In this document: in pieces, positions 1 through 64,000 of the stretch | How the letters are laid out: each line of letters opens with the position of its first letter | Numbering within the stretch: position 1 is the first letter of the stretch | Assembly (NCBI GenBank): GCA_963829105.1 | Contig: CAWHHF010000022.1 | Coordinates: forward strand, 586,196-650,195 | From: an uncultured Chloroflexia bacterium | GTDB taxonomy: Bacteria > Chloroflexota > Limnocylindria > Limnocylindrales > CSP1-4 | Direction of reading: 5' to 3' | Length of the DNA: 64,000 nt | Program-made: the position numbers and the translations under genes | Notes under the pieces: generated by a model | Database searches by the model: none | What the model was told of the DNA's origin: nothing | What the model saw: the letters and a program-made list of their open reading frames with translations, nothing else

Positions 1-567
1 ACGCGTCTCGAGCACAAGATGGGGATCCGGGGCTCGCCCACGGCGGAGCTTTCGTTCGACGGGGTCCGCGTCCCGATCGCCAACCGCCTGGGCGCGGAGG
101 GACAGGGCTTCGCGATCGCGATGCAGACGTTCGAGCGCTCGCGCCCGGGCATCGCCGCCCAGGCCGTCGGGATCGCCCAGGGCGCGCTCGAGGCGGCCGC
201 CGGGTACGCGACCCAGCGCCGCCAGTTCGGCAAGCCGATCGGTGACCTGCAGATGGTCCAGGCGATGCTCGCCGACATGGACGCCGCCACCGAGGGTGCC
301 CGCCATCTCCTGTACACGGCGTGCGAGGAGATCGATGCCGGCAACCCGGAGGCGGCCCGCTGGGCCGCCATCGCGAAGCTGGTCGCGGGGGACACGGCGA
401 TGCGCGTCACCACGGACGCCGTCCAGGTCTTCGGCGGCTACGGATACATCGACGAGTACCCCGTCGAGCGCATGATGCGCGACGCGAAGATCACCCAGCT
501 CTACGAGGGGACCCAGCAGATCCAGCGGCTCATCGTCGCCCGGTCGCTGCTCGCGAAGAGCGGCTGA
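1..567 (+). CDS. acyl-CoA dehydrogenase, C-terminal part (5' end outside window)
   Basis: ORF 19..567 translation ends ...ITQLYEGTQQIQRLIVARSLL. This is the conserved ACAD C-terminal helix domain. The reading frame is open to the window start. Confidence 0.85.
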   Translation, partial: TRLEHKMGIRGSPTAELSFDGVRVPIANRLGAEGQGFAIAMQTFERSRPGIAAQAVGIAQGALEAAAGYATQRRQFGKPIGDLQMVQAMLADMDAATEGARHLLYTACEEIDAGNPEAARWAAIAKLVAGDTAMRVTTDAVQVFGGYGYIDEYPVERMMRDAKITQLYEGTQQIQRLIVARSLLAKSG

Positions 568-604
568 CCGCCGGCGTTGTCCATCCAGCGGGAGCGTTGC
601 ACGC

Positions 605-1408
605 GTGCGTATCCTCGTCCTGGCCAAGCCCGTCCCCGACCCGGCCGCGGGCGCGGAGCGGCTCGGTCCCGACCTCCGGCTCGATCGTGCGGCCTCGCCC
701 ACGGTCGTGAACGGCAACGACGAGTACGCGCTCGAGGCGGCGCTCCAGCTCGTCGAGGCCCACGGTGGTGAGGTGATCCTGCTCACGATGGCACCCCCGA
801 ACGCCGTCGAGACGATGCGCAAGGCGCTGGCCATGGGCGCCAGCCGCGGGATCCTCGTCACGGACCCGGCGCTCGCGGGCGCCGACCTGCCGACGACCAT
901 CCGCGTCCTGGCCGCGGCGATCGCCGCCTCCCCGGACGCGTTCGACCTGGTCCTGGCCGGGTTCGACACCTCCGACGGCAACGGTGGCGCCGTCGCCGCC
1001 GGGATCGCGGCGCGCCTCGGGCTCCCGCTGTGCTCCGCCGCGGCGCGGATCGAACCCGACCCGGCCGCCGGCACCGTCCGCGTCCGGCGGCTCTCGGCCC
1101 AGGGGTACGACCTGGTCGAGGCGCCCATGCCCGCGGTCCTCTCCTGCACCCAGGCCCTGGGCACGCCGCGGTATGCCACGCTGAAGGGGATCATGGCCGC
1201 TCGCTCGCGCGAGATCGTGGTCCGCTCGCTCGCGGACCTGCCCGACGGGCTGGCCCCCGCGGAAGGGGCCTGGGCCACCCGGGTCGTCTCGGCGGTGCCG
1301 CCGCCTGCGCGCGCGGCGGGCCGCACCATCACGGCCGCGTCCGCCGCCGCCGCCGCGGACGCGGCCCGGTCGATCGCGGACTTCCTCGACGACCGGAGGC
1401 TGATCTGA
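605..1408 (+). CDS. etfB: electron transfer flavoprotein beta subunit
   Basis: 267 aa ORF starting MRILVLAKPVPD (GTG start). Typical EtfB N-terminus and length. The stop overlaps the etfA ATG (ATGA at 1406-1410). Confidence 0.9.
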   Translation: MRILVLAKPVPDPAAGAERLGPDLRLDRAASPTVVNGNDEYALEAALQLVEAHGGEVILLTMAPPNAVETMRKALAMGASRGILVTDPALAGADLPTTIRVLAAAIAASPDAFDLVLAGFDTSDGNGGAVAAGIAARLGLPLCSAAARIEPDPAAGTVRVRRLSAQGYDLVEAPMPAVLSCTQALGTPRYATLKGIMAARSREIVVRSLADLPDGLAPAEGAWATRVVSAVPPPARAAGRTITAASAAAAADAARSIADFLDDRRLI

Positions 1409-2385
1409 TGGCGCCGGTCCTCCTGGTCGTCGCGGAGGCCGCCGACGGCGCGCTGACCCGGCTCTCGGCCGAGATCGCCACGCTCGCGCGGACCCTCGCG
1501 GCCGAGGCCGGCGGAACCGCCCTGGGCCTGGTGCTCGATCCGGCCCCCGACGCGGCGGCCACGCAGCTCGCCGGGTACCTCCCGCGCGTGGTCTCGGTCG
1601 CCTCCGCGGCCGCGGGCGAGGAGACCTGGGCGGCGCATGCAGCGACCGAGGTCCTGCGGCTCGTCGAGGAGGGCGTCACCCACGTGCTCCTGCCCACCAC
1701 CACGGAGGGCCGTGATCTCGGCGGGATCCTCGTCGGGTTGCTGGGCTGGGGCCTCCTCGCCAACGCGGACGGCGCGTCCTGGGACGGCACGAGCCCGGTC
1801 GTCGAGTCGAGCGTCCTGGGCGGCAGGGCGATCACGCGGAGCGTGCTCGAGGGTCCCAGTGGCATCGTCACGGTCAGGCCGGGCGCCGTCACCGCCCACG
1901 AGGCCGGTTCGACCGGGAGCGTGGAAGGACGAGCTCCCGGGGGGCCGGCCGCGATCCCCGCGGTCCCGATCCGGGAGCGCGTCGCCGAGGCCGGCGCGGC
2001 CGTCTCGCTCGAGGAGGCCCGGGTGGTCGTTGTGGGTGGTCGCGGCGTCGGCGCACCCGAGGGGTTCGGACTCGTGGAGGAGCTCGCCGAGCTGCTCGGC
2101 GGCGTCGTCGGTGCCACGCGGGCGGCCGTCGATGCCGGCTGGATCGCGTATGCGCGACAGATCGGCCAGACCGGCAAGGTCGTGAAGCCTGCCCTGTACC
2201 TTGGCCTCGGCGTATCGGGCGCGATGCAGCATCGGGCCGGGATGCAGTCGTCGGGTGTCATCGTCGTGGTCAACCGGGACCCGGATGCGCCCATCGCGGA
2301 GATCGCGGACCTGCTGGTCGTCGGGGACCTGTTCGAGGTGGGACGGGCCCTCGCGAACGAGCTCCGCGCGCGGCGCGGCGGCTGA
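1408..2385 (+). CDS. etfA: electron transfer flavoprotein alpha subunit
   Basis: MAPVLLVVAEAADGALTRLS... in frame of ORF 1030..2385. Contains the C-terminal FAD-binding region (VVVGGRGVG...ARQIGQTGKVVKPALYLGLGVSGAMQH). Translationally coupled to etfB. Confidence 0.9.
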   Translation: MAPVLLVVAEAADGALTRLSAEIATLARTLAAEAGGTALGLVLDPAPDAAATQLAGYLPRVVSVASAAAGEETWAAHAATEVLRLVEEGVTHVLLPTTTEGRDLGGILVGLLGWGLLANADGASWDGTSPVVESSVLGGRAITRSVLEGPSGIVTVRPGAVTAHEAGSTGSVEGRAPGGPAAIPAVPIRERVAEAGAAVSLEEARVVVVGGRGVGAPEGFGLVEELAELLGGVVGATRAAVDAGWIAYARQIGQTGKVVKPALYLGLGVSGAMQHRAGMQSSGVIVVVNRDPDAPIAEIADLLVVGDLFEVGRALANELRARRGG

Positions 2386-2430
2386 CGGGATGGGCCGGGT
2401 CAGCGGCATGGGCCGAGGGAGGTTGTCGGG

Positions 2431-3057
2431 GTGACGGCGTGGGCGATCATCTGGGCCGCGCTCCTGGTCGCCCTGTTCGTGCTGTTCGTCGTCATCGCCC
2501 GCCGCATGTCCGCGCTCATCGAGAGGACCCACAACCTCGAGCGGATCCAGCGCTCGGTCGAGAGCATCGACCGGAGGCTGGGCGCCGCCGCGGACCCCCT
2601 GGTCGCCCGCCTCGACGGGATCCGGCGGCATTCCGGCGATCCCGAGGGCCTGGCCCGGGACCTCGGACCGGCGGAGGCGATGCTGCGGGAGCTCGCGGTG
2701 GAGACGCGGGCGCTGCAGGTGCCGGCCCTGCTCGGCCGGCAGCGAGCGGTGATGGTCCACGAGGCGGAGCGGGCCGTCCGGGCGGTCGAGCTCGTGGCCC
2801 ACGGCATGGATGCGCTGCTCGCGGCGCGGAGAGGTTACGAGGCGGAGGCGCAGACGTCGCTCAAGCGGGGGGCGCTCAACCTCCGGCACGCGCGGGAGGC
2901 ATTCGGCCAGGTGGCCCGCGAGATCGCGGCACTGCGGCCCGCAGACCTCGCGCCGGGCGCCCAAGCGGCTGCGCCCAGCACCGTTCCCCGGGCTGGATCG
3001 GCCTACGGCGACGCGGTCGACACCGACCTCGACGGCCCCTTCGAGCCCCGCATGTAG
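2431..3057 (+). CDS. hypothetical membrane-anchored protein
   Basis: 208 aa ORF with GTG start. N-terminal TM helix (WAIIWAALLVALFVLFVVIA), then a charged coiled region. GGGAGG RBS-like sequence upstream. Confidence 0.5.
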   Translation: MTAWAIIWAALLVALFVLFVVIARRMSALIERTHNLERIQRSVESIDRRLGAAADPLVARLDGIRRHSGDPEGLARDLGPAEAMLRELAVETRALQVPALLGRQRAVMVHEAERAVRAVELVAHGMDALLAARRGYEAEAQTSLKRGALNLRHAREAFGQVAREIAALRPADLAPGAQAAAPSTVPRAGSAYGDAVDTDLDGPFEPRM

Positions 3058-3130
3058 TGGTATCCTCGCCCGACACCACTAGGGCTAGTGGTTGGGGCCC
3101 CGACGCGAGGGGTGGAGGACGGGAGGATCG

Positions 3131-3619
3131 ATGCGCTGTCCCCAGTGCGCCGCCCGGGACACGCGGGTCGTGGACTCGCGGGACCTGGACGAGTCGGCGA
3201 CGGTCCGGCGCCGCCGCGAGTGCCCCGCGTGCTCGGCCCGATTCACCACCTACGAACGGGTCGAGGCCGCCCGGCTGGTCGTCGCCAAGCGCGACGGCAC
3301 CCGGCAGGAGTTCGACCGGGACAAGCTGGCGAAGGGCCTGGAGAAGGCGCTGACCCGGCGCCCGGTCCCGGACGATGCGGCGGAGCGGGCCGCCGACGAG
3401 ATCGAGGGCGAGCTGCGCTCGTCGGGCCTGTCCGAGGTCCCCAGCTCCCGTGTCGGCACGCTGGCGATGGACAAGCTCCGGGCGCTGGACCACATCGCCT
3501 ACATCCGGTTCGCGTCCGTCTACCAGAGCTTCGAGGACCTGGAGGACCTCAAGCGCGAGGTGGACCAGCTGTTCGCCGAGGGAACGCCCAAGAAGGGGAA
3601 GGGGAAGGGCGGGGCATGA
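3131..3619 (+). CDS. nrdR: transcriptional repressor NrdR
   Basis: [21 protein letters not shown]...[20 protein letters not shown] is the NrdR zinc ribbon plus ATP-cone. The internal ATG at 3131 matches the canonical NrdR N-terminus. Confidence 0.9.
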
Positions 3620-4209
3620 GCGTCCTTGCCGATCGCGACATCCGCGCGGAGCTGGAGTCCGGCCGTGTCCGCATCGACCCGTACGACCCGTCGGACCTGC
3701 AGCCGTCGTCCGTCGACCTCCACCTCGACCGGAGCTTCCGCGTCTTCCGCAACAACCGGTACGCCTTCATCGACCCGCGCCAGCCGCAGCCGGACCTGAC
3801 CGAGCTGCTGTCGATCACGGACGATGAGTCGTTCATCCTCCACCCGGGCGAGTTCGTGCTCGGCCAGACCCTCGAGTGGGTGGAGCTCCCGGACGACCTC
3901 GTCGCCAGGCTCGAAGGAAAATCGAGTCTGGGCCGGCTGGGGCTGCTGATCCACTCCACGGCAGGGTATGTCGATCCCGGCTGGAAGGGGACGCTCACGC
4001 TCGAGCTGTCGAACGTGGCCAACCTGCCGATCGCGCTCTACGCCGGGATGCGGATCGGCCAGATCAGCTTCTTCCGGATGAGCTCCCCGGTCGAGCGGCC
4101 GTACGGGACCAAGGAGCTCGGGTCCAAGTACCAGGGCCAGTCCGAGCCCACGGCGTCCGCGTTCCATGCGGACTTCGACCGCGGCCGCAAGCTGCGGGAG
4201 GACGCCTGA
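3616..4209 (+). CDS. dcd: dCTP deaminase
   Basis: [38 protein letters not shown]... in frame of ORF 3088..4209. The ATG overlaps the nrdR stop (ATGA). Confidence 0.85.
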
Positions 4210-4211
4210 CC

Positions 4212-5078
4212 GTGGGTATCAACGACGCCGTCCACTGGCGCGCGGAGCTCGGCGGGGGCACGACCGTCGCACTGGTCCAGGCCGGGACGTTCCGGTCGGA
4301 CGCGGGGGCGCTGTTCGGGCCGGTCCCCTGGGTGCTGTGGCGGGACTGGGCCTCGGACGAGCTGGACGAGAACCGGCGCCTGCTCCAGGCGCTCAACTGC
4401 CTGCTGGTGGAGACGCCGGCTGGGCGGGTCCTGATCGAGACCGGGATCGGGGAGCGCATGGACGCCAGGAACACCGACATGCGCGGGTACCTCGGCTCGC
4501 CGATCGTGCCCACGCTCCGAGGGGCGGGCTTCGACCCGGGGAGCGTGGACGTGGTGGCCATGAGCCACCTCCACTTCGACCATGCGGGCGGCCTGCTGCT
4601 GGCCGATGGGACGAAGGCGTTCCCCAGGGCTCGGATCGTCGCCCAGCGGTCGGAGTGGGAGATCGCTCTCGGCGGGAACAGCCGCGTGCTCGCCTCCTAC
4701 GACCAGCCGGAGCTGCGCCTGGTCGCGGACTGGGGCGCGGCGGGATGGGCCGAGGGCGACCGCGAGCTGCTACCGGGCGTGTCGGTCGTCCGCACCGGCG
4801 GCCACTCGGCCGGGCACCAGGCGATCGTCGTCCGGGGGAGCGGGCCGGGCGCTCGTACCCTGGCCTTCTTCGGGGACCTGTGCATGCGTCCCTGGGCGGC
4901 GAACCCGCGCTGGGTGACGGCGTTCGACGACTTCCCGCTGGACAGCGTGGCGATCAAGGGAGAGCTGTTCCGGCGGGCGATGGAGGACGACTGGATCGTC
5001 GCGATGTCCCACGAGGTGCGATCCCCCGTCGGAAAGCTGGTCCCGGACCGCGACCGCTTCCGGTTCGAGAGCGTGTAG
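4212..5078 (+). CDS. MBL-fold metallo-hydrolase
   Basis: SHLHFDHAGG (HxHxDH) motif with downstream His/Asp ligands. GTG start directly after the dcd stop. Confidence 0.75.
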   Translation: MGINDAVHWRAELGGGTTVALVQAGTFRSDAGALFGPVPWVLWRDWASDELDENRRLLQALNCLLVETPAGRVLIETGIGERMDARNTDMRGYLGSPIVPTLRGAGFDPGSVDVVAMSHLHFDHAGGLLLADGTKAFPRARIVAQRSEWEIALGGNSRVLASYDQPELRLVADWGAAGWAEGDRELLPGVSVVRTGGHSAGHQAIVVRGSGPGARTLAFFGDLCMRPWAANPRWVTAFDDFPLDSVAIKGELFRRAMEDDWIVAMSHEVRSPVGKLVPDRDRFRFESV

Positions 5079-5159
5079 GGCGGTCGAGCGTCGAGCGGCC
5101 GGCCCCGGCGCGAACCCGCAACCCGAGCCTCCTACGCCCGTCGCCGGTCCTCTCGCCCG

Positions 5160-5979
5160 TTACAGCGCCGGCGCGAACTGGAAGTAGCGCGGCAGCATTA
5201 CCAGCACGTCGAACATCATCGCCAGCCCGATCGCGACCACCAGGAGGCCGCCGACGAGCGAGACGATCCGCCCGTGCCGGACGAGGAACCGCACCAGCGG
5301 CCTGGACCGGTCGTAGAACGCCGCGATGAGCACGAACGGGGCGCCGAGGCCCATCGTGTAGCCGACGAGCAGCAGCGCGCCCTGGAGCTTCCCCTCCGAC
5401 GTGGCGGCCATCGTCGAGGATCCCGCCCAGGATCACCCCGATGCAGGGCGTCCACCCGATGGCGAACACGGAGCCCAGCACAAACGCCGCCCCGAACCCG
5501 GTCCGGCCGGCCACCAGCCGGCTCCCGACGCGGTCGCCCATCCCGTCGCCCTCCGCCGGGGCCAGCGCGATGCCGCCCGTCGTCGTCGCGAGGCCGGCCG
5601 AGGCGCCGGCGTCCAGCGGACGCCACGTCCGGTCCAGCACCGGGATCCTGAGGATGCCGGCCAGGCTCAGGCCCATCACCACCAGCACCGTCCCCCCGAT
5701 GATCCGCAGCGGCTTCATGTACTCGGCGATCGCGCCGCCGGCGAAGGCGGCCGTGATGCCCAGGAGCGTGAACACCGTGCCGAACCCCGCCACGAAGGCG
5801 AGGGCGTGGCGAACCGCGGCCCAGCGGGACGGCCGCCCGGCCGCGGCGTCGCCCTGGGCTGCCACCGCAACCGCGGTCAGCTGGCCCAGGTATGCGGGGA
5901 CCAGCGGCAGGACGCACGGTGAGAGGAACGAGACCAGCCCCGCGGCCATGGCGACGAGGAACGTGTAGTCGCCGTTCAC
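5160..5979 (-). CDS. ccdA: cytochrome c-type biogenesis protein CcdA (thiol-disulfide transporter), carrying a +1 frameshift near 5412
   Basis: The N-terminal part (ORF 4954..6210 frame) reads VSFLSPCVLPLVPAYL...FAIGWTPCIGVILGGIL. The C-terminal part (ORF 5160..5411 frame) reads AATSEGKLQGALLLVGYTMGLGAPFVLIAAF.... Removing one base near 5412 restores a continuous CcdA of about 273 aa. Confidence 0.7.
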
Positions 5980-6263
5980 GGGGCCGCGCTCCCGTCGAGC
6001 GTCTCGGCCAGGAACCGGTCGATCTTCGCGGGGGTCGTCGCGAGCTCCAGCTCCCGGTCGCCCAGGACGATGACCGGGATCGTGACGAGGTAACGCCGGT
6101 GCCATGCCTCGTCGTCCTCGATGTTGCGATCGACCACCACGGGGACGGACAGGCCCGCCTCGGCCCGTCGTGCGAGCAGCGTCTCGAGGATGACGTGCGC
6201 GTCCTCGCACAGGTGGCAGCCCGGGCGGCCGTACAGGATCAGGTCGGGGAGGGGAGCGGTCAC
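5976..6263 (-). CDS. glutaredoxin/thioredoxin-like small protein (DUF836-like)
   Basis: C-terminal 95 aa of ORF 5976..6671: VTAPLPDLILYGRPGCHLCEDA...DEAWHRRYLVTIPVIVLGD. CxxC redox motif. GTG start at 6263. The stop overlaps the ccdA start (GTGA). Confidence 0.6.
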   Translation of the reverse strand: MTAPLPDLILYGRPGCHLCEDAHVILETLLARRAEAGLSVPVVVDRNIEDDEAWHRRYLVTIPVIVLGDRELELATTPAKIDRFLAETLDGSAAP

Positions 6264-6395
6264 GGACGGTGATTGTAGCCGTCGCGCAAGTCGGCCCGAC
6301 AAGGCGCCTTCATCGAGGCTGGCGAGCCGGAGGCCGCGTGATCCGGGCGCCGCTCGTCCGGTCCGATGCGTCCGTCGGGTACGATGCACGTCCGC

Positions 6396-6468
6396 GCCCC
6401 CGTAGCTCAGTGGATAGAGCGCAGCCGTCCTAAGGCTGGCGTCGGCGGTTCGAATCCGTCCGGGGGCG
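6396..6468 (+). tRNA. tRNA-Arg (anticodon CCT)
   Basis: gcccccg/cgggggc 7-bp acceptor stem, D-arm tagctcagtggatagagc, anticodon stem cagcc/ggctg with loop gtCCTaa, T-arm ggttcgaatcc. No encoded CCA. Confidence 0.85.
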
Positions 6469-6559
6469 CTTCTTGATGTGCGCAGCGATCCTGTAACAGC
6501 CGCCGCACCCGTGCGTCCTACTGGCGACCGGATCGCGGGCGATCCCATTGAACTGACAG

Positions 6560-7140
6560 TTGGCGTCCCAGGAGCATGCCGATGCTGCGCCTGACGCCGC
6601 TTGTCATGGGTCGGCGGTCCTCCTCGCTGGGTGTGCAACTGCGGCCATCGATGAGCCGACCTTGCCGGCAAGCGTTTTCGTCACGTCGAGCCCGTCGCAC
6701 GGGCCAGACAGCCCTGGTCCGTCGCCGACTCAGGCGGCGACCGCGGCGCCCGACAGCCCTGGGGCGTCGCCGTCACAGGCGGCGACGGCGGCGCCGGTCT
6801 CGCTCCCGTCGCCGCCGACCGGTGTCACCGCGAAGAGCAACGGTCCCGGTAAGCCGGGAACGATGTTCACGATCCATCTGACGTGGACCCAGGCTGCGCC
6901 GACGGACTCCTACCGCATCTACGAGTACCAGACGGGCGCGGGCCCCGGGTACGGCAAGTGCGTCTTCGACAGGGCGATGATGGCCGGGCCGCTCGTGTAG
7001 ACCCAGCCGGGCGCAACGAGCGCCGACGCCTCGCTGGACTCGGCGGTTACGGGCGCCGGGGTACGGTGCCTCTACGTGGTCGCGCTCGACACCGCAGGCG
7101 AGTCCGCGCCCACGCTCGCATGGAGGAACGAAGCTGGCTA
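6560..7140 (+). pseudogene. FN3-like domain (possible lipoprotein) with in-frame TAG at 6998-7000
   Basis: ORF 6560..7000 has an LLAGC lipobox-like motif, DSPGxSPxQAATAAP repeats and an FN3-like W/Y pattern (FTIHLTWTQ...YRIYEYQ). The same frame continues past the TAG as ...SAVTGAGVRCLYVVALDTAGESAPT, which completes the fold. Confidence 0.35.
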
Positions 7141-7170
7141 AGCCTCACATGGCAGTTCTCCATTAGGCGA

Positions 7171-7235
7171 CGACGCCGCATCCCACGTCAGGGCATCGTG
7201 CGACCGCCACCGCCGTTCCCTCACGAGCGTCCGGG
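7171..7235. repeat. about 55-60 bp intergenic repeat, copy A
   Basis: ccgcaTCCCACGTCAGgGCaTCGTGCGACCGCC...GTTCCCtCAcGAgCGTCC is shared with 9797-9860. Confidence 0.5.
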
Positions 7236-7435
7236 GGCCCCAGTTCCTGTGCAACCCATGAGCATGTGCAGGGCCGGCGCTTCGTCAAGCGAGGATGGCG
7301 CTCCTGCGCCGCCGGCACCATGACCCCGCCGCGCGACGCGGATGGCGGGCTCGCCGGTCAACCGACCGGCGAGCCCCGGACTGCCGGGCGGACCGGGCCG
7401 CGGTGGCCCACGGGCCAGTCAGATCGGCCCGAAGG

Positions 7436-7753
7436 TCATGCCAGGACGGGCGCCAGCTCGCCCACGACGAACCCGAGCCGGCCGGTCCGGTCCTCCACGA
7501 GATACCCGAGGTCGGAGATGTTGGCCGCCGTCCAGGTGCCGGCCGCAGCCATCGCCGTATCGGCCGACTCGGCGGAGGACCAGACGCTGATCGAGCAGTT
7601 CGTGCCGTCGCCGAGGTGGGCGAAGGTGTAGGCGACGAAGCCCGGCGACGCACGGAAGACGTCAGCCAGGCCACCGGGGGCCTGAATGATCGCGCACAGG
7701 TCATCGAACGTGCCGCTTGTCTGCTGGTAGGTGGCAATTCGAACGTGCTGCAT
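7436..7753 (-). CDS. antibiotic biosynthesis monooxygenase (ABM/Dabb)-like small protein
   Basis: 105 aa MQHVRIATYQ...FVAYTFAHLGDG...SISVWSSAE has the ABM-fold pattern. Confidence 0.55.
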   Translation of the reverse strand: MQHVRIATYQQTSGTFDDLCAIIQAPGGLADVFRASPGFVAYTFAHLGDGTNCSISVWSSAESADTAMAAAGTWTAANISDLGYLVEDRTGRLGFVVGELAPVLA

Positions 7754-7851
7754 CTGGTGCTCCTTCTGCTGCCCGCTGCGTGTGGCGGGATCGGGGACAC
7801 CGTACGGGCCGGCTGCCGAGCGCGGAATGACCCCCGAGGTGAGAGTTCACC

Positions 7852-9627
7852 TTGCCTTGGGGTAAGGTTCGGCCGAGGAGGGTCGAGGCAGTGGATGGTC
7901 CCGGTCCTGGGGCGAGGCCGATGCCGGTGCTCACGCGGCGTGAGCGCGATGTCCTCGCCGCGCTGTGCCGGCCGCTCGCATCGCATCAGCCCGTCGCCAT
8001 TCCCGCGTCGATCCGCGAGATCGCGGCCGAGCTCGTGGTGACGGAGGCGGCTGTCAAGCAGCATCTCCTGAACCTGTACGACAAGTTCGAGATCGCCGAG
8101 GGGACGGAGAGCCGGCGGATTGCGCTGGCGCGGGAGGCGGTGCTTCGCGGCTTCCTCCCGGGCGTCGGGGCCCCGGCGGCCACGCTCGACGCGGGGCGCA
8201 TCGCCGCGAGGAATCGCGCGTGGGACGACGCTTATGCCGCACTGTCGGAGGCGGCTTCGGCGCGGTCGCTCGACGTCGCCGACCTCGAGCTGCTCGGCGA
8301 CGCGGCGACGTGGACCGGACGGTTCGACGCCTCCACGGCGGCCCGCGAGCAGGCGTACGCAGCCTACCTCTCGCTCGGCGACCGGCGGTCCGCGGCGCGC
8401 GTCGCCCTCGGGCTCGGGTGGAATGCCGCCGTCACCCTCAGGTTCTCCGTGGTCGCTGGCTGGATGGCGTCGGCTGGGCGGCTGCTGGCAGCCGACGAAG
8501 CGGCGGGTGATACGTCCGTCTGGCCCGAGCACGGGCTGATGTTGTCCCTGATGGCGCTCGGCGAGCTAGGGTCGGGACAGGTCGACGCCGGCCTCGAGCA
8601 TGCGCGCGCGGCGTTCGACATCGGTCGAACGACCGGTGACCCGGACATCCAGGCCCTGGGCCTCGTCTTCCAAGGCTTCGGGCTCGTCCGCCAGGGGAGG
8701 CTCGACGAGGGTCGCGCGCTGCTCGACGAGGCGATGGCGAGCGCGACGGCCGGCCACCTCGGGACCCTCGCCCAGGGGATGGTCTACTGCCGGACCCTGA
8801 GCGCCTGCCTCGACACGTTTGACTACCGACGGGCCATCGAGTGGACCGAGATGATCGAGCAACGCGCCCCGGCGCTGGGGACGGTGGGGTTTCCCGGCGA
8901 CTGCCGGACGCACCGGGCGGCGGTCCTCGTGGTGCGCGGCGACTGGGAGCGCGGCGCCGAGGAGGCAGAGGCCGCCGCGGCCGAATCGCGCGCCTACGAC
9001 CTCGGCCACACCGCCCAGGCGCTGACCGCGCTCGGTGAGATCCGGCTGCGACAAGGTGACCTGGCCGCGGCGCGCGACGCCTTCGATCGGGCGGCCGAGT
9101 TCGGCCTCGCCCCGGGCCCGGGACCTGCGCTGGCGCTCCTCGCCGCCGGGGACGCCGTCGCCGCGCATGCCGCAATCGCCGGCGCGCTCCACGGCTCGGG
9201 CGACGAACCGCTGACCCGAGCCCGCTACCTGTCGGCCGCCATCGAGATCGCGCTCGCCGCGGGCGACCGGGATTGGGCCCGGAGATTGAGCGCCGATCTC
9301 GCGGGCATCGCCGCAGCGTTTCCGGGGCCGGTGCTCGCCGCGGCGGCGGCCGAAAGCGAGGGTGCCGTCTCGTTGGCCGACGGGGACGCCGCAGCAGCGA
9401 TCGCGCAGCTGCGTGACTCGGCAATCCGGTGGCGTTCGGTCGGGGCCCCGTACGAGTCAGCGAGGTGCCGCATGCGGGTGGCGAGCGCCGCCGCAGCCCT
9501 CGGGGACCGCGCCGACGCTGCCCGCGAGGGTCGCGCCGCGCTTGCCACATTCGAGCAGCTCGGCGCGCGGCTTGACATCGAGGCGGCAGTGGCCTTCCTC
9601 GATCATCTCGAGCCACCGGCTACCTGA
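7852..9627 (+). CDS. transcriptional regulator, N-terminal LuxR-type HTH plus C-terminal TPR-like domain
   Basis: LTRRERDVLAALC...SIREIAAELVVTEAAVKQHLLNLYDKF is a GerE/LuxR HTH near the N-terminus. The rest is Ala/Leu-rich helical repeats. Alternative start at 7921 (MPVLTRRERD). Confidence 0.65.
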   Translation: MPWGKVRPRRVEAVDGPGPGARPMPVLTRRERDVLAALCRPLASHQPVAIPASIREIAAELVVTEAAVKQHLLNLYDKFEIAEGTESRRIALAREAVLRGFLPGVGAPAATLDAGRIAARNRAWDDAYAALSEAASARSLDVADLELLGDAATWTGRFDASTAAREQAYAAYLSLGDRRSAARVALGLGWNAAVTLRFSVVAGWMASAGRLLAADEAAGDTSVWPEHGLMLSLMALGELGSGQVDAGLEHARAAFDIGRTTGDPDIQALGLVFQGFGLVRQGRLDEGRALLDEAMASATAGHLGTLAQGMVYCRTLSACLDTFDYRRAIEWTEMIEQRAPALGTVGFPGDCRTHRAAVLVVRGDWERGAEEAEAAAAESRAYDLGHTAQALTALGEIRLRQGDLAAARDAFDRAAEFGLAPGPGPALALLAAGDAVAAHAAIAGALHGSGDEPLTRARYLSAAIEIALAAGDRDWARRLSADLAGIAAAFPGPVLAAAAAESEGAVSLADGDAAAAIAQLRDSAIRWRSVGAPYESARCRMRVASAAAALGDRADAAREGRAALATFEQLGARLDIEAAVAFLDHLEPPAT

Positions 9628-9796
9628 CGACCCGCGCCAGCGTCAGCCGCGTACCAAGCGTGTGGGTCACATGGTTTGCCTCGCGTGCCCCCGAGCCCGT
9701 CCGGGGGCGGCATAGCAAAGGAGAGTCGAAGAACGGCTCCGCTGGCCCGGTCGGCGACCAGCCGACCACCTGACGGTCGGCCGTCTCGACACGCTC

Positions 9797-9860
9797 CACG
9801 AGCAGGGAGACCGCGTCCCACGTCAGTGCGTCGTGCGACCGCCGTTCCCCAGCGACCGTC
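9797..9860. repeat. about 55-60 bp intergenic repeat, copy B
   Basis: See copy A. Preceded by the hairpin CCGACC-acctgac-GGTCGG (about 9760-9780). Confidence 0.5.
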
Positions 9861-9997
9861 CTCGGCGCACTAGGCCACGGCCTGATGCTCAAAGAATGGA
9901 AGTGTGGCCGGTGGCGGCTCGGCTGCGGCGCGGGGCTCGGGCCGGGATTCACGATGACCACCGAGAGCCCGGTCCTGGACGTTGCGATCGATCGTGC

Positions 9998-10603
9998 TCA
10001 AGGCCGTACCTCCGCCGTCTCGAGGACGGCGCGCAGTTCGAGGCGGGCGCGGCAGAGGAGTGTGCGCGTGGCGCCCTCGGTCCTCCCGAGGAGCCCCGCG
10101 ACCTCGTGGCCGGAGAAGCCTCGCGCGGCGAGCAGGACGGCGGCACGCCGATCGGGATCAAGCCGGCCCAGGGCGGCGTAGAGCGCCGCGTCCCGCTCCG
10201 AGCGGAGCGCCTCGGACTCCGGCCTCGCGGGCTCGGAGCGGTCGAGGAGGCGTGGCAGGAGGCGACCGAATGCGGCGACCCGGCGGCCCCGGTCGATCGC
10301 CGCGTTGGCAGCGGTCCGGTACAGCCAGGGTCGGACGTCGTCGGGCATCCGCCCGGCGCGGGCCGCGCGGATCAGGCGCAGGAATGTGTCCTGGAGGACG
10401 TCTTCCGCCGTATCCGCGTCGCGGGTCATGCCGACGAGGAACGCGTACAGCTCGCCGCGGCGCTCCCCGTAGATGGCAGCGAACTCCGCCTCGCCGGAGT
10501 ATGCCGCCGGCCGCGCCCGATCGAGGACGGGCGACGGGTCACCCGGGACCGCGGGTGCATGCGATTCACCCGCATGGACCCCGACGACTGCCCGGCCGAT
10601 CAT
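9998..10603 (-). CDS. RNA polymerase sigma-70 factor, ECF subfamily
   Basis: 201 aa with region 2 (DAEDVLQDTFLRLIR...RPWLYRTAANAAID) and region 4 (LLAARGFSGHEVAGLLGRTEGATRTLLCRARLELR). Confidence 0.85.
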   Translation of the reverse strand: MIGRAVVGVHAGESHAPAVPGDPSPVLDRARPAAYSGEAEFAAIYGERRGELYAFLVGMTRDADTAEDVLQDTFLRLIRAARAGRMPDDVRPWLYRTAANAAIDRGRRVAAFGRLLPRLLDRSEPARPESEALRSERDAALYAALGRLDPDRRAAVLLAARGFSGHEVAGLLGRTEGATRTLLCRARLELRAVLETAEVRP

Positions 10604-10873
10604 GTTGGTTCGCTCCGCCCTGAAGGTTGCGATCCGTCAGCACCGTCACCTCCGTGAGCGTACGGGAGGAGGCGAAGCACCCGCCTCACCTGAAACCGGT
10701 GAGACGAGGCCGTCATCCACGCCTGGTCCTCGTGGCGCACGTTGCGAACGAGGCCCAGTCGACCCGTTTCAACCTGGCGGCAACCAGGGAGCGCGCGGTC
10801 GAGATCAAGCGGCTTGCGAGTCGAGATCCCTCAACCAGCTCGGCATGGCAGCCGCCGGTTCGCCGCCCGCCGC

Positions 10874-13054
10874 TCAGGAGTCAAGAAGGCCGAGGGATCG
10901 CGCCTTCTCCACCGCCTCGCTCCGGACGTGGACATCGAGCTTGCGATAGACGGCCGTCACGTGCGAGTGGACGGTCTCTGGAGAGACCAGCAACCGGCGC
11001 GCGATCTCCTTCTCGCTGAGCTCGTTCGGGAGCATCTCGAGGATTCGACGCTCAGCGGTCGTGAGCGGCTCGACCAGCCGCCGCTGCTGGAGCAGGCCGC
11101 GCAGCCGAAGCAACCGGCCGCCGAGCATGCCTCCATCCGGGTACGTCGCGAGCGTGGCAAGACCGTCACGCACCCACCGTTCGGCGGCGTCGGCGTCGCC
11201 GCAGTCGGCGAGTGCCTCGGCCACCATGACCTGGGACGTGAGCACGGGGAAGGGGCCGATCTCCGGGTAGCCGATGAAGTCGGCAACCTCGTCCACCAGT
11301 CCCGTGACAGCGGGTCCTCGATCGTGAGCCTCGAGCCGCACCTGGGCCAGCAGGAGTGGGAAGTGGGGCGGAGCCCATCGCAGCCCCGCGTCGCTGAACC
11401 GTGCGAGGCCTGCCGCCACCTTCGCACGCGCTTCCTTCCAGCGACCCTGGTCTGCCAGCGAGAGCGCCTGCAGCCCGATGGCCGTGATCTGCATGAGGCA
11501 GTGCGCCACCGCACCCGCCTCCTCGCCTGCCCGCAGATGGGGCTCGGCCCGGGTAGAGTCGCCGACGAGCCACAACGCCTGCCCGAGCAGCACCTCTGCC
11601 GCGGCCTGCACGGTCAGATCACCGGACCGGCTCAGGAGGACCGCTTCTTCTCCGCACCGACGCATCTGGCTCACCCCGCCGAGGGCTAGCTCTCCGACGA
11701 GGATCGCCTGCAGCGCGCCCAACGGCATGTTCGTGCCGGGCATCACGTCGTCACCAGGCTTCAGGAGGAGGGCGGCGGCGAGCCAACGTCGAGCCCGCGG
11801 GCGTGAATCGCCCGTCATCGGGGTCGAGTTGCCGGCAATGATGGTGAGCGCCGGGTCGGCAAGGATCTGCTCGTCCGAGAACATCTCCAGCCAGCGGCGA
11901 ATCGTCTCATGGCGTGAGCGACTCGAGTAATCGGCGTGAGCGCGGCAGACGATCAAGCCGGCGCGACGTGCATCGCCCGCAGCCAGCCAGTGTCGGACCG
12001 CCTCGTCCGGCGCCCCGTGCGCCTCGAACCACGCCGCAGCGCGGGCATGGAGCGCGCGCACCTCGGACTCGTTGCCACGCGCCAGCTCAGCCATCAGGAA
12101 GTCGGCGAAGAGGTGGTGGTAGCGGAACCACTCGTCTGCGTCGTCGAGCGCGGTCACGAACAGATTGTCGCGGGCAGCCCTCTGGAGCAACTCCCCGGCC
12201 CTTGGGTTCTCGGTCACCACCCGACAGAGACCTGGCGAGAGCCGCTCAAGGATCGAGGTCTGCAACAGGAAGCGACGCATTTCCGGGGTCTCGCGGTGGA
12301 GGACCTCGGTCGCGAGGTAACGCGCGATACCGTGCCGGTCACCGCGGATGCTCGCCAGCCAGTCGTGTCCCGGCACCTCCGAGCCGGCGAGCACGGCAAG
12401 ATACAGCCCGGCCGCCCAGCCGTCGGTCAACTCAGCGAGGTGGGCCACGGTCGCACTGTCGGCCGGCGCCCCCTGGAGCTCGAGGAAATGGTCGATCTCT
12501 TGCGACGTGAATGCCAGCTCGCGAGGACCAAGCTCGAGCAGCCGCCCCTCCGCGCGAAGACGCGCGAGCGGGAGGAGGGGCTCGACGCGACCCGCGAGGC
12601 ATACCTGAGCGCCTGCTGGTAGCTGGTCGATCACCAGGTTGATCATTCGCCAGCAGGCGGAGTTGCTGACGAGGTGCACGTCGTCGATGACGAGCAGGAA
12701 GGGCTCCGCTGCGGCAACTGCCCCGGCGATGGCCGGCAGGATGCGCGTGGTGACCGGCGGCGGTGCAAGCCGGAACCAGCTCCACACTCGGCGATCGATC
12801 TCGACGATGTCGTCCAGCGCCGACGCGAGGTAGGTCAGGAAGAGCAGCGCATCGTCATCTGCCTCGTCAGCCTGCAGCCACGCGACCGGGCGTGCTTCAG
12901 TCCGCACCCACTGCGCGAGCGTGATGGTCTTGCCGAAGCCGCCGGGCGCAGCGATGACGATGAGAGGCGCGCTGCTGGTGTCGAGCCTGCGGATGACGCT
13001 TTCGCGACGGACGAGCCGAAGCCGCGGGTAGGGGCGGTCGAAGGCGCGACTCGA
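10874..13054 (-). CDS. MalT-like (LAL family) ATP-dependent LuxR transcriptional regulator, whose N-terminus is interrupted by an in-frame TGA
   Basis: ORF 10874..12907 (677 aa): Walker B LLVIDDVHLV, MalT-like central region, C-terminal LuxR HTH (LTTAERRILEMLPNELSEKEIARRLLVSPETVHSHVTAVYRKL). Upstream in the same frame, with no start codon, lie SRAFDRPYPRLRLVRRESVIRRLDTSSAPLIVIAAPGGFGKTITLAQW (Walker A). This is preceded directly by TGA (13055-13057). Confidence 0.75.
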   Translation of the reverse strand, partial: SSRAFDRPYPRLRLVRRESVIRRLDTSSAPLIVIAAPGGFGKTITLAQWVRTEARPVAWLQADEADDDALLFLTYLASALDDIVEIDRRVWSWFRLAPPPVTTRILPAIAGAVAAAEPFLLVIDDVHLVSNSACWRMINLVIDQLPAGAQVCLAGRVEPLLPLARLRAEGRLLELGPRELAFTSQEIDHFLELQGAPADSATVAHLAELTDGWAAGLYLAVLAGSEVPGHDWLASIRGDRHGIARYLATEVLHRETPEMRRFLLQTSILERLSPGLCRVVTENPRAGELLQRAARDNLFVTALDDADEWFRYHHLFADFLMAELARGNESEVRALHARAAAWFEAHGAPDEAVRHWLAAGDARRAGLIVCRAHADYSSRSRHETIRRWLEMFSDEQILADPALTIIAGNSTPMTGDSRPRARRWLAAALLLKPGDDVMPGTNMPLGALQAILVGELALGGVSQMRRCGEEAVLLSRSGDLTVQAAAEVLLGQALWLVGDSTRAEPHLRAGEEAGAVAHCLMQITAIGLQALSLADQGRWKEARAKVAAGLARFSDAGLRWAPPHFPLLLAQVRLEAHDRGPAVTGLVDEVADFIGYPEIGPFPVLTSQVMVAEALADCGDADAAERWVRDGLATLATYPDGGMLGGRLLRLRGLLQQRRLVEPLTTAERRILEMLPNELSEKEIARRLLVSPETVHSHVTAVYRKLDVHVRSEAVEKARSLGLLDS

Positions 13055-13300
13055 TCAGCGAAGGGCCAGGCGATCGACCTGCTCCCCGTCGGCCGGCTCC
13101 AGCATGCGACGGCGAGCGACGCCCATGAAACCTCGCTTGGGACGCGCGTGCGACCTGCGCCCAGGAATGATACCGATTGGTGAAGTGCGTCGGGCGGCCG
13201 AAACCAAGACGACTCGACTTCGACGATCTCCCGAACCCTCCACTCTTGCGATAGTCGGGCTCGGCCAGCCTGATCGACGGTCCGACGTCCGGGTTGGCGC

Positions 13301-13420
13301 TCAGAATCTCGATGTCGCCACCAGCGACCACGCGAAGAGGTGCTCGAACCCGGTCTCGTCGGGCCCCGCGACGTACCCATCGAGCGAGACCGTCGCGCCG
13401 GCTGAGACCTTGCCCATGGA
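13301..13420 (-). pseudogene. remnant of a RibD-C/DHFR-like gene (N-terminal about 35 aa only)
   Basis: MGKVSAGATVSLDGYVAGPDETGFEHLFAWSLVA then stop. This matches the N-terminus of the DHFR-family protein at 22846-23412 but is truncated. Confidence 0.4.
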
Positions 13421-13499
13421 TGGTCCTCCTGCCTGGGTGGCCAGTGCCCATCCCCTTGTTTCAGCAAGCGTCGGGATGTAGCGCCGGGTCGGGTTATCG

Positions 13500-14155
13500 T
13501 GGTCAGCCGAACCAGAACCGCAGGGCCTCGTCATCGAGAGGCGTCCAGGAGGCAGGCGGGAGCCCAGGATCCGCTCGAACGCCTCGCCGTAGGCCGCGAG
13601 CGTGCGGCTGGCGCTGTCGAAGGACACCGTTCCCGCGCGCCGGGCCAGGAACAGCCCGATGGCGACCTCGTTCAACGCGAGCATGAGCGACGTGATGACA
13701 CTTGCCGTCCCCTCCGGGTCGGTCAGCGAGAAGGACCCGCCGGCTGCACCTCACGCAAAATGTCGATGAGCACCGGGGTCAGGCGGACCGCAGTGGCGGT
13801 GCGCATCTGCTCGACGACGATCCTGTTGTCAGCGGAGAACCACGTCTGCAGGGACTTCGCGATGGCCTCGGGCTGGTATTCGGGCCGCTCGACCTTCCAC
13901 TCGTAGATCCCCCCGAAGATCCCCTTGATCTTCTGGAGGGGCATCAAGGCCGGATCCGTCGCGATGGGTGCCACCGCGCTCGTGACCTCGTGCACGGTGC
14001 GTTCGACGACGGCGGCGAGGAGCGCAGCCTTGGAGTCGAAGTAGTGCTGGAACGCGCCCTTGGAGGCCCCGACCTCCTCGGTGACATCCTGGATGCTCAG
14101 CCGCTAGGAGCCCTTCTCACGGACGAGTCTGACGGCGGCGTCGACGAACGCGTCG
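13500..14155 (-). pseudogene. TetR family regulator with in-frame TAG (and probably a 3' frameshift)
   Basis: Minus-strand translation: MVRTVYPAAYAARRDAFVDAAVRLVREKGS*RLSIQDVTEEVGASKGAFQHY (TetR HTH, TAG where Tyr/Phe is expected). It continues ...VRLTPVLIDILREVQP... and ...LMLALNEVAIGLFLARR.... Confidence 0.55.
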
Positions 14156-14278
14156 CGCCGAGCCGCGTATGCCGCTGGATAGACAGTGCGGACCATGGCG
14201 CGAATGATAATCCGGCGGACGGCTTATCATCAACGCAGCCAATTGGGCGCTCCTTCCGTCCTCATGAGGTGTCCACCC

Positions 14279-14757
14279 ATGGACTCGACCGTCGCGGCCA
14301 TCTACGCCTTGGGCGCGATCGCGGTCTGGGTCGGCCTGGTGGTGATGCTGCATTTCCTGGAGCCGGAGTTCGACTCTCCTGGCGGATGCTGAGCGAGTAC
14401 TCGCTTGGACGGTACGGCGTGTTGATGCGGGTGGCCTTCATCGCGGGCGGCACCAGCGTGATCGCGGTCGCCGGTGCGCTCTCGGGGTCCGCCTGGCCGT
14501 GGAGTCTCGGCCTCGTGCTCGTTGCGATCGGCCCGATCGATGCCGCGTCCCGACACCGATCTGGTCACCGATCCGGGCCGACGTCGAGGGAAGCAACATG
14601 CACGCGCGCTTGGATCGCTGTTCATCCTCGGCTTCTCGGTGGCGGCGACTGTGGTGGGTATCGCCGCAGCGGGCAGCGCCGCTTTCGGGTCGGTTCTGGT
14701 CTGGGTGTGGTCGCGCTCTGGATCGCGCTCGCGTGGTTTCTCGGGTCGATCGATTAG
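14279..14757 (+). CDS. DUF998-like integral membrane protein, frameshifted
   Basis: MDSTVAAIYALGAIAVWVGLVVMLHFLEPEFD (ORF 14186 frame), then in another frame SWRMLSEYSLGRYGVLMRVAFIAGGTSVIAVAGAL.... A third frame carries further TM segments. Confidence 0.5.
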
Positions 14758-15104
14758 ATACGCGCAGCTGGACGGGGTTGGGTCGCCGCTCGTTTAGATC
14801 GGCTGGTCGAACCGCGTGAGCATGCTCGTGTATCTCGGCTGGGTGGTATTGGTCGCGGTGACGATGCTTCGGTGATCTGCTCCGGTCACGTTGGACGTAG
14901 CAGGTGGCTGAGGTCGGCGCGCTGGGCTTCGGCGTCTCGAGGGTATAAACGTAGTGGTGGACAACTGCGCGGTGGTCGGCGGCGAGCGTAGGACAGTGCT
15001 GCGGGGAGGGTTACGTCGGCGGTTACGGCGTCGAGCAGGCTGAAGTGGGTCGGGTCTCCTCCGGTTTCCTTCGTGGAATCACGAGGACCCGAGCGCGCGT
15101 CCAG

Positions 15105-15629
15105 TCAGCGCGCGAAACGCCAGCGGGTGGCACCGTACGGCTCGGCGGTCGCAACCGCCGTCGCCAGGTCGAACACGAACCGATACAGGTGCCAGGGCGG
15201 GGGACCGGCGCTCGGCGCGCTGTAGGGACCAACGAAGAGCGCACCCTCGACCTCGACCGGCCACCCGCCAGCCCGGAATACCTCCGCGACCCTGCCGACG
15301 AGCCCGGCGTCGTTGACGCGGGTCGACCGGCCCTCGAGGATCAGGTCGATGCCGGCGAGGCGCGCCGAGATGGTGCAGGCCGGGTTTGCCGCGAGGTCGC
15401 GGGCCTTGCGCGTTGCCGGGCCGCTATTGAAGTAGAGGTCTCCCTCGAACCAGACGGCGCCGACACCAGCGGCGTGCGGCATGGCGTTCGGACCGATGGT
15501 CCCGAGGAAGAACGTCACGCTCGGGCCGAGCGAACCGACTGCGAGGATGTCTCGAGGTCGGCGCCACGGGAGAGGCGCGGATCCGTACCGGTCGAGGTTG
15601 GTCGTGGCGACGGGTTGTCGCTCACTCAT
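15105..15629 (-). CDS. pyridoxamine 5'-phosphate oxidase family (FMN-binding split-barrel) protein
   Basis: 174 aa intact ORF. ...LAVGSLGPSVTFFLGTIGPNA...VWFEGDLYFNSGPATRKARDLAANPACTISA is the PNPOx-like pattern. Confidence 0.65.
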   Translation of the reverse strand: MSERQPVATTNLDRYGSAPLPWRRPRDILAVGSLGPSVTFFLGTIGPNAMPHAAGVGAVWFEGDLYFNSGPATRKARDLAANPACTISARLAGIDLILEGRSTRVNDAGLVGRVAEVFRAGGWPVEVEGALFVGPYSAPSAGPPPWHLYRFVFDLATAVATAEPYGATRWRFAR

Positions 15630-15839
15630 GGCGTGCCTCCGGTCTGGATGGGTGCGTGCGGCGGCAGCGTCTCATGACTCGACCATCGGCGCCGACGCGG
15701 GACTTGTCAGGGCGGAGGTAGGGCAAGGATCCGGTGGCACGGCATCAGGCGTGCGGCCTGGGCTGATGCACATCCGGCGCGCGGCGGACTGACGGCGGCA
15801 TGGATCACCGCCGATCCGGCGTTCCTAACCGAAGGGGCT

Positions 15840-16030
15840 TGTGGTTATACTGCCGGGTATGAAGACGGCCTATGTTTAGTATATAGGAGGCTATGACACG
15901 CGGTAGAACTCTGGTTGCTGAGACTACGCTGAGTCACTGGCAAGATTGACTCGCTTGATAGCGGTCGCAGTTTCTTGATACCTTGTCTCATTTCTGCCTC
16001 TGGACGCATCTATAGGGTATGAACGGCCAG
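15840..16030. other. low-GC island (about 45-50% GC in a 70% GC background)
   Basis: tatactgccgggtatgaagacggcctatgtttagtatataggaggctatgacacg...ttgataccttgtctcatttctgcc. It sits between the PPOX-like gene and the decayed ECF sigma. No ORF. Confidence 0.5.
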
Positions 16031-16039
16031 TCGATGGGC

Positions 16040-16558
16040 AGTCACGACAGTCGCCACCACGGTGGCGCTCGCGGGGGCAAGAGAAGAAGCGGTTTTCGCT
16101 TAGCTAGTCGCCTCCTACCACGCGGACATGGTGCGTGTCGCCTACGTGGCCTGCGGTGACCGCGACCTGGCGGACGACGCGGTCCAGGCGGCCTGGCTCA
16201 TGCCTGGCGCAAGCTGCACACGCTGCGGGACCCGGACCGGGTCCGCTCGTGGCTGCTCGCGGTGGCCGCGAACGAGGCTCGCCAGCTCGTCCGCCGAGGC
16301 CACGGCCCGGTCGTCGAGCTCGATGTCGCGGCGCCCGGCGACCCGCTTGGCGACCCGGCGACCGGCGTCGACCGCCTCGACCTCCGCCGGGCGCTCGCCC
16401 GGCTCACGCCCGACGACCGCACGCTCCGCGCCATGCGCTAGGCCGTCGATCTCAGCCCGGACGAGCTCGCGGCGGCCGTCGGCACCTCGGCGTCCACTGT
16501 TCGAAAGCGCCAGTCGCGGGCGATCGACCGCCTGAGAAAGGAGCTCGACGATGTCTGA
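16040..16558 (+). pseudogene. ECF sigma factor disrupted by 2 in-frame TAG codons and 1 or more frameshifts
   Basis: AGAREEAVFA*LVASYHADMVRVAYVACGDRDLADDAVQAAWLM, then (frame shift) AWRKLHTLRDPDRVRSWLLAVAANEARQLVRR...LARLTPDDRTLRAMR*AVDLSPDELAAAVGTSASTVRKRQSRAIDRLRKEL (regions 2 and 4). Confidence 0.65.
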
Positions 16559-17877
16559 GCTCGACGTCTTCGAGCTCGACTTCGCCGCAGCCTATCGCGC
16601 GTACCTGGAGGAAGCGCCGTCGAAGGCACGACCGTGCGCGGTCGCCGGGCGGGTCGCGGCGGCGTACCCCCACCGGCGATCCGGCTGGCCCGGTGGGGCT
16701 TCGGGCGGACGCCGGCGATGGCCCGGGTCATGCTGCTCGCCGGCCTGCTCCTCGCGCTCGTCGTCGGGGGCTGGTGGTCGGGGTCCTGGCAGCGCGGACC
16801 AGCTGTCGTGATCGCGCGCAGATCGCCGACCCAGCCACCTCGAATGTTGGGAAGCCAGCGACGGCCGGCTCGATGACGACGCGCTCGCGCCGGCCACACC
16901 GCCACGCTGCTCCCCGACGGCCGCGTCCTCATCGCCGGGGGGCGGCGATGCCACCGAGGCTCGCGCTCGCCTCGGCCGAGCTGTACGACCCGAAGACCGG
17001 CACGTTCAGCCCGACCGGCTCGATGACCGACCGCTCGCGGCAGGCCACACCGCCACGCTGCTCGCCGACGGCCGCGTCCTCATCGCCGGGGGGGCGACGG
17101 CTCGAGGCTTCGCTCGCCTCGGCCGAGCTGTACGACCCGGAGACCGGCACCTTCAGCCCGACGGGCTCGATGACGACCGGCTCGCGGCGGCCACACGGCC
17201 ACCCTGCTCGCCGACGGCCGCGTCCTCGATCGCCGGAGGGCGGTGTCGCCGACGGCTCCGCTCGCCTCGGCCGAGCTGTACGACCCGAAGACCGGCACCT
17301 TCAGCCCGACCGGCTCGATGACGACCGCTCGCGCGAGTCCACACGGCCACGCTGCTCGCCGACGGCCGCGTCCTCATCGCCGGGGGCGTCGGACGCCGGA
17401 CGGCTTCGCTCGCCTCGGCCGAGCTGTACGACCCGAAGACCGGCACCTTCAGCCCGACCGGCTCGATGAGCGACCGCTCGCGACGGCCACACGGCCACGC
17501 TGCTCCCCGACGGCCGGGTCCTCATCGCCGGAGGCGTCGACGGCCGGTCTCGCCATCGGCCGAGCTGTACGACCCGAAGACCGGCACGCTTCAGCCCGAC
17601 CGGCTCGATGGCGACCACTCGCGAGCGCCACACGGCGACGCTGCTCTCCGACGGCCGCGTCCTCATCGCCGGGGGCATCCGCGACTTCTGGGAGGGGATC
17701 TACGCCACCGCCGAGCTGTACGACCCGACGACCGGCGCCTTCGGCCCGACGGGCTCGATGACGACCACTCGCGCGTGGCACACGGCGACGCTGCTCGCCG
17801 ACGGCCGCGTCCTCGTCACCGGGGGCAGCGACGGCTCGGAGACGCTCGCCTCGGCCGACGTATTCGTTCCGTAGACC
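16551..17877 (+). pseudogene. anti-sigma factor with TM segment and extracytoplasmic 7-blade Kelch-type beta-propeller, heavily frameshifted
   Basis: The ATG overlaps the sigma stop. MSELDVFELDFAAAYRAYLEE..., a TM segment VMLLAGLLLALVVGGWW, then 7 tandem units [39 protein letters not shown] scattered over all three frames. Confidence 0.55.
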
Positions 17878-17900
17878 GGGACCTTCGGCCCGGCGGGGCC
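16860..17900. repeat. tandem DNA repeat, about 147 bp period, 7 copies (Kelch blade-encoding)
   Basis: Near-identical units start at about 16966, 17113, 17264, 17411, 17556, 17706 and 17850 (gctcgcctcggccgagctgtacgacccgaagaccggcaccttcagcccgaccggctcgatgacgacc...). They contain G-homopolymers up to 8 nt. Confidence 0.8.
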
Positions 17901-17959
17901 ATAGGCATCGAGGGCTCTGCGGTTCTCACGGATCAGCTGAACGAATCGAGGCGGAGACC

Positions 17960-19286
17960 ATGATGCAGTTGTCGCGTCACTCGGGCATCTTCCCGGCTCT
18001 ACTACTGGCGGCAAGCACGGCGCTCGGCGGCTGTTCGGGCGGGTCACCCGCGGGAACCGCGAGTCCTGCGGGATCCGCGAGCAGTCGCCCTCGCGAGCAG
18101 CCCGCCTCCGCCCGCGGCAACGGCAACCCCCGCCGCCACGCCCGCCGCGTCGCCATCGTCCCCGTCCGCCGTGGGATGCGCCAAACGACGCGGCCCTGCC
18201 CGACGCGACGGCCTCGAAGCTGCAGGGGCTGCTGGACGGGTGGGCGTCCACCCACGGTGTGATCGGGCTGTCCGCGGCCGTGGTCACCCCGACGGGTTCG
18301 TGGGCCGGCGCCACCGGCGTGGATGCAGCGGGCACGGCCATCAAGCCCACGTCTGCATTCGCGATCGCGGACATCACCATGACGTTCGTCGGAGCCGAGG
18401 TCCTGCTCCTGGCCTCCGGGGGGAAGATCGACCTCGATGCGCCCGTGACCACGTACGTGACCCTGCCGTTCGCGACGAACGGCGCCACGATCCGCCAGCT
18501 GGCCACGATGACGAGCGGCTTCCCCGGTCTGCCCGCGACTGGCCTCCTCGCCAAGCAGGTCCCCAAGGACCTGTCCATGCGTGGACCGCCGCGGAGCTCG
18601 TCGCCCTCGCCAAGGACGAGCCGCGGCTGGGGACCGTCGGCGGTCCCGGCGTGTACAACGGGCTCAACTACGTCGTGCTCGGGATGGTCATCGAGAAGGT
18701 GACCGGCAAGCCGCTGGCCACCGTGCTGCGCCGCGACCTCCTCGCCCCCGCCGGGCTGGACCGGATCTGGATGCAGGCCGCCGAGCAGCCGCAGCCGCCG
18801 CTGACCGTCGCCACGGATCGCACCGGCGCCAAGGTCGTCGACCCGGCCAGCGGCTACCTGCCGTCGCTCGCCTTGGCCTCCACGGGGCAGGGCGGGGCCG
18901 GCATGGCCGCCGACGCGCCGAGCCTGGCGCGATGGGGCTATCTCCTCTACGGCGGCCGCATCATCAGCGGCGACCTGGTCGCGACGATGACCACCAAGGT
19001 CACCGACACGGCGTATGGCGCCTACGGCTTCGGGACCATGGTCGTCGACCTCGATGGCCAGACCATCGTCGGGCACCCGGGCGACGACCTGCAGTACTCC
19101 TCCATCCTCCTGGTCTGGCCGAGCACCAGGACGGCCGTGGCTGTGCTGGCGCCGTCGCCCGGGAAGACCGTGGACCACACGCTCCCCGATTGCGCGCTCA
19201 GCGCTGTACCAGCAGCTGCTCGGCGGGTGACCTGCTCGATCTGGACCGACGACAGAACGGCCCGCCGGGCTCCGACCCATCCGTGA
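17960..19286 (+). CDS. serine hydrolase / beta-lactamase-family lipoprotein, 2 or more frameshifts
   Basis: Signal peptide plus lipobox ([14 protein letters not shown]) in frame A. The beta-lactamase fold ([33 protein letters not shown]...[14 protein letters not shown]...) is in frame B (18259 ORF). The C-terminal half ([19 protein letters not shown]...[22 protein letters not shown]) is in frame C (ORF 18171..19286). Confidence 0.6.
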
Positions 19287-19359
19287 GCAGCAGGCGGCCC
19301 GCAGGTCGCGACGTGCGTCCAGGGTCACTGCAGCTACGCTACGGTCGTGCTGAGCGACA

Positions 19360-20206
19360 GTGACGCACGCGCTGCTGACCACGGCCGGCGGCGGTGCGCC
19401 GGCGCTATCGGTCAAGAACCTCTCGAAGCAGTTCGGCGATCGCGTCGCGCTCGACGACGTCTCCTTCGAGGTCGGGTCGCGGGGAGGTCTTCGGCTTCCT
19501 CGGTCCCAACGGCGCCGGAAAGACGACCGCGGTGCGGACCCTCGGCACGCTCCTCGCGCCGACCTCGGGCTCGGCCACGGTTGCCGGGCTGCCGCTGACC
19601 CCGGAGAACGGTGTCGAGATCAGGCGGCGGATCGCGATCATGCCGGAGTCGCCGGGCCTCTACCTGCGCCTGACCGTCCTCGAGAACCTCGAGTGCTTCG
19701 CCGACCTCTACGAGCTGCCCGACGCGCGAGACCGCATCGAGCGCGCCCTGCGCGCCGTGGGCCTGACGGATCGAGCACGGCGATCCCGTGCGGCACGCTG
19801 TCGAAGGGCCTCCGCCAGCGAGCTGCCCTGGCCCGGGCCCTGCTGAGCGACCCCGAAGTGCTGTTCCTCGACGAGCCGACCGCCGGGCCTCGACCCGGTC
19901 GCGGCTCGCGAGGTCCACGAGCTGATCGACGGCCTCCGGGAGCGTGGCGTGACGATCTTCCTCACGACCCATCGGCTCGAGGAGGCAGAGCGGCTCTGCG
20001 ACCGCGTCGCCATCCTGAACACGACCCTGCGAACGATCGGTCGTCCCGACGAACTCCGCGAGCAGGCTGTTCACCAAGGCGCTCGCGGTCCGGACCGCTC
20101 GCGCCGCTCCCCGAGCCGGACGCGCGTCTTCGGCGGCCTGCCGGCGGTCGAGGGCTGGCGGCAGGATGGCCGCGCCGGCTACGACGTTGACGGTGTCCGA
20201 CCCTGA
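19360..20206 (+). CDS. ABC transporter ATP-binding protein, frameshifted (3 frames)
   Basis: [23 protein letters not shown] / [25 protein letters not shown] (Walker A) / [30 protein letters not shown] (signature and Walker B) / [23 protein letters not shown] are spread over ORFs 19360, 19394 and 19949. Confidence 0.7.
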
Positions 20207-20371
20207 GGCGTCGCTGCGCCGGGCGTCACTCGGGCCCTCGTGGCGGCGGGCGCCGACGTGCTCTCGATCAGCGAGTCGCACCACTCGCTCGAGGACGTCT
20301 ACCTCGAGCTGATCGACGAGGACCCGGAGGCGCCCCCGCGATGAGGATGAGCGCGACGGCGCATCCGGGCC

Positions 20372-20959
20372 ATGATCCGCAAGGAGCTGCGCGAGTACCG
20401 CCGCAACGGCTCCGTGCTCGTCGACGATGGCGATCTTCCCCGTCATCTTCCTGGTCCAGCCGCTCTTCGTGGTCTTCCTGGTCCCGCAGTCGGCGACGGC
20501 GGCGCTCCTCGAGCAGTGGCACCTTCTCCTGTACGTGCTCGGCATCCCGATGCTCGTCGCCGGCGATCGCTCGCCGCGTACGCGGTCGCCGGCGAGCGGC
20601 AGCAGGGCACCCTCGAGCCGGTCCTCACGACGCCGATCCGTCGCGAGGAGTTCCTGCTCGGCAAGGCGCTGGCCGCGCTCGTCCCGTCGATGGTCATCGC
20701 CTACGGGGTATATGCGGTCTTCCTCGCCTGCGTCGTGCTGTTCGCACAGCCCGGGGTCGCGGCGGCGGTCCTCGGGGTCCCTGATGTGATCGCGCAGCTC
20801 CTCCTCACGCCGCTGCTCGCCGGCTGGTCGATCTGGGTCGGCATCGCGATCTCGACCCGGTCGAGCGACGTCCGCGTCGCGCAACAGCTCAGCCTCCTCG
20901 CAGACCTGCCGGTCGCTGCTCCTGACCTCGCTCATCGCCTTCAACGTCGATCCACCTGA
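20372..20959 (+). CDS. ABC-2 type transporter permease, frameshifted at the N-terminus
   Basis: MIRKELREYRRNGSVLV... then MAIFPVIFLVQPLFVVF (other frame) then ...YAVAGERQQGTLEPVLTTPIRREEFLLGKALAALVPSMVIAYGVYAVFL is the ABC-2 pattern. Confidence 0.6.
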   Translation: MIRKELREYRRNGSVLVDDGDLPRHLPGPAALRGLPGPAVGDGGAPRAVAPSPVRARHPDARRRRSLAAYAVAGERQQGTLEPVLTTPIRREEFLLGKALAALVPSMVIAYGVYAVFLACVVLFAQPGVAAAVLGVPDVIAQLLLTPLLAGWSIWVGIAISTRSSDVRVAQQLSLLADLPVAAPDLAHRLQRRST

Positions 20960-21085
20960 CGCCTGGCCTCGCGGTCGGCCTCACGGCGGTGCTGCTCACT
21001 GCCGACACGCTCGGCTGGCGGATCGTCTCCCCGATGTTCGACCGGGAGCGGCTGATCACCGGCACGAGGTGAACGGCGTCGGCGT

Positions 21086-21481
21086 TCAACCCGCCGGCTG
21101 GCCGACGACGTACAGCGTGTTCCCGTCCGGGTCCCGCAGGCTGAACATCGGTGGCACGCCGGGCCAGCGAAGGATCTCGCCCGCGTCGACGCCGCGCGCG
21201 TGAAGCGCCTCGTGGTCGGCCTCGCAGTCGAGGGTGGAGAGCCGGATCCCGCTGTCGACGCCGATGGCACCGCCGCTTGGAGGCGCCAGGGCGATCGTCG
21301 TCGTCGCGCCTGCCGGGGCGACCTCGATCCAGCGTCCGCCCTGGCCCAAGGGGACATCACGGCGTTTCTCGAGACCGAGCACGCCGACGTAGAAGGCGAG
21401 CGCGCGCTCGGGGTCGGCGACCGGGACGGCGACCGTGCCGACCTCGCAGATGTGGGTCACCTGGTGCCGCATCTCGGACAT
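21086..21481 (-). CDS. VOC family (glyoxalase/bleomycin resistance/dioxygenase) protein
   Basis: 131 aa from MSEMRHQVTHICEVGTVAVPVADPERALAFYVGVLGLEKRRDV.... Confidence 0.75.
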   Translation of the reverse strand: MSEMRHQVTHICEVGTVAVPVADPERALAFYVGVLGLEKRRDVPLGQGGRWIEVAPAGATTTIALAPPSGGAIGVDSGIRLSTLDCEADHEALHARGVDAGEILRWPGVPPMFSLRDPDGNTLYVVGQPAG

Positions 21482-21525
21482 CGGTCTGGTCCTCCAGTCG
21501 TTGGCCTCCTGCACACGGCTTCGAC

Positions 21526-22567
21526 TCAGCCGGGCAGCCGGTCGGGCAGCCCGAAGAGCGGGAAGAAGCGGGCCGTGTCGAGGAAGAAGGTGACTGCGGC
21601 GATCCGGTCGCCCGAGAGCTCGATGACCTGGAGCGACCACGGCTCGAGGCCGCCGTCCGGTGAGGGCTTGTACTGGCCGAAGGCGGGCGAGCCGTTCGCG
21701 CTCGTCGCGACGAGGCGCGACCCCCGGCAGCCGATGCCCGGCCCGAGGCACCAGGTCGTGATGTCCTCGTGGGTCTGGAGCCAGAGCGCGTAGGGCGGCA
21801 TGTTCCAGACGGCGTCCTCACGGAGCAGGGCGGTCAGGCGGTCCATGTCGTAGGACTCGAACGCCTCGACATACCGCTCGAGGAGCGCCTGCTGCGCCGG
21901 GTCGAGCGGCTCGGCGGTCGGCGCCCGGGTCGACATGCGCCGCCTGGAGCGTGGCCCGGGCGCGCTGGAGGGCGCTGTTGACCGAGGCGACGCTCGTCTC
22001 GAGCAGCTCGGCGACCTCGGACGCCTGCCAGTGCAGGACCTCGCGGAGGATGAGGACGGCGCGCTGGCGGGGCGGGAGGCGCTGGAGCGCGGTGACGAAC
22101 GCGAGCCGGACCGACTCGCGGGCGATCGCGACCTCGGCCGGGTCGCCACCCGCGACGAGGACGCGCTCGTCGGGCACGGGCTCGACCCAGGTCGCCTCCG
22201 GCAGCGGCTCGCCGAGGAGCGCGATGTCGGCGACGCCCGCTGATCCGAGGTCCATCGGGCGGGCCCGCCGCTTGCGCCCCTCGAGCGCGTCGAGGCAGAC
22301 GTTGGTGGCGATCCGGTAGAGCCACGAGCGGAGCCCGGCCCGGCCCTCGAACCGCCCGAAGCCGCGCCAGGCCCGCAGCAACGTCTCCTGGACGGCGTCC
22401 TCGGCCTCGAACGTCGAGCCCAGCATCCGGTAGGCGTAGGCGGTCAGCTCCCGCCGGTGGGCTTCGAGCTCCTGCTCGAGCTCGTGCGCGTCGAGCGGCG
22501 GAGGGTTCGCAGGGAGGCCGCTTACGGGGGGAATGGCAGAGACGGTGGGGACGATCATCTCGCTCAT
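21526..22567 (-). CDS. ECF sigma factor with C-terminal SnoaL-like domain (SigJ-type), one frameshift
   Basis: ORF 21818..22567: ...[40 protein letters not shown]...[37 protein letters not shown]. The C-terminal domain is in the ORF 21526..22149 frame ([32 protein letters not shown]). Confidence 0.7.
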
Positions 22568-22576
22568 CGCGGCATC

Positions 22577-22870
22577 CTACGAACGATCCGCCGAGTCTGC
22601 ACGCGACGGTCCCCGGGCGGCTCGTTCCGTTTCCCGGCTGACGGTCCCGTCGTCGCCGTCCGGCGCGAAGACCTCCGCGAGCCCGACCAGGTTCAGCAGG
22701 TCCCGGAGGTCGGACGAGGGATGGCGCAGGCGAAGGCGGACCCCACGGCGGGTCGCCGCGAGCTGCAGCCGCGCCAGCGCGTCGACCGCCTCGAGGTCGG
22801 CGGGCGCGATCCAGGCCACGTCCAGCTCGACGACGGGCCTCACCTTCAGGGGGCCGGGACCGCCGCGGGC
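22577..22870 (-). CDS. STAS-domain protein (anti-sigma-factor antagonist-like)
   Basis: The C-terminal 95 aa of ORF 22577..23368 read ...VELDVAWIAPADLEAVDALARLQLAATRRGVRLRLRHPSSDLRDLLNLVGLAEVF. The start is not defined. Confidence 0.4.
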   Translation of the reverse strand, partial: ARGGPGPLKVRPVVELDVAWIAPADLEAVDALARLQLAATRRGVRLRLRHPSSDLRDLLNLVGLAEVFAPDGDDGTVSRETERAARGPSRADSADRS

Positions 22871-23412
22871 CGGTAGGTGTTGACCACGACCCCGTTGGGG
22901 AGGGCGAGGGTGTCGGCGAGCGTGAGCGTGCGCCTCGGCGCGCCGGCGAAGAGCCGCTTCGAGCCGTCGCCGAGGACGATGGGATGCACCATGAGCCGGT
23001 ACTCGTCGATGAGGTCGTGCGCGGTGAGGTAATCGACCAGCTGGCCGCTCCCGGCGATGAGCAGATCGCCGCCGTCGAGCGCCTTGAGCCGGCGGACGGC
23101 CTCGGCGACGTCGCCCTCGATGACCGTGGCGTTCCAGGTCGCCTCGGTCAGCGTCCGCGATGCGACGTACTTCGGCATCGAGTTCATCTTCCTGCCGAAC
23201 TCGCCGGCCTCCTCCTCCATCGACGGCCACGCCCGCGCGAAGCCCTCGTAGGTGATCCGTCCGAGCAGCAGCGCCTCGGCGTCGGCCAGCTCGCGCGCCT
23301 TGAACTGGCCGGCCTCGGCTCGGACCAGAACGGGAACGACCAGAGCCCCGGCTCGTCGATGAAGCCATCGAGCGTCACGTAGAGGCTGGCAACGACCTTC
23401 CTGGACATGTCG
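22846..23412 (-). CDS. dihydrofolate reductase family (RibD C-terminal domain) protein, frameshifted
   Basis: MSRKVVASLYVTLDGFIDEPG (frame of ORF 23184..23429), then ...ITYEGFARAWPSM...YVASRTL...GDLLIAGSGQLVDYLTAHDLIDEYRLMVHPIVLGDG (frame of ORF 22846..23652). Confidence 0.6.
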   Translation of the reverse strand, partial: RHVQEGRCQPLRDARWLHRRAGALVVPVLVRAEAGQFKARELADAEALLLGRITYEGFARAWPSMEEEAGEFGRKMNSMPKYVASRTLTEATWNATVIEGDVAEAVRRLKALDGGDLLIAGSGQLVDYLTAHDLIDEYRLMVHPIVLGDGSKRLFAGAPRRTLTLADTLALPNGVVVNTYRPAAVPAP

Positions 23413-23492
23413 CGACTCCTTTCGTCCATCCGGCCGACCCCGGCGCGGAAGGGGCCGGCAGGGCCGGCGTTCTCGGTGCCAGGCGGAGGCTA

Positions 23493-24432
23493 GACGGCCG
23501 CCCCGTGCTGGGCCGGTTCCGGGCCGGGTGACGACGTCTTCGCACCGACGGCCGCGTCTCGCTGGGTGGTCAGGACCTCGCGGAGCCTGGTGGCGAAGGC
23601 CTCGGGATCGCCGCCCTGACCCCACTCGCGGGCAGGAACCCACCGTGGCCACCGGGGAAGACGACCGGCGTCGTCCCGAGCCGCTCCGCGAGGGCCGTCG
23701 TCGCGCGACCGGTCATGACCTGGCTCGACTCCGCCCCGACCGCGAGGACGATGCGCGTCGACGCAGCCCGCAGGGCTCTCGAAGTCCGGCTGGAAGTGGC
23801 TGGCACGAGATCATGTTCTGCCCGAGCAGCGGGTCGGTCCGCGTGCCGTCGTCCTCGGCTGGCAGCCCGAACATCGCCGGGTCGGGAGCCGGGCGGTCCG
23901 TGTAGTCGGCGGGGAAGGGGCCCTCGAAGCTGACGAGGGCGATGAACTTCGCCATCGCCGGCCCGAAGCCGCTGCGCAGGTACGTCTCGTGGATGTCCAC
24001 CGCGGCCGCCAGGCCGGCGTCCCGGTCCGGGAGCACCTGCCAGACCGGCGGCTCGTGGGCCACGAGGGTGCCGACCTGCTCGGGATGGCGGGCCACGAGG
24101 GCGAGCGCATTCACCGCTCCGCCGCTCGACGCGAAGAGGTCAACCGGCCCGGTGTCGAGCGCCGCGATCAGGCGGTGCAGGTCGTCGGCGTGCTCCTCGG
24201 GCGTCGACTCGGCGGCGCCGTCGGTCCGTCGGCTGCGCTCCGAGCCCGCGGGTCGTAGGTCACCACGGTCCGGTCGGCGAAAGTGCCCGGCCAGCGCGCC
24301 GAAGCCGCTGGCGCCCATCGGCGAGCCGATGATCAGCAGCACCGGTTCGGTGGTGGTGTCGCTCGGGCGGATGTCGTAGGACAGGACGGCGCCCGGCACG
24401 TCCAGGGTTCGAGTCGTCGACGCAGCCATCAT
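23493..24432 (-). CDS. alpha/beta hydrolase, 2 frameshifts near the 3' end
   Basis: ORF 23713..24432: VLLIIGSPMGASGFGALAGHF...DLFASSGGAVNALALVARHPEQVGTLVAHEP (GxSxG nucleophile elbow). The C-terminus (IVLAVGAESSQVMTGRAT...PVVFPGGHGGF) is in the frame of ORF 23570..23806. Confidence 0.6.
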
Positions 24433-24739
24433 GGCCTCCCGAAGTGTTGGTGGAGTCTTGCCGATACAGACTCGCCCCGTCAGCGAAAGTCATCGGTCGT
24501 CGGCGACGGGGACGAGCCCGATCGGAATGTTCAGCGGGCGCGTCCTTCTCGGAGCATCGCGACCGACTTCTCGACCCGGCGCGCTCGCGTCTCGGGCGCG
24601 TTCGCTCCCTCGACCTGGAGGACGTGCCAGGACTTGTCGCTATTCGAGAGCCGTTCGAACGCCGCCAGCATCGCCGGTTCGGCGGCGAGCGTTGTGGGTG
24701 ATTCGGTCGGGCCGGCCGCCGGAACAGCAGCTTCTCCTC

Positions 24740-25891
24740 TCAGCCGAGCGCGGCGCGCAGGGCGCCGTCGAGATCGGCCCACAGGTCCTCGACGTTCTCG
24801 ATGCCGACCGACAGGCGACACAGGGTGGGGCCGACGATCGACGCGTCGCCGGCATAGCGAGCGCGCCGCTCGATGAGCGACTCGACGCCGCCGAGGCTAG
24901 TGGCGTGGGTCACCAGCCGCAGCCGCGCCAGGAACGCCTCGGTCTGATCGACGGTGCCGGCCACCTCGAAGGACAGCATCGACCCCGATCCGTCAGGCAG
25001 CACACGCAAGGCGAGTTCGTGCCCGGGGTCGCCGGGCAGGCCGGGGTAGTGGACCTGCGAGACGTGCGGGTGCGCCGCGAGACGCCGGGCGAGCTCCGCC
25101 GCCGACGCCTCGGCCCGGTCGAGCCGGACCGCGAGGGTGCGCAGGCCGCGCAACGCGAGGAACGCGTCGAAGGCGCCGGGGACCGAGCCGTGGTCGTGGC
25201 GGTAGGTCGCCAGGAACGCCGCGTGAACCGGGTTCGCGCACACGGCTGCGCCCAGGAGCGTGTCGGAGTGCCCCGCGATCAGCTTGGTCGCCGAGTGCAG
25301 CACGATGTCGGCTCCGAGGTCGAGCGGGCGCTGGCGCAGTGGCGTCGCGAACGTCGCGTCGACCACGGTGATCGCGCCGCGCTCCCGCGCGCCGCCGGCG
25401 ATCGCGGGGACGTCGGCGACCACGATGAGCGGGTTGGCGATCGACTCCACCCAGACCATGTCGGCGCCCTCGGCGGCCGCCAGGACGGCCTCGGTGTCGT
25501 CGGCCGGGACCATGCGGACGCGGAGGCGGCCGTCGGACTGCATCCGGTCGAAGATGTTCCTCACGCCGAAGTACGCCACTGACGGCAGCACCACGGTGCC
25601 GCCCGGCGGGACGAGCCCGGCGATCGCGGTCGCCGCCGCGAGGCCCGACGCGAACGTCACGGCGCGGCCGCCGTCGAGGGCGCCCAGCGCCGCCTCGAGG
25701 GCGCCCCACGCGCTGTTGCCGTCGCGGCCGTATTCGAGGCCGGCGTCGTGGACGTAGGTCGAGCTCAGGGTGATGGGCGCGTTCATCGGCGCACCGGCCA
25801 CGCGTGCGGGCCGGCCGGCCTGCACGGCGACGGTGTCGGCCGACCACGCTTCATCAAGGGCAAGGGGCGCGGGGTAGAGCGGCTCGGTCAT
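24740..25891 (-). CDS. PLP-dependent Cys/Met metabolism enzyme (cystathionine gamma-synthase / beta-lyase family)
   Basis: 383 aa from [21 protein letters not shown] (PLP-lysine motif), VDATFATP, and a typical family C-terminus. Confidence 0.8.
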
Positions 25892-26047
25892 GGCCAGGGC
25901 TCCGTTGGTCGGGCGATGGGTGCGGCGATGATGCGGATCGCCGTCACCACACAGTGCACCACCAGGGCGTGTCACGCGAGACGTGTCTGAAGCAGTGGTC
26001 GGCGAGGCGCGACACAATCGACGCCGACAGCCACCTCGAGGTGCGAC

Positions 26048-27097
26048 ATGCGAGCAGCCATCTACGGCGGACCCCGCGACATCACCGTGGGCGACCGGCC
26101 CGACCCCATCATTCGAACCGCGACCGACGCGGTCGTCCGCGTGGTGCTCGGCTGCGTGTGCGGCTCGGACCTCTGGTACTACCGCGGCGAGTCGCCTCAC
26201 CCGACGGGACCGATCGGGCACGAGTTCATCGGCGTCGTCATCGGGCTCGGATCGTCCGTCACCACGCTCGCCGAGGGCGACCTCGTCGTGGCGCCGTTCA
26301 CCTACAGCGACGGCACCTGCCCGCATTGCCTCGCCGGCTGGCCGTCGCAGTGTGCCAACGGCGGCTCGTTCGGCAACCACGGGGTCGACGGTGGCCAGGG
26401 CGAGGGGGTCCGCGTCCCGTTCGCGGACGCGACCCTCGTGAAGGTGCCGGGCTCGGACCACGGCGACGCGATGATGCGGTCGCTCCTCGCCCTCTCGGAC
26501 GTGATGTGCACGGGCCACCACGCAGCGGTCAGCGGCGGGGTGCGGCCGGGCATGACGGTGGCCGTCGTCGGTGACGGCGCCGTTGGCCTGTGCGCGGTGA
26601 TCGCGGCGAAGCGCCTCGGCGCCGGGCGGATCGTCGCCCTCTCCCGGAACCCGGCCCGCCAGGCGCTGGCGCGCGAGTTCGGCGCGACCGACATCGTGGC
26701 GGAGCGCGGGGACGCCGCGGCCGAGGCCGTCATGGCGATGACGGACGGGATCGGCGTGGACGCCGCGCTCGAGTGCGTCGGCACCGGCCAGTCGATGGCG
26801 ACGGCGTTCGCGATCGCCCGCCCGGGCTCCGTCGTCGGCGCGGTCGGCGCCCCGCACGACGTGGTCGTGCCGATCGAGACCGTGATCTTCCGCAACATCG
26901 GGCTGCGCGGCGGGGTCGCCCCGGTCCGCCGATACCTCCCCGAGCTCCTCGAGGCCGTGCTGGCCGGCGTGATCAATCCCGGCCGGATCTTCGACTTCGA
27001 GACGGACCTCGAGCACGTCGTCGACGGCTACCGGGCGATGGACGAGCGCCGGGCCATCAAGAGTCTCGTCCGGGTCGCGGGCGGCGAGGGGTCGTGA
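26048..27097 (+). CDS. zinc-dependent alcohol dehydrogenase family (MDR) oxidoreductase
   Basis: 349 aa. GHEFIGVV, CGSDLW, C..C..C structural zinc motif (CPHCLAGWPSQC), GDGAVGL Rossmann motif. Confidence 0.85.
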   Translation: MRAAIYGGPRDITVGDRPDPIIRTATDAVVRVVLGCVCGSDLWYYRGESPHPTGPIGHEFIGVVIGLGSSVTTLAEGDLVVAPFTYSDGTCPHCLAGWPSQCANGGSFGNHGVDGGQGEGVRVPFADATLVKVPGSDHGDAMMRSLLALSDVMCTGHHAAVSGGVRPGMTVAVVGDGAVGLCAVIAAKRLGAGRIVALSRNPARQALAREFGATDIVAERGDAAAEAVMAMTDGIGVDAALECVGTGQSMATAFAIARPGSVVGAVGAPHDVVVPIETVIFRNIGLRGGVAPVRRYLPELLEAVLAGVINPGRIFDFETDLEHVVDGYRAMDERRAIKSLVRVAGGEGS

Positions 27098-27939
27098 TGG
27101 CACGGCGCACCTGGCTCATCACCGGCGTGAGCAGCGGCTTCGGCCGCGAGCTCACGTCCCAGCTCCTCGAGCGCGGCGACCGCGTCGTCGGCACCGTCAG
27201 GCGCCCCGCAGCCGTCGCGGACCTCGTCACGGCGTACCCGGACGCGTTTCGCGCCCAGACCCTCGATGTCACCGACCCGCCGGCGGTCCGGGAGGTCGTC
27301 GCCCGCTCGTTCGCCGCGCTCGGCCGCATCGACGTCATCGTGAGCAACGCGGGCTACGGCCTGTTCGGCGCAGCCGAGGAGCTGACCGACGCCCAAGTCG
27401 AGCACATCCTCGACACCAACCTGCTCGGCTCCATCTCGCTCATCCGCGCCGCGTTGCCGCACCTGCGCGCACAGGGAGCCGGCCGGATCGTCCAGATCTC
27501 ATCGTACGGCGGCCAGGTCGCCTTCGCGGGCAACTCGCTGTACCACGCGACCAAGTGGGGCGTCGAGGGCTTCTGCGAGTCGGTCGCCCAGGAGGTCGCG
27601 CCCTTCGGGATCGGCATGACGATCGTGGAGCCCGGCGGCGCGCGCACCGAGTTCCGGTACGGCAGCGCCCGGGTGGCGACGCTGATGCCGGAGTACGACG
27701 GGAACCCGGCGCACGCCTTCCTGCGCATGCTCGACCCCGCGAAGGGGCTCGCGCCCGGCGACCCGGCGCGGATGGCGGCCCGCATCATCGAGAGCGTCGA
27801 GGTGGAGCCGGCGCCGCTGCGGCTCGTCCTCGGGTCGCAGGCGCTCCAGGGCACGGTCGACACGCTGGCGAAGCGGATCGAGGGGTTCGAGGCCCAACGC
27901 GACCTCGCGGCCTCGACCGACTTCCCGGCCGGGGAGTAG
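27097..27939 (+). CDS. SDR family oxidoreductase
   Basis: MARRTWLITGVSSGFGRELT (TGxxxGxG), NAGYG, YHATKWGVEGF (YxxxK). The ATG overlaps the ADH stop. Confidence 0.85.
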   Translation: MARRTWLITGVSSGFGRELTSQLLERGDRVVGTVRRPAAVADLVTAYPDAFRAQTLDVTDPPAVREVVARSFAALGRIDVIVSNAGYGLFGAAEELTDAQVEHILDTNLLGSISLIRAALPHLRAQGAGRIVQISSYGGQVAFAGNSLYHATKWGVEGFCESVAQEVAPFGIGMTIVEPGGARTEFRYGSARVATLMPEYDGNPAHAFLRMLDPAKGLAPGDPARMAARIIESVEVEPAPLRLVLGSQALQGTVDTLAKRIEGFEAQRDLAASTDFPAGE

Positions 27940-28037
27940 CACTGATGGACACGCAGATCCCGGATAGCGATCCACGGCGACCGCTGTCCCGGCCGCCGGA
28001 GCGGCCCACGCTCCGCTGACCCAGAAAGGAGGCATCC

Positions 28038-28454
28038 GTGCAGCACCTGCCCAAGCAGCCGACCGGCAAGGCTCCGGCCGAGACGTTCACCGGCGACGCC
28101 TACATCGACCTCATCGTCCGCGGCGAGGAGCCCTCGCGGCTCCGGGCCGCGCTCGTCCACTTCGCGCCTGGCGCTCGCAACGCATGGCACGCCCACGCCG
28201 CCGGCCAGACGGTCCACGTGACCGAGGGCGTCGGCCGCATCCAGGCTCGCGACGGCGACGTCCTCGAGATACGCGCCGGCGACACGATCGTCACCCCGGC
28301 GGGGGAGTGGCACTGGCACGGCGCCGCGCCCGACCGCTTCATGACCCACCTCGCCATCTGGGAGGCGCCGCCCGATGGCGGGCCGGAGACCGAATGGGGC
28401 GAGCACGTGGACGACGAGGCATACGCGGCAACGCCGGTCGAGCCGGCCGGATGA
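28038..28454 (+). CDS. cupin domain protein
   Basis: 138 aa. ...HFAPGARNAWHAHAAGQTVHVTEGVGRIQ...GEWHWHGA is the cupin two-motif pattern. AAAGGAGG RBS at 28025-28032. GTG start. Confidence 0.7.
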   Translation: MQHLPKQPTGKAPAETFTGDAYIDLIVRGEEPSRLRAALVHFAPGARNAWHAHAAGQTVHVTEGVGRIQARDGDVLEIRAGDTIVTPAGEWHWHGAAPDRFMTHLAIWEAPPDGGPETEWGEHVDDEAYAATPVEPAG

Positions 28455-28523
28455 GAGGGTGGAACACCGACGCGCCGCGCAGGACCATAGCCGCCCTCGC
28501 ACCCACCAACCCGCCCGGCACGC

Positions 28524-29204
28524 CTAGGACCGGCGTTCCCCGTCGGCGACCGGGACGGCCTCGACGATCGCACCCTTGACCTTCAGGGTGTAGCGGGGCA
28601 CGGGGACTACCGCGTGCCCGCCGAGGACGGTCGACAAGACCATCTCGGCCGCGAGCCTGCGCGCCTCGTACCCCACGCCGAGCATCCCCTTGAAGGTGCC
28701 GCCGTCCAGCGCTGCACGTCCGGTCCAGTCGCCGGTCGGCGTCCATGCGAGGGGGACCAGCGCACCGTCGACCCACACATGGTCGGGCGAGGATCCGGAC
28801 GACGCCGGCAGCGAGACGACGTGAACCTCGCCGTCGAGGTGGACGTCCCATGAGGCGACGATCGGCATCCCCGGGTAGGTTCTGCGACCGGCGTAGTCGA
28901 CGACCACGGCAAGGATGAGCACCGGGAGCAGCAGCAGGAACGCTGGCAAGCCGATCAGCATTCCGACGAAGTACGCTGCTCCCAAGGCGTCGCCGCCGAT
29001 CCATGAGGCGACGAAGGCCAGCGCGAACGACAGGCCGATCGCCCCGGCCACGGTCCCGATCGCGACCCACATCACCCGCCGCGATCGACGCGGCCAGGTA
29101 ACTCCCGGGCCGGGTCCGTTGCAGTTCGGGCAGTGCAGGACGGCCGGGTAGACGCTGCCGCCGCACCGTCGGCAGCGGGGTCGGGTTCGTGGCGTGCTCG
29201 TCAC
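28524..29204 (-). CDS. hypothetical membrane protein with N-terminal zinc-ribbon (CxxC...CxxC)
   Basis: MTSTPRTRPRCRRCGGSVYPAVLHCPNCNGPGP followed by 2 TM helices and an extracytoplasmic domain. Confidence 0.5.
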   Translation of the reverse strand: MTSTPRTRPRCRRCGGSVYPAVLHCPNCNGPGPGVTWPRRSRRVMWVAIGTVAGAIGLSFALAFVASWIGGDALGAAYFVGMLIGLPAFLLLLPVLILAVVVDYAGRRTYPGMPIVASWDVHLDGEVHVVSLPASSGSSPDHVWVDGALVPLAWTPTGDWTGRAALDGGTFKGMLGVGYEARRLAAEMVLSTVLGGHAVVPVPRYTLKVKGAIVEAVPVADGERRS

Positions 29205-29367
29205 CTGCGTCGCACTCCGTCGGCACCGTCGTCGGTCGCCGCCAAACGTAGCGCCCGTCCAGCGCCGTCAGCGAGTGCCGTTCTGCCCGGGCTCGGTCCG
29301 CCGACCGCGCTTCGCCGGCGAGCTGGAAATCGCCGACTGGACCCGTCCGCGGCACTCGCGTGGTAAC

Positions 29368-29386
29368 CTGACTGACCGTCAGTCAG
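29368..29386. promoter_or_regulatory. inverted repeat CTGACTGAC-c-GTCAGTCAG, candidate TetR operator
   Basis: Perfect 9-bp arms 19 bp upstream of the TetR start at 29405, in the divergent promoter region. Confidence 0.5.
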
Positions 29387-29404
29387 TGGAGAGGCGCCAG
29401 ACTC

Positions 29405-30028
29405 ATGCCGGACGGCCGCCGACCAGCCGTAGCCACCGTTCGCCGGAGCGCCCGTCGCCGTGAGGACCTCGTGGACGCGGCCGTCCAGGCCTTCGCGGCC
29501 GGCGGCGTCGCCGGGACATCGGTGGACGCGATCGTCCGCGCCGCGGGCGTCGCCAAGGGCACCTTCTACCTCTACTTCGAGACCCGCGACGACGTCGTCA
29601 CCGCGGTTGCCGAGCGCCTGGTCGACGGCGTCGGGCGGCAGATGAACGCCGCACTCGCCGCGGGGGGACGCACGGCTGCCGACCGCATCCGCGGGATCGC
29701 AGGCGCCATGGCAACGGTCGGCTCGGACCCGTACGAGCGGGAGCTGCTCGAGGCGCTCCACCGGCCAGGGAATGCGGCGGTCCACGACCGGTTGTCCGGA
29801 CGGATCGTCGAGCGTCTCGTGCCGGCGGTGACCACGGTCATCGCCGATGGGATCGCCACGGGTGAGTTCGTCGCCCAGGATCCGCGCCAGGCGGCCGCCT
29901 TCGTCCTCGGGTGCTTCACCTCGCTGCACGACCTGGTGGGCGAGGCCGGGGACCTGCCCGGCATCGTGGACGGGCTCAACGCGTTCGTCCTCCGCGGCCT
30001 CGGCCACCAAGGTGGGAGATCACGGTGA
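29405..30028 (+). CDS. TetR/AcrR family transcriptional regulator
   Basis: ...LVDAAVQAFAAGGVAGTSVDAIVRAAGVAKGTFYLYFETRDDVV is the TetR HTH. The stop overlaps the next gene's GTG (GTGA). Confidence 0.8.
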   Translation: MPDGRRPAVATVRRSARRREDLVDAAVQAFAAGGVAGTSVDAIVRAAGVAKGTFYLYFETRDDVVTAVAERLVDGVGRQMNAALAAGGRTAADRIRGIAGAMATVGSDPYERELLEALHRPGNAAVHDRLSGRIVERLVPAVTTVIADGIATGEFVAQDPRQAAAFVLGCFTSLHDLVGEAGDLPGIVDGLNAFVLRGLGHQGGRSR

Positions 30029-30960
30029 CGTCTCCCGCCGTCGAGACGGCAGACCTCTCGAAGCGGTATGGGGCCGATGTCCTGGCCGTCGACAGCGTCA
30101 GCCTGCGCGTCGGCCGGGGCGAGCTGTACGCCTTCCTGGGCCTCAACGGGGCGGGCAAGTCCACGACGATCCGGATGCTGCTCGGCATGGTCCGGCCGTC
30201 CTCGGGGTCGGCCATGGTGCTCGGCCAGCCAGTCCGGGCCGAGGCTCCCGACCTCTGGGGGCGCGTCGGGCACCTCGTCGAATCGGCCACCGCCTACCCG
30301 GAGCTCACCGTCCTGGAGAACCTCGACGTCGCGCGTCGGTTGCTCGGAGTCCGACACGGTGCCCCGGTGGGCCGCGCGATCGACCGGCTGGGCCTCGGGC
30401 AGTACCGGGATCGGCGGGCAGGCACCCTGTCGCTGGGCAACCTCCAGCGGCTCGCCCTCGCCCGGGCCACGCTCCACGCGCCGGAGCTGCTCGTCCTCGA
30501 CGAGCCGGCCAACGGCCTCGACCCGGCCGGCGTCATCGAGATCCGCGAACTGCTGCGCGAGCTCGTGGCGGCGGGCGGGTCGACCGTGTTCATGTCCAGC
30601 CACATCCTGGCCGAGGTCGATCTGCTCGCGACGCGGGTGGGGATCGTGCACCGCGGACGCCTGATCGAGGAGCTCGACAGCGACGCGCTCCGCCGCCACC
30701 GCGATCCCCGGCTTGAGGTCGCCGCCCCCGATATCGGCGCCGCCGAGGCGGCCCTGGCGGCGGGCGGGTACTCGCCGCGGCGCCTCGTGGCGGCCTCCGG
30801 CATCACCCTCGAGCTCCGGGAGCCGCGCGCCCTCGAGGCGCCCGAGTCCGTGGCCGCCCTGCTGGCCGCCGCAGGAACGCCGCCGAGCCACCTCGCGATC
30901 GCCCGCGAGACCCTCGAGGACCACTTCATCCGCCTGACCGGCCCGGGGTTGGCGGCGTGA
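30025..30960 (+). CDS. ABC transporter ATP-binding protein
   Basis: GLNGAGKST (Walker A), LSLGNLQRLALARA (signature), LLVLDEPANGLD (Walker B), SSHIL (H-loop). Confidence 0.85.
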   Translation: MTSPAVETADLSKRYGADVLAVDSVSLRVGRGELYAFLGLNGAGKSTTIRMLLGMVRPSSGSAMVLGQPVRAEAPDLWGRVGHLVESATAYPELTVLENLDVARRLLGVRHGAPVGRAIDRLGLGQYRDRRAGTLSLGNLQRLALARATLHAPELLVLDEPANGLDPAGVIEIRELLRELVAAGGSTVFMSSHILAEVDLLATRVGIVHRGRLIEELDSDALRRHRDPRLEVAAPDIGAAEAALAAGGYSPRRLVAASGITLELREPRALEAPESVAALLAAAGTPPSHLAIARETLEDHFIRLTGPGLAA

Positions 30961-31742
30961 ACGGGTTGCGCGCCGCGCTCGCCACCGAGTGGCTCAAGGC
31001 CCGCCGGTCCCGCGTCCCGTGGCTGGTCCTCGCCGGCTTCTCGCTGGTGCCGCTCGTCTGCGGCGTGTTCATGGTCATCCTCAAGGACCCGGAGGGCGCC
31101 CGGCGCCTGGGCCTGCTGGGCGCGAAGGCCCAGCTCGCTGCGGGAACCGCCGACTGGCCGACCATGCTCAGCATGCTCGCGCAGGCGGTGGCGGTGGGCG
31201 GGGCGATCCTGTTCGCCTTCCTCACGTCGTGGGTGTTCGGCCGTGAGTTCGCGGACCGCACCCTCCGCGGCCTCCTCGCCAGCCCCACGTCCCGCGGCGC
31301 GATCGTCGTCGCGAAGGCGGTCGTCGTGAGCGCCTGGGGGATCGCCATCACCGCCTGGATCGTCGTGCTCGGGTTCGGGGTCGGCCTGCTCGTGGGGCTA
31401 CCGGGTTGGTCCGACGCGCTGGCCGCCGCGTCGGTGCGAAACATCGTCGCCGCGGCGCTGCTCACGATCGCGCTCCAGCCCGTGACGGGCCTGCTCGCCA
31501 GCGCCGGACGCGGCTACATCGCCGGCCTCGCGTGGGCGGTCCTGACCATCGCCATCGCCCAGGTGCTCGCGGTCCTGGGCCTGGGCGCGACGTTCCCGTG
31601 GGCCGTCCCCGGGCTGATCTCGGGCGCGGCCGGACCCGGTGGGGGGACGCCGCCCGCGAGCGTCGCCCTGGTGCTGCTCACGGGTGCTGCAGGCCTCGTG
31701 CTCACCATCGCGTGGTGGCGCCGCGCGGACCACAGCGGCTAG
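30957..31742 (+). CDS. ABC-2 family transporter permease
   Basis: 261 aa with 6 predicted TM helices. GTG start overlaps the ATPase stop. Confidence 0.75.
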   Translation: MNGLRAALATEWLKARRSRVPWLVLAGFSLVPLVCGVFMVILKDPEGARRLGLLGAKAQLAAGTADWPTMLSMLAQAVAVGGAILFAFLTSWVFGREFADRTLRGLLASPTSRGAIVVAKAVVVSAWGIAITAWIVVLGFGVGLLVGLPGWSDALAAASVRNIVAAALLTIALQPVTGLLASAGRGYIAGLAWAVLTIAIAQVLAVLGLGATFPWAVPGLISGAAGPGGGTPPASVALVLLTGAAGLVLTIAWWRRADHSG

Positions 31743-32040
31743 CGGTCCCGGTCAATCGCCGTGAATTGATGGCCGAGTGTCCGGCGCCAGGCCGAGTCCT
31801 CCACCGCGGGCACCCGTCAAAGCCCCGAAGAACGTCATGTCAGGGACGGTCCTGTAGATTCCGCGGACGGCCGCACATCCTGGATGGCGCGTGAGGTCGC
31901 ACAGGGTCTGCGATGATCGGGTCTGGCAGCCGGAGGGGCAGACAGGTTGGATCGTCCGAATTCCGCGGGTCCGGGTCCGGTCGACTCGTCGATCGCCGGT
32001 CGCCGTCTGCACCTGAACACCTGGCGAAGACGGGGGCCAG

Positions 32041-33655
32041 GGTGAACCTCTTGAGCTCGCGTTTCCACGCTCCCACCGTCGAGCGGCTGCCCGGACGCCG
32101 CATCCGCGTGCTTCGCGAGACCGGTGGGACCCGGACCGAGCTCCGGCTTGATCGCATCGACGTCGTCATGCTGGCGGTGACGGTTGGGCTGTTCGCCTGG
32201 TCGGTCGCCGGCCTGGCCGACCCAGCCTGGCAGTTCGTCGCGGTGATTCCCTCGTACGACCTGGTGTTCGATACGGTGGGCCTGCTCGCGACGCTCGCCG
32301 TTGCCAGCCTCGCCTGGCTTCACTACCGCCAGAACCGCGAGCCGTTCAACCTGTTCGAAGCGTCAGCGTTCCTCGTGCTGGCGATCCCGAACGCGATGCA
32401 TCTCGCGGTCCTGATGACGGATCCCGATGTCGTGGCGGGCATGTCGCTCCTCGACCAGGGCCAGGCCCCGCTGTACGCGTTTCCGGTCGCCGGCATCACC
32501 GCCGCGGTTCTCCTCGTGTTCGGCACGGTTGTCTACCGCGGCGGCCGACGACCGAGGTTCGCGGCGGCGGTGATCGTGGCGCCGGCCGTCGTCGTGCTGG
32601 CCGAGCTGCTGGCCGTGGAGCTCGGGCACAACCTGGCGCCCGTGCTTGCCACCGCCGCGACCGGAGGTGGACCGGCCGGCAGCCGTCCGGTGGCGACCCC
32701 GCTCGCCACGATCCTCGGCGGGGTGGCGGCCGCGATGTTCCTTGTCGCCGCCATCCTCTCGCGCCGGAGCATCCGCCCATCGGGGAACGTCGGCCGGGCG
32801 TACCTGACGGTCGGGCTCACGTTCGCCGCGTTCGCGATGTTCGACGGCATCCTCGACCCGTCGTACGCCGGGCTCGTGAGCGGAGCGGACGTCCTGCGGC
32901 TGTCCTTCTACGTGGTCCTCCTGATCGGCCTCACGGTCGAGACCCATGCGACCCTCCGCGCCCTCGCGGAAGCCAACGAGTCCCTGGCACGGCTGAAGGA
33001 CGCCGAGGTCGAGCGCGCCGCCCTCGAAGAACGCGGCCGGCTGTCGCGCGAGCTCCACGACGGCCTCGCCCAGGAGCTGTGGCTGGCCAGGCTGAAGGCC
33101 GGCCGCCTGGCGACGGTGACGATCGCCGGCTCGGAGGCGGCCGTGCTGGCTGGCGAGCTCGTGGCGGCGATCGATACCGGGCTCGCCGACGCCCGCCAGG
33201 CGGTATCGGCTCTTCGACTCGGCGCTCCCGACGAGCACGTCACCCTGTGTGACCTGATGCGGCGGCTGGTCGACGACTTCGCCGACCGCTTCGGACTGCG
33301 GGCCGAGTACGAGTGCGACCAGCAGGTGCCGCGCCTGGATCCCCGCGGCGAAGCCGAGGTGCTGCGCATCGCCCAGGAGGCGCTCACCAACGTGAGGCGG
33401 CACGCCGACGCAACGTTCATCAGGGTGCGCCTCGAGGCCCACGAGGGCAGCCTCCTCCTGACCGTGCGGGACAACGGCAGGGGGTTCGACAGCACGGCGG
33501 TCGGCGGACAGGGCGTTGGCCTGCCGGGCATGCGCGAGCGGGCCGCCTTGATCCACGGCCGGCTCGGCGTCGTCTCGCGGCCCCAGGACGGGACGTCGGT
33601 CGTCCTTGAGGTGCCGGTGCCCGCGGGCGCCCCGAGCGGGCCGACCGCCCGGTGA
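32041..33655 (+). CDS. sensor histidine kinase (NarL/HisKA_3 type) with multi-TM sensor domain
   Basis: About 6 N-terminal TM helices. ERGRLSRELHDGLAQELW (H-box), LRIAQEALTNVRRHA (N-box), VRDNGRGF, GQGVGLPGMRERAAL (G-boxes). Confidence 0.8.
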
Positions 33656-34317
33656 GCCCGACCGTCGCGCCCGGGAAGGTGCTCGTGATGATCGTGGACG
33701 ACCACCCGCTCGTGCGGGCTGCCGTTCGCCAGGCGATCGCCGCGCCCGACGTGGAGATGGTCGCCGAGGCCGCGACCGCGGAGGACGCCCTCCGGGTGGC
33801 CCCCGAGGTGCGGCCGGACGTGCTCCTCGTGGACATCGACCTGCCCGGGATGAACGGCCTGCTCCTCGCGCGCGAGCTCGCTCCGCGCCTGCCGGGGACC
33901 CGGATCGTGATGCTGACGGCATCGTCCAGCGAGCGCCACCTGGTCGAGGCGATCCGCGCGGGGGCGAGCGGCTACCTGACCAAGGACCTGGCGCCGGAGG
34001 CCCTTCTGCGGGCCGTGCGGGGAGCTCATCGCGGCGAGCTCGCCGTCGGCCGGCGCATGAGCGCCCGCCTCGTTCGCCACCTCGTCGACGCGTCCCGCGC
34101 CGGCGGCAGGAGTGAAGACGACCAGGAGTTGGACACGCTGAGCTCCCGCGAGCGCGAGGTCCTCCGGCTGCTCGCCGACGGGCTCACCGATCGCGAGATC
34201 GCGGAAGCCCTGACCCTCTCGCCGCGGACGGTCGAGACGCACGTGGGCAGCATCCTCCGCAAGCTCGGGGCACGGAACCGCTCGGAGGCGGCGCGCCGCT
34301 ACCGGGCGCTGGCCTGA
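33652..34317 (+). CDS. response regulator, NarL/LuxR family
   Basis: VLVMIVDDHPLVR...LLVDIDLPGMNG (REC) and LSSREREVLRLLADGLTDREIAEALTLSPRTVETHVGSILRKLG (LuxR HTH). GTG overlaps the histidine kinase stop. Confidence 0.9.
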   Translation: MSPTVAPGKVLVMIVDDHPLVRAAVRQAIAAPDVEMVAEAATAEDALRVAPEVRPDVLLVDIDLPGMNGLLLARELAPRLPGTRIVMLTASSSERHLVEAIRAGASGYLTKDLAPEALLRAVRGAHRGELAVGRRMSARLVRHLVDASRAGGRSEDDQELDTLSSREREVLRLLADGLTDREIAEALTLSPRTVETHVGSILRKLGARNRSEAARRYRALA

Positions 34318-34335
34318 AGGTGGGCGGGGCGTGGC

Positions 34336-34839
34336 TCAGGCGCGGGCGGCCGCCCGAGCCGCGGCGATCTCGACGCGGAGGAGGCGTGGCGATTCCGCGT
34401 CCAGGGTGATCCCCGCGCCACCGCGCGTCACGAGGAGCAGCCGCTCACCGCACACCAGCACGTCATCGATGTCGTCGAGTGCGATGCCGGTCTCGACCTC
34501 GCCAAGCAGCTCCAGGCGGGCCGAGGTGAGGTACAGATCACCGCGGAGGCCCGGCCCTTCCAGCCTTGAGGGGTCCTGGCGGCGCTCCCACCGGATCGCC
34601 CGGCGGATCGCGAGGAGCACCTCGCCGGGCCGCAAACGCCGGGTGATCGCGTCGTCGGGCTCGAGCTCGACCATAGGCTGGCCGCGATAGCGGGACCGGG
34701 CTTCCTCGGCGGCGCTTTCGTCCTGTGGCGGGGTGACGGGATCCTCGCGGCTGTGGCGCGGAAGAACCGGCTCCTCGTCGTGCTCGGGTGGGGAGGAGCC
34801 GGACGGAGGCCGCGCGAACGTCCGGCGGGAGTCGTCCAT
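34336..34839 (-). CDS. hypothetical protein (possible PH-like domain)
   Basis: 167 aa ORF convergent with the response regulator. Pro/Glu-rich N-terminus. Confidence 0.35.
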   Translation of the reverse strand: MDDSRRTFARPPSGSSPPEHDEEPVLPRHSREDPVTPPQDESAAEEARSRYRGQPMVELEPDDAITRRLRPGEVLLAIRRAIRWERRQDPSRLEGPGLRGDLYLTSARLELLGEVETGIALDDIDDVLVCGERLLLVTRGGAGITLDAESPRLLRVEIAAARAAARA

Positions 34840-35091
34840 GACCCCGAGAACCTACCACCTGAGCGTTGCGGTCAGTCTCAGGGGAACCACGGAGTCGGGT
34901 ACCGATCGCGGCCTCCGTAGCCAGCCCCGGCAAGTGGCGGACCCGGCGAGCGGTTGGCCGGTCACCTACACTCTCCTGGCCATCGGGTCGCCACCGGGTT
35001 CCTCGTGGCCGCGACCTGCGTGTTCGACCGAGGTGGAGACGGCAATGGAGTTCCGGCGGCGGATCAGGGGTCAGGCGGGGCAGTTCGCAGC

Positions 35092-36618
35092 ATGAGTCGA
35101 GGGCAGCGGGAGGGGCCGGGGCAGCCACGGCGAGTCTGGCCGGTTGTCCTCCTGACGGCCGTGCTCAGCGTCGTGGCCACGGCCGTGGCGCTCGGCGCCC
35201 TGGCGGTGGCCACGCGCGGCCCCGACCCGACGGGCTGCGACACGGTCGCCTGGAAGGCGATCCCGGACGCGGCCGCGCTGCCGTCGGGCTGGTCGATGGT
35301 GTCCAACCAGGTCTTCGTCGACAGCCTCAGCACATCGCTTGCCGGCCCGACGCCGTCGGGCTCGACCGAGCGGCAGGCCGCGTTCGCGGGGGTCAGCTGC
35401 TTCGGGAGCGATGCCGGCCTCGCCCTTCGCCGGGCGCATGAGGGTGCCCTCGCCGCGGGCGGCGCCGACGTCTCGTTCGCGACGGTCGGGGACGAGTCGT
35501 TCGTCGTGTTCAGCCCCGCGGCCTCCACGACGACGCTGTACTTCCGGCGCGGGCCCCTGGTCGCGGACCTGACCGCCTCCACGTCCGTGGACCGGCCCAC
35601 GCTCGAGGCCGTCGGCCGCGCGGTGGATGGGGCCATGGTCCGATCGCTGGCGGTGAGCGCCGACGCCGCTCCACTGCCCCTGCCATCCTCGACCGGTCCG
35701 GCAGCCTCCGTCGGGCCGGCCGACGCGAGCCCGGCCACGTCCCCGGGGAGTCCGGCTCCGAGCGCGAGCACCGCCGTGGAGAGTCACGACGCGCCCGACC
35801 TCGAGCGACTGCTGCCGTCCCTCGTCGGCACGACCTCCCTGGCGACCCAGAGCGTGCTCGGGACCACCGCCCTCGGGACCGGCGAGGCGAGCCAGGCGCT
35901 CCAGGCATCGCTCAAGAACCTCGGCAAGACGCCCGCGGATCTCCAGATCGCCGGGGCCTACGATCCTACGGGCGCGCTCGACCTGCGCCTCTTCGCGTAC
36001 CGGGTCGCGGGTGTCGACACGACCGAGCTGGCGAGGGCAGTGATCGAGAGCCAGCTGTCGAACACTGCCGCCCAGGCGACGAGCTCGCAGGTGACGATCG
36101 GGGACCACGCGATCACGAAAATCTCCTACGCGCAGGGCTCGCCGGCGTACGTCTACGTGCTGAACGGGGTCGTGTACGTGATCCAGACCGGCGACACGAG
36201 CCTCGTCTCCACCGTGCTCGGCTCTCCTGAAGTAGCTCCGAGGGTCGGCTCGACGAGCCGTGCCGCGGGGCCTGGCGCCGGTCGGGGCGACCGCAGGCAG
36301 CCGCCGGCACCGCGGTCCCGGGCGACGGTACGGAGCGCGCAACCCGTACCGCAGTCCGTAGTAGTCCTGATGGCCGGCAGCGGTCCGGCCAGTACGGTGC
36401 CCTCACAACGGCGCGCGTGCCCATGCGTCCCCTCGTGCGCTGCCGCCGGTCTACTGGGCGAGTGCCACCACGGTGGGAGGATGCGGATGACGGGAGCCAG
36501 GCCTTCCTGCGTACCGAAGGACAAGGCGGCACCGCCCGGCCGCCCCAGCAAGGCCAGGCTCGTGATGCCGGGCTCCGCCACGGCGGGGCCAGCGCTCCGG
36601 CCATCTGCGCGTCACTGA
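35092..36618 (+). CDS. hypothetical membrane-anchored secreted protein (3' end uncertain)
   Basis: MSRGQREGPGQPRRVWPVVLLTAVLSVVATAVALGALAV TM anchor followed by a Ser/Thr/Ala-rich domain. The sequence after about 36250 looks out of frame or low complexity. Confidence 0.45.
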   Translation: MSRGQREGPGQPRRVWPVVLLTAVLSVVATAVALGALAVATRGPDPTGCDTVAWKAIPDAAALPSGWSMVSNQVFVDSLSTSLAGPTPSGSTERQAAFAGVSCFGSDAGLALRRAHEGALAAGGADVSFATVGDESFVVFSPAASTTTLYFRRGPLVADLTASTSVDRPTLEAVGRAVDGAMVRSLAVSADAAPLPLPSSTGPAASVGPADASPATSPGSPAPSASTAVESHDAPDLERLLPSLVGTTSLATQSVLGTTALGTGEASQALQASLKNLGKTPADLQIAGAYDPTGALDLRLFAYRVAGVDTTELARAVIESQLSNTAAQATSSQVTIGDHAITKISYAQGSPAYVYVLNGVVYVIQTGDTSLVSTVLGSPEVAPRVGSTSRAAGPGAGRGDRRQPPAPRSRATVRSAQPVPQSVVVLMAGSGPASTVPSQRRACPCVPSCAAAGLLGECHHGGRMRMTGARPSCVPKDKAAPPGRPSKARLVMPGSATAGPALRPSARH

Positions 36619-36630
36619 CAGAGGGACAGC

Positions 36631-39600
36631 ATGAAGTCGCGTCTCGTTTCGCTCGTCGCCGCCATCCTGGTGCTAGGGTCGTCCGTCGCGCCGGCCTATG
36701 CGGCCAACCCCACCCCGACCCCAGCCCCCACACCTGTGACGAAACCGGCCCAGCCACCCGAGAAGCCGCCGAAGGGCGGCACGATGCCGATGGGTCCGAA
36801 GCAGGTGATGACCGCCGCGCAGATGATGGCCGGAATGGTCACCAACGCGGACCGCCAGGCGGCCGCCAAGCGCGCCGCGGCGAAGGGTCTCGTGCCGGCC
36901 ACGCAGAGCATCAAGACGGGCGCCAAGGCGAACGCGGCAGGCGCCAAGTCGATGGCGAAGGCCGCCCTCACCGGCCCCGACTACTTCGGCGCGTTCCCGA
37001 ACTACGCCAACAGCCCGCTGCCGGCCGGCCCCGTCGTCACCATCTCGGGCGGCGGCGCCACGACCGACGCAACGGCGGTCGCGACGCCCGGCGCCAACGG
37101 CACCATCACCGGCTTGACCCTCACCAGCGGCGGTGCCGGCTACACCACGGCCCCCAGCGTGGCCATCACGGGCCCGGCGGGCTCAACCGGCGCCACCGCC
37201 ACCGCGACGATCAGCACGGACGCGGTCGGCTCGGTTGCCGTCACCGGCAACGGCAGCGGGTTCTCGGCACCCGCCGTGATCTTCGGCGGCCCCGGTACTG
37301 GTGCTGCCGCGGACGCCACGGGCGCCGTCGACGCCGTCACCCTCGGGACGCACGGCGCCGGCTACACCACGCCGCAGGTCGTGTTCACCAACGCCCCGCC
37401 CGCCACGGGCGCCGCGGCCACGGCTTCGGGCGGCGTCGACACCATCACGGTCACGAACCCGGGTACCGCCGCCTACACCGCCCCCGTCGTGACGATCGAT
37501 GCTCCGCCCGCTGGCGGCACGCAGGCCACCGCGACGGCCGCGATCGACGGAACCGGCGCGATCACCGGCTTCGTCGTCACGGGCGGCAGCGGCTACACCG
37601 CCGCACCGAACGTCACGATCGCCGACACGGCCCCGGGCACCGGCACGGGCGCCACCGCGAAGGCCACGATCGACATCAGCGCGCTGGCGCTCAGCGCGAG
37701 CGGCGGCAACTACGCGACGGCCCCGGCCGTCCAGATCAACGACGCTGGCGGCACGCCGACCACCGTCGCTACCGCGACCTCGACGATCAACGTCACGACG
37801 ATCACCATGACCGCGGCGGGCAAAGGCTACACGACGGCCCCGAGCGTCACGGTCGTCGACGTCCCCAATGGCGCCGGCACGGGCGTCGTGGCGGCGGCCA
37901 CGGTCACCGGCGTCGTGAACGCCCTGACCCTCGGTGCCGGCGGTTCCGGCTACGTCAGCGGCGGCATCCGCAAGTTTGTGGACACGCTGCCCGGCCTCGA
38001 CCCCACGAAGCCCAATGACCTCGGCCAGTACATCCCGGTCGCCGTTGCCGACACGACGACGTTCCCCAACGCCGACTATTACGAGATCGCTGTCGTCCAG
38101 TATCGCGAGCAGATGCACGCCGACCTGCCGGCGACGCTCCTCCGCGGGTACGTGCAGATCTCCACGTCCGTCGTGCCCGGCGCCCACGTCCAGCTGTTCA
38201 ACGAGAACCTCGACGGCACCAAGACCGCGATCCTCCGCAACGGCCAGCCCGTGTACGCCGTCGACAAGCCGTCCTACCTTGGCCCGATCATCGTCGCCCA
38301 GAAGGACCACGCGACCCGGATCAAGTTCGACAACTTCCTGCCGACCGGGGTCGCGGGCGACCTGTTCATCCCGGTCGACACGACCGACATGGGCGCCGGC
38401 ATGGGCCCGGTCGATACGAGCGGCAACCCGTGCGATCCGGCGACGGGCGGCACCTGCGCGAGCTACACCGAGAACCGGGCGACGCTCCACCTGCACGGTG
38501 GGTTCACCCCGTGGATCAGCGACGGCACGCCGGACCAGTGGACGACGCCCGCCAACGAGACCACGAAGTACCCGACGGGCGTGAGCGTCTCCTACGTGCC
38601 GGACATGTGGTTCGACGCTAACGGCAACCCGGTCCCCGCCGGCACGGCGGGCGCCTCGAATGACCCGGGCGACGGCTCGCTGACGTTCTACTACACGAAC
38701 CAGCAGAGCGCCCGGCTGATGTTCTACCACGACCATGCGTACGGGATCACTCGGCTCAACGTGTACGCGGGCGAGGCCGCCGGCTACATCCTCCAGGACC
38801 CGGTCCTCGACTCCAACTGGACGTGCACGATCCTCGGCTCCTGCGTCGCCAACACGAACAGCCTGGTCAGCAAGAAGGTCATCCCGGCGACCCAGATCCC
38901 GCTGATCATCCAGGACAAGACCTTCGTCCCCGACACGGCGCAGCTCGCCAAGGAGGATCCCACCTGGGACAGCGGCGCGTACGGCGGGCTCGGCAACCTC
39001 TGGTTCCCGCACGTCTACATGCCCAACCAGAACCCGGCCGACCCAGGTGGCGCCAACGCCATGGGTCGCTGGGACTACGGGCCCTGGTTCTGGCCGCCGT
39101 ACACGGGCCTTGCGAATGGCCCGGTTGCGAACCCCAACGCCGGCCCGAGCGCACCCTGGGAGAACTCTCAGAACCCCGGCACCCCCAACCCGTCGCTCGT
39201 CCCCGAATCGTTCATGGACACGCCGGTCGTCAACGGCACGGCCTACCCGGTCCTGAACGTCGACCCGACGTCCTACCGGTTCTCGATCCTCAACGCCGGC
39301 AACGACCGGAACCTCAACCTGTCGCTGTGGCAGTCCGCGGCGAGCTTCGGGACGAACGGCACCAACGGCGTCCCGAACTCCGCGATGTGGACCGGCAAGA
39401 CCCTGAACAACGCGGACTTCGGCGAGGTCCCGATGGTCCCCGCCGTCGCGGGGAACGCCAGCACGGCCGGCTACACCAAGCCCGACCAGCTCGACGGCCG
39501 CGCGGGCGGCGTCCCTGATGCACGCGCAGCCGGCCCGAGCATGATCCAGATCGCGTCCGAGGGCGGTGTCCTGCCGGCCCCGGTCGTGCTGACGAACGGT

Positions 39601-42600
39601 CCCGTCGGCTACAACTACAACCGGCGCGACATCGTCGTCCTGAACGTCTCCAACAAGACCCTGTTCATGGGCCCGGCCGAGCGCGCCGACGTCATCGTCG
39701 ACTTCTCCCAGTTCGCCGGCAAGACCCTCCTGCTCTACAACGACGCCCCGGCACCGGTGCCGGCGTTCGACACCCGGTATGACTACTACACGGGCGACCC
39801 CGACCAGACCACGACCGGCGGCGCCCCCACCACGCTCCCGGGCTACGGCCCGAACACCCGGACGATCATGCAGATCGTGGTCTCCGGTGGAGCGCCCGCA
39901 CCGACGTTCAACCTCGCCCTCCTGCAGAGCGCGTGGAAGGGCCTCGCCGGCGCCTACGCGATGTCCCAGGACAAGCCGATCGTTCCCGAGCTCGGCTACA
40001 ACTCGGCCTTCCCCGGGATTGCCGCGAACAACGCCTACTCCCACATCACCGATCATTCGCTGTGGATCGGCAACCCGGTCAACGGCATCCAGCTCCTGAC
40101 GGGCGGCACCGGCTACACGAGCGCGCCGGCTGTGGGCTTCGTTGGAGGCGGCGGCACCGGCGCCGCGGCGACCGCCACGGTGACCGGGGGTGTTGTGACC
40201 AGCGTCGTCGTCGATTCCAAGGGCACCGGCTACACCAGCGCCCCGGTGATCACCTTCACCGGGGGTGGCGGCAGCGGCGCGAGCGCCGTCCCCATCGGCT
40301 GGATGATGCATGCAGCCGAAGGCGATCCAGGAGCTGTTCGAGACGCAGTACGGCCGGATGAACGCCACGCTCGGCTTCGAGCTCCCGTTCACCAGCGTCA
40401 CCACCCAGACGACCATCCCGATGGGCTACGCCGAGCCCACCACGGAGATCATCTCGCCGTCCGACCTCGGCACCCCGATCGCGACGCTGGGCGACGGCAC
40501 CCAGATCTGGAAGATCACCCACAACGGCGTCGACACCCACACGATCCACTTCCACCTGTTCAACGTCCAGGTGATCAACCGGGTCGGCTGGGACGGCGCC
40601 ATCCGGCCGCCCGACGCCAACGAGCTGGGCTGGAAGGAATCGGTCCGGATGAACCCGCTGGAGGACGCGATCGTCGCCCTCCGGCCGACCCTCCCCGTCC
40701 TCCCGTTCAAGATCCCGGACAGCCAGCGGCCGATCGACGTGACCCGGCCGACCACGGCCATCGATCAACACCTTCGACCCGACCACCGGTAACGCCGTCA
40801 CCGTCATGAACGAGGTGACCGACTTCGGGTGGGAGTACGTGTGGCACTGCCACCTGCTCGGCCACGAAGAGAACGACATGATGCGGCCGATCAAGTACAC
40901 CGTGTCGCCGTTTGTCCCGACGGCCCTACGGCGGCCAACCAGAATTCCCGGCGCCCTGCCAACACCCGCCCTATCAGCAGGTCAAGCTGGACTGGACGCA
41001 CGTCTCCGCGACCTACCCGAAGACGACGAACTTCGTCGTTCGGCGGGCCACGGACGCGGGGTTCACGCAGAACGTCACGATGTTCGGCCTGCAGCCGACG
41101 CCGCAGACGGCGCCGACGATCACGCTGACCCGACCTTCACCGACAAGACCGTGGCCAACGGCACCCAGTACTGGTACGAGGTTCGTGCCGAGAACTCCGT
41201 CGGCTACTCGGCGTGGTCGGCGAGCGCCACCGTCACGACGGCTGCGGGTCTCAACGTGACCGCCTCAAGCGCGACGATCACCTACGGGCGCCTGTCCCGA
41301 CGATCACGCCCAGCTACGCCCGGCCATCCCGCGCCGGGCGCCGTCGCTGATTTCCACGGCGCCGGTCTGCACCACGACCTACACGCAGGGTCGCCGGTCG
41401 GGCACCTACCCGACCACCTGCACGGGCCCCGCGTTCCGATCCGGCACTACCTCTTCATCACCTACTTCCAGGGACTGATCACGGTCACCCCGGCGCCGCT
41501 GACCATCACCGCCCCGAGCGGCACGTATCCCTTTGGCGGCCCGGTGCCGGCTCTCGCCCCGACCTATACCGGGTTCGTGAACGGTGACACGCCGGCTTCG
41601 CTGACGGGCACCGTCACCTGCACCCCGACCTTCACGACCACCACCGCAGCCGGGACCTACCTCACCACCTGCAGCGGCGCGACGAGCACGAACTACACCA
41701 TCACCTACGTCCCCGGCTCGGTCACGGTGACGCCAGTGGCCTTGGTCATCACCGCCTCGAGCGTCATCTCCACCGATGGTCTACGGCGCAGCCCGGTCCC
41801 GTTGATCATCCCGAGCTACGCGGGCCTCGTCCCGGTGACACTGCGCCGGCGACGCCACCAACCTGCTCGACGACGGCCATCATCACCTCGCCGTCGGGCA
41901 CGTACGCTGTCGAGCTGCTCGGGAGCGGTCGACCCCAACTACACCATCACCTACGTCCCCGGCGTGGTCCATGTGACCCAGGCTGCCCTCGCCATCCCGC
42001 GCCAAACGGCACGATGGTCTACGGCGGCCCGGCGATCTCACGCCGACGACCTACGTCGGCTTCGTCAACGGTGACACGGCCGCAAGCCTGACGAGCCGCG
42101 CCAGCGTGCACGCCGGTCATCACCTCGACGACACCGGTTGGCTCGTATATCACCGGTTGCTCCGGCGCCGCCAGCCCGAACTACGTGTTCGTGTACATGC
42201 CGTGGGCCTCGTCACGGTGACCGCGGCCGCCGCGACCGTCACCGCGTCCAGCGCGACGATGGTCTACGGTGGGGCCGTTCCGGCGATCACCCCGACCTAT
42301 GGCGGTCTGCTGAACGGCACGACGGCTCCCGCCACGCTGCCGATCTGCTCGACCACGGCCACCAGCACCTCGCCGGTCGGCACGTACCCGTCGAGTTGCA
42401 CCGGGGCCGCTGATCCCAACTACACCTTCACGTACGTGGCCGGCACCGTCACGGTCACCAAGGCCGCTGCGACGACGGTCGTGACCAGCAACGTCAACCC
42501 CTCCGTCCACGGGCAGTCCGTGACGTTCACCGCCACGGTGACCCGGTCCAGCGCCGGTACGGGTGCCGTGCCCAGCGGCACGGTCCAGTTCAAGGTCGAC

Positions 42601-43059
42601 GGCGTCAACCTCGGCGGTGCCAGGACTCTCAACGCGGCCGGCGTCGCCACCATCGCAACGACCACGCTGACGACCGCGACGCACTCCGTCGTGGCCACCT
42701 ACTCGGGGGACGTCCGCTACCTGGGCGGCCCGAGCGCGGCCCTCAGCCAGCGGGTCAACGCGGCCCGGACGACCACGACCCTCACCCTCACAACGCCGGT
42801 CAGCCGGCGGACGACGATCCGGTACACGGCGCGCGTCCGAGCCGTGGCACCGGGCGCCGGCACGCCGACGGGTACTGTCCGGTTCTACCGCGGCACGACC
42901 CTCATCGGCTCGGCGACGCTCTCGGGCGGCGTGGCAGTTCTCAACTACCGGAACACCAACCTCGCGACCGGCACGTACTCGATGCACGCCACCTACGTCG
43001 CCTCGACCAACTTCCTTACCAGCACCAGCCCGAACGTGAGCCAGCGAATCACCCCGTAA
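36631..43059 (+). CDS. giant secreted multicopper oxidase with N-terminal GGxGYTxAP repeats and C-terminal FN3/MBG/Ig-like repeats, interrupted by 6 or more frameshifts after 40290
   Basis: Signal peptide MKSRLVSLVAAILVLGSSVAPAYA. About 8 tandem about 42-aa repeats (TLTSGGAGYTTAPSVAITG...). MCO copper motifs HLHGG (38490), HDHAYG (38735), HTIHFHLF (40540), WHCHLLGHEENDMM (40850). Then FN3 (QYWYEVRAENSVGYSAWS), MBG-like repeats (TYxGFVNGDTxASLTG...TCSGAxxxNYTITYVPGxVTVT) and Ig-like repeats (41200-43059). Pieces lie in ORFs 36631..40809, 40310..40792, 40806..42074, 40912..41259 and 42106..43059. Confidence 0.7.
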
Positions 43060-43343
43060 CCACGCAGCGCGGGCCAACGGTCCGCGCCCGACTCCTGCGG
43101 TCCCGGGCGAGGGAGCGATCCCTCACCCGGGACTCGCCATGTCATGGCCCTGGGACCTGTGCCAGTCGGCCTCGCCGGCCATGGCCGCGGCCGCCGTGCG
43201 AAGCGTGCCAGCCGGCGTGGGCAGCCGCCCGGCGTCGGAGCTCGGCCCCTTAATCTCCACCTCATGTGCGGTGGGGTCTCATGTGCGGTGCGGCATTCCT
43301 GCCGCGACTAGGGCTGCGTCCCACCGCATGGAGGTCCCGTGAC

Positions 43344-44591
43344 ATGAGGCTCATTCGACCCGCAGGTCGCCCCGCCACCGCCGCTCCGGCCGGTGGGCCA
43401 TCTCCGCAGCCTCCCACGCGGGGGCGCCGGAGGGGGTCCCGACCCCTGGCGAGCGGTCTCGCGGGCGCGCTCCTCGCATCCCTCGTGCTCGCGGGCGTCA
43501 CCGCCGCCGCCGGCAACACCACGTTGTACGTCTCCGCTACCGGCAGTGACTCGAACGCATGTACGTCCTCGGCTCCCTGCCGGACGATCGGCCACGCCGT
43601 CAGCGTCGCCACCGCCGGTTCGACGGTTCGCGTCAGGCGCGGCACGTACCACGAGCAGGTGTTCCTGCAGAAGCGCCTCGTCCTCGCAGGCGACGGCGCC
43701 GTCATCGACGCGACCGGCCTGATGGCCGGCGTCCAGCCGCTGTCCGGACAGGGCATCGTGGGCTACGCGATCCTCGTCGCCGGTCCCGCCGCGAGCGGGT
43801 CCGAGATCCGCGGTTTCACCGTCGAGAACGCCACGGGCGAGGGGATCCTGGCCGCGATGGCCTCGCACCTGATCATCGCCGACAACCGTGTCCAGTCCAA
43901 CGACAAGGGCTATGGAACCAAGCTGACGTTCGAGTGCCAGGCCCAGGGCCAGGTCCCCGGCGACTGCGGCGAGGGGATTCACCTGCTGAGCGTCACCCAT
44001 TCCCGGGTGACCGGCAACATGGTCACGGACAACGTCGGCGGCATCCTGATCACCGACGAGATGGGACCCGCGTCGAACAACCTGATCGAGGACAACGTGG
44101 CGCGCAACAACAAGCTCGACTGCGGGATCACGCTGCCGTCGCACAACGCCAGCGCCATGGCCGATCCGACCAAGGGCGGCGTGTACGACAACCTCGTCAT
44201 CGACAACGTCTCCCAGGGCAACGGCGGGGCCGGCGTCGGCATGTTCGCCCCGTTCCCCGGGACCGCCTCCTACGACAACCGGGTCGTCGACAACGTGCTG
44301 CTGAACAACGGTGAAGCCGGAGTGGGGATCCATGCCCATGCGCCGGGCCAGAACGTCTCGGGCAACGTGATCACCGGCAACTGGATCTCCGGGAACGGGA
44401 TCGACCCCGATGCCGGCACCGGGCACCCGGTCGGGATCGCGCTGTTCAGCGCCGCCGTCCCGGTCGCCGTCACGGTGTCGAACAACCGGATCGCCCACGA
44501 GTACTACGGCATCTTCCGGGCGGGGACGATCCACGCGACCGGTCTCGCGAGCAACGTGTTCGCGTCGTCGGTGACGGTGCACATCCACTGA
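43344..44591 (+). CDS. secreted right-handed parallel beta-helix repeat protein (pectin lyase fold, NosD-like)
   Basis: Signal peptide-like LAGALLASLVLAGVTAAAG. Repeated GN/DN-x-I/V turns (VTGNMVTDNVGGILITD..IEDNVARNN..VIDNVSQGNGGAGVG..VVDNVLLNNGEAGVGIH..VITGNWISGNGI). Confidence 0.7.
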   Translation: MRLIRPAGRPATAAPAGGPSPQPPTRGRRRGSRPLASGLAGALLASLVLAGVTAAAGNTTLYVSATGSDSNACTSSAPCRTIGHAVSVATAGSTVRVRRGTYHEQVFLQKRLVLAGDGAVIDATGLMAGVQPLSGQGIVGYAILVAGPAASGSEIRGFTVENATGEGILAAMASHLIIADNRVQSNDKGYGTKLTFECQAQGQVPGDCGEGIHLLSVTHSRVTGNMVTDNVGGILITDEMGPASNNLIEDNVARNNKLDCGITLPSHNASAMADPTKGGVYDNLVIDNVSQGNGGAGVGMFAPFPGTASYDNRVVDNVLLNNGEAGVGIHAHAPGQNVSGNVITGNWISGNGIDPDAGTGHPVGIALFSAAVPVAVTVSNNRIAHEYYGIFRAGTIHATGLASNVFASSVTVHIH

Positions 44592-44782
44592 CCGCCCGCA
44601 GGCGGTCTCGAACCGGGCAGAGGCCGGCGGCCCACAGAAGGGACGCCGGCCTCTGCGTGCCTGGCAGGTGCGGTCGGCCCTAACGGCCCTGTCTCCCGTG
44701 CGGAGACGAAGATTGAATTGTCCGAGGTGGTTCCCGGCTCATCAATGGTGAGCATCCGAGGCGCACGCACGGGGCGCGAGCG

Positions 44783-45330
44783 ATGCAGCGGGACCTGGTC
44801 GAGCGGGCACGCAACGGGGACGCGGACGCGTTCGCCGAGCTGGCGGGACTCGCCGGCGACCGCCTGTACGCGATCGCTTCAAGGATCCTTCGTGACGGCG
44901 ACCGCGCCGCCGATGCCACGCAGCAGGCGCTCATCGCCATCTGGGAGGGACTGCCAGGCCTCCGCGACCCGGACCGCTTCGACGGCTGGGCTTGTCGGAT
45001 CGTCGTGAACGCGAGCTACCACGAGGCTCGTCGCGCGGGACGGTTCGCGGCGCGCGTCCACGAGATCCGCGCCGCGGCAACCGTCGAGGACGAGGTCGTT
45101 GCCGTGGACGATCGCGACGAGGTGGACCGCGCGTTCCGGCGGCTACCCCCGAGCACCGCGCCGTGCTGGTGCTCCACTACTACGCTGGCCTGCCCGTGAC
45201 GCGGATCGCCGACGTCCTCGGGATCGCCGACGGCACGGCGGCGTCCCGACTCCACCACGCGACCCGGCGACTACGCGCCGCCGTCGTTGCTGATGCGCGG
45301 ACAGAGGCCGCCTGGAGGACCACGGCGTGA
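44783..45330 (+). CDS. ECF sigma factor, one frameshift near 45150
   Basis: MQRDLVERARNGDADAFAELAGLAGDRLYAIASRILRDGDRAADATQQALIAIWEGLPGLRDPDRFDGWACRIVVNASYHEARR (region 2). Region 4 is in the ORF 44992 frame (EHRAVLVLHYYAGLPVTRIADVLGIADGTAASRLHHATRRLR). Confidence 0.75.
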
Positions 45331-46202
45331 CGCGGGAACCCAGCCTCGACGACCGAACGGTCGACTGGCTCCGCGAGGGCCCGGAGCGGGCTCCGGACTG
45401 GGTGCTGGCGTCCGCGGATGCGCACGCCAGAGCCCATCCCCGTCGAGGCTTCCGCGCGCGGCTGCGCGGGAGGTTCCTCCCGGGCCCGATGCGACTCGTC
45501 CGCGCCGAAGAGAAGACCGGCGAGCGCCACGTGTCGCGGTCGTGGGCCGGAAGGGTCTCCATCGCCGCAATCCTCCTCGTCGTCGTCGGGTTCGCCATGG
45601 GAACGCAGTGGGATCGTGGCTTCCCGCCTGCTGCAGGGCCCTCGGGTCTTCCATCCCTCGAGGCCCTCTCGGCCGTGCCGGTCACCCTGTCCGCCACTTG
45701 CCCAGTGGCCACGAACGCCGTTGACACCCAGTCGGGCGGGATCACCCGGACGCGCGGAGGCCGGCTCCGCTGCGATACCGCGAGCGCCGACCCTCGCCCC
45801 GCCGGTACGGCGGACATCTTCCTGAGCATCGACCGGCGGCCGGACGGCACGACCGCATCGCCGGCGGCCAACGCCGATGAGGCTCTCATGGCCGACCTCG
45901 ATGCCATCTGGGGTGGGACCGCCGACGCGGCCAAGGTCGCGGCGGTCTATGCGCCCGACGCGGTGTTCCACGACACGCTCGAGGGCAAGACGTATATCGG
46001 TCTCGAGGCGATCCAGGCGAAGGTCGCAGCGAACGCGTCTGCAGGCTTCAGGTGCGCGCAGACCTCGGCATCGATCCGGCAGGACAGCTTCGTCGCCGTC
46101 TTCCATCGGTTCAGCGCCGGAGGAGTCACCTACCCGGTCCTCGCAGTCTTCGAGCTCAAGGACGGCGAGGTCATCAACCAGTGGGCATACCCCGCACCCT
46201 AG
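45327..46202 (+). CDS. putative anti-sigma factor: TM-anchored, C-terminal SnoaL-like/NTF2 domain
   Basis: GTG start overlaps the sigma stop. The TM helix is VSIAAILLVVVGFAMG. The C-terminus ...AVYAPDAVFHDTLEGKTYIGLEAIQAKVAAN...YPVLAVFELKDGEVINQWAYP is NTF2-like. Confidence 0.6.
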   Translation: MTREPSLDDRTVDWLREGPERAPDWVLASADAHARAHPRRGFRARLRGRFLPGPMRLVRAEEKTGERHVSRSWAGRVSIAAILLVVVGFAMGTQWDRGFPPAAGPSGLPSLEALSAVPVTLSATCPVATNAVDTQSGGITRTRGGRLRCDTASADPRPAGTADIFLSIDRRPDGTTASPAANADEALMADLDAIWGGTADAAKVAAVYAPDAVFHDTLEGKTYIGLEAIQAKVAANASAGFRCAQTSASIRQDSFVAVFHRFSAGGVTYPVLAVFELKDGEVINQWAYPAP

Positions 46203-47161
46203 CTGGACCGCTCTGCCGCGACTGGCTGCGCCGCCGGATATCGGGCGCACTGCACGTGGGTCGGCGACAGGCACCTCGACTTCTGGTGAGCCGCGTCGAT
46301 CGGTTTTGACTGCGCGGAGCGGGCCATGCCGATGGCGAACCGTCGGCGGGACGCGAACGACGTGGCGCCCCGGTTCGAGGTCGCGTGGCAGAGGTTCCTG
46401 GGATCCGGGAAGTCGCAACGGGTCGAGGGATCGTCCCGGAACCCGAGAAACGGGCAGACGGGAACGCCGGAAAGGGCGAGGCGGGCACCCGAGGATCCGG
46501 GCCCGGGATCGCGACCGAGGACGATGGCGGCCGGATCGGCGCTCTCGGCGGCCGGACGGGACTCACTGGCGGCCGGACGGGACTCACTGGCCGCGGCAAC
46601 GGCGCTCCCGGCGGCCGGCCCGGACTGGCCGGCGGCAACGGCGCTCCCGGCGACCGGCCCGCGGACTCGACCGGCGGCGGCAACGGCCACGGTCGCCGAA
46701 CGAGCCACGGTCGTGGCGCCGGGCACGGTCGTGCCAGCGAGCGTCGTCCCGCCGGCCATGGCTGTCCCGCCGGCCAGCGTCGTCCCGCCGGCCATGGCTG
46801 TCCCGCCGGCATCGCCGGGGTATCGAGGGCTGCGCCTGGCCGCCGCCGGGACCCTGCGGCCGGCCGGAGGGGCGTCCGGCTTTGGTGGACCCGGGGAACT
46901 CTTCGCCGCGTGGCAGGCGTAGCAGTGGTTGGCCTCGCGACGGTTCAGCGAATGGCAGGTGAGGCACGCCCAGAACCCATCCTGACCGACAAGAGCGGCG
47001 AGCTCCTCGGGCGAGGGCTGCGAGCCGCGCTTTGCCCCGGGCGCGACGTTGCCTGCCTCCGCGGTGCCCGGACGTGCGCGGAGCGCATGGTTGATCAACC
47101 AAGCCGCCGCGAGTCCGAGGAGGAGCGCGACGAACAGGACGATACCCAGCTCAGGACTCAT
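46199..47161 (-). CDS. membrane-anchored protein with two CxxCH motifs (putative di-heme c) and Ala/Gly/Pro-rich repetitive region
   Basis: An N-terminal TM helix (IVLFVALLLGLAAAWLI), then FWACLTCHSLNRREANHCYACHAAK. Both Cys pairs are followed by His. Internal DNA tandem repeats at about 46540-46810 encode AGGTxxAGGTTLAG and ESRPAAS units. The C-terminus is Cys-rich. Confidence 0.5.
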   Translation of the reverse strand: MSPELGIVLFVALLLGLAAAWLINHALRARPGTAEAGNVAPGAKRGSQPSPEELAALVGQDGFWACLTCHSLNRREANHCYACHAAKSSPGPPKPDAPPAGRRVPAAARRSPRYPGDAGGTAMAGGTTLAGGTAMAGGTTLAGTTVPGATTVARSATVAVAAAGRVRGPVAGSAVAAGQSGPAAGSAVAAASESRPAASESRPAAESADPAAIVLGRDPGPGSSGARLALSGVPVCPFLGFRDDPSTRCDFPDPRNLCHATSNRGATSFASRRRFAIGMARSAQSKPIDAAHQKSRCLSPTHVQCARYPAAQPVAAERSS

Positions 47162-47511
47162 CGCTGAGGCCCACGGTCACGATGCTCCCCGGTCGTTGGA
47201 CAAACGTCGGCTTCGCTCAGGAGGTGGCGTCACCCACCCGTGAGGAACGTCACCGTCCAACGAGAATGGTACTTCCCCCTCCAAGGGTTCCAGCGCTCCG
47301 CTTTCCGCAACCGCGCCATGGAGGGCGCGCACCGGAGGCACACGACCGACGGCGAGGTCACAGTCCACGCCCAATGCTTGTCGCGGCGCTCCTCACGGTG
47401 ATGTCGAGCGGCACCTCGACCGACGCCGCGTCGTTCGCCACCAGCGCGCCGACCATTTCGCGGATCATATTCGCGTCTCGACCGACTCGGCCCGGCGCCG
47501 GGCCCGACCAG

Positions 47512-49506
47512 CTAGTCGTCCCCTCCGTTACCGCGCGGGTGGCACTTCGCGCACGTCGTCATCACCCCGCCGTGATGCGAGCGCATGTTCGAGTGACATC
47601 TGGCGCAGGAGTAGCTGGTGTACCCGGACGGGTGGCATCTCGAGCAGACCCCGCCGGCGCCGCCATGGCTCTGGGGGAAGGTGTGCGGCCCGCCGTACTT
47701 CGCGGGCAGCCAGGCCCTGGTCGTGTGGCAGGACGCGCAGCTGTTGCTGAAGCCGCTGCCGTGCGAGGAAGGCTTGGTGTGGCAGGCCGAGCACGTGGTC
47801 GGCGTTCCCTTGTACCGGCCGCCCTTGTGACAGCGCAGGCACGCGACGCTCTTGTGGGCCCCGGTCAGCGCGAACTTCGCCTTGGCGTGGTTGAACGACG
47901 CGGGCAGCCAGGCGCGGGTCGTGTGACAGGATCCACAGCTGCTGCCGTAGGCGCTGCCGTGCGAGGCGGGCTTGTTGTGACAGGCGGAGCACGCGGTGGG
48001 CGTTCCCGTGGTCTGTCCCCCTCCGTGGCACTTCTGGCAGGTCACGCTGCGGTGGGCCCCGGTCAGGGGGAACCTGGCCTTGTTGTGGTTGAACGACGCG
48101 GGAAGCCAGGCGCGGGTCGTGTGACAGGACGCACAGCTGCCGGCGAAGGCACTGCCGTGCGAGGCGGGCTTGTTGTGACAGGCCGAGCACGCGGTCGGTG
48201 TTCCCGAATACTGGTTCCCGGTGTGGCAGCGCTGGCAGGTCACGCTGCCGTGGGCCCCGGTCAGCTGGAACTTCGCCTTGTCATGGTTGAACGACGCAGG
48301 CAGCCAGGCCGTCGTCTTGTGGCACGACGCACAGTCCTTGCCCAGGGATCCGTTGTGCTGGTCATCACCGGCGTGACATCCGATGCACGTCGTGGGCGTG
48401 CCGACATACCGGCCGTTGGCATGGCAGGCGACGCAGGCGGGCTTGGCGTGCGCGTCGGTCAGGGCGAACCGCGTCTTCGTGTGGTCGAAGGTGACGTCCT
48501 TCCAGCCGGTCGCCGCGTGGCAGTCGGCACAGTCGCCCGGGAACTGGTCGGCGTGCGGGTTGACGGCCGCGTGGCAGCTGCGGCAGGTCACGCCGATCCC
48601 CGTCCAGTGACGGTCGACGTGGCAGGACTCGCACGCCGTCCCCACGTGCTGCCCGACGAGGGCGAAGCGCGTCCGACCGTGGTCGATGGTGGCGTCTGCC
48701 CAGGTCTTGGTGCTGTGGCACTCCGCGCAGTTGGTCCCCAGACGCCCCTCGTGGATGTCCTTTGCCGCATGGCAGGAGATGCAATCGGTCGACGTGGCCT
48801 GCAGCGCCGCCACCGTGGTCGCCCCGAGATGACAGCCTGCGCACGGCGTCCCCTCGTGGCCCCCGGTCAGGGGGTAGGTCGCGTGATCGAATGACTTCCC
48901 GTACCTGTCCACGCCGTCATGGCAGTTCAGGCAGGCCGTGCCGAAGGTCTCCTGGTGGGTCGCCATGAACGGCTGGTCGAGCGCCTGGTGGCAGGCGACG
49001 CAGGTGGGCGCTGAGAACGTCTGTGGCGAGCCGGGGTGGCAGTCGCGGCAGCCGACGCCGCCGGGCTGGCCGTTGAGCGGGTGCGCGGCGAGGGAGAACC
49101 CGGTCTGCTCGTGGGGGAAGATGCGCGGATCGGCCAGCGTCAGCGACGCGGTCGCTCCCCGGTGGTCGGTGTGGCAGTCGCGGCAGTTGGCCGCCGACGA
49201 CTTGAGCAGGCGCCCGTGCAGGCCACCCGCCGTGGAGATCTCCTGCTGGACCTGGGTGTGACAGGCGAGGCACCGGTCGGCCATGCGGGCATCCGACCAG
49301 GCGGCCACGTGACAGGCGTCGCACTTGCCCGCGAGGTCGGCATGGGAGTTCACGCCACCGACCGGCCCGCCCTGGGCCACGCCGCTCAGCTGGCCCGGGC
49401 TGAAGATCCCGTTCCCGGTGACGGCCGTGGCGCCCAGGATGGCGAGGCCCAGCAGGACGGCGGCAGCCAGCGCCGAGAAGGTGAGACAGCCAAGGGGACG
49501 GCGCAT
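47512..49506 (-). CDS. multiheme c-type cytochrome, 27 CxxCH motifs, secreted
   Basis: 665 aa from MRRPLGCLTFSALAAAVLLGLAILGATAVTG (signal peptide). There are 27 CxxCH motifs (CDACH, CLACH, CRDCH ... CARCH, CAKCH). Three near-identical about 57-aa modules TCQ(R/K)CH...GTPTACSACHNKPASHGSA...SC(A/G)SCHTTRAWLPASFNH.KA.F.LTGAH. Confidence 0.85.
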   Translation of the reverse strand: MRRPLGCLTFSALAAAVLLGLAILGATAVTGNGIFSPGQLSGVAQGGPVGGVNSHADLAGKCDACHVAAWSDARMADRCLACHTQVQQEISTAGGLHGRLLKSSAANCRDCHTDHRGATASLTLADPRIFPHEQTGFSLAAHPLNGQPGGVGCRDCHPGSPQTFSAPTCVACHQALDQPFMATHQETFGTACLNCHDGVDRYGKSFDHATYPLTGGHEGTPCAGCHLGATTVAALQATSTDCISCHAAKDIHEGRLGTNCAECHSTKTWADATIDHGRTRFALVGQHVGTACESCHVDRHWTGIGVTCRSCHAAVNPHADQFPGDCADCHAATGWKDVTFDHTKTRFALTDAHAKPACVACHANGRYVGTPTTCIGCHAGDDQHNGSLGKDCASCHKTTAWLPASFNHDKAKFQLTGAHGSVTCQRCHTGNQYSGTPTACSACHNKPASHGSAFAGSCASCHTTRAWLPASFNHNKARFPLTGAHRSVTCQKCHGGGQTTGTPTACSACHNKPASHGSAYGSSCGSCHTTRAWLPASFNHAKAKFALTGAHKSVACLRCHKGGRYKGTPTTCSACHTKPSSHGSGFSNSCASCHTTRAWLPAKYGGPHTFPQSHGGAGGVCSRCHPSGYTSYSCARCHSNMRSHHGGVMTTCAKCHPRGNGGDD

Positions 49507-49520
49507 CGGCTTCGCTCGCC

Positions 49521-50198
49521 TCAGCGGAGCAGCGTCGCGTAGTAGATGGCACCCGCGATGTGCGCGATCGCCAACACGAACAGCGCCATGCCCAGCGGGA
49601 TGTGGATGGCGTGCCAGGTCGCCAGCGCCCGCCGCGCCCAGCGCAGCGCCGCCATCTGCCGTTCGAGCTCGCGCAACCGGCGCGCAGGCGCCGGATCCGG
49701 GCGCCCGGCCACGGCAAGAGCGATCGCCGTGCCCGCCAGCGCGGGATGCGCCACCTCCTGCCTGGCGGCTTCCAGCTGCAGCTGCAGGACCTGCGCCTCG
49801 ATCACGATCCCGTCCGCCGTCCGGGGCGTGGCGGTGTAGATATACCGCCCGATGAACCCGCTGATGACGACCACCACCACCATGACGGTCAGCGCCCCCG
49901 CCAGTCCGTTGAAGCTCCAGGCCGAATGGAGGACGACGAGGTAGGAGCCGACGATCCCGGTGAAGATGTGGAACTGCAGCCACGCCCGCATGCTGCCCCT
50001 GGGCCGGTGCATGGCCCGCTTGCGCAGCGAGTAGAGCGTCTCGGTCATCAGCATCAGGACGAACCCGACGATCCCGAGGGAGTGGCCCAGGAGGCCGCTC
50101 GCCGCGGGGACGCCGACGGACTTCACGAAGCCTGCATAGAGGCCCGTGATGACGACCACCACCACCAGGGCCAGCACCAGCTCGCTATACCGTGCCAA
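49521..50198 (-). CDS. integral membrane protein, 5 TM with conserved His (putative b-type heme membrane subunit)
   Basis: 225 aa. TM helices contain H (LLGHSLGIVGF, WLQFHIFTGIVGSYLVVLHSAW, WHAIHIPLGMALFVLAIAHIAG). The ORF sits between the oxidoreductase and the cytochrome and overlaps the oxidoreductase by 14 nt. Confidence 0.6.
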   Translation of the reverse strand: MARYSELVLALVVVVVITGLYAGFVKSVGVPAASGLLGHSLGIVGFVLMLMTETLYSLRKRAMHRPRGSMRAWLQFHIFTGIVGSYLVVLHSAWSFNGLAGALTVMVVVVVISGFIGRYIYTATPRTADGIVIEAQVLQLQLEAARQEVAHPALAGTAIALAVAGRPDPAPARRLRELERQMAALRWARRALATWHAIHIPLGMALFVLAIAHIAGAIYYATLLR

Positions 50199-51504
50199 GC
50201 GAGGCCGTCCTCTCCACCAGGGCCCGGAGGGCCCCGTGGACCTCTGCCGGGCCCCGGAACAACCGGTCCCGGACCCAGCGGATGTCGACCCGCTCCCGGA
50301 TCAGGTGCTGCAGCGGACGGGAGAGAGCCTGGTCGCCCATGACCACCGCGCCCATGATCCGCTCGTCGCCCAGCACGAGTCGGAGGTGGTTGGCGTCCCT
50401 GTCCGACACCACCGCGAAGGCGTCCAGCTGCTCCCGCCACGCGTGGCTGTCGCCCCGGGCGAGGGTCACCAGGTCGCCCTCCCGGTTGCCGGTACCAACC
50501 GCACCGATGAGTGTCGTGGTCACCCCACCGATCTTGGTCACGTTGAACGGCGCCGGTCGGCGGTACGGCTGGCCGACGCCGCTCAGGTACTCTCCGGCGA
50601 CCCGTCCCTGTTCCATGGAGACCGACCAGAGGCTGTCGACCGCCCGCTTCCCGGTGGCCGGGTCGAGCACCTCGGCCGCGTCGCCGGCCGCGAAGATGTC
50701 GGGGTCGCTGGTCTGGAACGTGGCGTCGGTCCAGATGCCGCGGCCTGTCTCGAGGCCCGCGCCCTGCGCGAGCTCGAGGCGCGGCTGGGTGCCGATCGCT
50801 ACGGCGAGGATGTCACACGGCAGCACGACGCCGTCGCGGGTCCTGACCGCCGAGACCCGGCCGTCACGCCCGATGACGCTGGCGAGCTCCACGTTGCGGT
50901 GAAGCCGGATCCGGTCTTCCGCCAGGCGCGCTTCCACCAGCGACGACTCGTGCGGATCGAGCACGCTGCCCCAGTAACGGTCACCGCGCATCAGGTAGTG
51001 GACGTCGACGCCGTGCGCCGCGAGACCCTCCGCCAGCTCGACCGCCGTGATCCCGCCGCCGACGACACATGCCCGCTTGGCCCGGCGCGCGAGGCGGAGG
51101 ATGCGCCGGACGTCCTCCAGGTTGTCCAACGTCACGACGCCCTGCAGCTCGATCCCGGGGATCTCCGGCCTCACGGCACGAGCCCCGACCGCCAGCAGCA
51201 GGCGGTCATACCGGAGCGCCTCGCCGTCGGCCAGCTCGAGCCGGTGACCCCGGGGCTCGATCGTCCGCACCGTCCCCACCGTCCGCTGGACGTGCGCGCG
51301 CTCGTAGGCCGAGTCCGGGCGCGAGAAGAGCCGCTCCTCCGGGATCGCGCCGGTCAGCACGTAGGCCAGGCCGGGTCGGGAGTAGAACCCGGCGTTCTCG
51401 CCCCCCACGATGCGGATGTCGCCAGACTCGTCGTGGCGCCGGATCGTCTCCGCGGCCGTCACGCCCGCCGGTCCGTTGCCGACGATCACGTAGCGTCGAG
51501 CCAT
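50185..51504 (-). CDS. FAD-dependent pyridine nucleotide-disulfide oxidoreductase family protein
   Basis: MARRYVIVGNGPAGVTAAE (FAD GxGxxG) and ACVVGGGITAVELAEGLAAHG (NAD(P) GxGxxA/G). About 440 aa, NirB/rubredoxin-reductase-like. Confidence 0.8.
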   Translation of the reverse strand: MARRYVIVGNGPAGVTAAETIRRHDESGDIRIVGGENAGFYSRPGLAYVLTGAIPEERLFSRPDSAYERAHVQRTVGTVRTIEPRGHRLELADGEALRYDRLLLAVGARAVRPEIPGIELQGVVTLDNLEDVRRILRLARRAKRACVVGGGITAVELAEGLAAHGVDVHYLMRGDRYWGSVLDPHESSLVEARLAEDRIRLHRNVELASVIGRDGRVSAVRTRDGVVLPCDILAVAIGTQPRLELAQGAGLETGRGIWTDATFQTSDPDIFAAGDAAEVLDPATGKRAVDSLWSVSMEQGRVAGEYLSGVGQPYRRPAPFNVTKIGGVTTTLIGAVGTGNREGDLVTLARGDSHAWREQLDAFAVVSDRDANHLRLVLGDERIMGAVVMGDQALSRPLQHLIRERVDIRWVRDRLFRGPAEVHGALRALVERTASLGTV

Positions 51505-51505
51505 C

Positions 51506-51736
51506 TCAACCGCCACCGAGAAGCGACGAGTCGCCGAACACGGGGGACACCTCGAACCGGAGCGTGCCACGCGGACAGCGGGCCACGCATTCGCCGCAGG
51601 TCAGGCAGTAGCGATCGGCGACCGGCTGGCGCAGGCGCACCTTGGCCCGGATGTCGATGCCCAGCGGGCAGTTGTAGGTGCAGATGCCGCACTCGACGCA
51701 GCGGTTCGGTTCTGCGACGAGCACCCCCGAGACCAT
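51506..51736 (-). CDS. 2x[4Fe-4S] ferredoxin
   Basis: 76 aa. CVECGICTYNCP and CLTCGECVARCP. The stop abuts the oxidoreductase start. Confidence 0.8.
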   Translation of the reverse strand: MVSGVLVAEPNRCVECGICTYNCPLGIDIRAKVRLRQPVADRYCLTCGECVARCPRGTLRFEVSPVFGDSSLLGGG

Positions 51737-52523
51737 GGCCCGCCGCTTCAGCTTCTCGCGGAGCAGGAGTCGCGCGGGCAGCGCCCTCGTTTCGGGGCAG
51801 CCCCGGCGCCGGTGTCGACGATGGCGACGGCGTTGCGGTGGCGCCCGTGCCCGCAGTCGAACGTGGCCCGCGCACGGCCAGGGCCAGCCGGCCGATCATC
51901 GGCGCGCGCCCCGCGGGACGGCAGCCATCGGGAGGCCCGCCGTGCCGGATCCCGCCGCCGGCGACACGACCGCGCCCCAAATCATGACCGGGGCGTCGTT
52001 CGCGAGCCGCGGCATGGCGAAACGGACCGGCCCGCGGGAACGGGTGCGGTGGTTCGGCCCGGGGACGGTCGTCATCGGCGAGCCTCGCAGGGTGGATGGG
52101 ACGACCAGCCGGGATCCCGGTGGACGGTGCCGGCGGTCGATGGTGTCACCTCTCCTGTGCCGTCAGCCCGTGGAAAGGTTTCACCCCGTTCGCGGATTCC
52201 GGCGGCACACGGATCGAACGCCGGGACGGCCCGGACGCGACGCGATGCCGGGCGGGCCGGCCGCGCCCGCCTCGTCCTGATCCCGGCGTTGAGCGTTGCC
52301 GCGCGCCCACAGTCCACCCCTCCCGCTCCCATGCCGGACAGGATGACGGCGCGCCGCGCCGGGTGGTATGGCACGAATGGGGGAGTCATGCCCAGTCAAT
52401 CGGGTCGGCGCCCGGGGCTCAACCCGGCTCTGCCGACGACCCGCCTGTGCCGCCGCCTCGCACGGTCGACCGCTCAACTCGTATCCTTCGGTCGTGGCTG
52501 AAGCGGTGACCCCGGATCCCGCG

Positions 52524-53894
52524 ATGCATCGCAGGCGCATCCTCCTTCGCAGCCCGAAGGATCCGTTCGAGGTCGTGTCGCCGATGCGGGTGCTCCAGCG
52601 CAACCTCATCGGTGGCAATGCCGGGAACCTCCTGTTCCTGCAGGCGACCTGGAAGATCCTGGGCGCACCCGGCGTGGAGATCACTGCCGACCGGCTCGAG
52701 TTGAGCCCGGGCACCGCCGACGAGATCAACGAGCGCTACGACGCCTACGTCATCCCGCTCGCCAACGCGTTCCGGCTCAGCTACGAGTCGAACCTGATCC
52801 AGATGACCCAGCTGGTCAGGCGGCTGAAGATCCCGGTCGTGATCCTCGGCGTCGGGGCCCAGTCGAACACGGCGTACGAGCTGGACCGACTCAGGCCCAT
52901 CGAGCCCACCGTCCGTGCCTTCGTCTCGGCGGTGCTCGACCGGGCGCCTTCGATCGGCGTTCGCGGGGACTTGACCGACACGTACCTGCGCAGCCTGGGG
53001 TTCCGCGACGTGGAGGTGATCGGCTGTCCGTCCATGTTCCTGTACGGAGAGCACCTCCGGGTCGAGAAGCGGCACGCATCCCTCGACCGTGATGCCCGCA
53101 TCTCGATGAGCGTGTCGCCGTATGTGGCCTCGATGGGCAGCGTGGTCATGTCCCAGGTCGACCGGTACCCGAACCTGACCTACGTCGCCCAGGACCTGGA
53201 CACGCTGGCTCTCTTGCTGCTGGGGGAGTCCTCGAGGTCGATGGCCGAGATGAACCCGGTCCCGGTCCACCTGTCCCACCCGCTGTTCCGGCAGAACCGC
53301 GTCCGCTTCTACGTCGAGCCGTGGCCGTGGCTCGCCGACCTGCGGGCCGCGGACTTCGCGTTCGGGACCCGGATCCACGGCAACATCGCCGCCATCCTGG
53401 CCGGGACGCCCGCCTATGTCTTCGCCCACGACTCGCGGACGCTCGAGCTCGTGCGGTACTTCGGCATCCCGCACCGGCTCATGTCGGCGGTCCCCGGGGA
53501 CATCGATCCTGCCGTCCTGTACGAGGAGGCCGACTACACGGCACTGAACCTCGGTCACGCCGCCCGCTTCGCGACCTTTCGTGCCTACCTCGAGCGTCAC
53601 GGCCTGGCCGACGTGTTCACCGCGGGCGACGAGGGTCGCGCCTTCGACCAGCGCCTCGCAGGCACCGCCTTTCCGCCGGCGCTCGACGGCCGGTCCGCCG
53701 GAGCGGCCACCGGGGGCGTGCGGGCACGTGTCGGCCGAGCCCGCTACGGCCTTCGACGCGCCGTCCGCGCGCCGTGGGTCCGGGACGCGCGGACGGCCGC
53801 CCTTCGCCGGTTGACGGCGATGTCCCGCAGGCCGGCCGACCGCGACGGGTCGGGACGAGGCGAGACCGGCGGCGGGCCCGGCAAGCGCGAGTAA
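52524..53894 (+). CDS. polysaccharide pyruvyl transferase family protein
   Basis: ...NLIGGNAGNLLFLQATWKIL...VVILGVGAQS...IGVRGDLTDTYLRSLGF...FGTRIHGNIAAILAGTPAYVFAHDSRTLEL are pyruvyl-transferase (CsaB/WcaK-like) motifs. The start is uncertain (alternative 52584). Confidence 0.6.
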   Translation: MHRRRILLRSPKDPFEVVSPMRVLQRNLIGGNAGNLLFLQATWKILGAPGVEITADRLELSPGTADEINERYDAYVIPLANAFRLSYESNLIQMTQLVRRLKIPVVILGVGAQSNTAYELDRLRPIEPTVRAFVSAVLDRAPSIGVRGDLTDTYLRSLGFRDVEVIGCPSMFLYGEHLRVEKRHASLDRDARISMSVSPYVASMGSVVMSQVDRYPNLTYVAQDLDTLALLLLGESSRSMAEMNPVPVHLSHPLFRQNRVRFYVEPWPWLADLRAADFAFGTRIHGNIAAILAGTPAYVFAHDSRTLELVRYFGIPHRLMSAVPGDIDPAVLYEEADYTALNLGHAARFATFRAYLERHGLADVFTAGDEGRAFDQRLAGTAFPPALDGRSAGAATGGVRARVGRARYGLRRAVRAPWVRDARTAALRRLTAMSRRPADRDGSGRGETGGGPGKRE

Positions 53895-53908
53895 TCGCGG
53901 GCGGCCGT

Positions 53909-54955
53909 ATGGTGCGGTCCATGGAAACCGAGTCGGGGAGCAGCACCGTCTTGCCCTGGCGCCGGCCGGAGTGGCGGGCGGAGGCGGAGGCCTGGATCAG
54001 GAACGAGGTCCGGCGCCTCGGCCTCGTGGTGACCGGCGAGGTCGGGCAGCCGCACGTGGTCTGGTGGTCGACGGTCCTCCGGGTGCCGACGAGCCGCGAC
54101 ACGCTGTGGTTCAAGGCCACCCAGCCCGACGGCGCCCACGAGGCGCGGCTGGCCCCGCTCCTCGCTTCCCTGCGGCCGGCGGAGAGCGTCGAGATCGTCG
54201 CGCTCGACGCGGAACGTGGCTGGACCCTCGCGCGCGACGCCGGAGTCCGGCTGCGCGAGATCGGGGGCGACATTGCGCCCGTCGACCACTGGGCGAACCT
54301 CCTGCCGCGGTACGCCGAGCTCCAGATCGACCTGGCCGGGCGGCGCGACGAGCTGCTGGCGCTCGGCGTCCCCGACCTGCGCCTCGGCGTCCTGCCCGGC
54401 GCGCTGCGCGCGGTGCTCGGGGAGTCGGAGCTGCTCCGGCTCGATGCGACGGGCGGGCTGTCGACCGCGGAACGCGACCGGACCGTCGGGCAGCTGGCGG
54501 AGTTCGCCGGGCTCTGCCGGAGGCTCTCCGACTTCGGGATCCCGGAGACGCTCCAGCACGACGACCTGCACGACGGCAACGTGTTCGTGCGGGAAGGGCG
54601 CTACGTCCTGTTCGACTGGGGGGACAGCTGTGTCTCGCACCCGTTCCACACCCTGGCGGTGACGCTCCGGGCGCTCGCCCACCGCCACGGCTGGGCGCCG
54701 GGAGGGCAGGAGGTCGCCCGGCTGCGAGACGCCTACCTCGGACCATGGAGCAGGTGGGCTCCGCACGACGACCTCGTCGAGGCGGCCGGCCTCGCACTCC
54801 GCACGGGGACGATCCAGCGGGCGCTCAGCTGGCATCGCGTCCTCGCCGCGATGCCTCCCGCGGTTCGCGCCGGGCACGTGGACACGATCTCGTACGGCCT
54901 CCGGCTCTACCTGAAGGCCGGTCCGTTCGGGACCTGGGACGACGGCAGCTCCTAG
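53909..54955 (+). CDS. phosphotransferase (APH/choline kinase-like) family protein
   Basis: ...TLQHDDLHDGNVFVREGRYVLFDWGDSCVSHPFHTL is the Brenner/HxDxxxxN catalytic loop plus DWG (DFG-like). Confidence 0.7.
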   Translation: MVRSMETESGSSTVLPWRRPEWRAEAEAWIRNEVRRLGLVVTGEVGQPHVVWWSTVLRVPTSRDTLWFKATQPDGAHEARLAPLLASLRPAESVEIVALDAERGWTLARDAGVRLREIGGDIAPVDHWANLLPRYAELQIDLAGRRDELLALGVPDLRLGVLPGALRAVLGESELLRLDATGGLSTAERDRTVGQLAEFAGLCRRLSDFGIPETLQHDDLHDGNVFVREGRYVLFDWGDSCVSHPFHTLAVTLRALAHRHGWAPGGQEVARLRDAYLGPWSRWAPHDDLVEAAGLALRTGTIQRALSWHRVLAAMPPAVRAGHVDTISYGLRLYLKAGPFGTWDDGSS

Positions 54956-55243
54956 CCCGAGGTCCCGTCTTAGGTCCGGAGCACACCCTTCGTTGGACCG
55001 AGTTTCTTCGCCCAAGGGAAGAATTCTCAACCTGGAACCAACGCACAACCTTCTGGCGGACCCGCGGCGCAGCGCGCACACTGCGCCCCAAGGGCCGATG
55101 GGCCATCCGGCACGTCACGGGGGTGACATTCGGCCCTATCCACCAGACCACGCGGGTCAACCGCTGCCGGGTAGCGGAGTCAGTCGTCGGACGGCTCCAA
55201 GCCACCCGTGGACGCAGGCCCGTACAGGCAGGAGGGCCTACCC

Positions 55244-55600
55244 ATGGCTGAGTCCGGGTTGTTCATCGGCTGGGGCGACATCCGCGCGGACCGTACGACC
55301 GCCTCGAGCAAGGTGTTCGCGGAGGCGCTCGCCTATTGGCCGACGCTCCAGGCGGCGGGCGAGATCGAGAGTTACGAGACGGTCATCCTGACCGCCCACG
55401 GCGGCGACCTCGGCGGCTTCTTCCTGCTGCGCGGTGACCCCGAACGACTCGGACGCCTGAGCATGTCGCCTGAGTTCCTGCGGCTCATCCAGCGGGCCAA
55501 CGCGGTCGTCGAGGGCCTGGGCGTCATCCCTGCCAACCTCGACGCCGATGCCGTCCGGCTCGTTGGTGAGTCCTACGCGGTGACCGCCGACCTGGTCTGA
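55244..55600 (+). CDS. hypothetical protein
   Basis: 118 aa from MAESGLFIGWGDIRADR.... No recognisable motif. Confidence 0.35.
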   Translation: MAESGLFIGWGDIRADRTTASSKVFAEALAYWPTLQAAGEIESYETVILTAHGGDLGGFFLLRGDPERLGRLSMSPEFLRLIQRANAVVEGLGVIPANLDADAVRLVGESYAVTADLV

Positions 55601-55760
55601 CGCCGAACACCGCGTTGGCGTCATCCCGGCACGGGAGCCGCCCGGCGGCAACGAGGCCGGAGCGGTACGAGGGTTGTCAGGTTCCCGGGAGTGCATCCGT
55701 CGTCCTCGGCTCGAGCCAATGACGGCTCGGCCGACGCGACAGAAAGGGCAGTGTCCAGCA

Positions 55761-56306
55761 ATGACGAAGGTCATCGTCCAGCACCACGTTGCCGACTACA
55801 ACCGCTGGTATCCGGTGTTCACCGAGCACGAGGCGGTCCGCCGGCAGCACGGGGCGACGGGCCACTCGATCAGTCGCGAGGTGGCAGATCCGAACACGGT
55901 CGTGATCGTCAACGACTTCGCGACCCTGGAGGGTGCCAACGCGTTCAGCCGGGACCCGTCGCTCGCAGCGGCGATGGAGCAGGGAGGCGTCGACGGAGCC
56001 CCGCAGGTCTGGATCGCCAGGGAGGCCGAGGCAAGGCAGTACGGGGCAACGCTGGTCCTGCTCCACGACGTGGACGATGTTGACCACTGGCTCAGCTCGC
56101 CCCGCAGGGAGGAGCTGTTCGGCCCGCTCGGGATCACAGCCCGCACGTTCGTCGTGGACCGGACGAAGGGCAAGCGGGTGGGCCTCATCGTGGACGTCCC
56201 CAGCATGGACATCTTCCAGGATGTCCTGACGTCCGAGGCGGCAGCCGAGGCCATGAAGTACGACGGCGTCCATCCCGAGACGCTCGTGATCCTCACCGAG
56301 GCATAG
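55761..56306 (+). CDS. hypothetical protein with two tandem about 85-aa homologous halves
   Basis: MTKVIVQHHVADYNRWYPVFTEHEAVRRQHGATGHSISREVADPNTVVIVNDFATLEGANAF and ATLVLLHDVDDVDHWLSSPRREELFGPLGITARTFVVDRTKGKRVGLIVDVPSMDIFQDVLTS. Internal duplication. Confidence 0.5.
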   Translation: MTKVIVQHHVADYNRWYPVFTEHEAVRRQHGATGHSISREVADPNTVVIVNDFATLEGANAFSRDPSLAAAMEQGGVDGAPQVWIAREAEARQYGATLVLLHDVDDVDHWLSSPRREELFGPLGITARTFVVDRTKGKRVGLIVDVPSMDIFQDVLTSEAAAEAMKYDGVHPETLVILTEA

Positions 56307-56434
56307 CCGGGCCGAGGCTTCGACGTCGGCATGTTCAAGGTCGGCGAGGGCGGCGTTCGATGGCGGCCCTCGATGAGGTCTCGCGGCGCTGGGCTCTCGC
56401 CTGCGCCGCGAGAGCCAGTCCCGACAATGACCAG

Positions 56435-57049
56435 TCAGCTGTCGCCGCGCCCGTCGCGATCCGCCGACCCGCCCGGCTGGAGCCCCTCGGCCCGGTACAC
56501 CTCCTGCGTGAAGCCGTCGAGCAGCCGGCGTCCTCGGGCGAGCGCGTCCGCGGCCGGGCCACGGCCGGGTGCATCGAAGAAGTCGCGCTCCGTCAGGCGG
56601 GCGAACCAGCGTTGCAGCTTCTCCCAGTCCGCCTCGCCCTCCTCCAGCTCGGCGAACCGGAAGCGCTTCTTCCGCGTCTCCCGCCGGATCTCGTCCTCGA
56701 AGCTCTCGACGCTGTCGAGGATCTCCTCGTACTCGGCGTCGCGGGCCGTATTGAACCGGGCGACCAGTTCCGCCTCCCAGGCCGGCGTCGGCGACATGGT
56801 CTCGAGCAGCGAGGCCTCCCCGCCGGAGCCCCGGATCCGCTGCCCCAGCCGGTCGAGCTCGACCCGGAGCTCGGGCCGGTCGGGCAGGACGGCGGCCGCC
56901 TGCTGCAGGTAGACGGCGCCGAGCTGGCGGAGCTGCCGCCATACGTACGTCCGGTGACCGGAGGACTCGGCCTTGATGCGGTAGATGAGCAGCAGCCAGC
57001 GGCGGGCCTCGGCGGAACCCGGCGCCGTCCCGGAGTCGTTGCCCGTCAC
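56435..57049 (-). CDS. ChrB N-terminal domain-like protein
   Basis: WLLLIYRIKAESSGHRTYVWRQLRQLGAVYLQQAAAVLP resembles the ChrB_N motif (LxYRxPxEPSxxRxxVWRxLKxLGAxxLQ). Confidence 0.5.
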   Translation of the reverse strand: MTGNDSGTAPGSAEARRWLLLIYRIKAESSGHRTYVWRQLRQLGAVYLQQAAAVLPDRPELRVELDRLGQRIRGSGGEASLLETMSPTPAWEAELVARFNTARDAEYEEILDSVESFEDEIRRETRKKRFRFAELEEGEADWEKLQRWFARLTERDFFDAPGRGPAADALARGRRLLDGFTQEVYRAEGLQPGGSADRDGRGDS

Positions 57050-58737
57050 GTGCCCACGTCCCTCCTGCCCATGCCCCAGCTACCGATGACAAGGCCGCCC
57101 ACCGCGAGCACGAGACAGGCGATCATCCCGGCCCCGTCCCAGGCGCCGATCATCGGCTGCCCAAGGTGCGCCGTGAGCGCGAGCTGGTGGACCCAGTCGG
57201 GCAGGCGCAGGATCGGCGCGAGGAGGTCGACCAGGAAGGTCCCGATCGTGACCGCCAGGACGACGGGCATCGCGAGCGAGGCCCGGAACACCCCGCCGAC
57301 AGCCACACCGATCCCGGCCAGCGCGGCCGCGTAGGTCGCCAGCACCAGCGTGCCGACCGCCGGCGTGGCGGCACCCTGGCCCACCGAGGCCACGCCCACG
57401 CCGACGGCGACGGCCAGCAGCACCGTGACCAGCGCGATCGCCAGCCAGACCGCGATGCCGCTGGCTGCGGCCCAGCGCGCGCGCGTCAGCGGCGTCGCCA
57501 GCTGGAGCTCGAGCCTGCCCGAGGTTTCGTCCGAGGACCTGCCCGCGACGAACGTGGCCGTCGCCAGGCCGATGAGCACGAAGCCGATGTCGGCGAAGGC
57601 GAGCTGGAGGAACCCCGCGGCGGTCGTGAGGTCGATCCCGGGGATCAGCGTCCGGAAGATGCCGGCCATCGCGGGCGCGGCGGTGAGGCTGTCGAGCAGC
57701 GATTTCGACGCGGCGGCCATCACGATGCCGTAGACGCCGAGCCCGATGCCCCACGCCGTGGCGCTCGGCAGCAGGTCGCCGAACGAGCGGTCGAGCGGCC
57801 CGTGGACGCCGAGCAGCGCGCGGGGCAGGCCGGGCAGCGGCAGCGAGGTCGTCACGCCCACGTCGCGCCGCATGAACGCCACGACCCCGATCGCAACCAG
57901 GACCGCGGACACCAGCGCGGTCAAGGCGACCCCGGCCCACTCGTACTGTCCGGCGAGCGGCAGGTGATCCGCCGTCCAGGCGAACCAGCTCCCCCGCGAG
58001 AGCGTGTCGAACACGGGGACCACGCTCCGGTAGCTGCCGACGACGTAGCCGGCGACCAGCAGCGAGCCGGCGATCCCGGCAGCCGCGCCGCGGCCGAGGA
58101 ATGGCGCAACGGCGAAGGCGATCGAGCCGGCCATGAGCGCCCGGACGCCGACGCCGACGCCGAAGGCGGCTGCGGCGGCCGGCGAGATGGAATCCCCGGG
58201 GAAGGTGGCTCCGGCCACGCCGGTCAGCCAGGCGACGATCGCCACGGCGCCCATGGCAATCGCGAGCGCCGCCACATGCCCTGCGACCTTCTGGAGGGCG
58301 ATCGAGCGCCTCGCGTGGGGCGTCGCGACGGCGAAGTCCAGGCTGCCCCGCCGCGCCTCGCCGGCGAGGGTGGACGACAGCGCGAGGATGGACCACAGCC
58401 CGGCGAACAGCGCGAAGTACGCACCGTAGTGCCACGAGATGAACCCGCCCAGCGTGTCCACGTTGACCGGGTTCCCGTACATGCCACGCATCACCGGGGG
58501 CATGTCCCCCGACATCGCCGCGAGCTCCCGCCTCGCCTCGGCCGTGCCGTAGGTCGAGGACATCGTCATGCCGCCGGCCAGCGTCATCACGCCGAGGAGG
58601 GCGACGACGACGACGATCCCGAGGCGCGCGTCGCGCAGGCTCTTGCCGAAGATGCTCCCCAAGCCGAACAGCCGGCCGCGGAGCGCGATGTGAGCTGTGG
58701 ACGCCGACAGGGTGACGTCCCCGATCTCAACGGCCAT
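57046..58737 (-). CDS. ABC transporter permease (fused double ABC-2 type, about 12 TM)
   Basis: 563 aa, highly hydrophobic, two repeated 6-TM halves. Overlaps the upstream ATPase gene by 11 nt. Confidence 0.75.
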   Translation of the reverse strand: MAVEIGDVTLSASTAHIALRGRLFGLGSIFGKSLRDARLGIVVVVALLGVMTLAGGMTMSSTYGTAEARRELAAMSGDMPPVMRGMYGNPVNVDTLGGFISWHYGAYFALFAGLWSILALSSTLAGEARRGSLDFAVATPHARRSIALQKVAGHVAALAIAMGAVAIVAWLTGVAGATFPGDSISPAAAAAFGVGVGVRALMAGSIAFAVAPFLGRGAAAGIAGSLLVAGYVVGSYRSVVPVFDTLSRGSWFAWTADHLPLAGQYEWAGVALTALVSAVLVAIGVVAFMRRDVGVTTSLPLPGLPRALLGVHGPLDRSFGDLLPSATAWGIGLGVYGIVMAAASKSLLDSLTAAPAMAGIFRTLIPGIDLTTAAGFLQLAFADIGFVLIGLATATFVAGRSSDETSGRLELQLATPLTRARWAAASGIAVWLAIALVTVLLAVAVGVGVASVGQGAATPAVGTLVLATYAAALAGIGVAVGGVFRASLAMPVVLAVTIGTFLVDLLAPILRLPDWVHQLALTAHLGQPMIGAWDGAGMIACLVLAVGGLVIGSWGMGRRDVGT

Positions 58738-59638
58738 GGCTGGTCACCTCGACGGCCTCGCGGCCGTACTGGGCGAGGAAGGTCTGCTCGAGGCTCGGCT
58801 CGCGGGTCTCGAAGTCGACGAGGCCGCGGCCGGATGCTGCCTCGACGATGGGCGCCATCGAACCGGTGACACGCATCCGCAGTCCGCCGTCGATGACGAC
58901 CATGTCGCTCACACCCGGGAGGCCCGAGAACGCCGACACGGGGACGGGCGCCTCGAACCGGAGCTCGACCTCGTGGTGAGCGAGACCCCGGAGCGCTTCG
59001 ACGCGATCCACGGCAACCAGGCGGCCGTCGCGGATGATGGCCACCCGGTCGCACGTCTTCTCGACCTCGCCCAGGATGTGCGACGAGAGGAAGGCCGTGC
59101 GGCCCTCCGCGATCGTCTCGCGGAGGAGCTCGAAGAACGTCTGCTGCACGAGCGGATCGAGCCCGGACGTCGGCTCGTCAAGGACGATCAGGTCGGGGCG
59201 GTGCTGGAGCGCGATGACCAGGCCCACCTTCTGCTTGTTGCCCTTGGAGTACTCCCGGAACCGTCGCGATGGGTCGAGGTCGAAGCGCTCGACAAGGTCG
59301 GCCTGGTATCGCGGGTCCACGCCGCCGCGGAGGTTCCCGAAGTACTCGATCGTCTGGGCGCCCGTGAGCCGGTCGAAGAGGGCGAACTCGCCGGGGAGAT
59401 AGCCGACGCGGCGATGGATCGCGACAGGATCGGCGGTCGTCTCGATCCCGAACACGAAGGCGCGCCCCGATGTCGGCCGGAGGAGGTCGAGCAACAGGCG
59501 GATCATCGTGGTCTTCCCGGCCCCGTTGGGTCCGAGGAACCCGTACACCTCGCCTTCTTCGACGGCGAGGTCCACCTCCACGATCCCGCGGTGGGCTCCG
59601 TAGAACTTGGTGAGCTTCTCGGTCTCGATGACGTTCAT
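58727..59638 (-). CDS. ABC transporter ATP-binding protein
   Basis: MNVIETEKLTKFYG...[12 protein letters not shown] (Walker A), YSKGNKQKVGLVIAL (signature), LIVLDEPTSGLD (Walker B), SSHIL. Confidence 0.85.
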   Translation of the reverse strand: MNVIETEKLTKFYGAHRGIVEVDLAVEEGEVYGFLGPNGAGKTTMIRLLLDLLRPTSGRAFVFGIETTADPVAIHRRVGYLPGEFALFDRLTGAQTIEYFGNLRGGVDPRYQADLVERFDLDPSRRFREYSKGNKQKVGLVIALQHRPDLIVLDEPTSGLDPLVQQTFFELLRETIAEGRTAFLSSHILGEVEKTCDRVAIIRDGRLVAVDRVEALRGLAHHEVELRFEAPVPVSAFSGLPGVSDMVVIDGGLRMRVTGSMAPIVEAASGRGLVDFETREPSLEQTFLAQYGREAVEVTSHGR

Positions 59639-59997
59639 CCCGCTGCCCTCCTCGTGGGGCTGCGCATCCGCGGATCGAGCCACCTCGCAGGCGCAGGGCG
59701 TCCCTGGCTCGACCTCCTGGATGGCGCCAGTGGAGCCGATCGCGAAGGGGACGGCCAGAGGCACATCGGCCCGAGATGTGTGACGAACGTCACACGCCAT
59801 AGATGTCACATCAGAGGAGGTGCGCCGGAGCCCTGGACCCCAGCGCGAGCCGGTCGAGGTCGAGCCGGGGTCCGGCCGGTCGAGGCCACCGGGGCATAAT
59901 GGCGCGGTGCCCGGGTGGATCACCCGGATGATCGCGGTCCACGGGGCGCAGGAGCGCTCGCGGCCGGCCGGTCGCACATGCCAGCAGGAGTCGCGAC

Positions 59998-62835
59998 ATG
60001 GACCAGCAGACGACCGTGAGCCTGGTGGTGAACGGCCGCCCACGCAGCCTCGACGTCGCGCCGGGGTGGAGGCTGCTGGAGCTCCTGCGCGAGGGGCTGG
60101 GCCTCGTCGGGACCAAGGAGGGCTGCGACGACGGCACGTGCGGAAGCTGCGTGGTGATGGTCGACCGGAAGGCCGTGCGCGCCTGCCGCACCCCCGCGAC
60201 GGGCGTGGGCGGCAAGGACGTCCTGACGATCGAGGGGCTCGGGAGCACCACGAGCCCGCACGCCCTCCAGCAGGCATTCGCGGCCGCCGATGCCGTCCAG
60301 TGCGGGTTCTGCACGCCCGGGATGATCATGGCGGCCGCCGCGCTGCTCGATCGCAATCCCCGGCCCAGCCGGGGCGAGATCGTCCGCTGGCTGGGGAGCA
60401 ACCTGTGTCGCTGCACGGGCTACGCGGGCATCGTGGACGCGATCGAGTGGGTGGCGAACGGGCAGCAGGGCGCGCCGCGCCGATGGCCGGCGGGCCCGGA
60501 GCCCGGCAGCCCGGCGTGGTCTCCGGAGTCGTCGTGGTCGACGGAGTCGACCTGGTCGCCCGAGTCACCGCGGCCGCCGGAGGCCGCCGGGCACCGACGC
60601 ATCGACGCGCTGGACAAGGCGACCGGCCGAGCCAGCTACGCGGCGGACCTGACGGTCGACGGGATGCTGCACGCGCGCGCTCTGCGGAGCCCGCATGCCC
60701 ACGCCGACATCCTGCGCATCGACACGGGGCGCGCCCGCCTGGTGCCGGGAGTCGAGGCGATCCTGACGGCACGGGACGTCCCGGGGCTGAACAGCTATGG
60801 ACGCAAGGTGAAGGACGAGCCCGTCCTCGCGGAGTCCAGGGTCCGGAAGGTGGGCGATCCCGTCGCGCTCGTCGTGGCGACCTCCCCGGAGGCCGCGGCC
60901 ACGGCCCTCTCGATGATCGAGGTGGAGTATCGCGAGCTTCCCGCCGTGTTCACCCCCGAGGATGCGCTCGCGGACGGCGGCCCGCAGATCCATGAGGGTG
61001 GCAACCTGCTGGCCGAGCACTCACTCCGGTCGGGTGACACGGGGGATGGGTTCGCCGGCGCCGACGTCGTGGTCGAAAGCACCTACACGACCCCATGGAA
61101 TGAGCACGCCTACCTCGAGCCCGAGGCCGCGCTGGCCACCTGGGAGGGCGACACGCTGGTCGTGCGGACGGCGACGCAGTACTCCCACTACCACCGCTCC
61201 GAGATCGCGCGGACGATGGGGCTGCCGCTCGAGCGCGTCCGGGTCATCCCCACCGTCGTGGGGGGCGCGTTCGGAGGCAAGACCGAGATCTCGTGCCAGT
61301 GCCTGGTGGCGCTCGCCGCCTGCCGGACGGGCCGGCCGGTCAGGATGGTCTACAGCCGCGCCGAGTCCTTCGAGACGACCACGAAGCGGCACCCGTACCG
61401 GATCCGGGTCCGGATGGGCGCGACGAGTGGCGGCGAGCTCACCGCCCTCGAGGTCGACATGCTGGCCGACACCGGCGCGTACGCGTCGTTCGGCCCCGGC
61501 CTGATGGTCAAGACGTTCGCATCCGCGACCGGGCCCTACCGCTGGCCCGCCGTCGACCTCCACGGCCGCGTGGTGTTCACCAACAACCCCACCGCCGGGT
61601 GCATGCGTGGGCCGGGCACGACGCAGGTCGCGTTCGCCGTGGAGTCGCAGATGGACCAGCTGGCCGAGCGGCTGGGCATGGATCCGCTCGATCTCCGTGC
61701 GCGAAATCGCCTGCGGCAGGGCGACCGCCTCCTGTCCGGCCAGATCCTCGGGCGCGACCCGGCCTACCTCGCGACCCTGGAGGCCGTCCTGCCGCACTGG
61801 CGCGCGGCGCTCGAGCGACGTGCCGAGGCCTCCGATCTGCCGGCCACGCGGCGGCGGGGGGTGGGCGTGGCGTCGATCTGGTACGGGATCGGCGGAGGAG
61901 GCGGTGGCCCGGTCCCCGGACACGATCCGACCGCCACGGTGGGGCGAGGGCCGGGACGAGCCGCCCTGGATCTCCGCGAGGACGGCTCGGTCCGCGTGCG
62001 GACCGGAGCGGTCGACCTGGGGCAGGGGAGCACCACCGCCATGGGCCTGATCGCCGCGGAGGAGCTCGGTGTGCCGTTCGAGCGCATCGAGGTCCAGACC
62101 GGGGACACCGGCACCTGCCCCGATGCCGGTCCCGCCGTGGGCAGCCGGGTGACGTTCTTCGTCGGCAACGCCGTGCGGAACGCCGCCGCCGATCTCCGGG
62201 AGGCGATCCTCGGGACGGCGAGCGGGCTCCTGGACCGGCCGTTCGGCGACCTGGAGCTCGGCGATGGAATGGTCAGGGTACGCGGCGACCACGGGGCCTG
62301 CGTCCCGTTGGCCGAGATCGCCCGGGTCAGGGCGGACGCCGGGCGGACCAACACGTTCGACGGCTACTTCGACGCCGACGTCCCGGCGTTCGATGCCGGC
62401 TCCGGGCTCGGCGAGCCGTACGCGATGTTCGTCAGCGGGACACAGATGGCGGAGATCGAGGTCGACACCGAGTCCGGGACGGTCCGGGTGCTGCGCGTGG
62501 TCGCCGCCCACGACGTCGGCAGGCCGGCCTTCGTCGAGGGCGTGATCGGCCAGATCGAGGGAGGGATCGCGATGGGCGTGGGCTTCGCCCTCAAGGAGGA
62601 CTTCGTCGTCGGCCGGACCCGCGGCTTCAAGCACTACCGGATCCCCAGGACGACCGACATGCCGGAGATGGTGACGATCCTGGTGGGTCAGCCCGGTGAC
62701 CCGCCGGAGCTGGACTTCAAGGGCGTGGCGGAGTGCTCGAACATGGTCGTGGCCCCGGCCATCACGAACGCCATCGCCCATGCGCTGGGCCAGCGGGTCC
62801 TCCACCTGCCGGTCCGACTCGAGGGCCGGGCCTGA
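59998..62835 (+). CDS. xanthine dehydrogenase / aldehyde oxidase family molybdoenzyme, fused [2Fe-2S] plus molybdopterin-binding subunits (no FAD domain)
   Basis: N-terminus CDDGTCGSCVV...CGFCTPGMIM...CRCTGY (2x 2Fe-2S). Then a Ser/Pro linker. Then the MoCo domain (TPWNEHAYLEPEAALA, GGAFGGK, ...AGCMRGPGTTQ...). Confidence 0.85.
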   Translation: MDQQTTVSLVVNGRPRSLDVAPGWRLLELLREGLGLVGTKEGCDDGTCGSCVVMVDRKAVRACRTPATGVGGKDVLTIEGLGSTTSPHALQQAFAAADAVQCGFCTPGMIMAAAALLDRNPRPSRGEIVRWLGSNLCRCTGYAGIVDAIEWVANGQQGAPRRWPAGPEPGSPAWSPESSWSTESTWSPESPRPPEAAGHRRIDALDKATGRASYAADLTVDGMLHARALRSPHAHADILRIDTGRARLVPGVEAILTARDVPGLNSYGRKVKDEPVLAESRVRKVGDPVALVVATSPEAAATALSMIEVEYRELPAVFTPEDALADGGPQIHEGGNLLAEHSLRSGDTGDGFAGADVVVESTYTTPWNEHAYLEPEAALATWEGDTLVVRTATQYSHYHRSEIARTMGLPLERVRVIPTVVGGAFGGKTEISCQCLVALAACRTGRPVRMVYSRAESFETTTKRHPYRIRVRMGATSGGELTALEVDMLADTGAYASFGPGLMVKTFASATGPYRWPAVDLHGRVVFTNNPTAGCMRGPGTTQVAFAVESQMDQLAERLGMDPLDLRARNRLRQGDRLLSGQILGRDPAYLATLEAVLPHWRAALERRAEASDLPATRRRGVGVASIWYGIGGGGGGPVPGHDPTATVGRGPGRAALDLREDGSVRVRTGAVDLGQGSTTAMGLIAAEELGVPFERIEVQTGDTGTCPDAGPAVGSRVTFFVGNAVRNAAADLREAILGTASGLLDRPFGDLELGDGMVRVRGDHGACVPLAEIARVRADAGRTNTFDGYFDADVPAFDAGSGLGEPYAMFVSGTQMAEIEVDTESGTVRVLRVVAAHDVGRPAFVEGVIGQIEGGIAMGVGFALKEDFVVGRTRGFKHYRIPRTTDMPEMVTILVGQPGDPPELDFKGVAECSNMVVAPAITNAIAHALGQRVLHLPVRLEGRA

Positions 62836-62908
62836 TCCGGCCGACCTGATCCGCCTGGTGGGGCAACGGACGCCTCGGGGATGGCTCGCGGGCGCGGATC
62901 CGTGCGCT

Positions 62909-62930
62909 CCGGTGCGTCTGCGCACCGCTT
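62909..62930 (+). terminator. possible intrinsic terminator hairpin
   Basis: cCGGTGCG-tctg-CGCACCGcttt is a 7-bp GC stem followed by a weak T-tract, about 75 bp after the molybdoenzyme stop. Confidence 0.25.
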
Positions 62931-63270
62931 TCCGCAGTTCCTGACGAACGGCCCTACCGCCGGGCCCGGAGTCCGGCGACCTTGGCCGGGCAAGTGGAGG
63001 AGCGCCGACGCACGGTCCGTCCTGGGACCGCCTCTGCTGCGCCGAGTCATCGGAGGGACCGAACCACTGCAGGTTCGTGCGTGTCCGGCAGGTCAACGGC
63101 CTGGCTGCAACTGCGCGTGTTTCCCCCTCCCGTGGTCCGGCGTGCGCTGGGCGCTCCGCAGCCGGGGCTCCGGCGTCGATTGACGACAGAAGGGAGGCGC
63201 TTCTTCCGGGGTTCGGCCGGCTCGTGATCCGTTCGACTCGACTCACACCGTCGCATGGAGAGAGGGAGAC

Positions 63271-64000
63271 ATGATGGGTTGGGAGCGCTCCAAGCGGGGC
63301 GCCAGTCTGTTCTTCACCGGTGTCCTGGCGCTGGCGCTGCTGCCGGCGGCGTCATCGGCGACACCGGTTAGCGCCAAGGACATCCAGTCGGCAAGCATCT
63401 TCAGTGCCGGCAAGTTCAATGCCCACTACGTCGCGCCGCGCGACACCGCTATCGAGAGCACCCTCGAGAAGGAGGGGATCCTCCTGCCGGGCTCGAGCCC
63501 GACGGTCAGGAGCCAGGCCATCGAGAAGTGGCGCCAGGCCTTCATCGAGCGGAACCCGACGACCCCGTACCCCGACAAGCTGCAGAAGCTGCTGGACAAG
63601 GAGCGCGGGGCGGTCAAACTTGCGACGGCGACCAAGACCGAGGCCGCGAGCCCGATCAAGAGCCTGGTGGTGCCCGTCGAGTTCCCCAACAAGGACACCT
63701 TCGACTGGTGCGACACCCAGGTGACGACGCAGGGCCCTCTCCACAACCAGATCCCGCCCCCCGGCCCCAGGGACAACAACACCGTCTGGTACCAGGACAC
63801 CACGCCGTCCCTGTACAACGAGCTGTACTTCGGCGTCGGCCCCAAGGCCGGCGTGATCGTCCAGCACCCGAACCTGGGCGCCGTCGACCTGCGCGGCAAC
63901 ACGATGGCCAACTACTACCTGGAGCAGTCCGAGGGCAAGTTCGTGCCGTCGGGCACGATCTACCCGAAGTGGCTCCAGGCGGCCCACTCGGAGGGGTGGT
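63271..64000 (+). CDS. M6 family (immune inhibitor A-like) metallopeptidase, N-terminal part (3' end outside window)
   Basis: MMGWERSKRGASLFFTGVLALALLPAASSA (signal). ...SLVVPVEFPN...SLYNELYFG...MANYYLEQSEGKF...GTIYPKW resembles the InhA/M6 N-terminal region. GAGGGAG RBS. Confidence 0.55.
   Translation, partial: MMGWERSKRGASLFFTGVLALALLPAASSATPVSAKDIQSASIFSAGKFNAHYVAPRDTAIESTLEKEGILLPGSSPTVRSQAIEKWRQAFIERNPTTPYPDKLQKLLDKERGAVKLATATKTEAASPIKSLVVPVEFPNKDTFDWCDTQVTTQGPLHNQIPPPGPRDNNTVWYQDTTPSLYNELYFGVGPKAGVIVQHPNLGAVDLRGNTMANYYLEQSEGKFVPSGTIYPKWLQAAHSEGW

Follow-up and report, generated by a model that had tools for sequence, protein, structure and literature searches.

Organization of the locus

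The window, the whole 64,000-nt stretch of DNA that was analysed, from an uncultured Chloroflexia bacterium, carries on its forward strand a very large gene with a reconstructed, frame-corrected product of 2,139 aa. The following features were assigned:

36631-43059, forward strand: whole gene, ~2,140 aa
36631-36702, forward strand: start codon and Sec-type signal peptide (MKSRLVSLVAAILVLGSSVAPAYA/A), from the translation
36976-37023, forward strand: family-conserved motif PDYFGxxPNYANSPLP, ahead of the repeats (alignments A1 and A2)
37033-37965, forward strand: eight tandem all-beta repeats of ~39 aa, the last truncated and running into the core (anchors, consensus, PHROG matches)
37963-40062, forward strand: cupredoxin domains 1 and 2 with family-specific insertions (CotA match, family profile, Foldseek)
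38488-38496, forward strand: HLH, T2/T3 ligands (translation)
38728-38736, forward strand: HDH, T2/T3 ligands (translation)
40063-40308, forward strand: two more repeat copies between oxidase domains 2 and 3 (anchors; phrog_701, E = 1e-19)
40309-42200, forward strand: patch of 10-15 frame changes (GC3 plot, Viterbi path, homologue alignment)
~40309, 40763, 40926, 40967, 41131, 41295, 41321 and 41437, forward strand: first eight approximate frame-change sites
~41844, 41878, 41927, 42003, 42038, 42115 and 42200, forward strand: last seven approximate frame-change sites
40310-40925, forward strand: cupredoxin domain 3, read in two further frames (homologue alignment, frame correction)
40538-40555, forward strand: HTIHFH, which together with the next motif forms the T1 site and completes the trinuclear site
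40845-40880, forward strand: HCHLLGHEENDM, the partner of HTIHFH in both sites
40926-41240, forward strand: FN3-like domain with 3-4 frame changes (alignment to the FN3 region of homologue P0002; family profile against 3mpc)
41241-42465, forward strand: five MBG (YGX-type) domains (Pfam, Viterbi frame path)
42466-43059, forward strand: two Big_3_5 Ig-like domains and stop codon (Pfam)
47512-49983, strand opposite to the oxidase gene: 27-heme c7-type polymer cytochrome, 4.4 kb away

As assembled, the gene falls into three open reading frames (ORFs; 36631-40809, 40806-42074 and 42106-43059). A Shine-Dalgarno-like GAGGGA lies 7 nt upstream of the ATG, the signal peptide is free of a twin-arginine motif, and the columns of the PDYFGxxPNYANSPLP motif are nearly invariant in alignment A1 and invariant in A2. 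The length, the signal peptide and the full T1/T2/T3 ligand set bear out the original prediction of a very large secreted multicopper oxidase (MCO). Its further description as clearly cell-surface holds for secretion but not for anchoring, as no recognisable anchoring domain follows the C-terminal Big_3_5 domains. RNA elements were absent from the locus in an Rfam scan.

The FN3, MBG-type and Ig-like repeats expected after the core were recovered as one FN3-like, five MBG and two Big_3_5 domains. The FN3-like region gave no direct match to Pfam fn3, and the family profile matched the Fn3-like PDB chain 3mpc (E = 7e-8). On the frame-corrected C-terminus, MBG_2 produced four significant stretches (E = 2.2e-43) and Big_3_5 two (E = 6.6e-28); MBG copies 1, 3 and 4 are frame-broken and copies 2 and 5 are intact.

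The oxidase core and its copper sites

The core, from IRKFVD to MMRP, spans ~973 aa including the two internal repeats and is, judged by sequence comparison and a structural model, a three-domain MCO of the CotA/bilirubin-oxidase type (laccase-like). The best solved relative was Bacillus subtilis CotA (1gsk; E = 1.5e-25 by phmmer with the single sequence and 6.4e-59 with the family profile), and six aligned stretches cover CotA residues 25-509, that is, similarity over all three domains. Cu-oxidase_2 was the sole oxidase match in Pfam, a weak one at E = 1.4e-9 after frame correction. All four predicted copper motifs were located, starting at 38488, 38728, 40538 and 40845. In the profile alignment, HLHGG corresponds to CotA H105/H107, YHDH to H153/H155, HxxHxH to H419/H422/H424 and WHCHxxxHExxDMM to H491-C492-H493/H497/M502, and an SDG acid residue in the region of domains 1 and 2 is the equivalent of D116. 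In this way the core aligns with CotA at each of the twelve copper ligand positions and at the second-sphere Asp and Glu, so the T1/T2/T3 correspondence on which the original prediction had staked its reading does exist, and the ligand columns are invariant or nearly so in 40 family members. Foldseek with an AF2 model of the frame-corrected core also placed CotA on top (E = 4e-21, TMt 0.67-0.70, ~1,000 alignment columns with gaps included), with bilirubin oxidase and phenoxazinone synthase next; confidence in the model is moderate (pLDDT 65), and the areas round the copper sites are poorly modelled.

Three cupredoxin domains are thus common to the window protein, B. subtilis CotA and B. pumilus bilirubin oxidase (1gsk, 7z5p); the N-terminus of CotA matches IRKFVDTLPGL of the core, and the C-terminal WHCHxLxHExxDMMRP is near-identical. 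However, the identity in the structural alignment is ~16%, and the ~970-aa core carries large family-specific insertions in domains 1 and 2, whereas CotA has 513 aa in all. CotA is a spore-coat protein without the eight plus two phage-type repeats, the FN3-like domain, the five MBG and the two Big_3_5 domains, while the window protein has a signal peptide and no spore-coat role. Only one set of the four copper motifs is present and the core aligns once to the three CotA domains, not in the six-domain manner of MnxG; the comparison by size with MnxG, MofA and MoxA that had been proposed gives way to a single three-domain CotA-type unit with insertions.

The ~39-aa repeat

The N-terminal repeats have anchors at aa 168, 208, 242, 280, 319, 358, 397 and 438 and the internal pair at aa 1159 and 1198, with the family consensus GGTGAxATAxxxxGxVxxxTxTNxGSGYTSAPxVxxTGGG. 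Eight N-terminal and two C-terminal copies of ~42 aa had been predicted: the counts stand, but the last two copies lie inside the core, and the period is ~39 aa rather than 42 because the anchors are spaced 34-41 aa apart. The internal copies are all-beta in the AF2 model (pLDDT 73-92), and the model of the N-terminal array (pLDDT 43) is too low in confidence for fold comparison.

On sequence grounds, this repeat is a module widely shared among phage virion proteins and giant bacterial proteins. The N-terminal copies matched phrog_701 (E = 5.9e-21) and phrog_460 (E = 7.5e-21), and the repeat is shared by PHROGs 701, 460, 19630, 708 and 5342 (phage virion, baseplate-wedge and tail-fibre proteins), which have the repeat only, without an oxidase domain (E = 1e-19 to 6e-21 with the window repeats). 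The repeat profile matched 17,180 representative proteins, and oxidase motifs were absent from 133 of the top 142 matches examined. What had been taken for a novel repeat architecture is standard in a very large oxidase family. A module common to phage virion proteins and >17,000 representative proteins has neither a Pfam model nor a solved structure detectable by sequence, and a literature search for the motif returned no characterised member.

A widespread oxidase family without a conserved neighbourhood

Compared with its homologues, the locus is a further member of a widespread, unstudied oxidase family rather than a unique architecture. The family was found in the genomes of at least 497 species and in thousands of protein clusters, and includes members from Neobacillus cucumis, Anaeromyxobacter oryzae, Micromonospora and Ca. 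Methanoperedens, with annotations such as 'FtsP/CotA-like multicopper oxidase with cupredoxin domain', 'Laccase [uncultured archaeon]' and 'fibronectin type III domain-containing protein'. They display variable extracellular Ig-like and FN3 arrays and 0-12 N-terminal and 0-19 internal repeat copies, with a core that is 59-75% identical. The best match of a genome scan was 62% identical, and the homologue P0002 (66% identical) is an intact protein of 1,867 aa with a tail of MBG and Big_3_5 domains likewise. The motifs, the repeat and its insertion points are common to the family and the window protein, whereas repeat number and C-terminal domains vary, the gene neighbourhood differs, and the window copy is frame-broken in the assembly. 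A literature search for the family, in Methanoperedens or combined with FN3, found no characterised member.

The neighbours of the oxidase gene are a two-component system, a membrane protein without a Pfam match and a beta-helix/NosD-like protein, and other genes stand between it and the 27-heme cytochrome. A homologue of this cytochrome was found near the oxidase in none of 80 homologous loci, and an ORF with at least three CxxCH motifs lay within 10 kb in two of the 80. No neighbour gene is conserved across the family and the gene context of the closest homologue is unrelated, so the functional link to adjacent multiheme cytochromes that had been drawn for this locus finds no counterpart in the family. 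Genes for mofB (PPIase), mofC (cytochrome c) or an SCO1-type chaperone, which cluster with MofA/OmpB-type genes (PMC5566968), do not adjoin the oxidase gene.

Frame changes: consensus error or dead gene

The assembly does not hold an uninterrupted reading frame for this gene: the GC3 frame plot gave ~10 frame changes and the codon-model Viterbi path ~15, every one of them inside 40309-42200 by both methods. Homologue-guided alignment pinned shifts at 40310 (+1), 40764 (+1), ~40930-40981 and 41133 (-1), and all site positions are approximate only. The break into at least five ORFs after 40290 noted earlier is real in the assembly, but this count is an underestimate given the 10-15 changes. Their density, ~1 per 125 nt, is far above the single breaks of other long-read MAG copies.

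These changes are most likely local consensus errors, and the gene is probably intact in the organism. They are limited to 1.9 kb of a 6.4-kb gene (P ~5e-6 to 1e-8). Of 60 columns with a family conservation of 95% or more, the frame-corrected domain 3 kept 59, as against 185 of 190 in the unbroken part, and its identity ratio to homologues (1.04) is mid-range for the family. GC3 holds at 0.96 across 40307-40792. A second dense frameshift patch, at ~16.1-21 kb of the window, breaks five unrelated genes (for an ECF sigma factor, a Kelch-like repeat protein, a serine hydrolase, an ABC ATPase and an ABC-2 permease), and domain matches of window genes outside both patches are full-length. Among homologous loci, 3 of 14 from long-read MAGs carry the gene divided between frames, versus 1 of 62 others (p = 0.018), and in a search with the C-terminal part, ~28 of the best 120 matches were short fragments (≤631 aa) on contigs >40 kb. 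The protein collection held no independent near-identical copy of the frameshifted part, the best being 59-66% identical.

It is unlikely that the gene is a genuine pseudogene, in which domain 3 would have been lost to a first frameshift at ~40309 and the sequence downstream would have gone on to decay through further indels. The 10-15 changes are really present in the assembly, but ~15 neutral indels imply, by a rough estimate, substitutions at ~5-10 of the 60 conserved positions, and the broken part has no such excess of amino acid change (59/60, ratio 1.04). Decay would also sit uneasily with a GC3 that persists beyond the first shift, with a last 860 nt free of breaks (P = 0.006-0.04 under downstream decay) and with a second patch, 20 kb off, that hits neighbour genes of no relation to the oxidase; in its favour are the lack of the long homopolymer runs typical of simple long-read errors, a copy that is also broken in the genome of an isolate (L073, Micromonospora) and an L066 copy with an in-frame stop. 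Of the two, an assembly error has by far the higher likelihood. What looks like a striking 'broken giant oxidase' most likely reflects an intact gene in a poor-consensus patch, and it should therefore not be scored as a pseudogene.

Homopolymer error is not supported as the source of the patch, since 40309-42200 contains no run of five or more nucleotides. DNA-level repeats that confuse assembly are a poor fit to this patch, the MBG copies being only 68-82% identical; they do fit the patch at ~16.1-21 kb, whose Kelch-like repeats have 148-nt spacings and share 89-97% identity.

Proposed function and alternatives

Overall, we consider it probable that the gene encodes a Sec-exported CotA/bilirubin-oxidase-type MCO of ~2,140 aa with non-catalytic accessory modules, and that its frame changes are consensus errors. 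In view of the conserved ligands, and by analogy with the established workings of CotA, an extracellular one-electron donor would be oxidised at the type-1 copper, which is predicted to be held by a His of HTIHFH, the Cys and second downstream His of HCHxxxH and the axial Met. Phenolic, humic and hydroquinone compounds and reduced metal ions are candidate donors, among which the sequence cannot distinguish. Electrons would then pass over the His-Cys-His bridge to the trinuclear T2/T3 cluster, bound by the HLH, HDH, HxH and HCH histidines, where O2 would be reduced to water with the aid of the conserved Asp (SDG) and Glu (HE). The 39-aa repeats and the FN3-like, MBG and Big_3_5 domains probably serve as non-catalytic spacer or adhesion modules, which would keep the enzyme off, or on, the cell envelope or an insoluble substrate. 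The repeats are assigned to these accessory modules because their copy number varies while the core stays 59-75% identical, and because most of the top repeat matches are non-oxidase proteins.

Within this enzyme class, it is quite unlikely that the protein is specifically a Mn(II) oxidase like MofA, MnxG or MoxA that partners the nearby multiheme cytochromes in the redox cycling of metals. Mn(II) oxidation is within the reach of CotA-type enzymes, CotA of Bacillus pumilus WH4 being the cited example, but the sequence does not set Mn(II) apart from other substrates; the protein is large and extracellular but forms one three-domain unit against the six domains of MnxG, and mofB-like and mofC-like partner genes (gene set per PMC5566968) are not adjacent. 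A 27-heme c7-type cytochrome is encoded nearby, and the family is found in Fe- and Mn-cycling taxa (Methanoperedens, Anaeromyxobacter, Geomesophilobacter). However, this cytochrome is encoded 4.4 kb off on the opposite strand with genes between, and the absence of a homologue of it near the oxidase in all 80 homologous loci, the two of 80 loci with any multiheme ORF within 10 kb, the lack of a family-wide neighbour and the unrelated context of the closest homologue all speak against a joint role.

OmpB (GSU1394) of Geobacter sulfurreducens has been described as a secreted multicopper protein that carries an FN3 domain and is needed to reduce Fe(III) oxide (PMC5566968, PMC3495685), and OmpB/OmpC and Leptothrix MofA are large, secreted and endowed with multicopper motifs as here (PMC5566968), a likeness by description only and one in which the mofB/mofC-type and SCO1-type partners of the MofA/OmpB clusters are missing beside the window gene. 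It is very unlikely that the protein is a counterpart of OmpB/OmpC that transfers electrons extracellularly to insoluble Fe(III)/Mn(IV) oxides instead of acting as a classical oxidase: the domain logic (a secreted multicopper protein with FN3) is alike and the family has a Geobacteraceae member (P0083, Geomesophilobacter, 47% identity), but the best 120 relatives of P0083 include no G. sulfurreducens protein, OmpB has been likened to MofA whereas the family is CotA-like (compared by description only), and the mechanism of OmpB is itself obscure.

Returning to the secreted CotA-type oxidase, very large enzymes of this kind are common in wetland, soil and sediment genomes with no characterised one found, and extracellular oxidases of phenols and metals affect how carbon and metals turn over in these settings. 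A more speculative proposal, which we rate as rather unlikely, is that the family constitutes a major unrecognised class of extracellular oxidases whose job is metal (Mn/Fe) or humic/hydroquinone redox at oxic-anoxic interfaces, with the repeat as a mineral- or polymer-binding module and not a passive spacer; such a class would span hundreds of lineages from soil, peat and sediment, with strict anaerobes and Ca. Methanoperedens among them. The family is open to experiment in culturable hosts such as Neobacillus, Micromonospora and Anaeromyxobacter oryzae.

Gene structure and domain organization

The oxidase gene and the genes around it are arranged as follows.

Features of the oxidase gene and its neighbourhood (positions in the window)
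29911-31742, + strand, ABC ATPase and permease
31913-34317, + strand, HisKA_3 kinase and LuxR-type regulator
34954 to ~36270, + strand, membrane-anchored protein without Pfam match
36631-43059, + strand, oxidase
36631-40809, 40806-42074 and 42106-43059, + strand, oxidase ORFs as assembled
43266-44591, + strand, beta-helix/NosD-like protein
47512-49983, - strand, 27-heme polymer of c7-type domains
50185-51570, - strand, pyridine-nucleotide disulfide oxidoreductase

The three oxidase ORFs are parts of a single gene, as shown by the GC3 frame plot, the Viterbi path and the ordered alignment with P0002, the closest homologue of the window oxidase. The window has a G+C content of ~72%, and the frame plot retained a strong third-position GC coding signal all along the gene, with the GC phase switching at ~40300, 40750, 40928, 41138, 41330, 41408, 41828, ~41950, 42125 and 42190. 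With frame changes allowed, the codon-usage Viterbi path yielded an unbroken product of 2,139 aa, and its 15 shifts all fall in 40309-42200. The intact P0002 (1,867 aa) matched the frames of the window gene in order, and a frameshift-aware alignment placed a +1 change at 40310 and another at 40764, a net +1 change at ~40930-40981 and a -1 change at 41133. The frame breaks noted in the original prediction were thus recovered, but in larger number than it had reported.

The ATG of the oxidase is preceded by the ribosome-binding motif GAGGGA, and its N-terminus is a Sec-type signal peptide. In Pfam, the frame-corrected product matched MBG_2 in four significant stretches (five copies by eye), Big_3_5 twice and Cu-oxidase_2, while its FN3-like region aligned with the FN3 of the homologues; no cell anchor was recognised in the protein.

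Copper sites and fold of the core

The copper motifs were confirmed where the original prediction had placed them, namely HLH at 38488, HDH at 38728, HTIHFH at 40538 and HCHLLGHEENDM at 40845. The oxidase core is hardly recognised by Pfam. Its best solved relative in a single-sequence search of the Protein Data Bank was B. subtilis CotA (E 1.5e-25), and a 40-member family profile found CotA at E 6.4e-59, followed by the B. pumilus bilirubin oxidase, a fungal bilirubin oxidase and phenoxazinone synthase. The family motifs lHLHGGxTPWISDG, FYHDHA, tHaiHfH and WHCHlLgHEEndMMRP aligned on CotA HLHGGVTPDDSDG (H105, H107, D116), WYHDHA (H153, H155), THPIHLH (H419, H422, H424) and WHCHILEHEDYDMMRP (H491, C492, H493, H497, E498, M502), respectively. 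These CotA residues are the T1, T2 and T3 ligands and the proton relay, and the copper-ligand columns are invariant or nearly so across the family. The frame-corrected core was modelled with AlphaFold2 at a mean pLDDT of 65 and a pTM of 0.67, poorly so near the metal sites, and Foldseek returned CotA structures as the top matches of this model (E ~4e-21, TM-score 0.67-0.70 normalised to CotA). The core therefore amounts to one CotA-type oxidase of three domains, with insertions that enlarge it. Only one set of copper motifs is present, so the window oxidase is not a six-domain MnxG-type protein. The protein combines a full, conserved set of CotA-type copper sites and the CotA-type fold with a signal for export and with accessory repeat and Ig-like modules.

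Origin of the frame changes

The frame changes are very probably a local patch of consensus errors in the assembly. The alternative, that the oxidase is a real pseudogene in decay, appears improbable from both the distribution of the breaks and the state of the sequence around them. All 10-15 events fall within 1.9 kb of the 6.4-kb gene (P ~5e-6 to 1e-8), and the last 860 nt are unbroken, which would have a P of 0.006-0.04 if all sequence downstream of the first lesion had decayed. After correction, domain 3 kept 59 of the 60 columns with a family conservation of ≥95%, compared with 185 of 190 for the unbroken part, and the ratio of its homologue identity to that of domains 1-2 was 1.04, mid-range for the family. 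The stretch at 40310-40762 still shows 82% identity with P0002 and a GC3 of 0.96. By our rough estimate, ~15 neutral indels would be accompanied by a much larger number of substitutions and by about 5-10 changes at the 60 conserved positions, whereas one was seen.

Nor is the problem confined to the oxidase: five unrelated consecutive genes are broken likewise at ~16.1-21 kb. A codon-model scan found 18 frame changes between 16 and 24 kb and 10 between 40 and 44 kb, while the count elsewhere was 0-2 per 2 kb, and other window genes gave full-length domain matches. Splitting of this family is frequent in long-read assemblies: among homologous loci, the gene was in two frames in 3 of 14 from Microflora Danica MAGs and in 1 of 62 others (p = 0.018), and of the 120 top matches to the C-terminal part, ~28 were fragments of ≤631 aa on contigs >40 kb. 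The patch at 40309-42200 contains no homopolymer run ≥5, its break density far exceeds that of other broken family copies, and no independent copy of this species' oxidase gene was found for comparison.

The second dense frameshift patch lies at 16100-21000 on the + strand, possibly extending to ~23800, and affects no fewer than five genes unrelated to one another, which encode an ECF sigma factor, a Kelch-like repeat protein, a beta-lactamase-like serine hydrolase, an ABC ATPase and an ABC-2 permease. The sigma factor is additionally interrupted by an in-frame stop (LRAMR*AVDLSPDE). In the ABC ATPase, the frame of Walker A differs from that of LSKGLRQR...LFLDEPTAG, and LDPVAAREV, which continues directly after LFLDEPTAG, is back in the Walker A frame. 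At the DNA level, the Kelch-like repeats share 89-97% identity and are spaced 148 nt apart, not a multiple of 3. Two isolates have interrupted oxidase homologues as well: Acidobacteria bacterium AB60 (L066, 9545-15415) has an in-frame stop at ~11225, and in Micromonospora sp. NBS 11-29 (L073) the frame switches around 11500-12100. These interruptions may be genuine lesions or errors.

Gene neighbourhood

The cytochrome at 47512-49983 (-) has 823 aa with 27 CxxCH motifs and consists of triheme c7-type domains strung into a polymer (Cytochrome_C7, E 2.5e-35, seven stretches), much like the Geobacter cytochromes of the c7-polymer type. Two more CxxCH motifs occur at 46924 and 46966 (-), in an ORF overlapping a + strand ORF, either of which may be real. 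The oxidase and the cytochrome are 4.4 kb apart on opposite strands. Across 80 homologous loci with flanks of ≤10 kb per side, no homologue of the 27-heme cytochrome was found and only two loci had any ORF with ≥3 CxxCH motifs; the proposed functional link between oxidase and cytochrome was accordingly not supported. When all flanking ORFs of these loci were clustered, no partner gene was common to more than 14 loci, and the recurring clusters comprised generic two-component and ABC genes plus one limited to Bacillus relatives. The closest homologue is set between MoxR/VWA/XdhC genes on one side and a phosphoribosyltransferase on the other.

The only conserved neighbourhood found among the homologous loci was that of a Kiruna Chloroflexi MAG (L006; 4480-6035, 13027-14064), which shares the kinase, the regulator and the protein without Pfam match at 48%, 68% and 49% identity, respectively. 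This suggests a Chloroflexota-like origin of the window and possibly control of the oxidase by the neighbouring two-component system. The ORF of the protein without Pfam match (34954-36618) loses its GC3 coding signal in the last ~120 codons, which are rich in Arg; the true end of this gene is therefore probably close to 36270. Immediately downstream of the oxidase gene, 43266-44591 (+) encodes a right-handed beta-helix protein (Beta_helix, DUF1565, NosD) with a predicted N-terminal membrane/signal segment and no homologue in the 80 related loci. The sole Rfam match in the window is a tRNA gene at 6396-6468 (+).

Predicted catalysis and substrate

Following established multicopper-oxidase chemistry, an external donor would be oxidised by one electron at T1, the electrons would pass via the Cys-His bridge to the trinuclear cluster, and O2 would be reduced to water in a four-electron step. 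CotA-type enzymes are promiscuous, and the substrate may be a phenolic or humic compound, Mn(II), Fe(II) or Cu(I). Mn(II) oxidation is reported for one CotA-type enzyme; the Mn-oxidase reading of the original prediction, with its cytochrome partnership, gained no specific support here. By architecture, the most relevant characterised analogues, compared by their description only, are the Geobacter outer-surface multicopper proteins OmpB and OmpC, which carry an FN3 domain, are needed to reduce Fe(III) oxide (PMC5566968; PMC3495685) and are described as MofA-like (PMC5566968). The partner genes described for MofA-like clusters are absent beside the window oxidase.

Family distribution

The window oxidase adds a member to a family of giant secreted CotA-like oxidases that is widespread and annotated in databases, and for which no characterised member was found. 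Its N-terminal 1,220 aa matched >1,657 protein clusters (E ≤ 1e-5), a relative matched >5,400 (E ≤ 1e-20), and 497 query-matching stretches were confirmed in a one-genome-per-species set. Hosts include Chloroflexota, Actinomycetota (Micromonospora), Acidobacteriota, Anaeromyxobacter, Phycisphaerae, Armatimonadota, Ca. Methanoperedens and Bacillota (Neobacillus, Ectobacillus, Desulfosporosinus, Clostridia). The cores of members are 59-75% identical, and the C-terminal tails differ (FN3, MBG, Big_3_5, Big_7 and other Ig-like modules). The points of wider interest that remain are the family as such and its phage-type repeat.

The ~39-aa repeat

The predicted eight N-terminal and two internal copies of the GGxGYTxAPxV repeat were found in the window oxidase, spaced 34-41 aa apart. 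Across the family, 0-12 copies precede the core and 0-19 lie between domains 2 and 3. Some of the homologues (P0001-P0221) have two extra insertion points within the core, one in domain 1, in the loop following DTTxMGAGMGP, and one in domain 2, in the loop following NAGNDRxLNL (e.g. units starting MDNTYMGAGMGP and AGNDRTINLGLY), giving four insertion sites in all. No Pfam model matched the repeat, even in members with 12-19 copies, and no solved structure of it was detectable by sequence. In the AlphaFold2 core model, the two internal repeats consist of beta structure throughout, about three strands to a unit (pLDDT 73-92); for the N-terminal array, model quality was too low for use.

A 40-position profile built from 94 units matched 17,180 representative proteins (E ≤ 0.001), and 133 of the best-matching 142 of these lacked the oxidase motifs. 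Eight scanned non-oxidase repeat proteins had no Pfam domain above threshold and matched phage virion-structural, baseplate-wedge, tail-fibre and head-closure PHROGs (E down to 1e-157), which the window oxidase repeats matched at E 6e-21 and 1e-19. Because its number and position vary freely around a conserved catalytic core and it occurs in virion surface proteins, we interpret the repeat as a putative accessory module for spacing or adhesion. The repeat proteins (P0222-P0363) reach 7,277 aa and up to 53 matched stretches, and three probable phage proteins of ~1,450-1,730 aa among them (P0225, P0232, P0233), which lack Pfam domains, have conserved N- and C-terminal regions in common.

Follow-up and report, generated by a model that had tools for sequence, protein, structure and literature searches.

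What could be the joint function of four co-oriented genes that lie on the minus strand at 47512-51736 of the window (the whole stretch of 64,000 nucleotides that was analysed), and whose products are a ferredoxin, a Pyr_redox_2 flavoprotein, a 5-TM protein and a polyheme cytochrome? The answer that we favour, and that we judge moderately probable, is that the four proteins make up one membrane complex which exports electrons to acceptors outside the cell. The physical complex is inferred, as are the outward direction and the identity of the acceptor; the gene content of the locus, the cofactor motifs of its products, the conserved geometry of the His residues in the membrane protein, and the linkage of the genes over two phyla, including a gene fusion, are observed.

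The earlier note on this DNA had placed four co-oriented open reading frames here, and their coordinates, on the minus strand, were confirmed (Table 1). Its account of the composition proved right for each of the four proteins, and none of the outcomes that it had named as refuting arose. The oxr frame extends over 50185-51570, and its true start was put at the ATG at 51504 because the length of the orthologues (438-439 aa) and the sequence point there; the cyt frame covers 47512-49983, its real start being the ATG at 49506 (MRRPLGC...). The fdx and oxr genes do not strictly share a stop/start junction, as had been stated, since a single base separates the TGA of fdx (51508-51506) from the ATG of oxr (TGA-G-ATG). 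The 14-nt overlap that had been reported is that of oxr and memb, and the spacing between memb and cyt, given as 15 bp, is of 14 nt instead. The packing of all four genes is operon-like, and no terminator-like sites were found on the coding strand within the cluster. Terminator-like matches inside the 198-bp repeats, all of them on the non-coding strand, were discarded as artefacts. A scan for the sigma-70 consensus gave no match, so that the promoter could not be located. The downstream gene at 46199-47161 was considered as a part of the module and rejected: the CLTCH and CYACH motifs of its product sit in a zinc-ribbon-like CxxC...CxxC context, the product has no Pfam match, and in the related neighbourhoods L001, L002 and L003, the three that were examined, the gene is not kept beside the module, so that it is not counted as a part. 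Elsewhere in the window, the CcdA-type gene that had been noticed at 5160-5979 is real (DsbD_TM/CcdA-like).

Table 1 Features of the four-gene cluster and of its upstream region, in coordinates of the window
Feature	Position	Strand	Description
Ferredoxin (fdx)	51506..51736	-	76 aa, 2x[4Fe-4S]
FAD/NAD(P)H oxidoreductase (oxr)	50185..51504	-	439 aa, ferredoxin/rubredoxin-reductase type, glutathione-reductase fold family
Membrane protein (memb)	49521..50198	-	225 aa, 5 TM, TTG start, putative di-heme cytochrome b
Cytochrome (cyt)	47512..49506	-	664 aa, 27 hemes, 9 tandem c7-type triheme units
Cytochrome N-terminal hydrophobic helix, residues 8-30	49417..49485	-	probably retained signal-anchor
198-bp tandem DNA repeat	47701..48334	-	3.2 copies, 81% match (Tandem Repeats Finder)
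Intergenic region, cluster to divergently transcribed gene at 52368	51737..52367	.	presumed promoter region (ORF map)

A ferredoxin and a pyridine-nucleotide-disulfide oxidoreductase had been recognised from the letters alone, and both identities were borne out by profile searches. The product of fdx carries two CxxCxxCxxxCP motifs, at residues 13 and 44, and matches Fer4_10 (E = 1.7e-9, 37.9 bits against a cut-off of 25.5) as well as Fer4_9 (E = 5.6e-9, also above its cut-off), qualifying by motifs and by HMM threshold as a bacterial-type 2x[4Fe-4S] ferredoxin; in related loci an orthologue of it is found upstream of oxr. The product of oxr matches Pyr_redox_2 (PF07992; E = 2.7e-53, 181.7 bits against a threshold of 26.1) and contains only two cysteines, Cys145 and Cys229, without a redox-active Cys pair; it qualifies as a flavoprotein of the FAD/NAD(P) ferredoxin-reductase type, for which two Rossmann motifs are a further criterion. 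Its best solved relative (8c0z_E, E = 1.5e-44) is AorC, the FAD/NAD subunit of a tungsten aldehyde oxidoreductase, which exchanges electrons between NAD and a polyferredoxin subunit, and the next are NADH oxidases and rubredoxin, putidaredoxin and biphenyl-ferredoxin reductases. The best NCBIfam match was PadH-like (185.7 bits, E = 1.2e-54), under the equivalog cut-off of 475 bits for PadH (NF045765, the epsilon subunit of NADH-dependent phenylglyoxylate dehydrogenase). As in AorABC (AorC/AorA) and in the PadH module, the flavoprotein is here the partner of a ferredoxin-like FeS protein; unlike them, the module has no catalytic W/Mo or TPP subunit, and its chain ends in a membrane cytochrome. 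Since the physiological direction of AorC and PadH is that of NAD+ reduction, homology does not fix the direction of electron flow.

The membrane protein reached no Pfam or NCBIfam model above threshold; its family is a large one, with 3214 representatives at 50% identity. The hydropathy profile and an AF2 model of moderate confidence (pLDDT 72) both argue for five TM helices, and an Arg-rich helical hairpin is located on the cytoplasmic side at residues ~123-195. The protein contains 8 His in total, one more than previously counted, of which six are invariant among close orthologues (H39, H77, H91, H196, H199 and H213) and four (H77, H91, H199 and H213) are conserved at 90% or more in the wide family. 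The latter are arranged as the pairs H77/H91 on TM3 and H199/H213 on TM5, the members of each being 14 residues apart, on helices that by the positive-inside rule are parallel, both running from inside to outside. This geometry, in which the proposal of two b hemes made in the earlier note finds support from alignments, is consistent with the classic two-heme-b pattern, and it has the spacing of the NOX/FRE/MsrQ proteins of PF01794 (13-14 residues on two parallel helices). Scores against individual families were low: 16.7 bits for Ferric_reduct (PF01794; gathering threshold 28) and 19.4 bits for Ni_hydr_CYTB (PF01292, prokaryotic cytochrome b561; gathering threshold 30.1), the latter being the commonest weak match of the family (12 of 61 members, all sub-threshold, best 1e-4). 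Comparison of the family by hhalign was not significant with E. coli MsrQ (probability 2% for A1, 0.3% for A3) or with E. coli CybB; CybB is the best natural fold match, and the family profile retrieved only noise from the PDB sequences. A local alignment of H77/H91 with MsrQ H151/H164 was not relied on, as it was obtained with the shallow profile only, at 2% probability. Because no family threshold was reached and the MsrQ and CybB comparisons were non-significant, the binding of heme b is an inference resting on the conservation of the His residues and on the moderate model.

The number of CxxCH motifs reported for the cytochrome, 27, proved to be exact, against a mean of 0.38 and a maximum of 4 expected by chance (2000 composition-preserving shuffles). 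The protein contains 56 His, 55 Cys and 5 Met and consists of nine CxxCH triplets with 6 His per triheme unit, units 4-8, which measure 63 aa as delimited, recurring every 66 aa. It matches Cytochrome_C7 (PF14522; E = 1.9e-36, 124.1 bits against a gathering threshold of 24.8, in 7 stretches) and Cytochrom_c3_2 (E = 2.5e-27), and it has the triheme unit of ~65-70 aa and the His residues enough for bis-His ligation that define a c7/c3 cytochrome, the actual ligation being inferred. The 198-bp DNA repeat corresponds to the 66-aa triheme unit and covers the last units of the cytochrome, and the protein sequences of units 6-8 are nearly identical. Heme counts in the orthologues are mostly multiples of three (12, 15, 18, 21, 24, 27, 30, 36, 42), which together with the repeat fits a wire of adjustable length. 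An apparent fusion of memb and cyt (P0219), with a junk linker and a truncated membrane part, was set aside as a likely frameshift or gene-call artefact.

That the composition of the cluster fits no canonical respiratory complex, as the earlier note held, was upheld as regards the cytochrome: among the families with a curated NCBIfam model, no match at E <= 0.01 was obtained to NrfA, Hao, OcwA, Otr, MtrA/C, CbcL or ImcH, so that it is not an NrfA, Hao, OcwA or Mtr orthologue, and the only NCBIfam matches were HmcA (30.2 bits, cut-off 400) and nanowire_3heme (TIGR04257; 20.6 bits, cut-off 40), both under their cut-offs. No solved PDB chain, including that of GSU1996, matched at E <= 0.01. The signal peptide ascribed to the protein stood only in part, since an N-terminal hydrophobic helix is present but looks like a retained membrane anchor and not like a cleaved signal peptide. 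The motifs R-P-L-G-C before the helix and F-S-P-G-x-L after it are kept from Limnocylindria to Anaerolineae orthologues of 35-45% overall identity; as such conservation would be unexpected in a signal peptide that is cleaved and discarded, the helix is probably a retained signal-anchor, an inference from sequence. The AF2 model of the cytochrome, built with 14 orthologues, had a pLDDT of 41.5 and was unusable, and for this reason an extended wire shape is ascribed to the protein by analogy only.

The membrane gene was found in at least 448 species-representative genomes, and the best 80 of these 448 are all Chloroflexota. The organism of the window, whose genome the earlier note had called monoderm-like, is itself more precisely a Limnocylindria-like member of that phylum. 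The conservation of the gene neighbourhood, proposed as a check on the original observation, is strong: in the 66 Chloroflexota loci with enough flank, all four genes are present in 65 and the order fdx-oxr-memb-cyt is kept in 53, and the flanking genes vary from locus to locus. The linkage is also found in a second phylum, where it includes a gene fusion: the membrane homologue of Ignavibacteria, 27% identical, adjoins a single protein that combines a TM helix, 2x[4Fe-4S] and Pyr_redox, the flavoprotein being of a different subfamily (YpdA/TrxR-like). It is followed by c7-like cytochromes of 20 and 28 hemes and, after these, by a protein with a signal peptide and a C-terminal Phe, possibly an outer-membrane barrel; the second cytochrome and the possible barrel are those of locus L091, the sequence of L092 breaking off within the second cytochrome. 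All four functions are thus present there too, in another gene order, with two of them fused and with a flavoprotein that is not orthologous.

In the complex that we propose, NAD(P)H would be oxidised by the flavoprotein on the cytoplasmic side, and the FAD would pass electrons one at a time to the pair of [4Fe-4S] clusters in the ferredoxin, for which the Arg-rich hairpin of the 5-TM protein may be the docking site. Transfer across the membrane would take place via two b hemes, the inner one at H77/H199 and the outer one at H91/H213, and the outer heme would reduce the first heme of the 27-heme cytochrome, which its conserved N-terminal helix would keep beside the b subunit. The nine triheme units could then serve as a wire of ~25-30 nm through the envelope to insoluble or polymeric acceptors, among which Fe(III)/Mn(IV) oxides, humics, a partner cell and possibly O2 are candidates. 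The logic of the module would be that of a split exporter of the NOX/ferric-reductase type with a polyheme wire as acceptor, and it may also be seen as resembling a Tmc/Hmc-like complex of cytochrome c, cytochrome b and FeS protein wired to NAD(P)H. NAD(P)H has a potential of ~-320 mV, lower than the ~-100 to -250 mV of bis-His c7/c3-type hemes, and an electron leaving a negative-inside cell moves with the membrane potential. Against export, experimental or expression evidence is absent, the potential of 2x[4Fe-4S] ferredoxins is often lower than that of NAD(P)H, and many of the hosts are Limnocylindria from oxic soils and waters, a setting in which one would not expect dissimilatory metal reduction.

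Tandem c7-type triheme domains in a single polypeptide are also a feature of the poly-c7 'nanowire' cytochromes of Geobacter sulfurreducens, GSU1996, GSU0592 (12 hemes) and GSU2210 (27 hemes, as in the module cytochrome) (PMC10138318). The Geobacter proteins are soluble and periplasmic, whereas the module cytochrome has a conserved N-terminal membrane helix and dedicated membrane and cytoplasmic partners. In addition, to judge from the 6 His in each unit and the mere 5 Met in the whole protein, all its hemes seem to be bis-His, unlike the domains of GSU1996, which contain a His-Met heme. With NOX, ferric reductase and MsrQ (FRD superfamily), the module would share the succession of a cytoplasmic NAD(P)H flavoenzyme, two stacked b hemes and an outside acceptor, and in NOX2, too, each of two parallel TM helices bears a pair of His residues spaced by 13-14; in place of the fused FNR-like dehydrogenase domain of the NOX family, the module has a GR-fold flavoprotein and a 2x[4Fe-4S] ferredoxin as separate proteins, and its acceptor is a multiheme cytochrome. 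Desulfovibrio Tmc/Hmc likewise comprise an outside multiheme cytochrome c3-family protein, a membrane cytochrome b and a cytoplasmic FeS protein, and they transfer electrons directly across the membrane, inward to sulfate reduction. Their b subunit is NarI/HdrE-like and their cytoplasmic partner an HdrD-like CCG protein, unlike in the module, and no CCG-domain protein was found in or beside the cluster, nor was a version lacking the flavoprotein seen. The inner-membrane entry points CbcL and ImcH of Geobacter and the extracellular electron transfer (EET) system of Listeria (Ndh2, EetAB, PplA), the last a flavin-based, NADH-driven route in a monoderm, also link a cytoplasmic or membrane reductant to extracytoplasmic carriers, but all of them pass through the quinone pool and for none of them is a ferredoxin plus a GR-type flavoprotein known to be inherited together with the membrane subunit; that of Listeria, moreover, relies on flavinylated proteins, not hemes. 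The EET cytochrome of Ardenticatena was rejected as the same system, being an unrelated 7-heme protein (PMC5808234). A search of the accessible literature found no description of this four-gene module.

The independence from quinones that our proposal implies is inferred, and the alternative that survives best, although we consider it unlikely, is that the 5-TM protein is a quinol:cytochrome c oxidoreductase or a quinone reductase, like Geobacter CbcL or FdnI-type cytochromes b. The cytochrome would then be fed by menaquinol and not directly by NAD(P)H, and the ferredoxin and flavoprotein would be an alternative NAD(P)H dehydrogenase that supplies the menaquinone pool, or have some other use. 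The commonest weak match and the best natural fold match of the protein, Ni_hydr_CYTB and CybB, are both quinone-reactive families, and a quinone step cannot be excluded because the weak-match relatives FdnI, HyaC and CybB are all quinone-reactive b-type families. There is also the precedent of CymA, ImcH and CbcL, known inner-membrane entry points of EET that are quinol oxidases (PMC6295460). Every one of those family matches, however, is sub-threshold. Besides, the genes of the flavoprotein and of the membrane protein share 14 nt, 65 of the 66 loci have kept both flavoprotein and ferredoxin together with the membrane protein, and in Ignavibacteria the two form a membrane-anchored fusion that adjoins it; with a diffusible quinone pool as the sole link, so tight a coupling would be needless. 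No quinone-site motif was identified, the search for one not having been rigorous.

It can also be, with still lower probability, that the complex is the one proposed here but works as an assimilatory or protective ectoenzyme and not in dissimilatory EET, reducing Fe(III) for uptake, converting O2 to superoxide outside the cell in a NOX-like manner, or keeping envelope components reduced. Among the hosts of the module are lineages of Limnocylindria and Candidatus Aquidulcis, which live mostly as aerobic heterotrophs in soil and fresh water. In other organisms, the NOX/FRE/MsrQ scheme (from NAD(P)H by way of flavin and two b hemes to the outside) is used for just such non-respiratory ends, and bis-His low-potential hemes autoxidise readily. 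Nevertheless, a wire of 12-42 hemes would be costly for a purely assimilatory role, and the Ignavibacteria locus L091, in which a further large cytochrome and what may be an outer-membrane barrel come next, is reminiscent of respiratory conduits that cross the envelope. In the neighbourhoods examined, neither iron-uptake nor ROS genes were conserved beside the module. Inward uptake, in which the cytochrome would take electrons from cathodic minerals, a partner cell or Fe(0) and pass them by the b hemes, FeS and FAD to NAD(P)+, has in its favour that the closest characterised flavoprotein relatives, AorC and PadH-like proteins, reduce NAD+ from FeS chains and that Tmc/Hmc, the nearest architectural analogues, carry electrons inward, but it is improbable, since it would require donors of lower potential than NAD(P)H, whose electrons would also have to move against the negative-inside membrane potential, and the cluster has no energy-coupling or bifurcating component. 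The bidirectional EET reported for the Chloroflexota isolate Ardenticatena maritima, which also speaks for it, proceeds via a different 7-heme cytochrome (PMC5808234).

Beyond electron export by a membrane complex, we put forward only tentatively, and with some doubt, a wider proposal: that the module is an unrecognised quinone-independent NAD(P)H:extracellular-acceptor oxidoreductase of a split NOX type, the length of whose wire (12-42 hemes) would be tuned to envelope thickness by tandem duplication of triheme units, and that Chloroflexota (Anaerolineae, Limnocylindria) would rely on it as their main EET/DIET route, as would Ignavibacteria once it is extended by an outer-membrane stage.

Sediments, aquifers, digesters and anode communities are rich in Chloroflexota, above all in Anaerolineae, and to our knowledge no defined route leads from the metabolism of these bacteria to their large multiheme cytochromes. 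It is because very large cytochromes of this kind are encoded in their genomes that they have repeatedly been suspected of extracellular or interspecies electron transfer (bioRxiv 10.1101/2021.08.23.457424; PMC7399161). The module provides a concrete and testable four-protein candidate for that route, in at least 448 species-level genomes and in a second phylum, and it contains an unannotated membrane protein family with thousands of members. Most likely, this module, conserved over hundreds of species, carries electrons from inside to outside by an uncharacterised route. If the quinone pool is bypassed, the module would represent a new design principle in EET, an NAD(P)H redox-balancing vent rather than an energy-conserving chain, and would offer a compact set of parts for engineered electron export.

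The four consecutive, co-oriented genes that the earlier note had placed at 47512-51736 are present on the minus strand according to the ORF map (see table), and encode a ferredoxin (fdx), a flavoprotein (oxr), a membrane protein with five TM helices (memb) and a multiheme cytochrome (cyt). The tight packing that had also been reported holds for the 14-nt overlap between oxr and memb, but the fdx-oxr junction (TGA-G-ATG) is not strictly a shared stop/start, and the gap between memb and cyt is 14 nt rather than 15. Terminator-like sites were not found on the coding strand inside the cluster. Judging from orthologues of 438-439 aa, the start of oxr listed in the table is almost certainly the true one.

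Coordinates of the four genes of the module and of other features (window positions, except where another contig is indicated)
Feature	Coordinates	Strand	Remarks
fdx, ferredoxin	51506-51736	-	76 aa; ORF map
oxr, flavoprotein	50185-51504	-	439 aa from the inferred start, ATG 51504 (ORF reaches 51570)
memb, membrane protein	49521-50198	-	225 aa; TTG start; ORF map
cyt, cytochrome	47512-49506	-	664 aa from ATG 49506 (ORF reaches 49983); begins MRRPLGC; ORF map
Start of cyt, with the R-R-P-L-G-C motif	49486-49506		cyt residues 1-7; includes Cys7
320-aa protein downstream of the module	46199-47161	-	same strand as the module; N-terminal TM helix
ECF-type sigma factor, apparently split	44783-45330	+	overlapping frames 44783-45199 and 44992-45330
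SnoaL_2-domain protein	45327-46202		after the split sigma factor
1396-aa ORF	36619-40809	+	coding-like GC3
DsbD_TM/CcdA-like gene and glutaredoxin-like (DUF836) gene	5160-6671	-	DUF836 gene precedes the DsbD_TM/CcdA-like gene
967-aa protein	59932-62835	+	[2Fe-2S] domains (Fer2, Fer2_2) fused to xanthine/CO dehydrogenase-family hammerhead and molybdopterin-binding domains
545-aa protein	13964-15601 of L091, a long Ignavibacteria contig	+	signal peptide, alternating strand-like sequence, C-terminal Phe

Relatives of memb were found to be encoded in 448 genomes in a scan with one genome per species, and the best 80 of these 448 all belong to Chloroflexota (Limnocylindria, including Candidatus Aquidulcis, Anaerolineae and Caldilineales), the nearest relatives of the window being Limnocylindria-type MAGs. 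Linkage was counted only at the 66 loci with sufficient flanking DNA: all four genes lie within 8 kb at 65 of them, and the order fdx-oxr-memb-cyt is kept at 53, the departures from it being permutations. Since the neighbours outside the four genes vary between loci, the module is autonomous. At most loci the adjacent cytochrome carries 12, 15, 18, 21, 24, 27, 30, 36 or 42 CxxCH motifs, with about two His per heme, and whole triheme units have evidently been gained and lost, as inferred from comparison of the orthologues.

The ferredoxin has two canonical CxxCxxCxxxCP motifs and passed several Fer4 models. The flavoprotein is a Pyr_redox_2 protein (E = 2.7e-53) whose nearest solved structure is chain E of 8c0z (AorC, the subunit of tungsten aldehyde oxidoreductase that handles FAD and NAD), followed by NADH oxidases and by rubredoxin, putidaredoxin and biphenyl-ferredoxin reductases; its top NCBIfam model was a PadH-type subunit, with a score far under the equivalog cut-off. 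These relatives, and the presence of just two Cys without a disulfide pair, mark oxr as being of the NAD(P)H:iron-sulfur-protein oxidoreductase type and not a disulfide reductase.

No Pfam or NCBIfam model matched memb at threshold. Its family is large, with more than 4500 proteins at E <= 1e-3 in a 90%-clustered database and 3214 representatives in a 50%-clustered library, 1579 of these at E <= 1e-10. Hydropathy and an AF2 model (pLDDT 72) gave five TM helices and a helical hairpin at residues 128-190. The protein contains eight His, not the seven counted previously; H39, H77, H91, H196, H199 and H213 are invariant in close orthologues, and in an alignment of 61 diverse members (27-69% identity) H77, H91, H199 and H213 are at least 90% conserved, together with W73, W195 and the cytoplasmic R59-K60. 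The Lys+Arg load of the loops 59-73 and 123-195 (6 and 10 residues, respectively) indicates a cytoplasmic placement, so that TM3 and TM5 would both run from inside to outside; H77 and H199 would therefore be near the inner face, and H91 and H213 near the outer face. Within each of the pairs H77/H91 and H199/H213 the spacing along the helix is 14 residues; in NOX-type ferric reductases and in the cytochrome b of the bc1 complex, His placed in this way hold a stack of two b hemes. A Pfam scan of the 61 members rendered only sub-threshold matches, mostly to transmembrane cytochrome b families (Ni_hydr_CYTB 12, DUF4405 7, Ferric_reduct 3), and comparison of the memb profile with those of E. coli MsrQ and CybB was not significant. 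Very probably, memb is a di-heme cytochrome b of an unannotated family, distant kin of the transmembrane cytochrome b superfamily, heme binding being inferred. Some relatives, among them P0128, P0136 and P0137, have N-terminal cytoplasmic extensions with GYF_2 domains or zinc-ribbon-like segments; these fit an N-in topology and hint at additional cytoplasmic partners.

The 27 CxxCH motifs ascribed earlier to cyt were recovered as an exact count, in a protein with 56 His and 5 Met; composition-preserving shuffles contained a mean of 0.38 such motifs and a maximum of 4. Cytochrome_C7 matched over seven stretches (E = 1.9e-36), and the protein consists of nine triheme units, the central ones with a 66-aa period and six His apiece, so that all hemes could have bis-His ligation. 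At the DNA level, a tandem repeat of 198 bp (81% matches) makes up the last units. A PDB sequence search gave no significant match, the NCBIfam models for Geobacter nanowire_3heme and HmcA both failed, and NrfA, Hao, Mtr or similar models were absent among the NCBIfam matches. The N-terminus, [RK]-[RK]-P-L-G-C-x-T followed by about 20 hydrophobic residues and F-S-P-G-x-L, is kept down to 35-45% overall identity; this conservation argues against a cleaved signal peptide and for a putative retained membrane anchor, which is probably packed against the b subunit. At the cytoplasmic end of the helix is Cys7, which is invariant in orthologues ranging from Limnocylindria to Anaerolineae; as it precedes the hydrophobic stretch, a lipobox was ruled out, and acylation or contact with either the b subunit or the ferredoxin are possible roles. 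In its mode of action cyt would resemble the Geobacter poly-c7 proteins, one of which (GSU2210) has the same number of hemes (PMC10138318), but it fails their specific model and comes with an anchor and partners of its own. A title cited in PMC10138318 presents the 12-heme GSU1996 as a 12-nm protein. By analogy, 27 hemes might extend ca. 25-30 nm, which would suffice to traverse the wall of a thick-walled monoderm.

A member of the memb family with just 27% identity, P0263, comes from Ignavibacteria. The gene beside it encodes a fusion that combines a 2x[4Fe-4S] ferredoxin domain and a Pyr_redox domain with an N-terminal TM helix; the flavoprotein part is of a different, YpdA/TrxR-like subfamily. 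Next comes a gene for a 20-heme c7-like cytochrome. With respect to Chloroflexota, the four functions thus recur with a changed gene order, two of them fused (a Rosetta-stone case), the cytoplasmic module membrane-anchored and the flavoprotein non-orthologous. This recurrence in a second phylum is the strongest evidence that the four parts act jointly at the membrane. In L091 a 28-heme cytochrome comes next, and the 545-aa protein directly after the two c7-like cytochromes; this 545-aa protein has no Pfam match, and the inference that it may be the outer-membrane barrel of a porin-cytochrome-type stage lacks Pfam support.

Several other features of the window were recorded. In the 320-aa protein, the apparent heme motifs CLTCH and CYACH form a pair of zinc-ribbon-like type; the protein also has Ala/Gly/Pro-rich tandem repeats from 18-39-bp DNA repeats; it has no Pfam match and is not kept beside the module in three related neighbourhoods (L001-L003). 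The ECF-type sigma factor has a region-2-like part in one frame and a region-4-like part in the other, which suggests a frameshift, pseudogene or sequencing error near 45150-45200, and the SnoaL_2-domain protein is possibly its anti-sigma partner. The 1396-aa ORF, with no Pfam match at E <= 0.001, sits in a lower-GC stretch (0.68) with a GC skew of -0.14 to -0.15 at 38-42 kb. The DsbD_TM/CcdA-like and DUF836 pair, also present in L001 with a thioredoxin-fold AhpC/Redoxin gene ca. 7 kb from the module, may be a reductant source for cytochrome c maturation. The 967-aa protein has no relation to the module.

The abundance and variable heme numbers of large Chloroflexota cytochromes have been noted (bioRxiv 10.1101/2021.08.23.457424; PMC7399161), in papers that do not describe this gene set, and the characterised Ardenticatena cytochrome is unrelated to cyt (PMC5808234). 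The module is real and strongly conserved; its parts are of known types, and their combination appears uncharacterised in what we could find, subscription-only literature being outside the search. It is read as a probable EET or transmembrane redox conduit, and it includes a large membrane protein family without annotation.

The best-supported reading of the four-gene product is an electron-export complex, in which electrons would pass from NAD(P)H to FAD and the two [4Fe-4S] clusters, from these to the inner and then the outer heme b, and finally through the successive hemes of the anchored cytochrome to external acceptors. To our knowledge, the known EET entry points (CymA, ImcH, CbcL, Listeria Ndh2/EetAB) all operate via quinones, and a quinone step within the b subunit is possible, at a low likelihood. 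The whole complex is alike in logic to NOX/FRE/MsrQ exporters and in architecture to Desulfovibrio Tmc/Hmc, but the sequence models of both failed. That the same complex serves as an assimilatory or ROS-type ectoenzyme is somewhat less likely than the quinone step. The normal activity of the AorC and PadH-type relatives of oxr is NAD+ reduction, so the direction of electrons is not fixed by homology; outward flow is favoured by midpoint potentials and the membrane potential, and inward electron uptake is very improbable. In electron export through the two b hemes no energy would be conserved, and the role of the complex would then be to vent surplus reductant. If electrons do flow outward, such a vent would suit a fermentative lifestyle in Anaerolineae, electron transfer between species, or reductions outside the cell.
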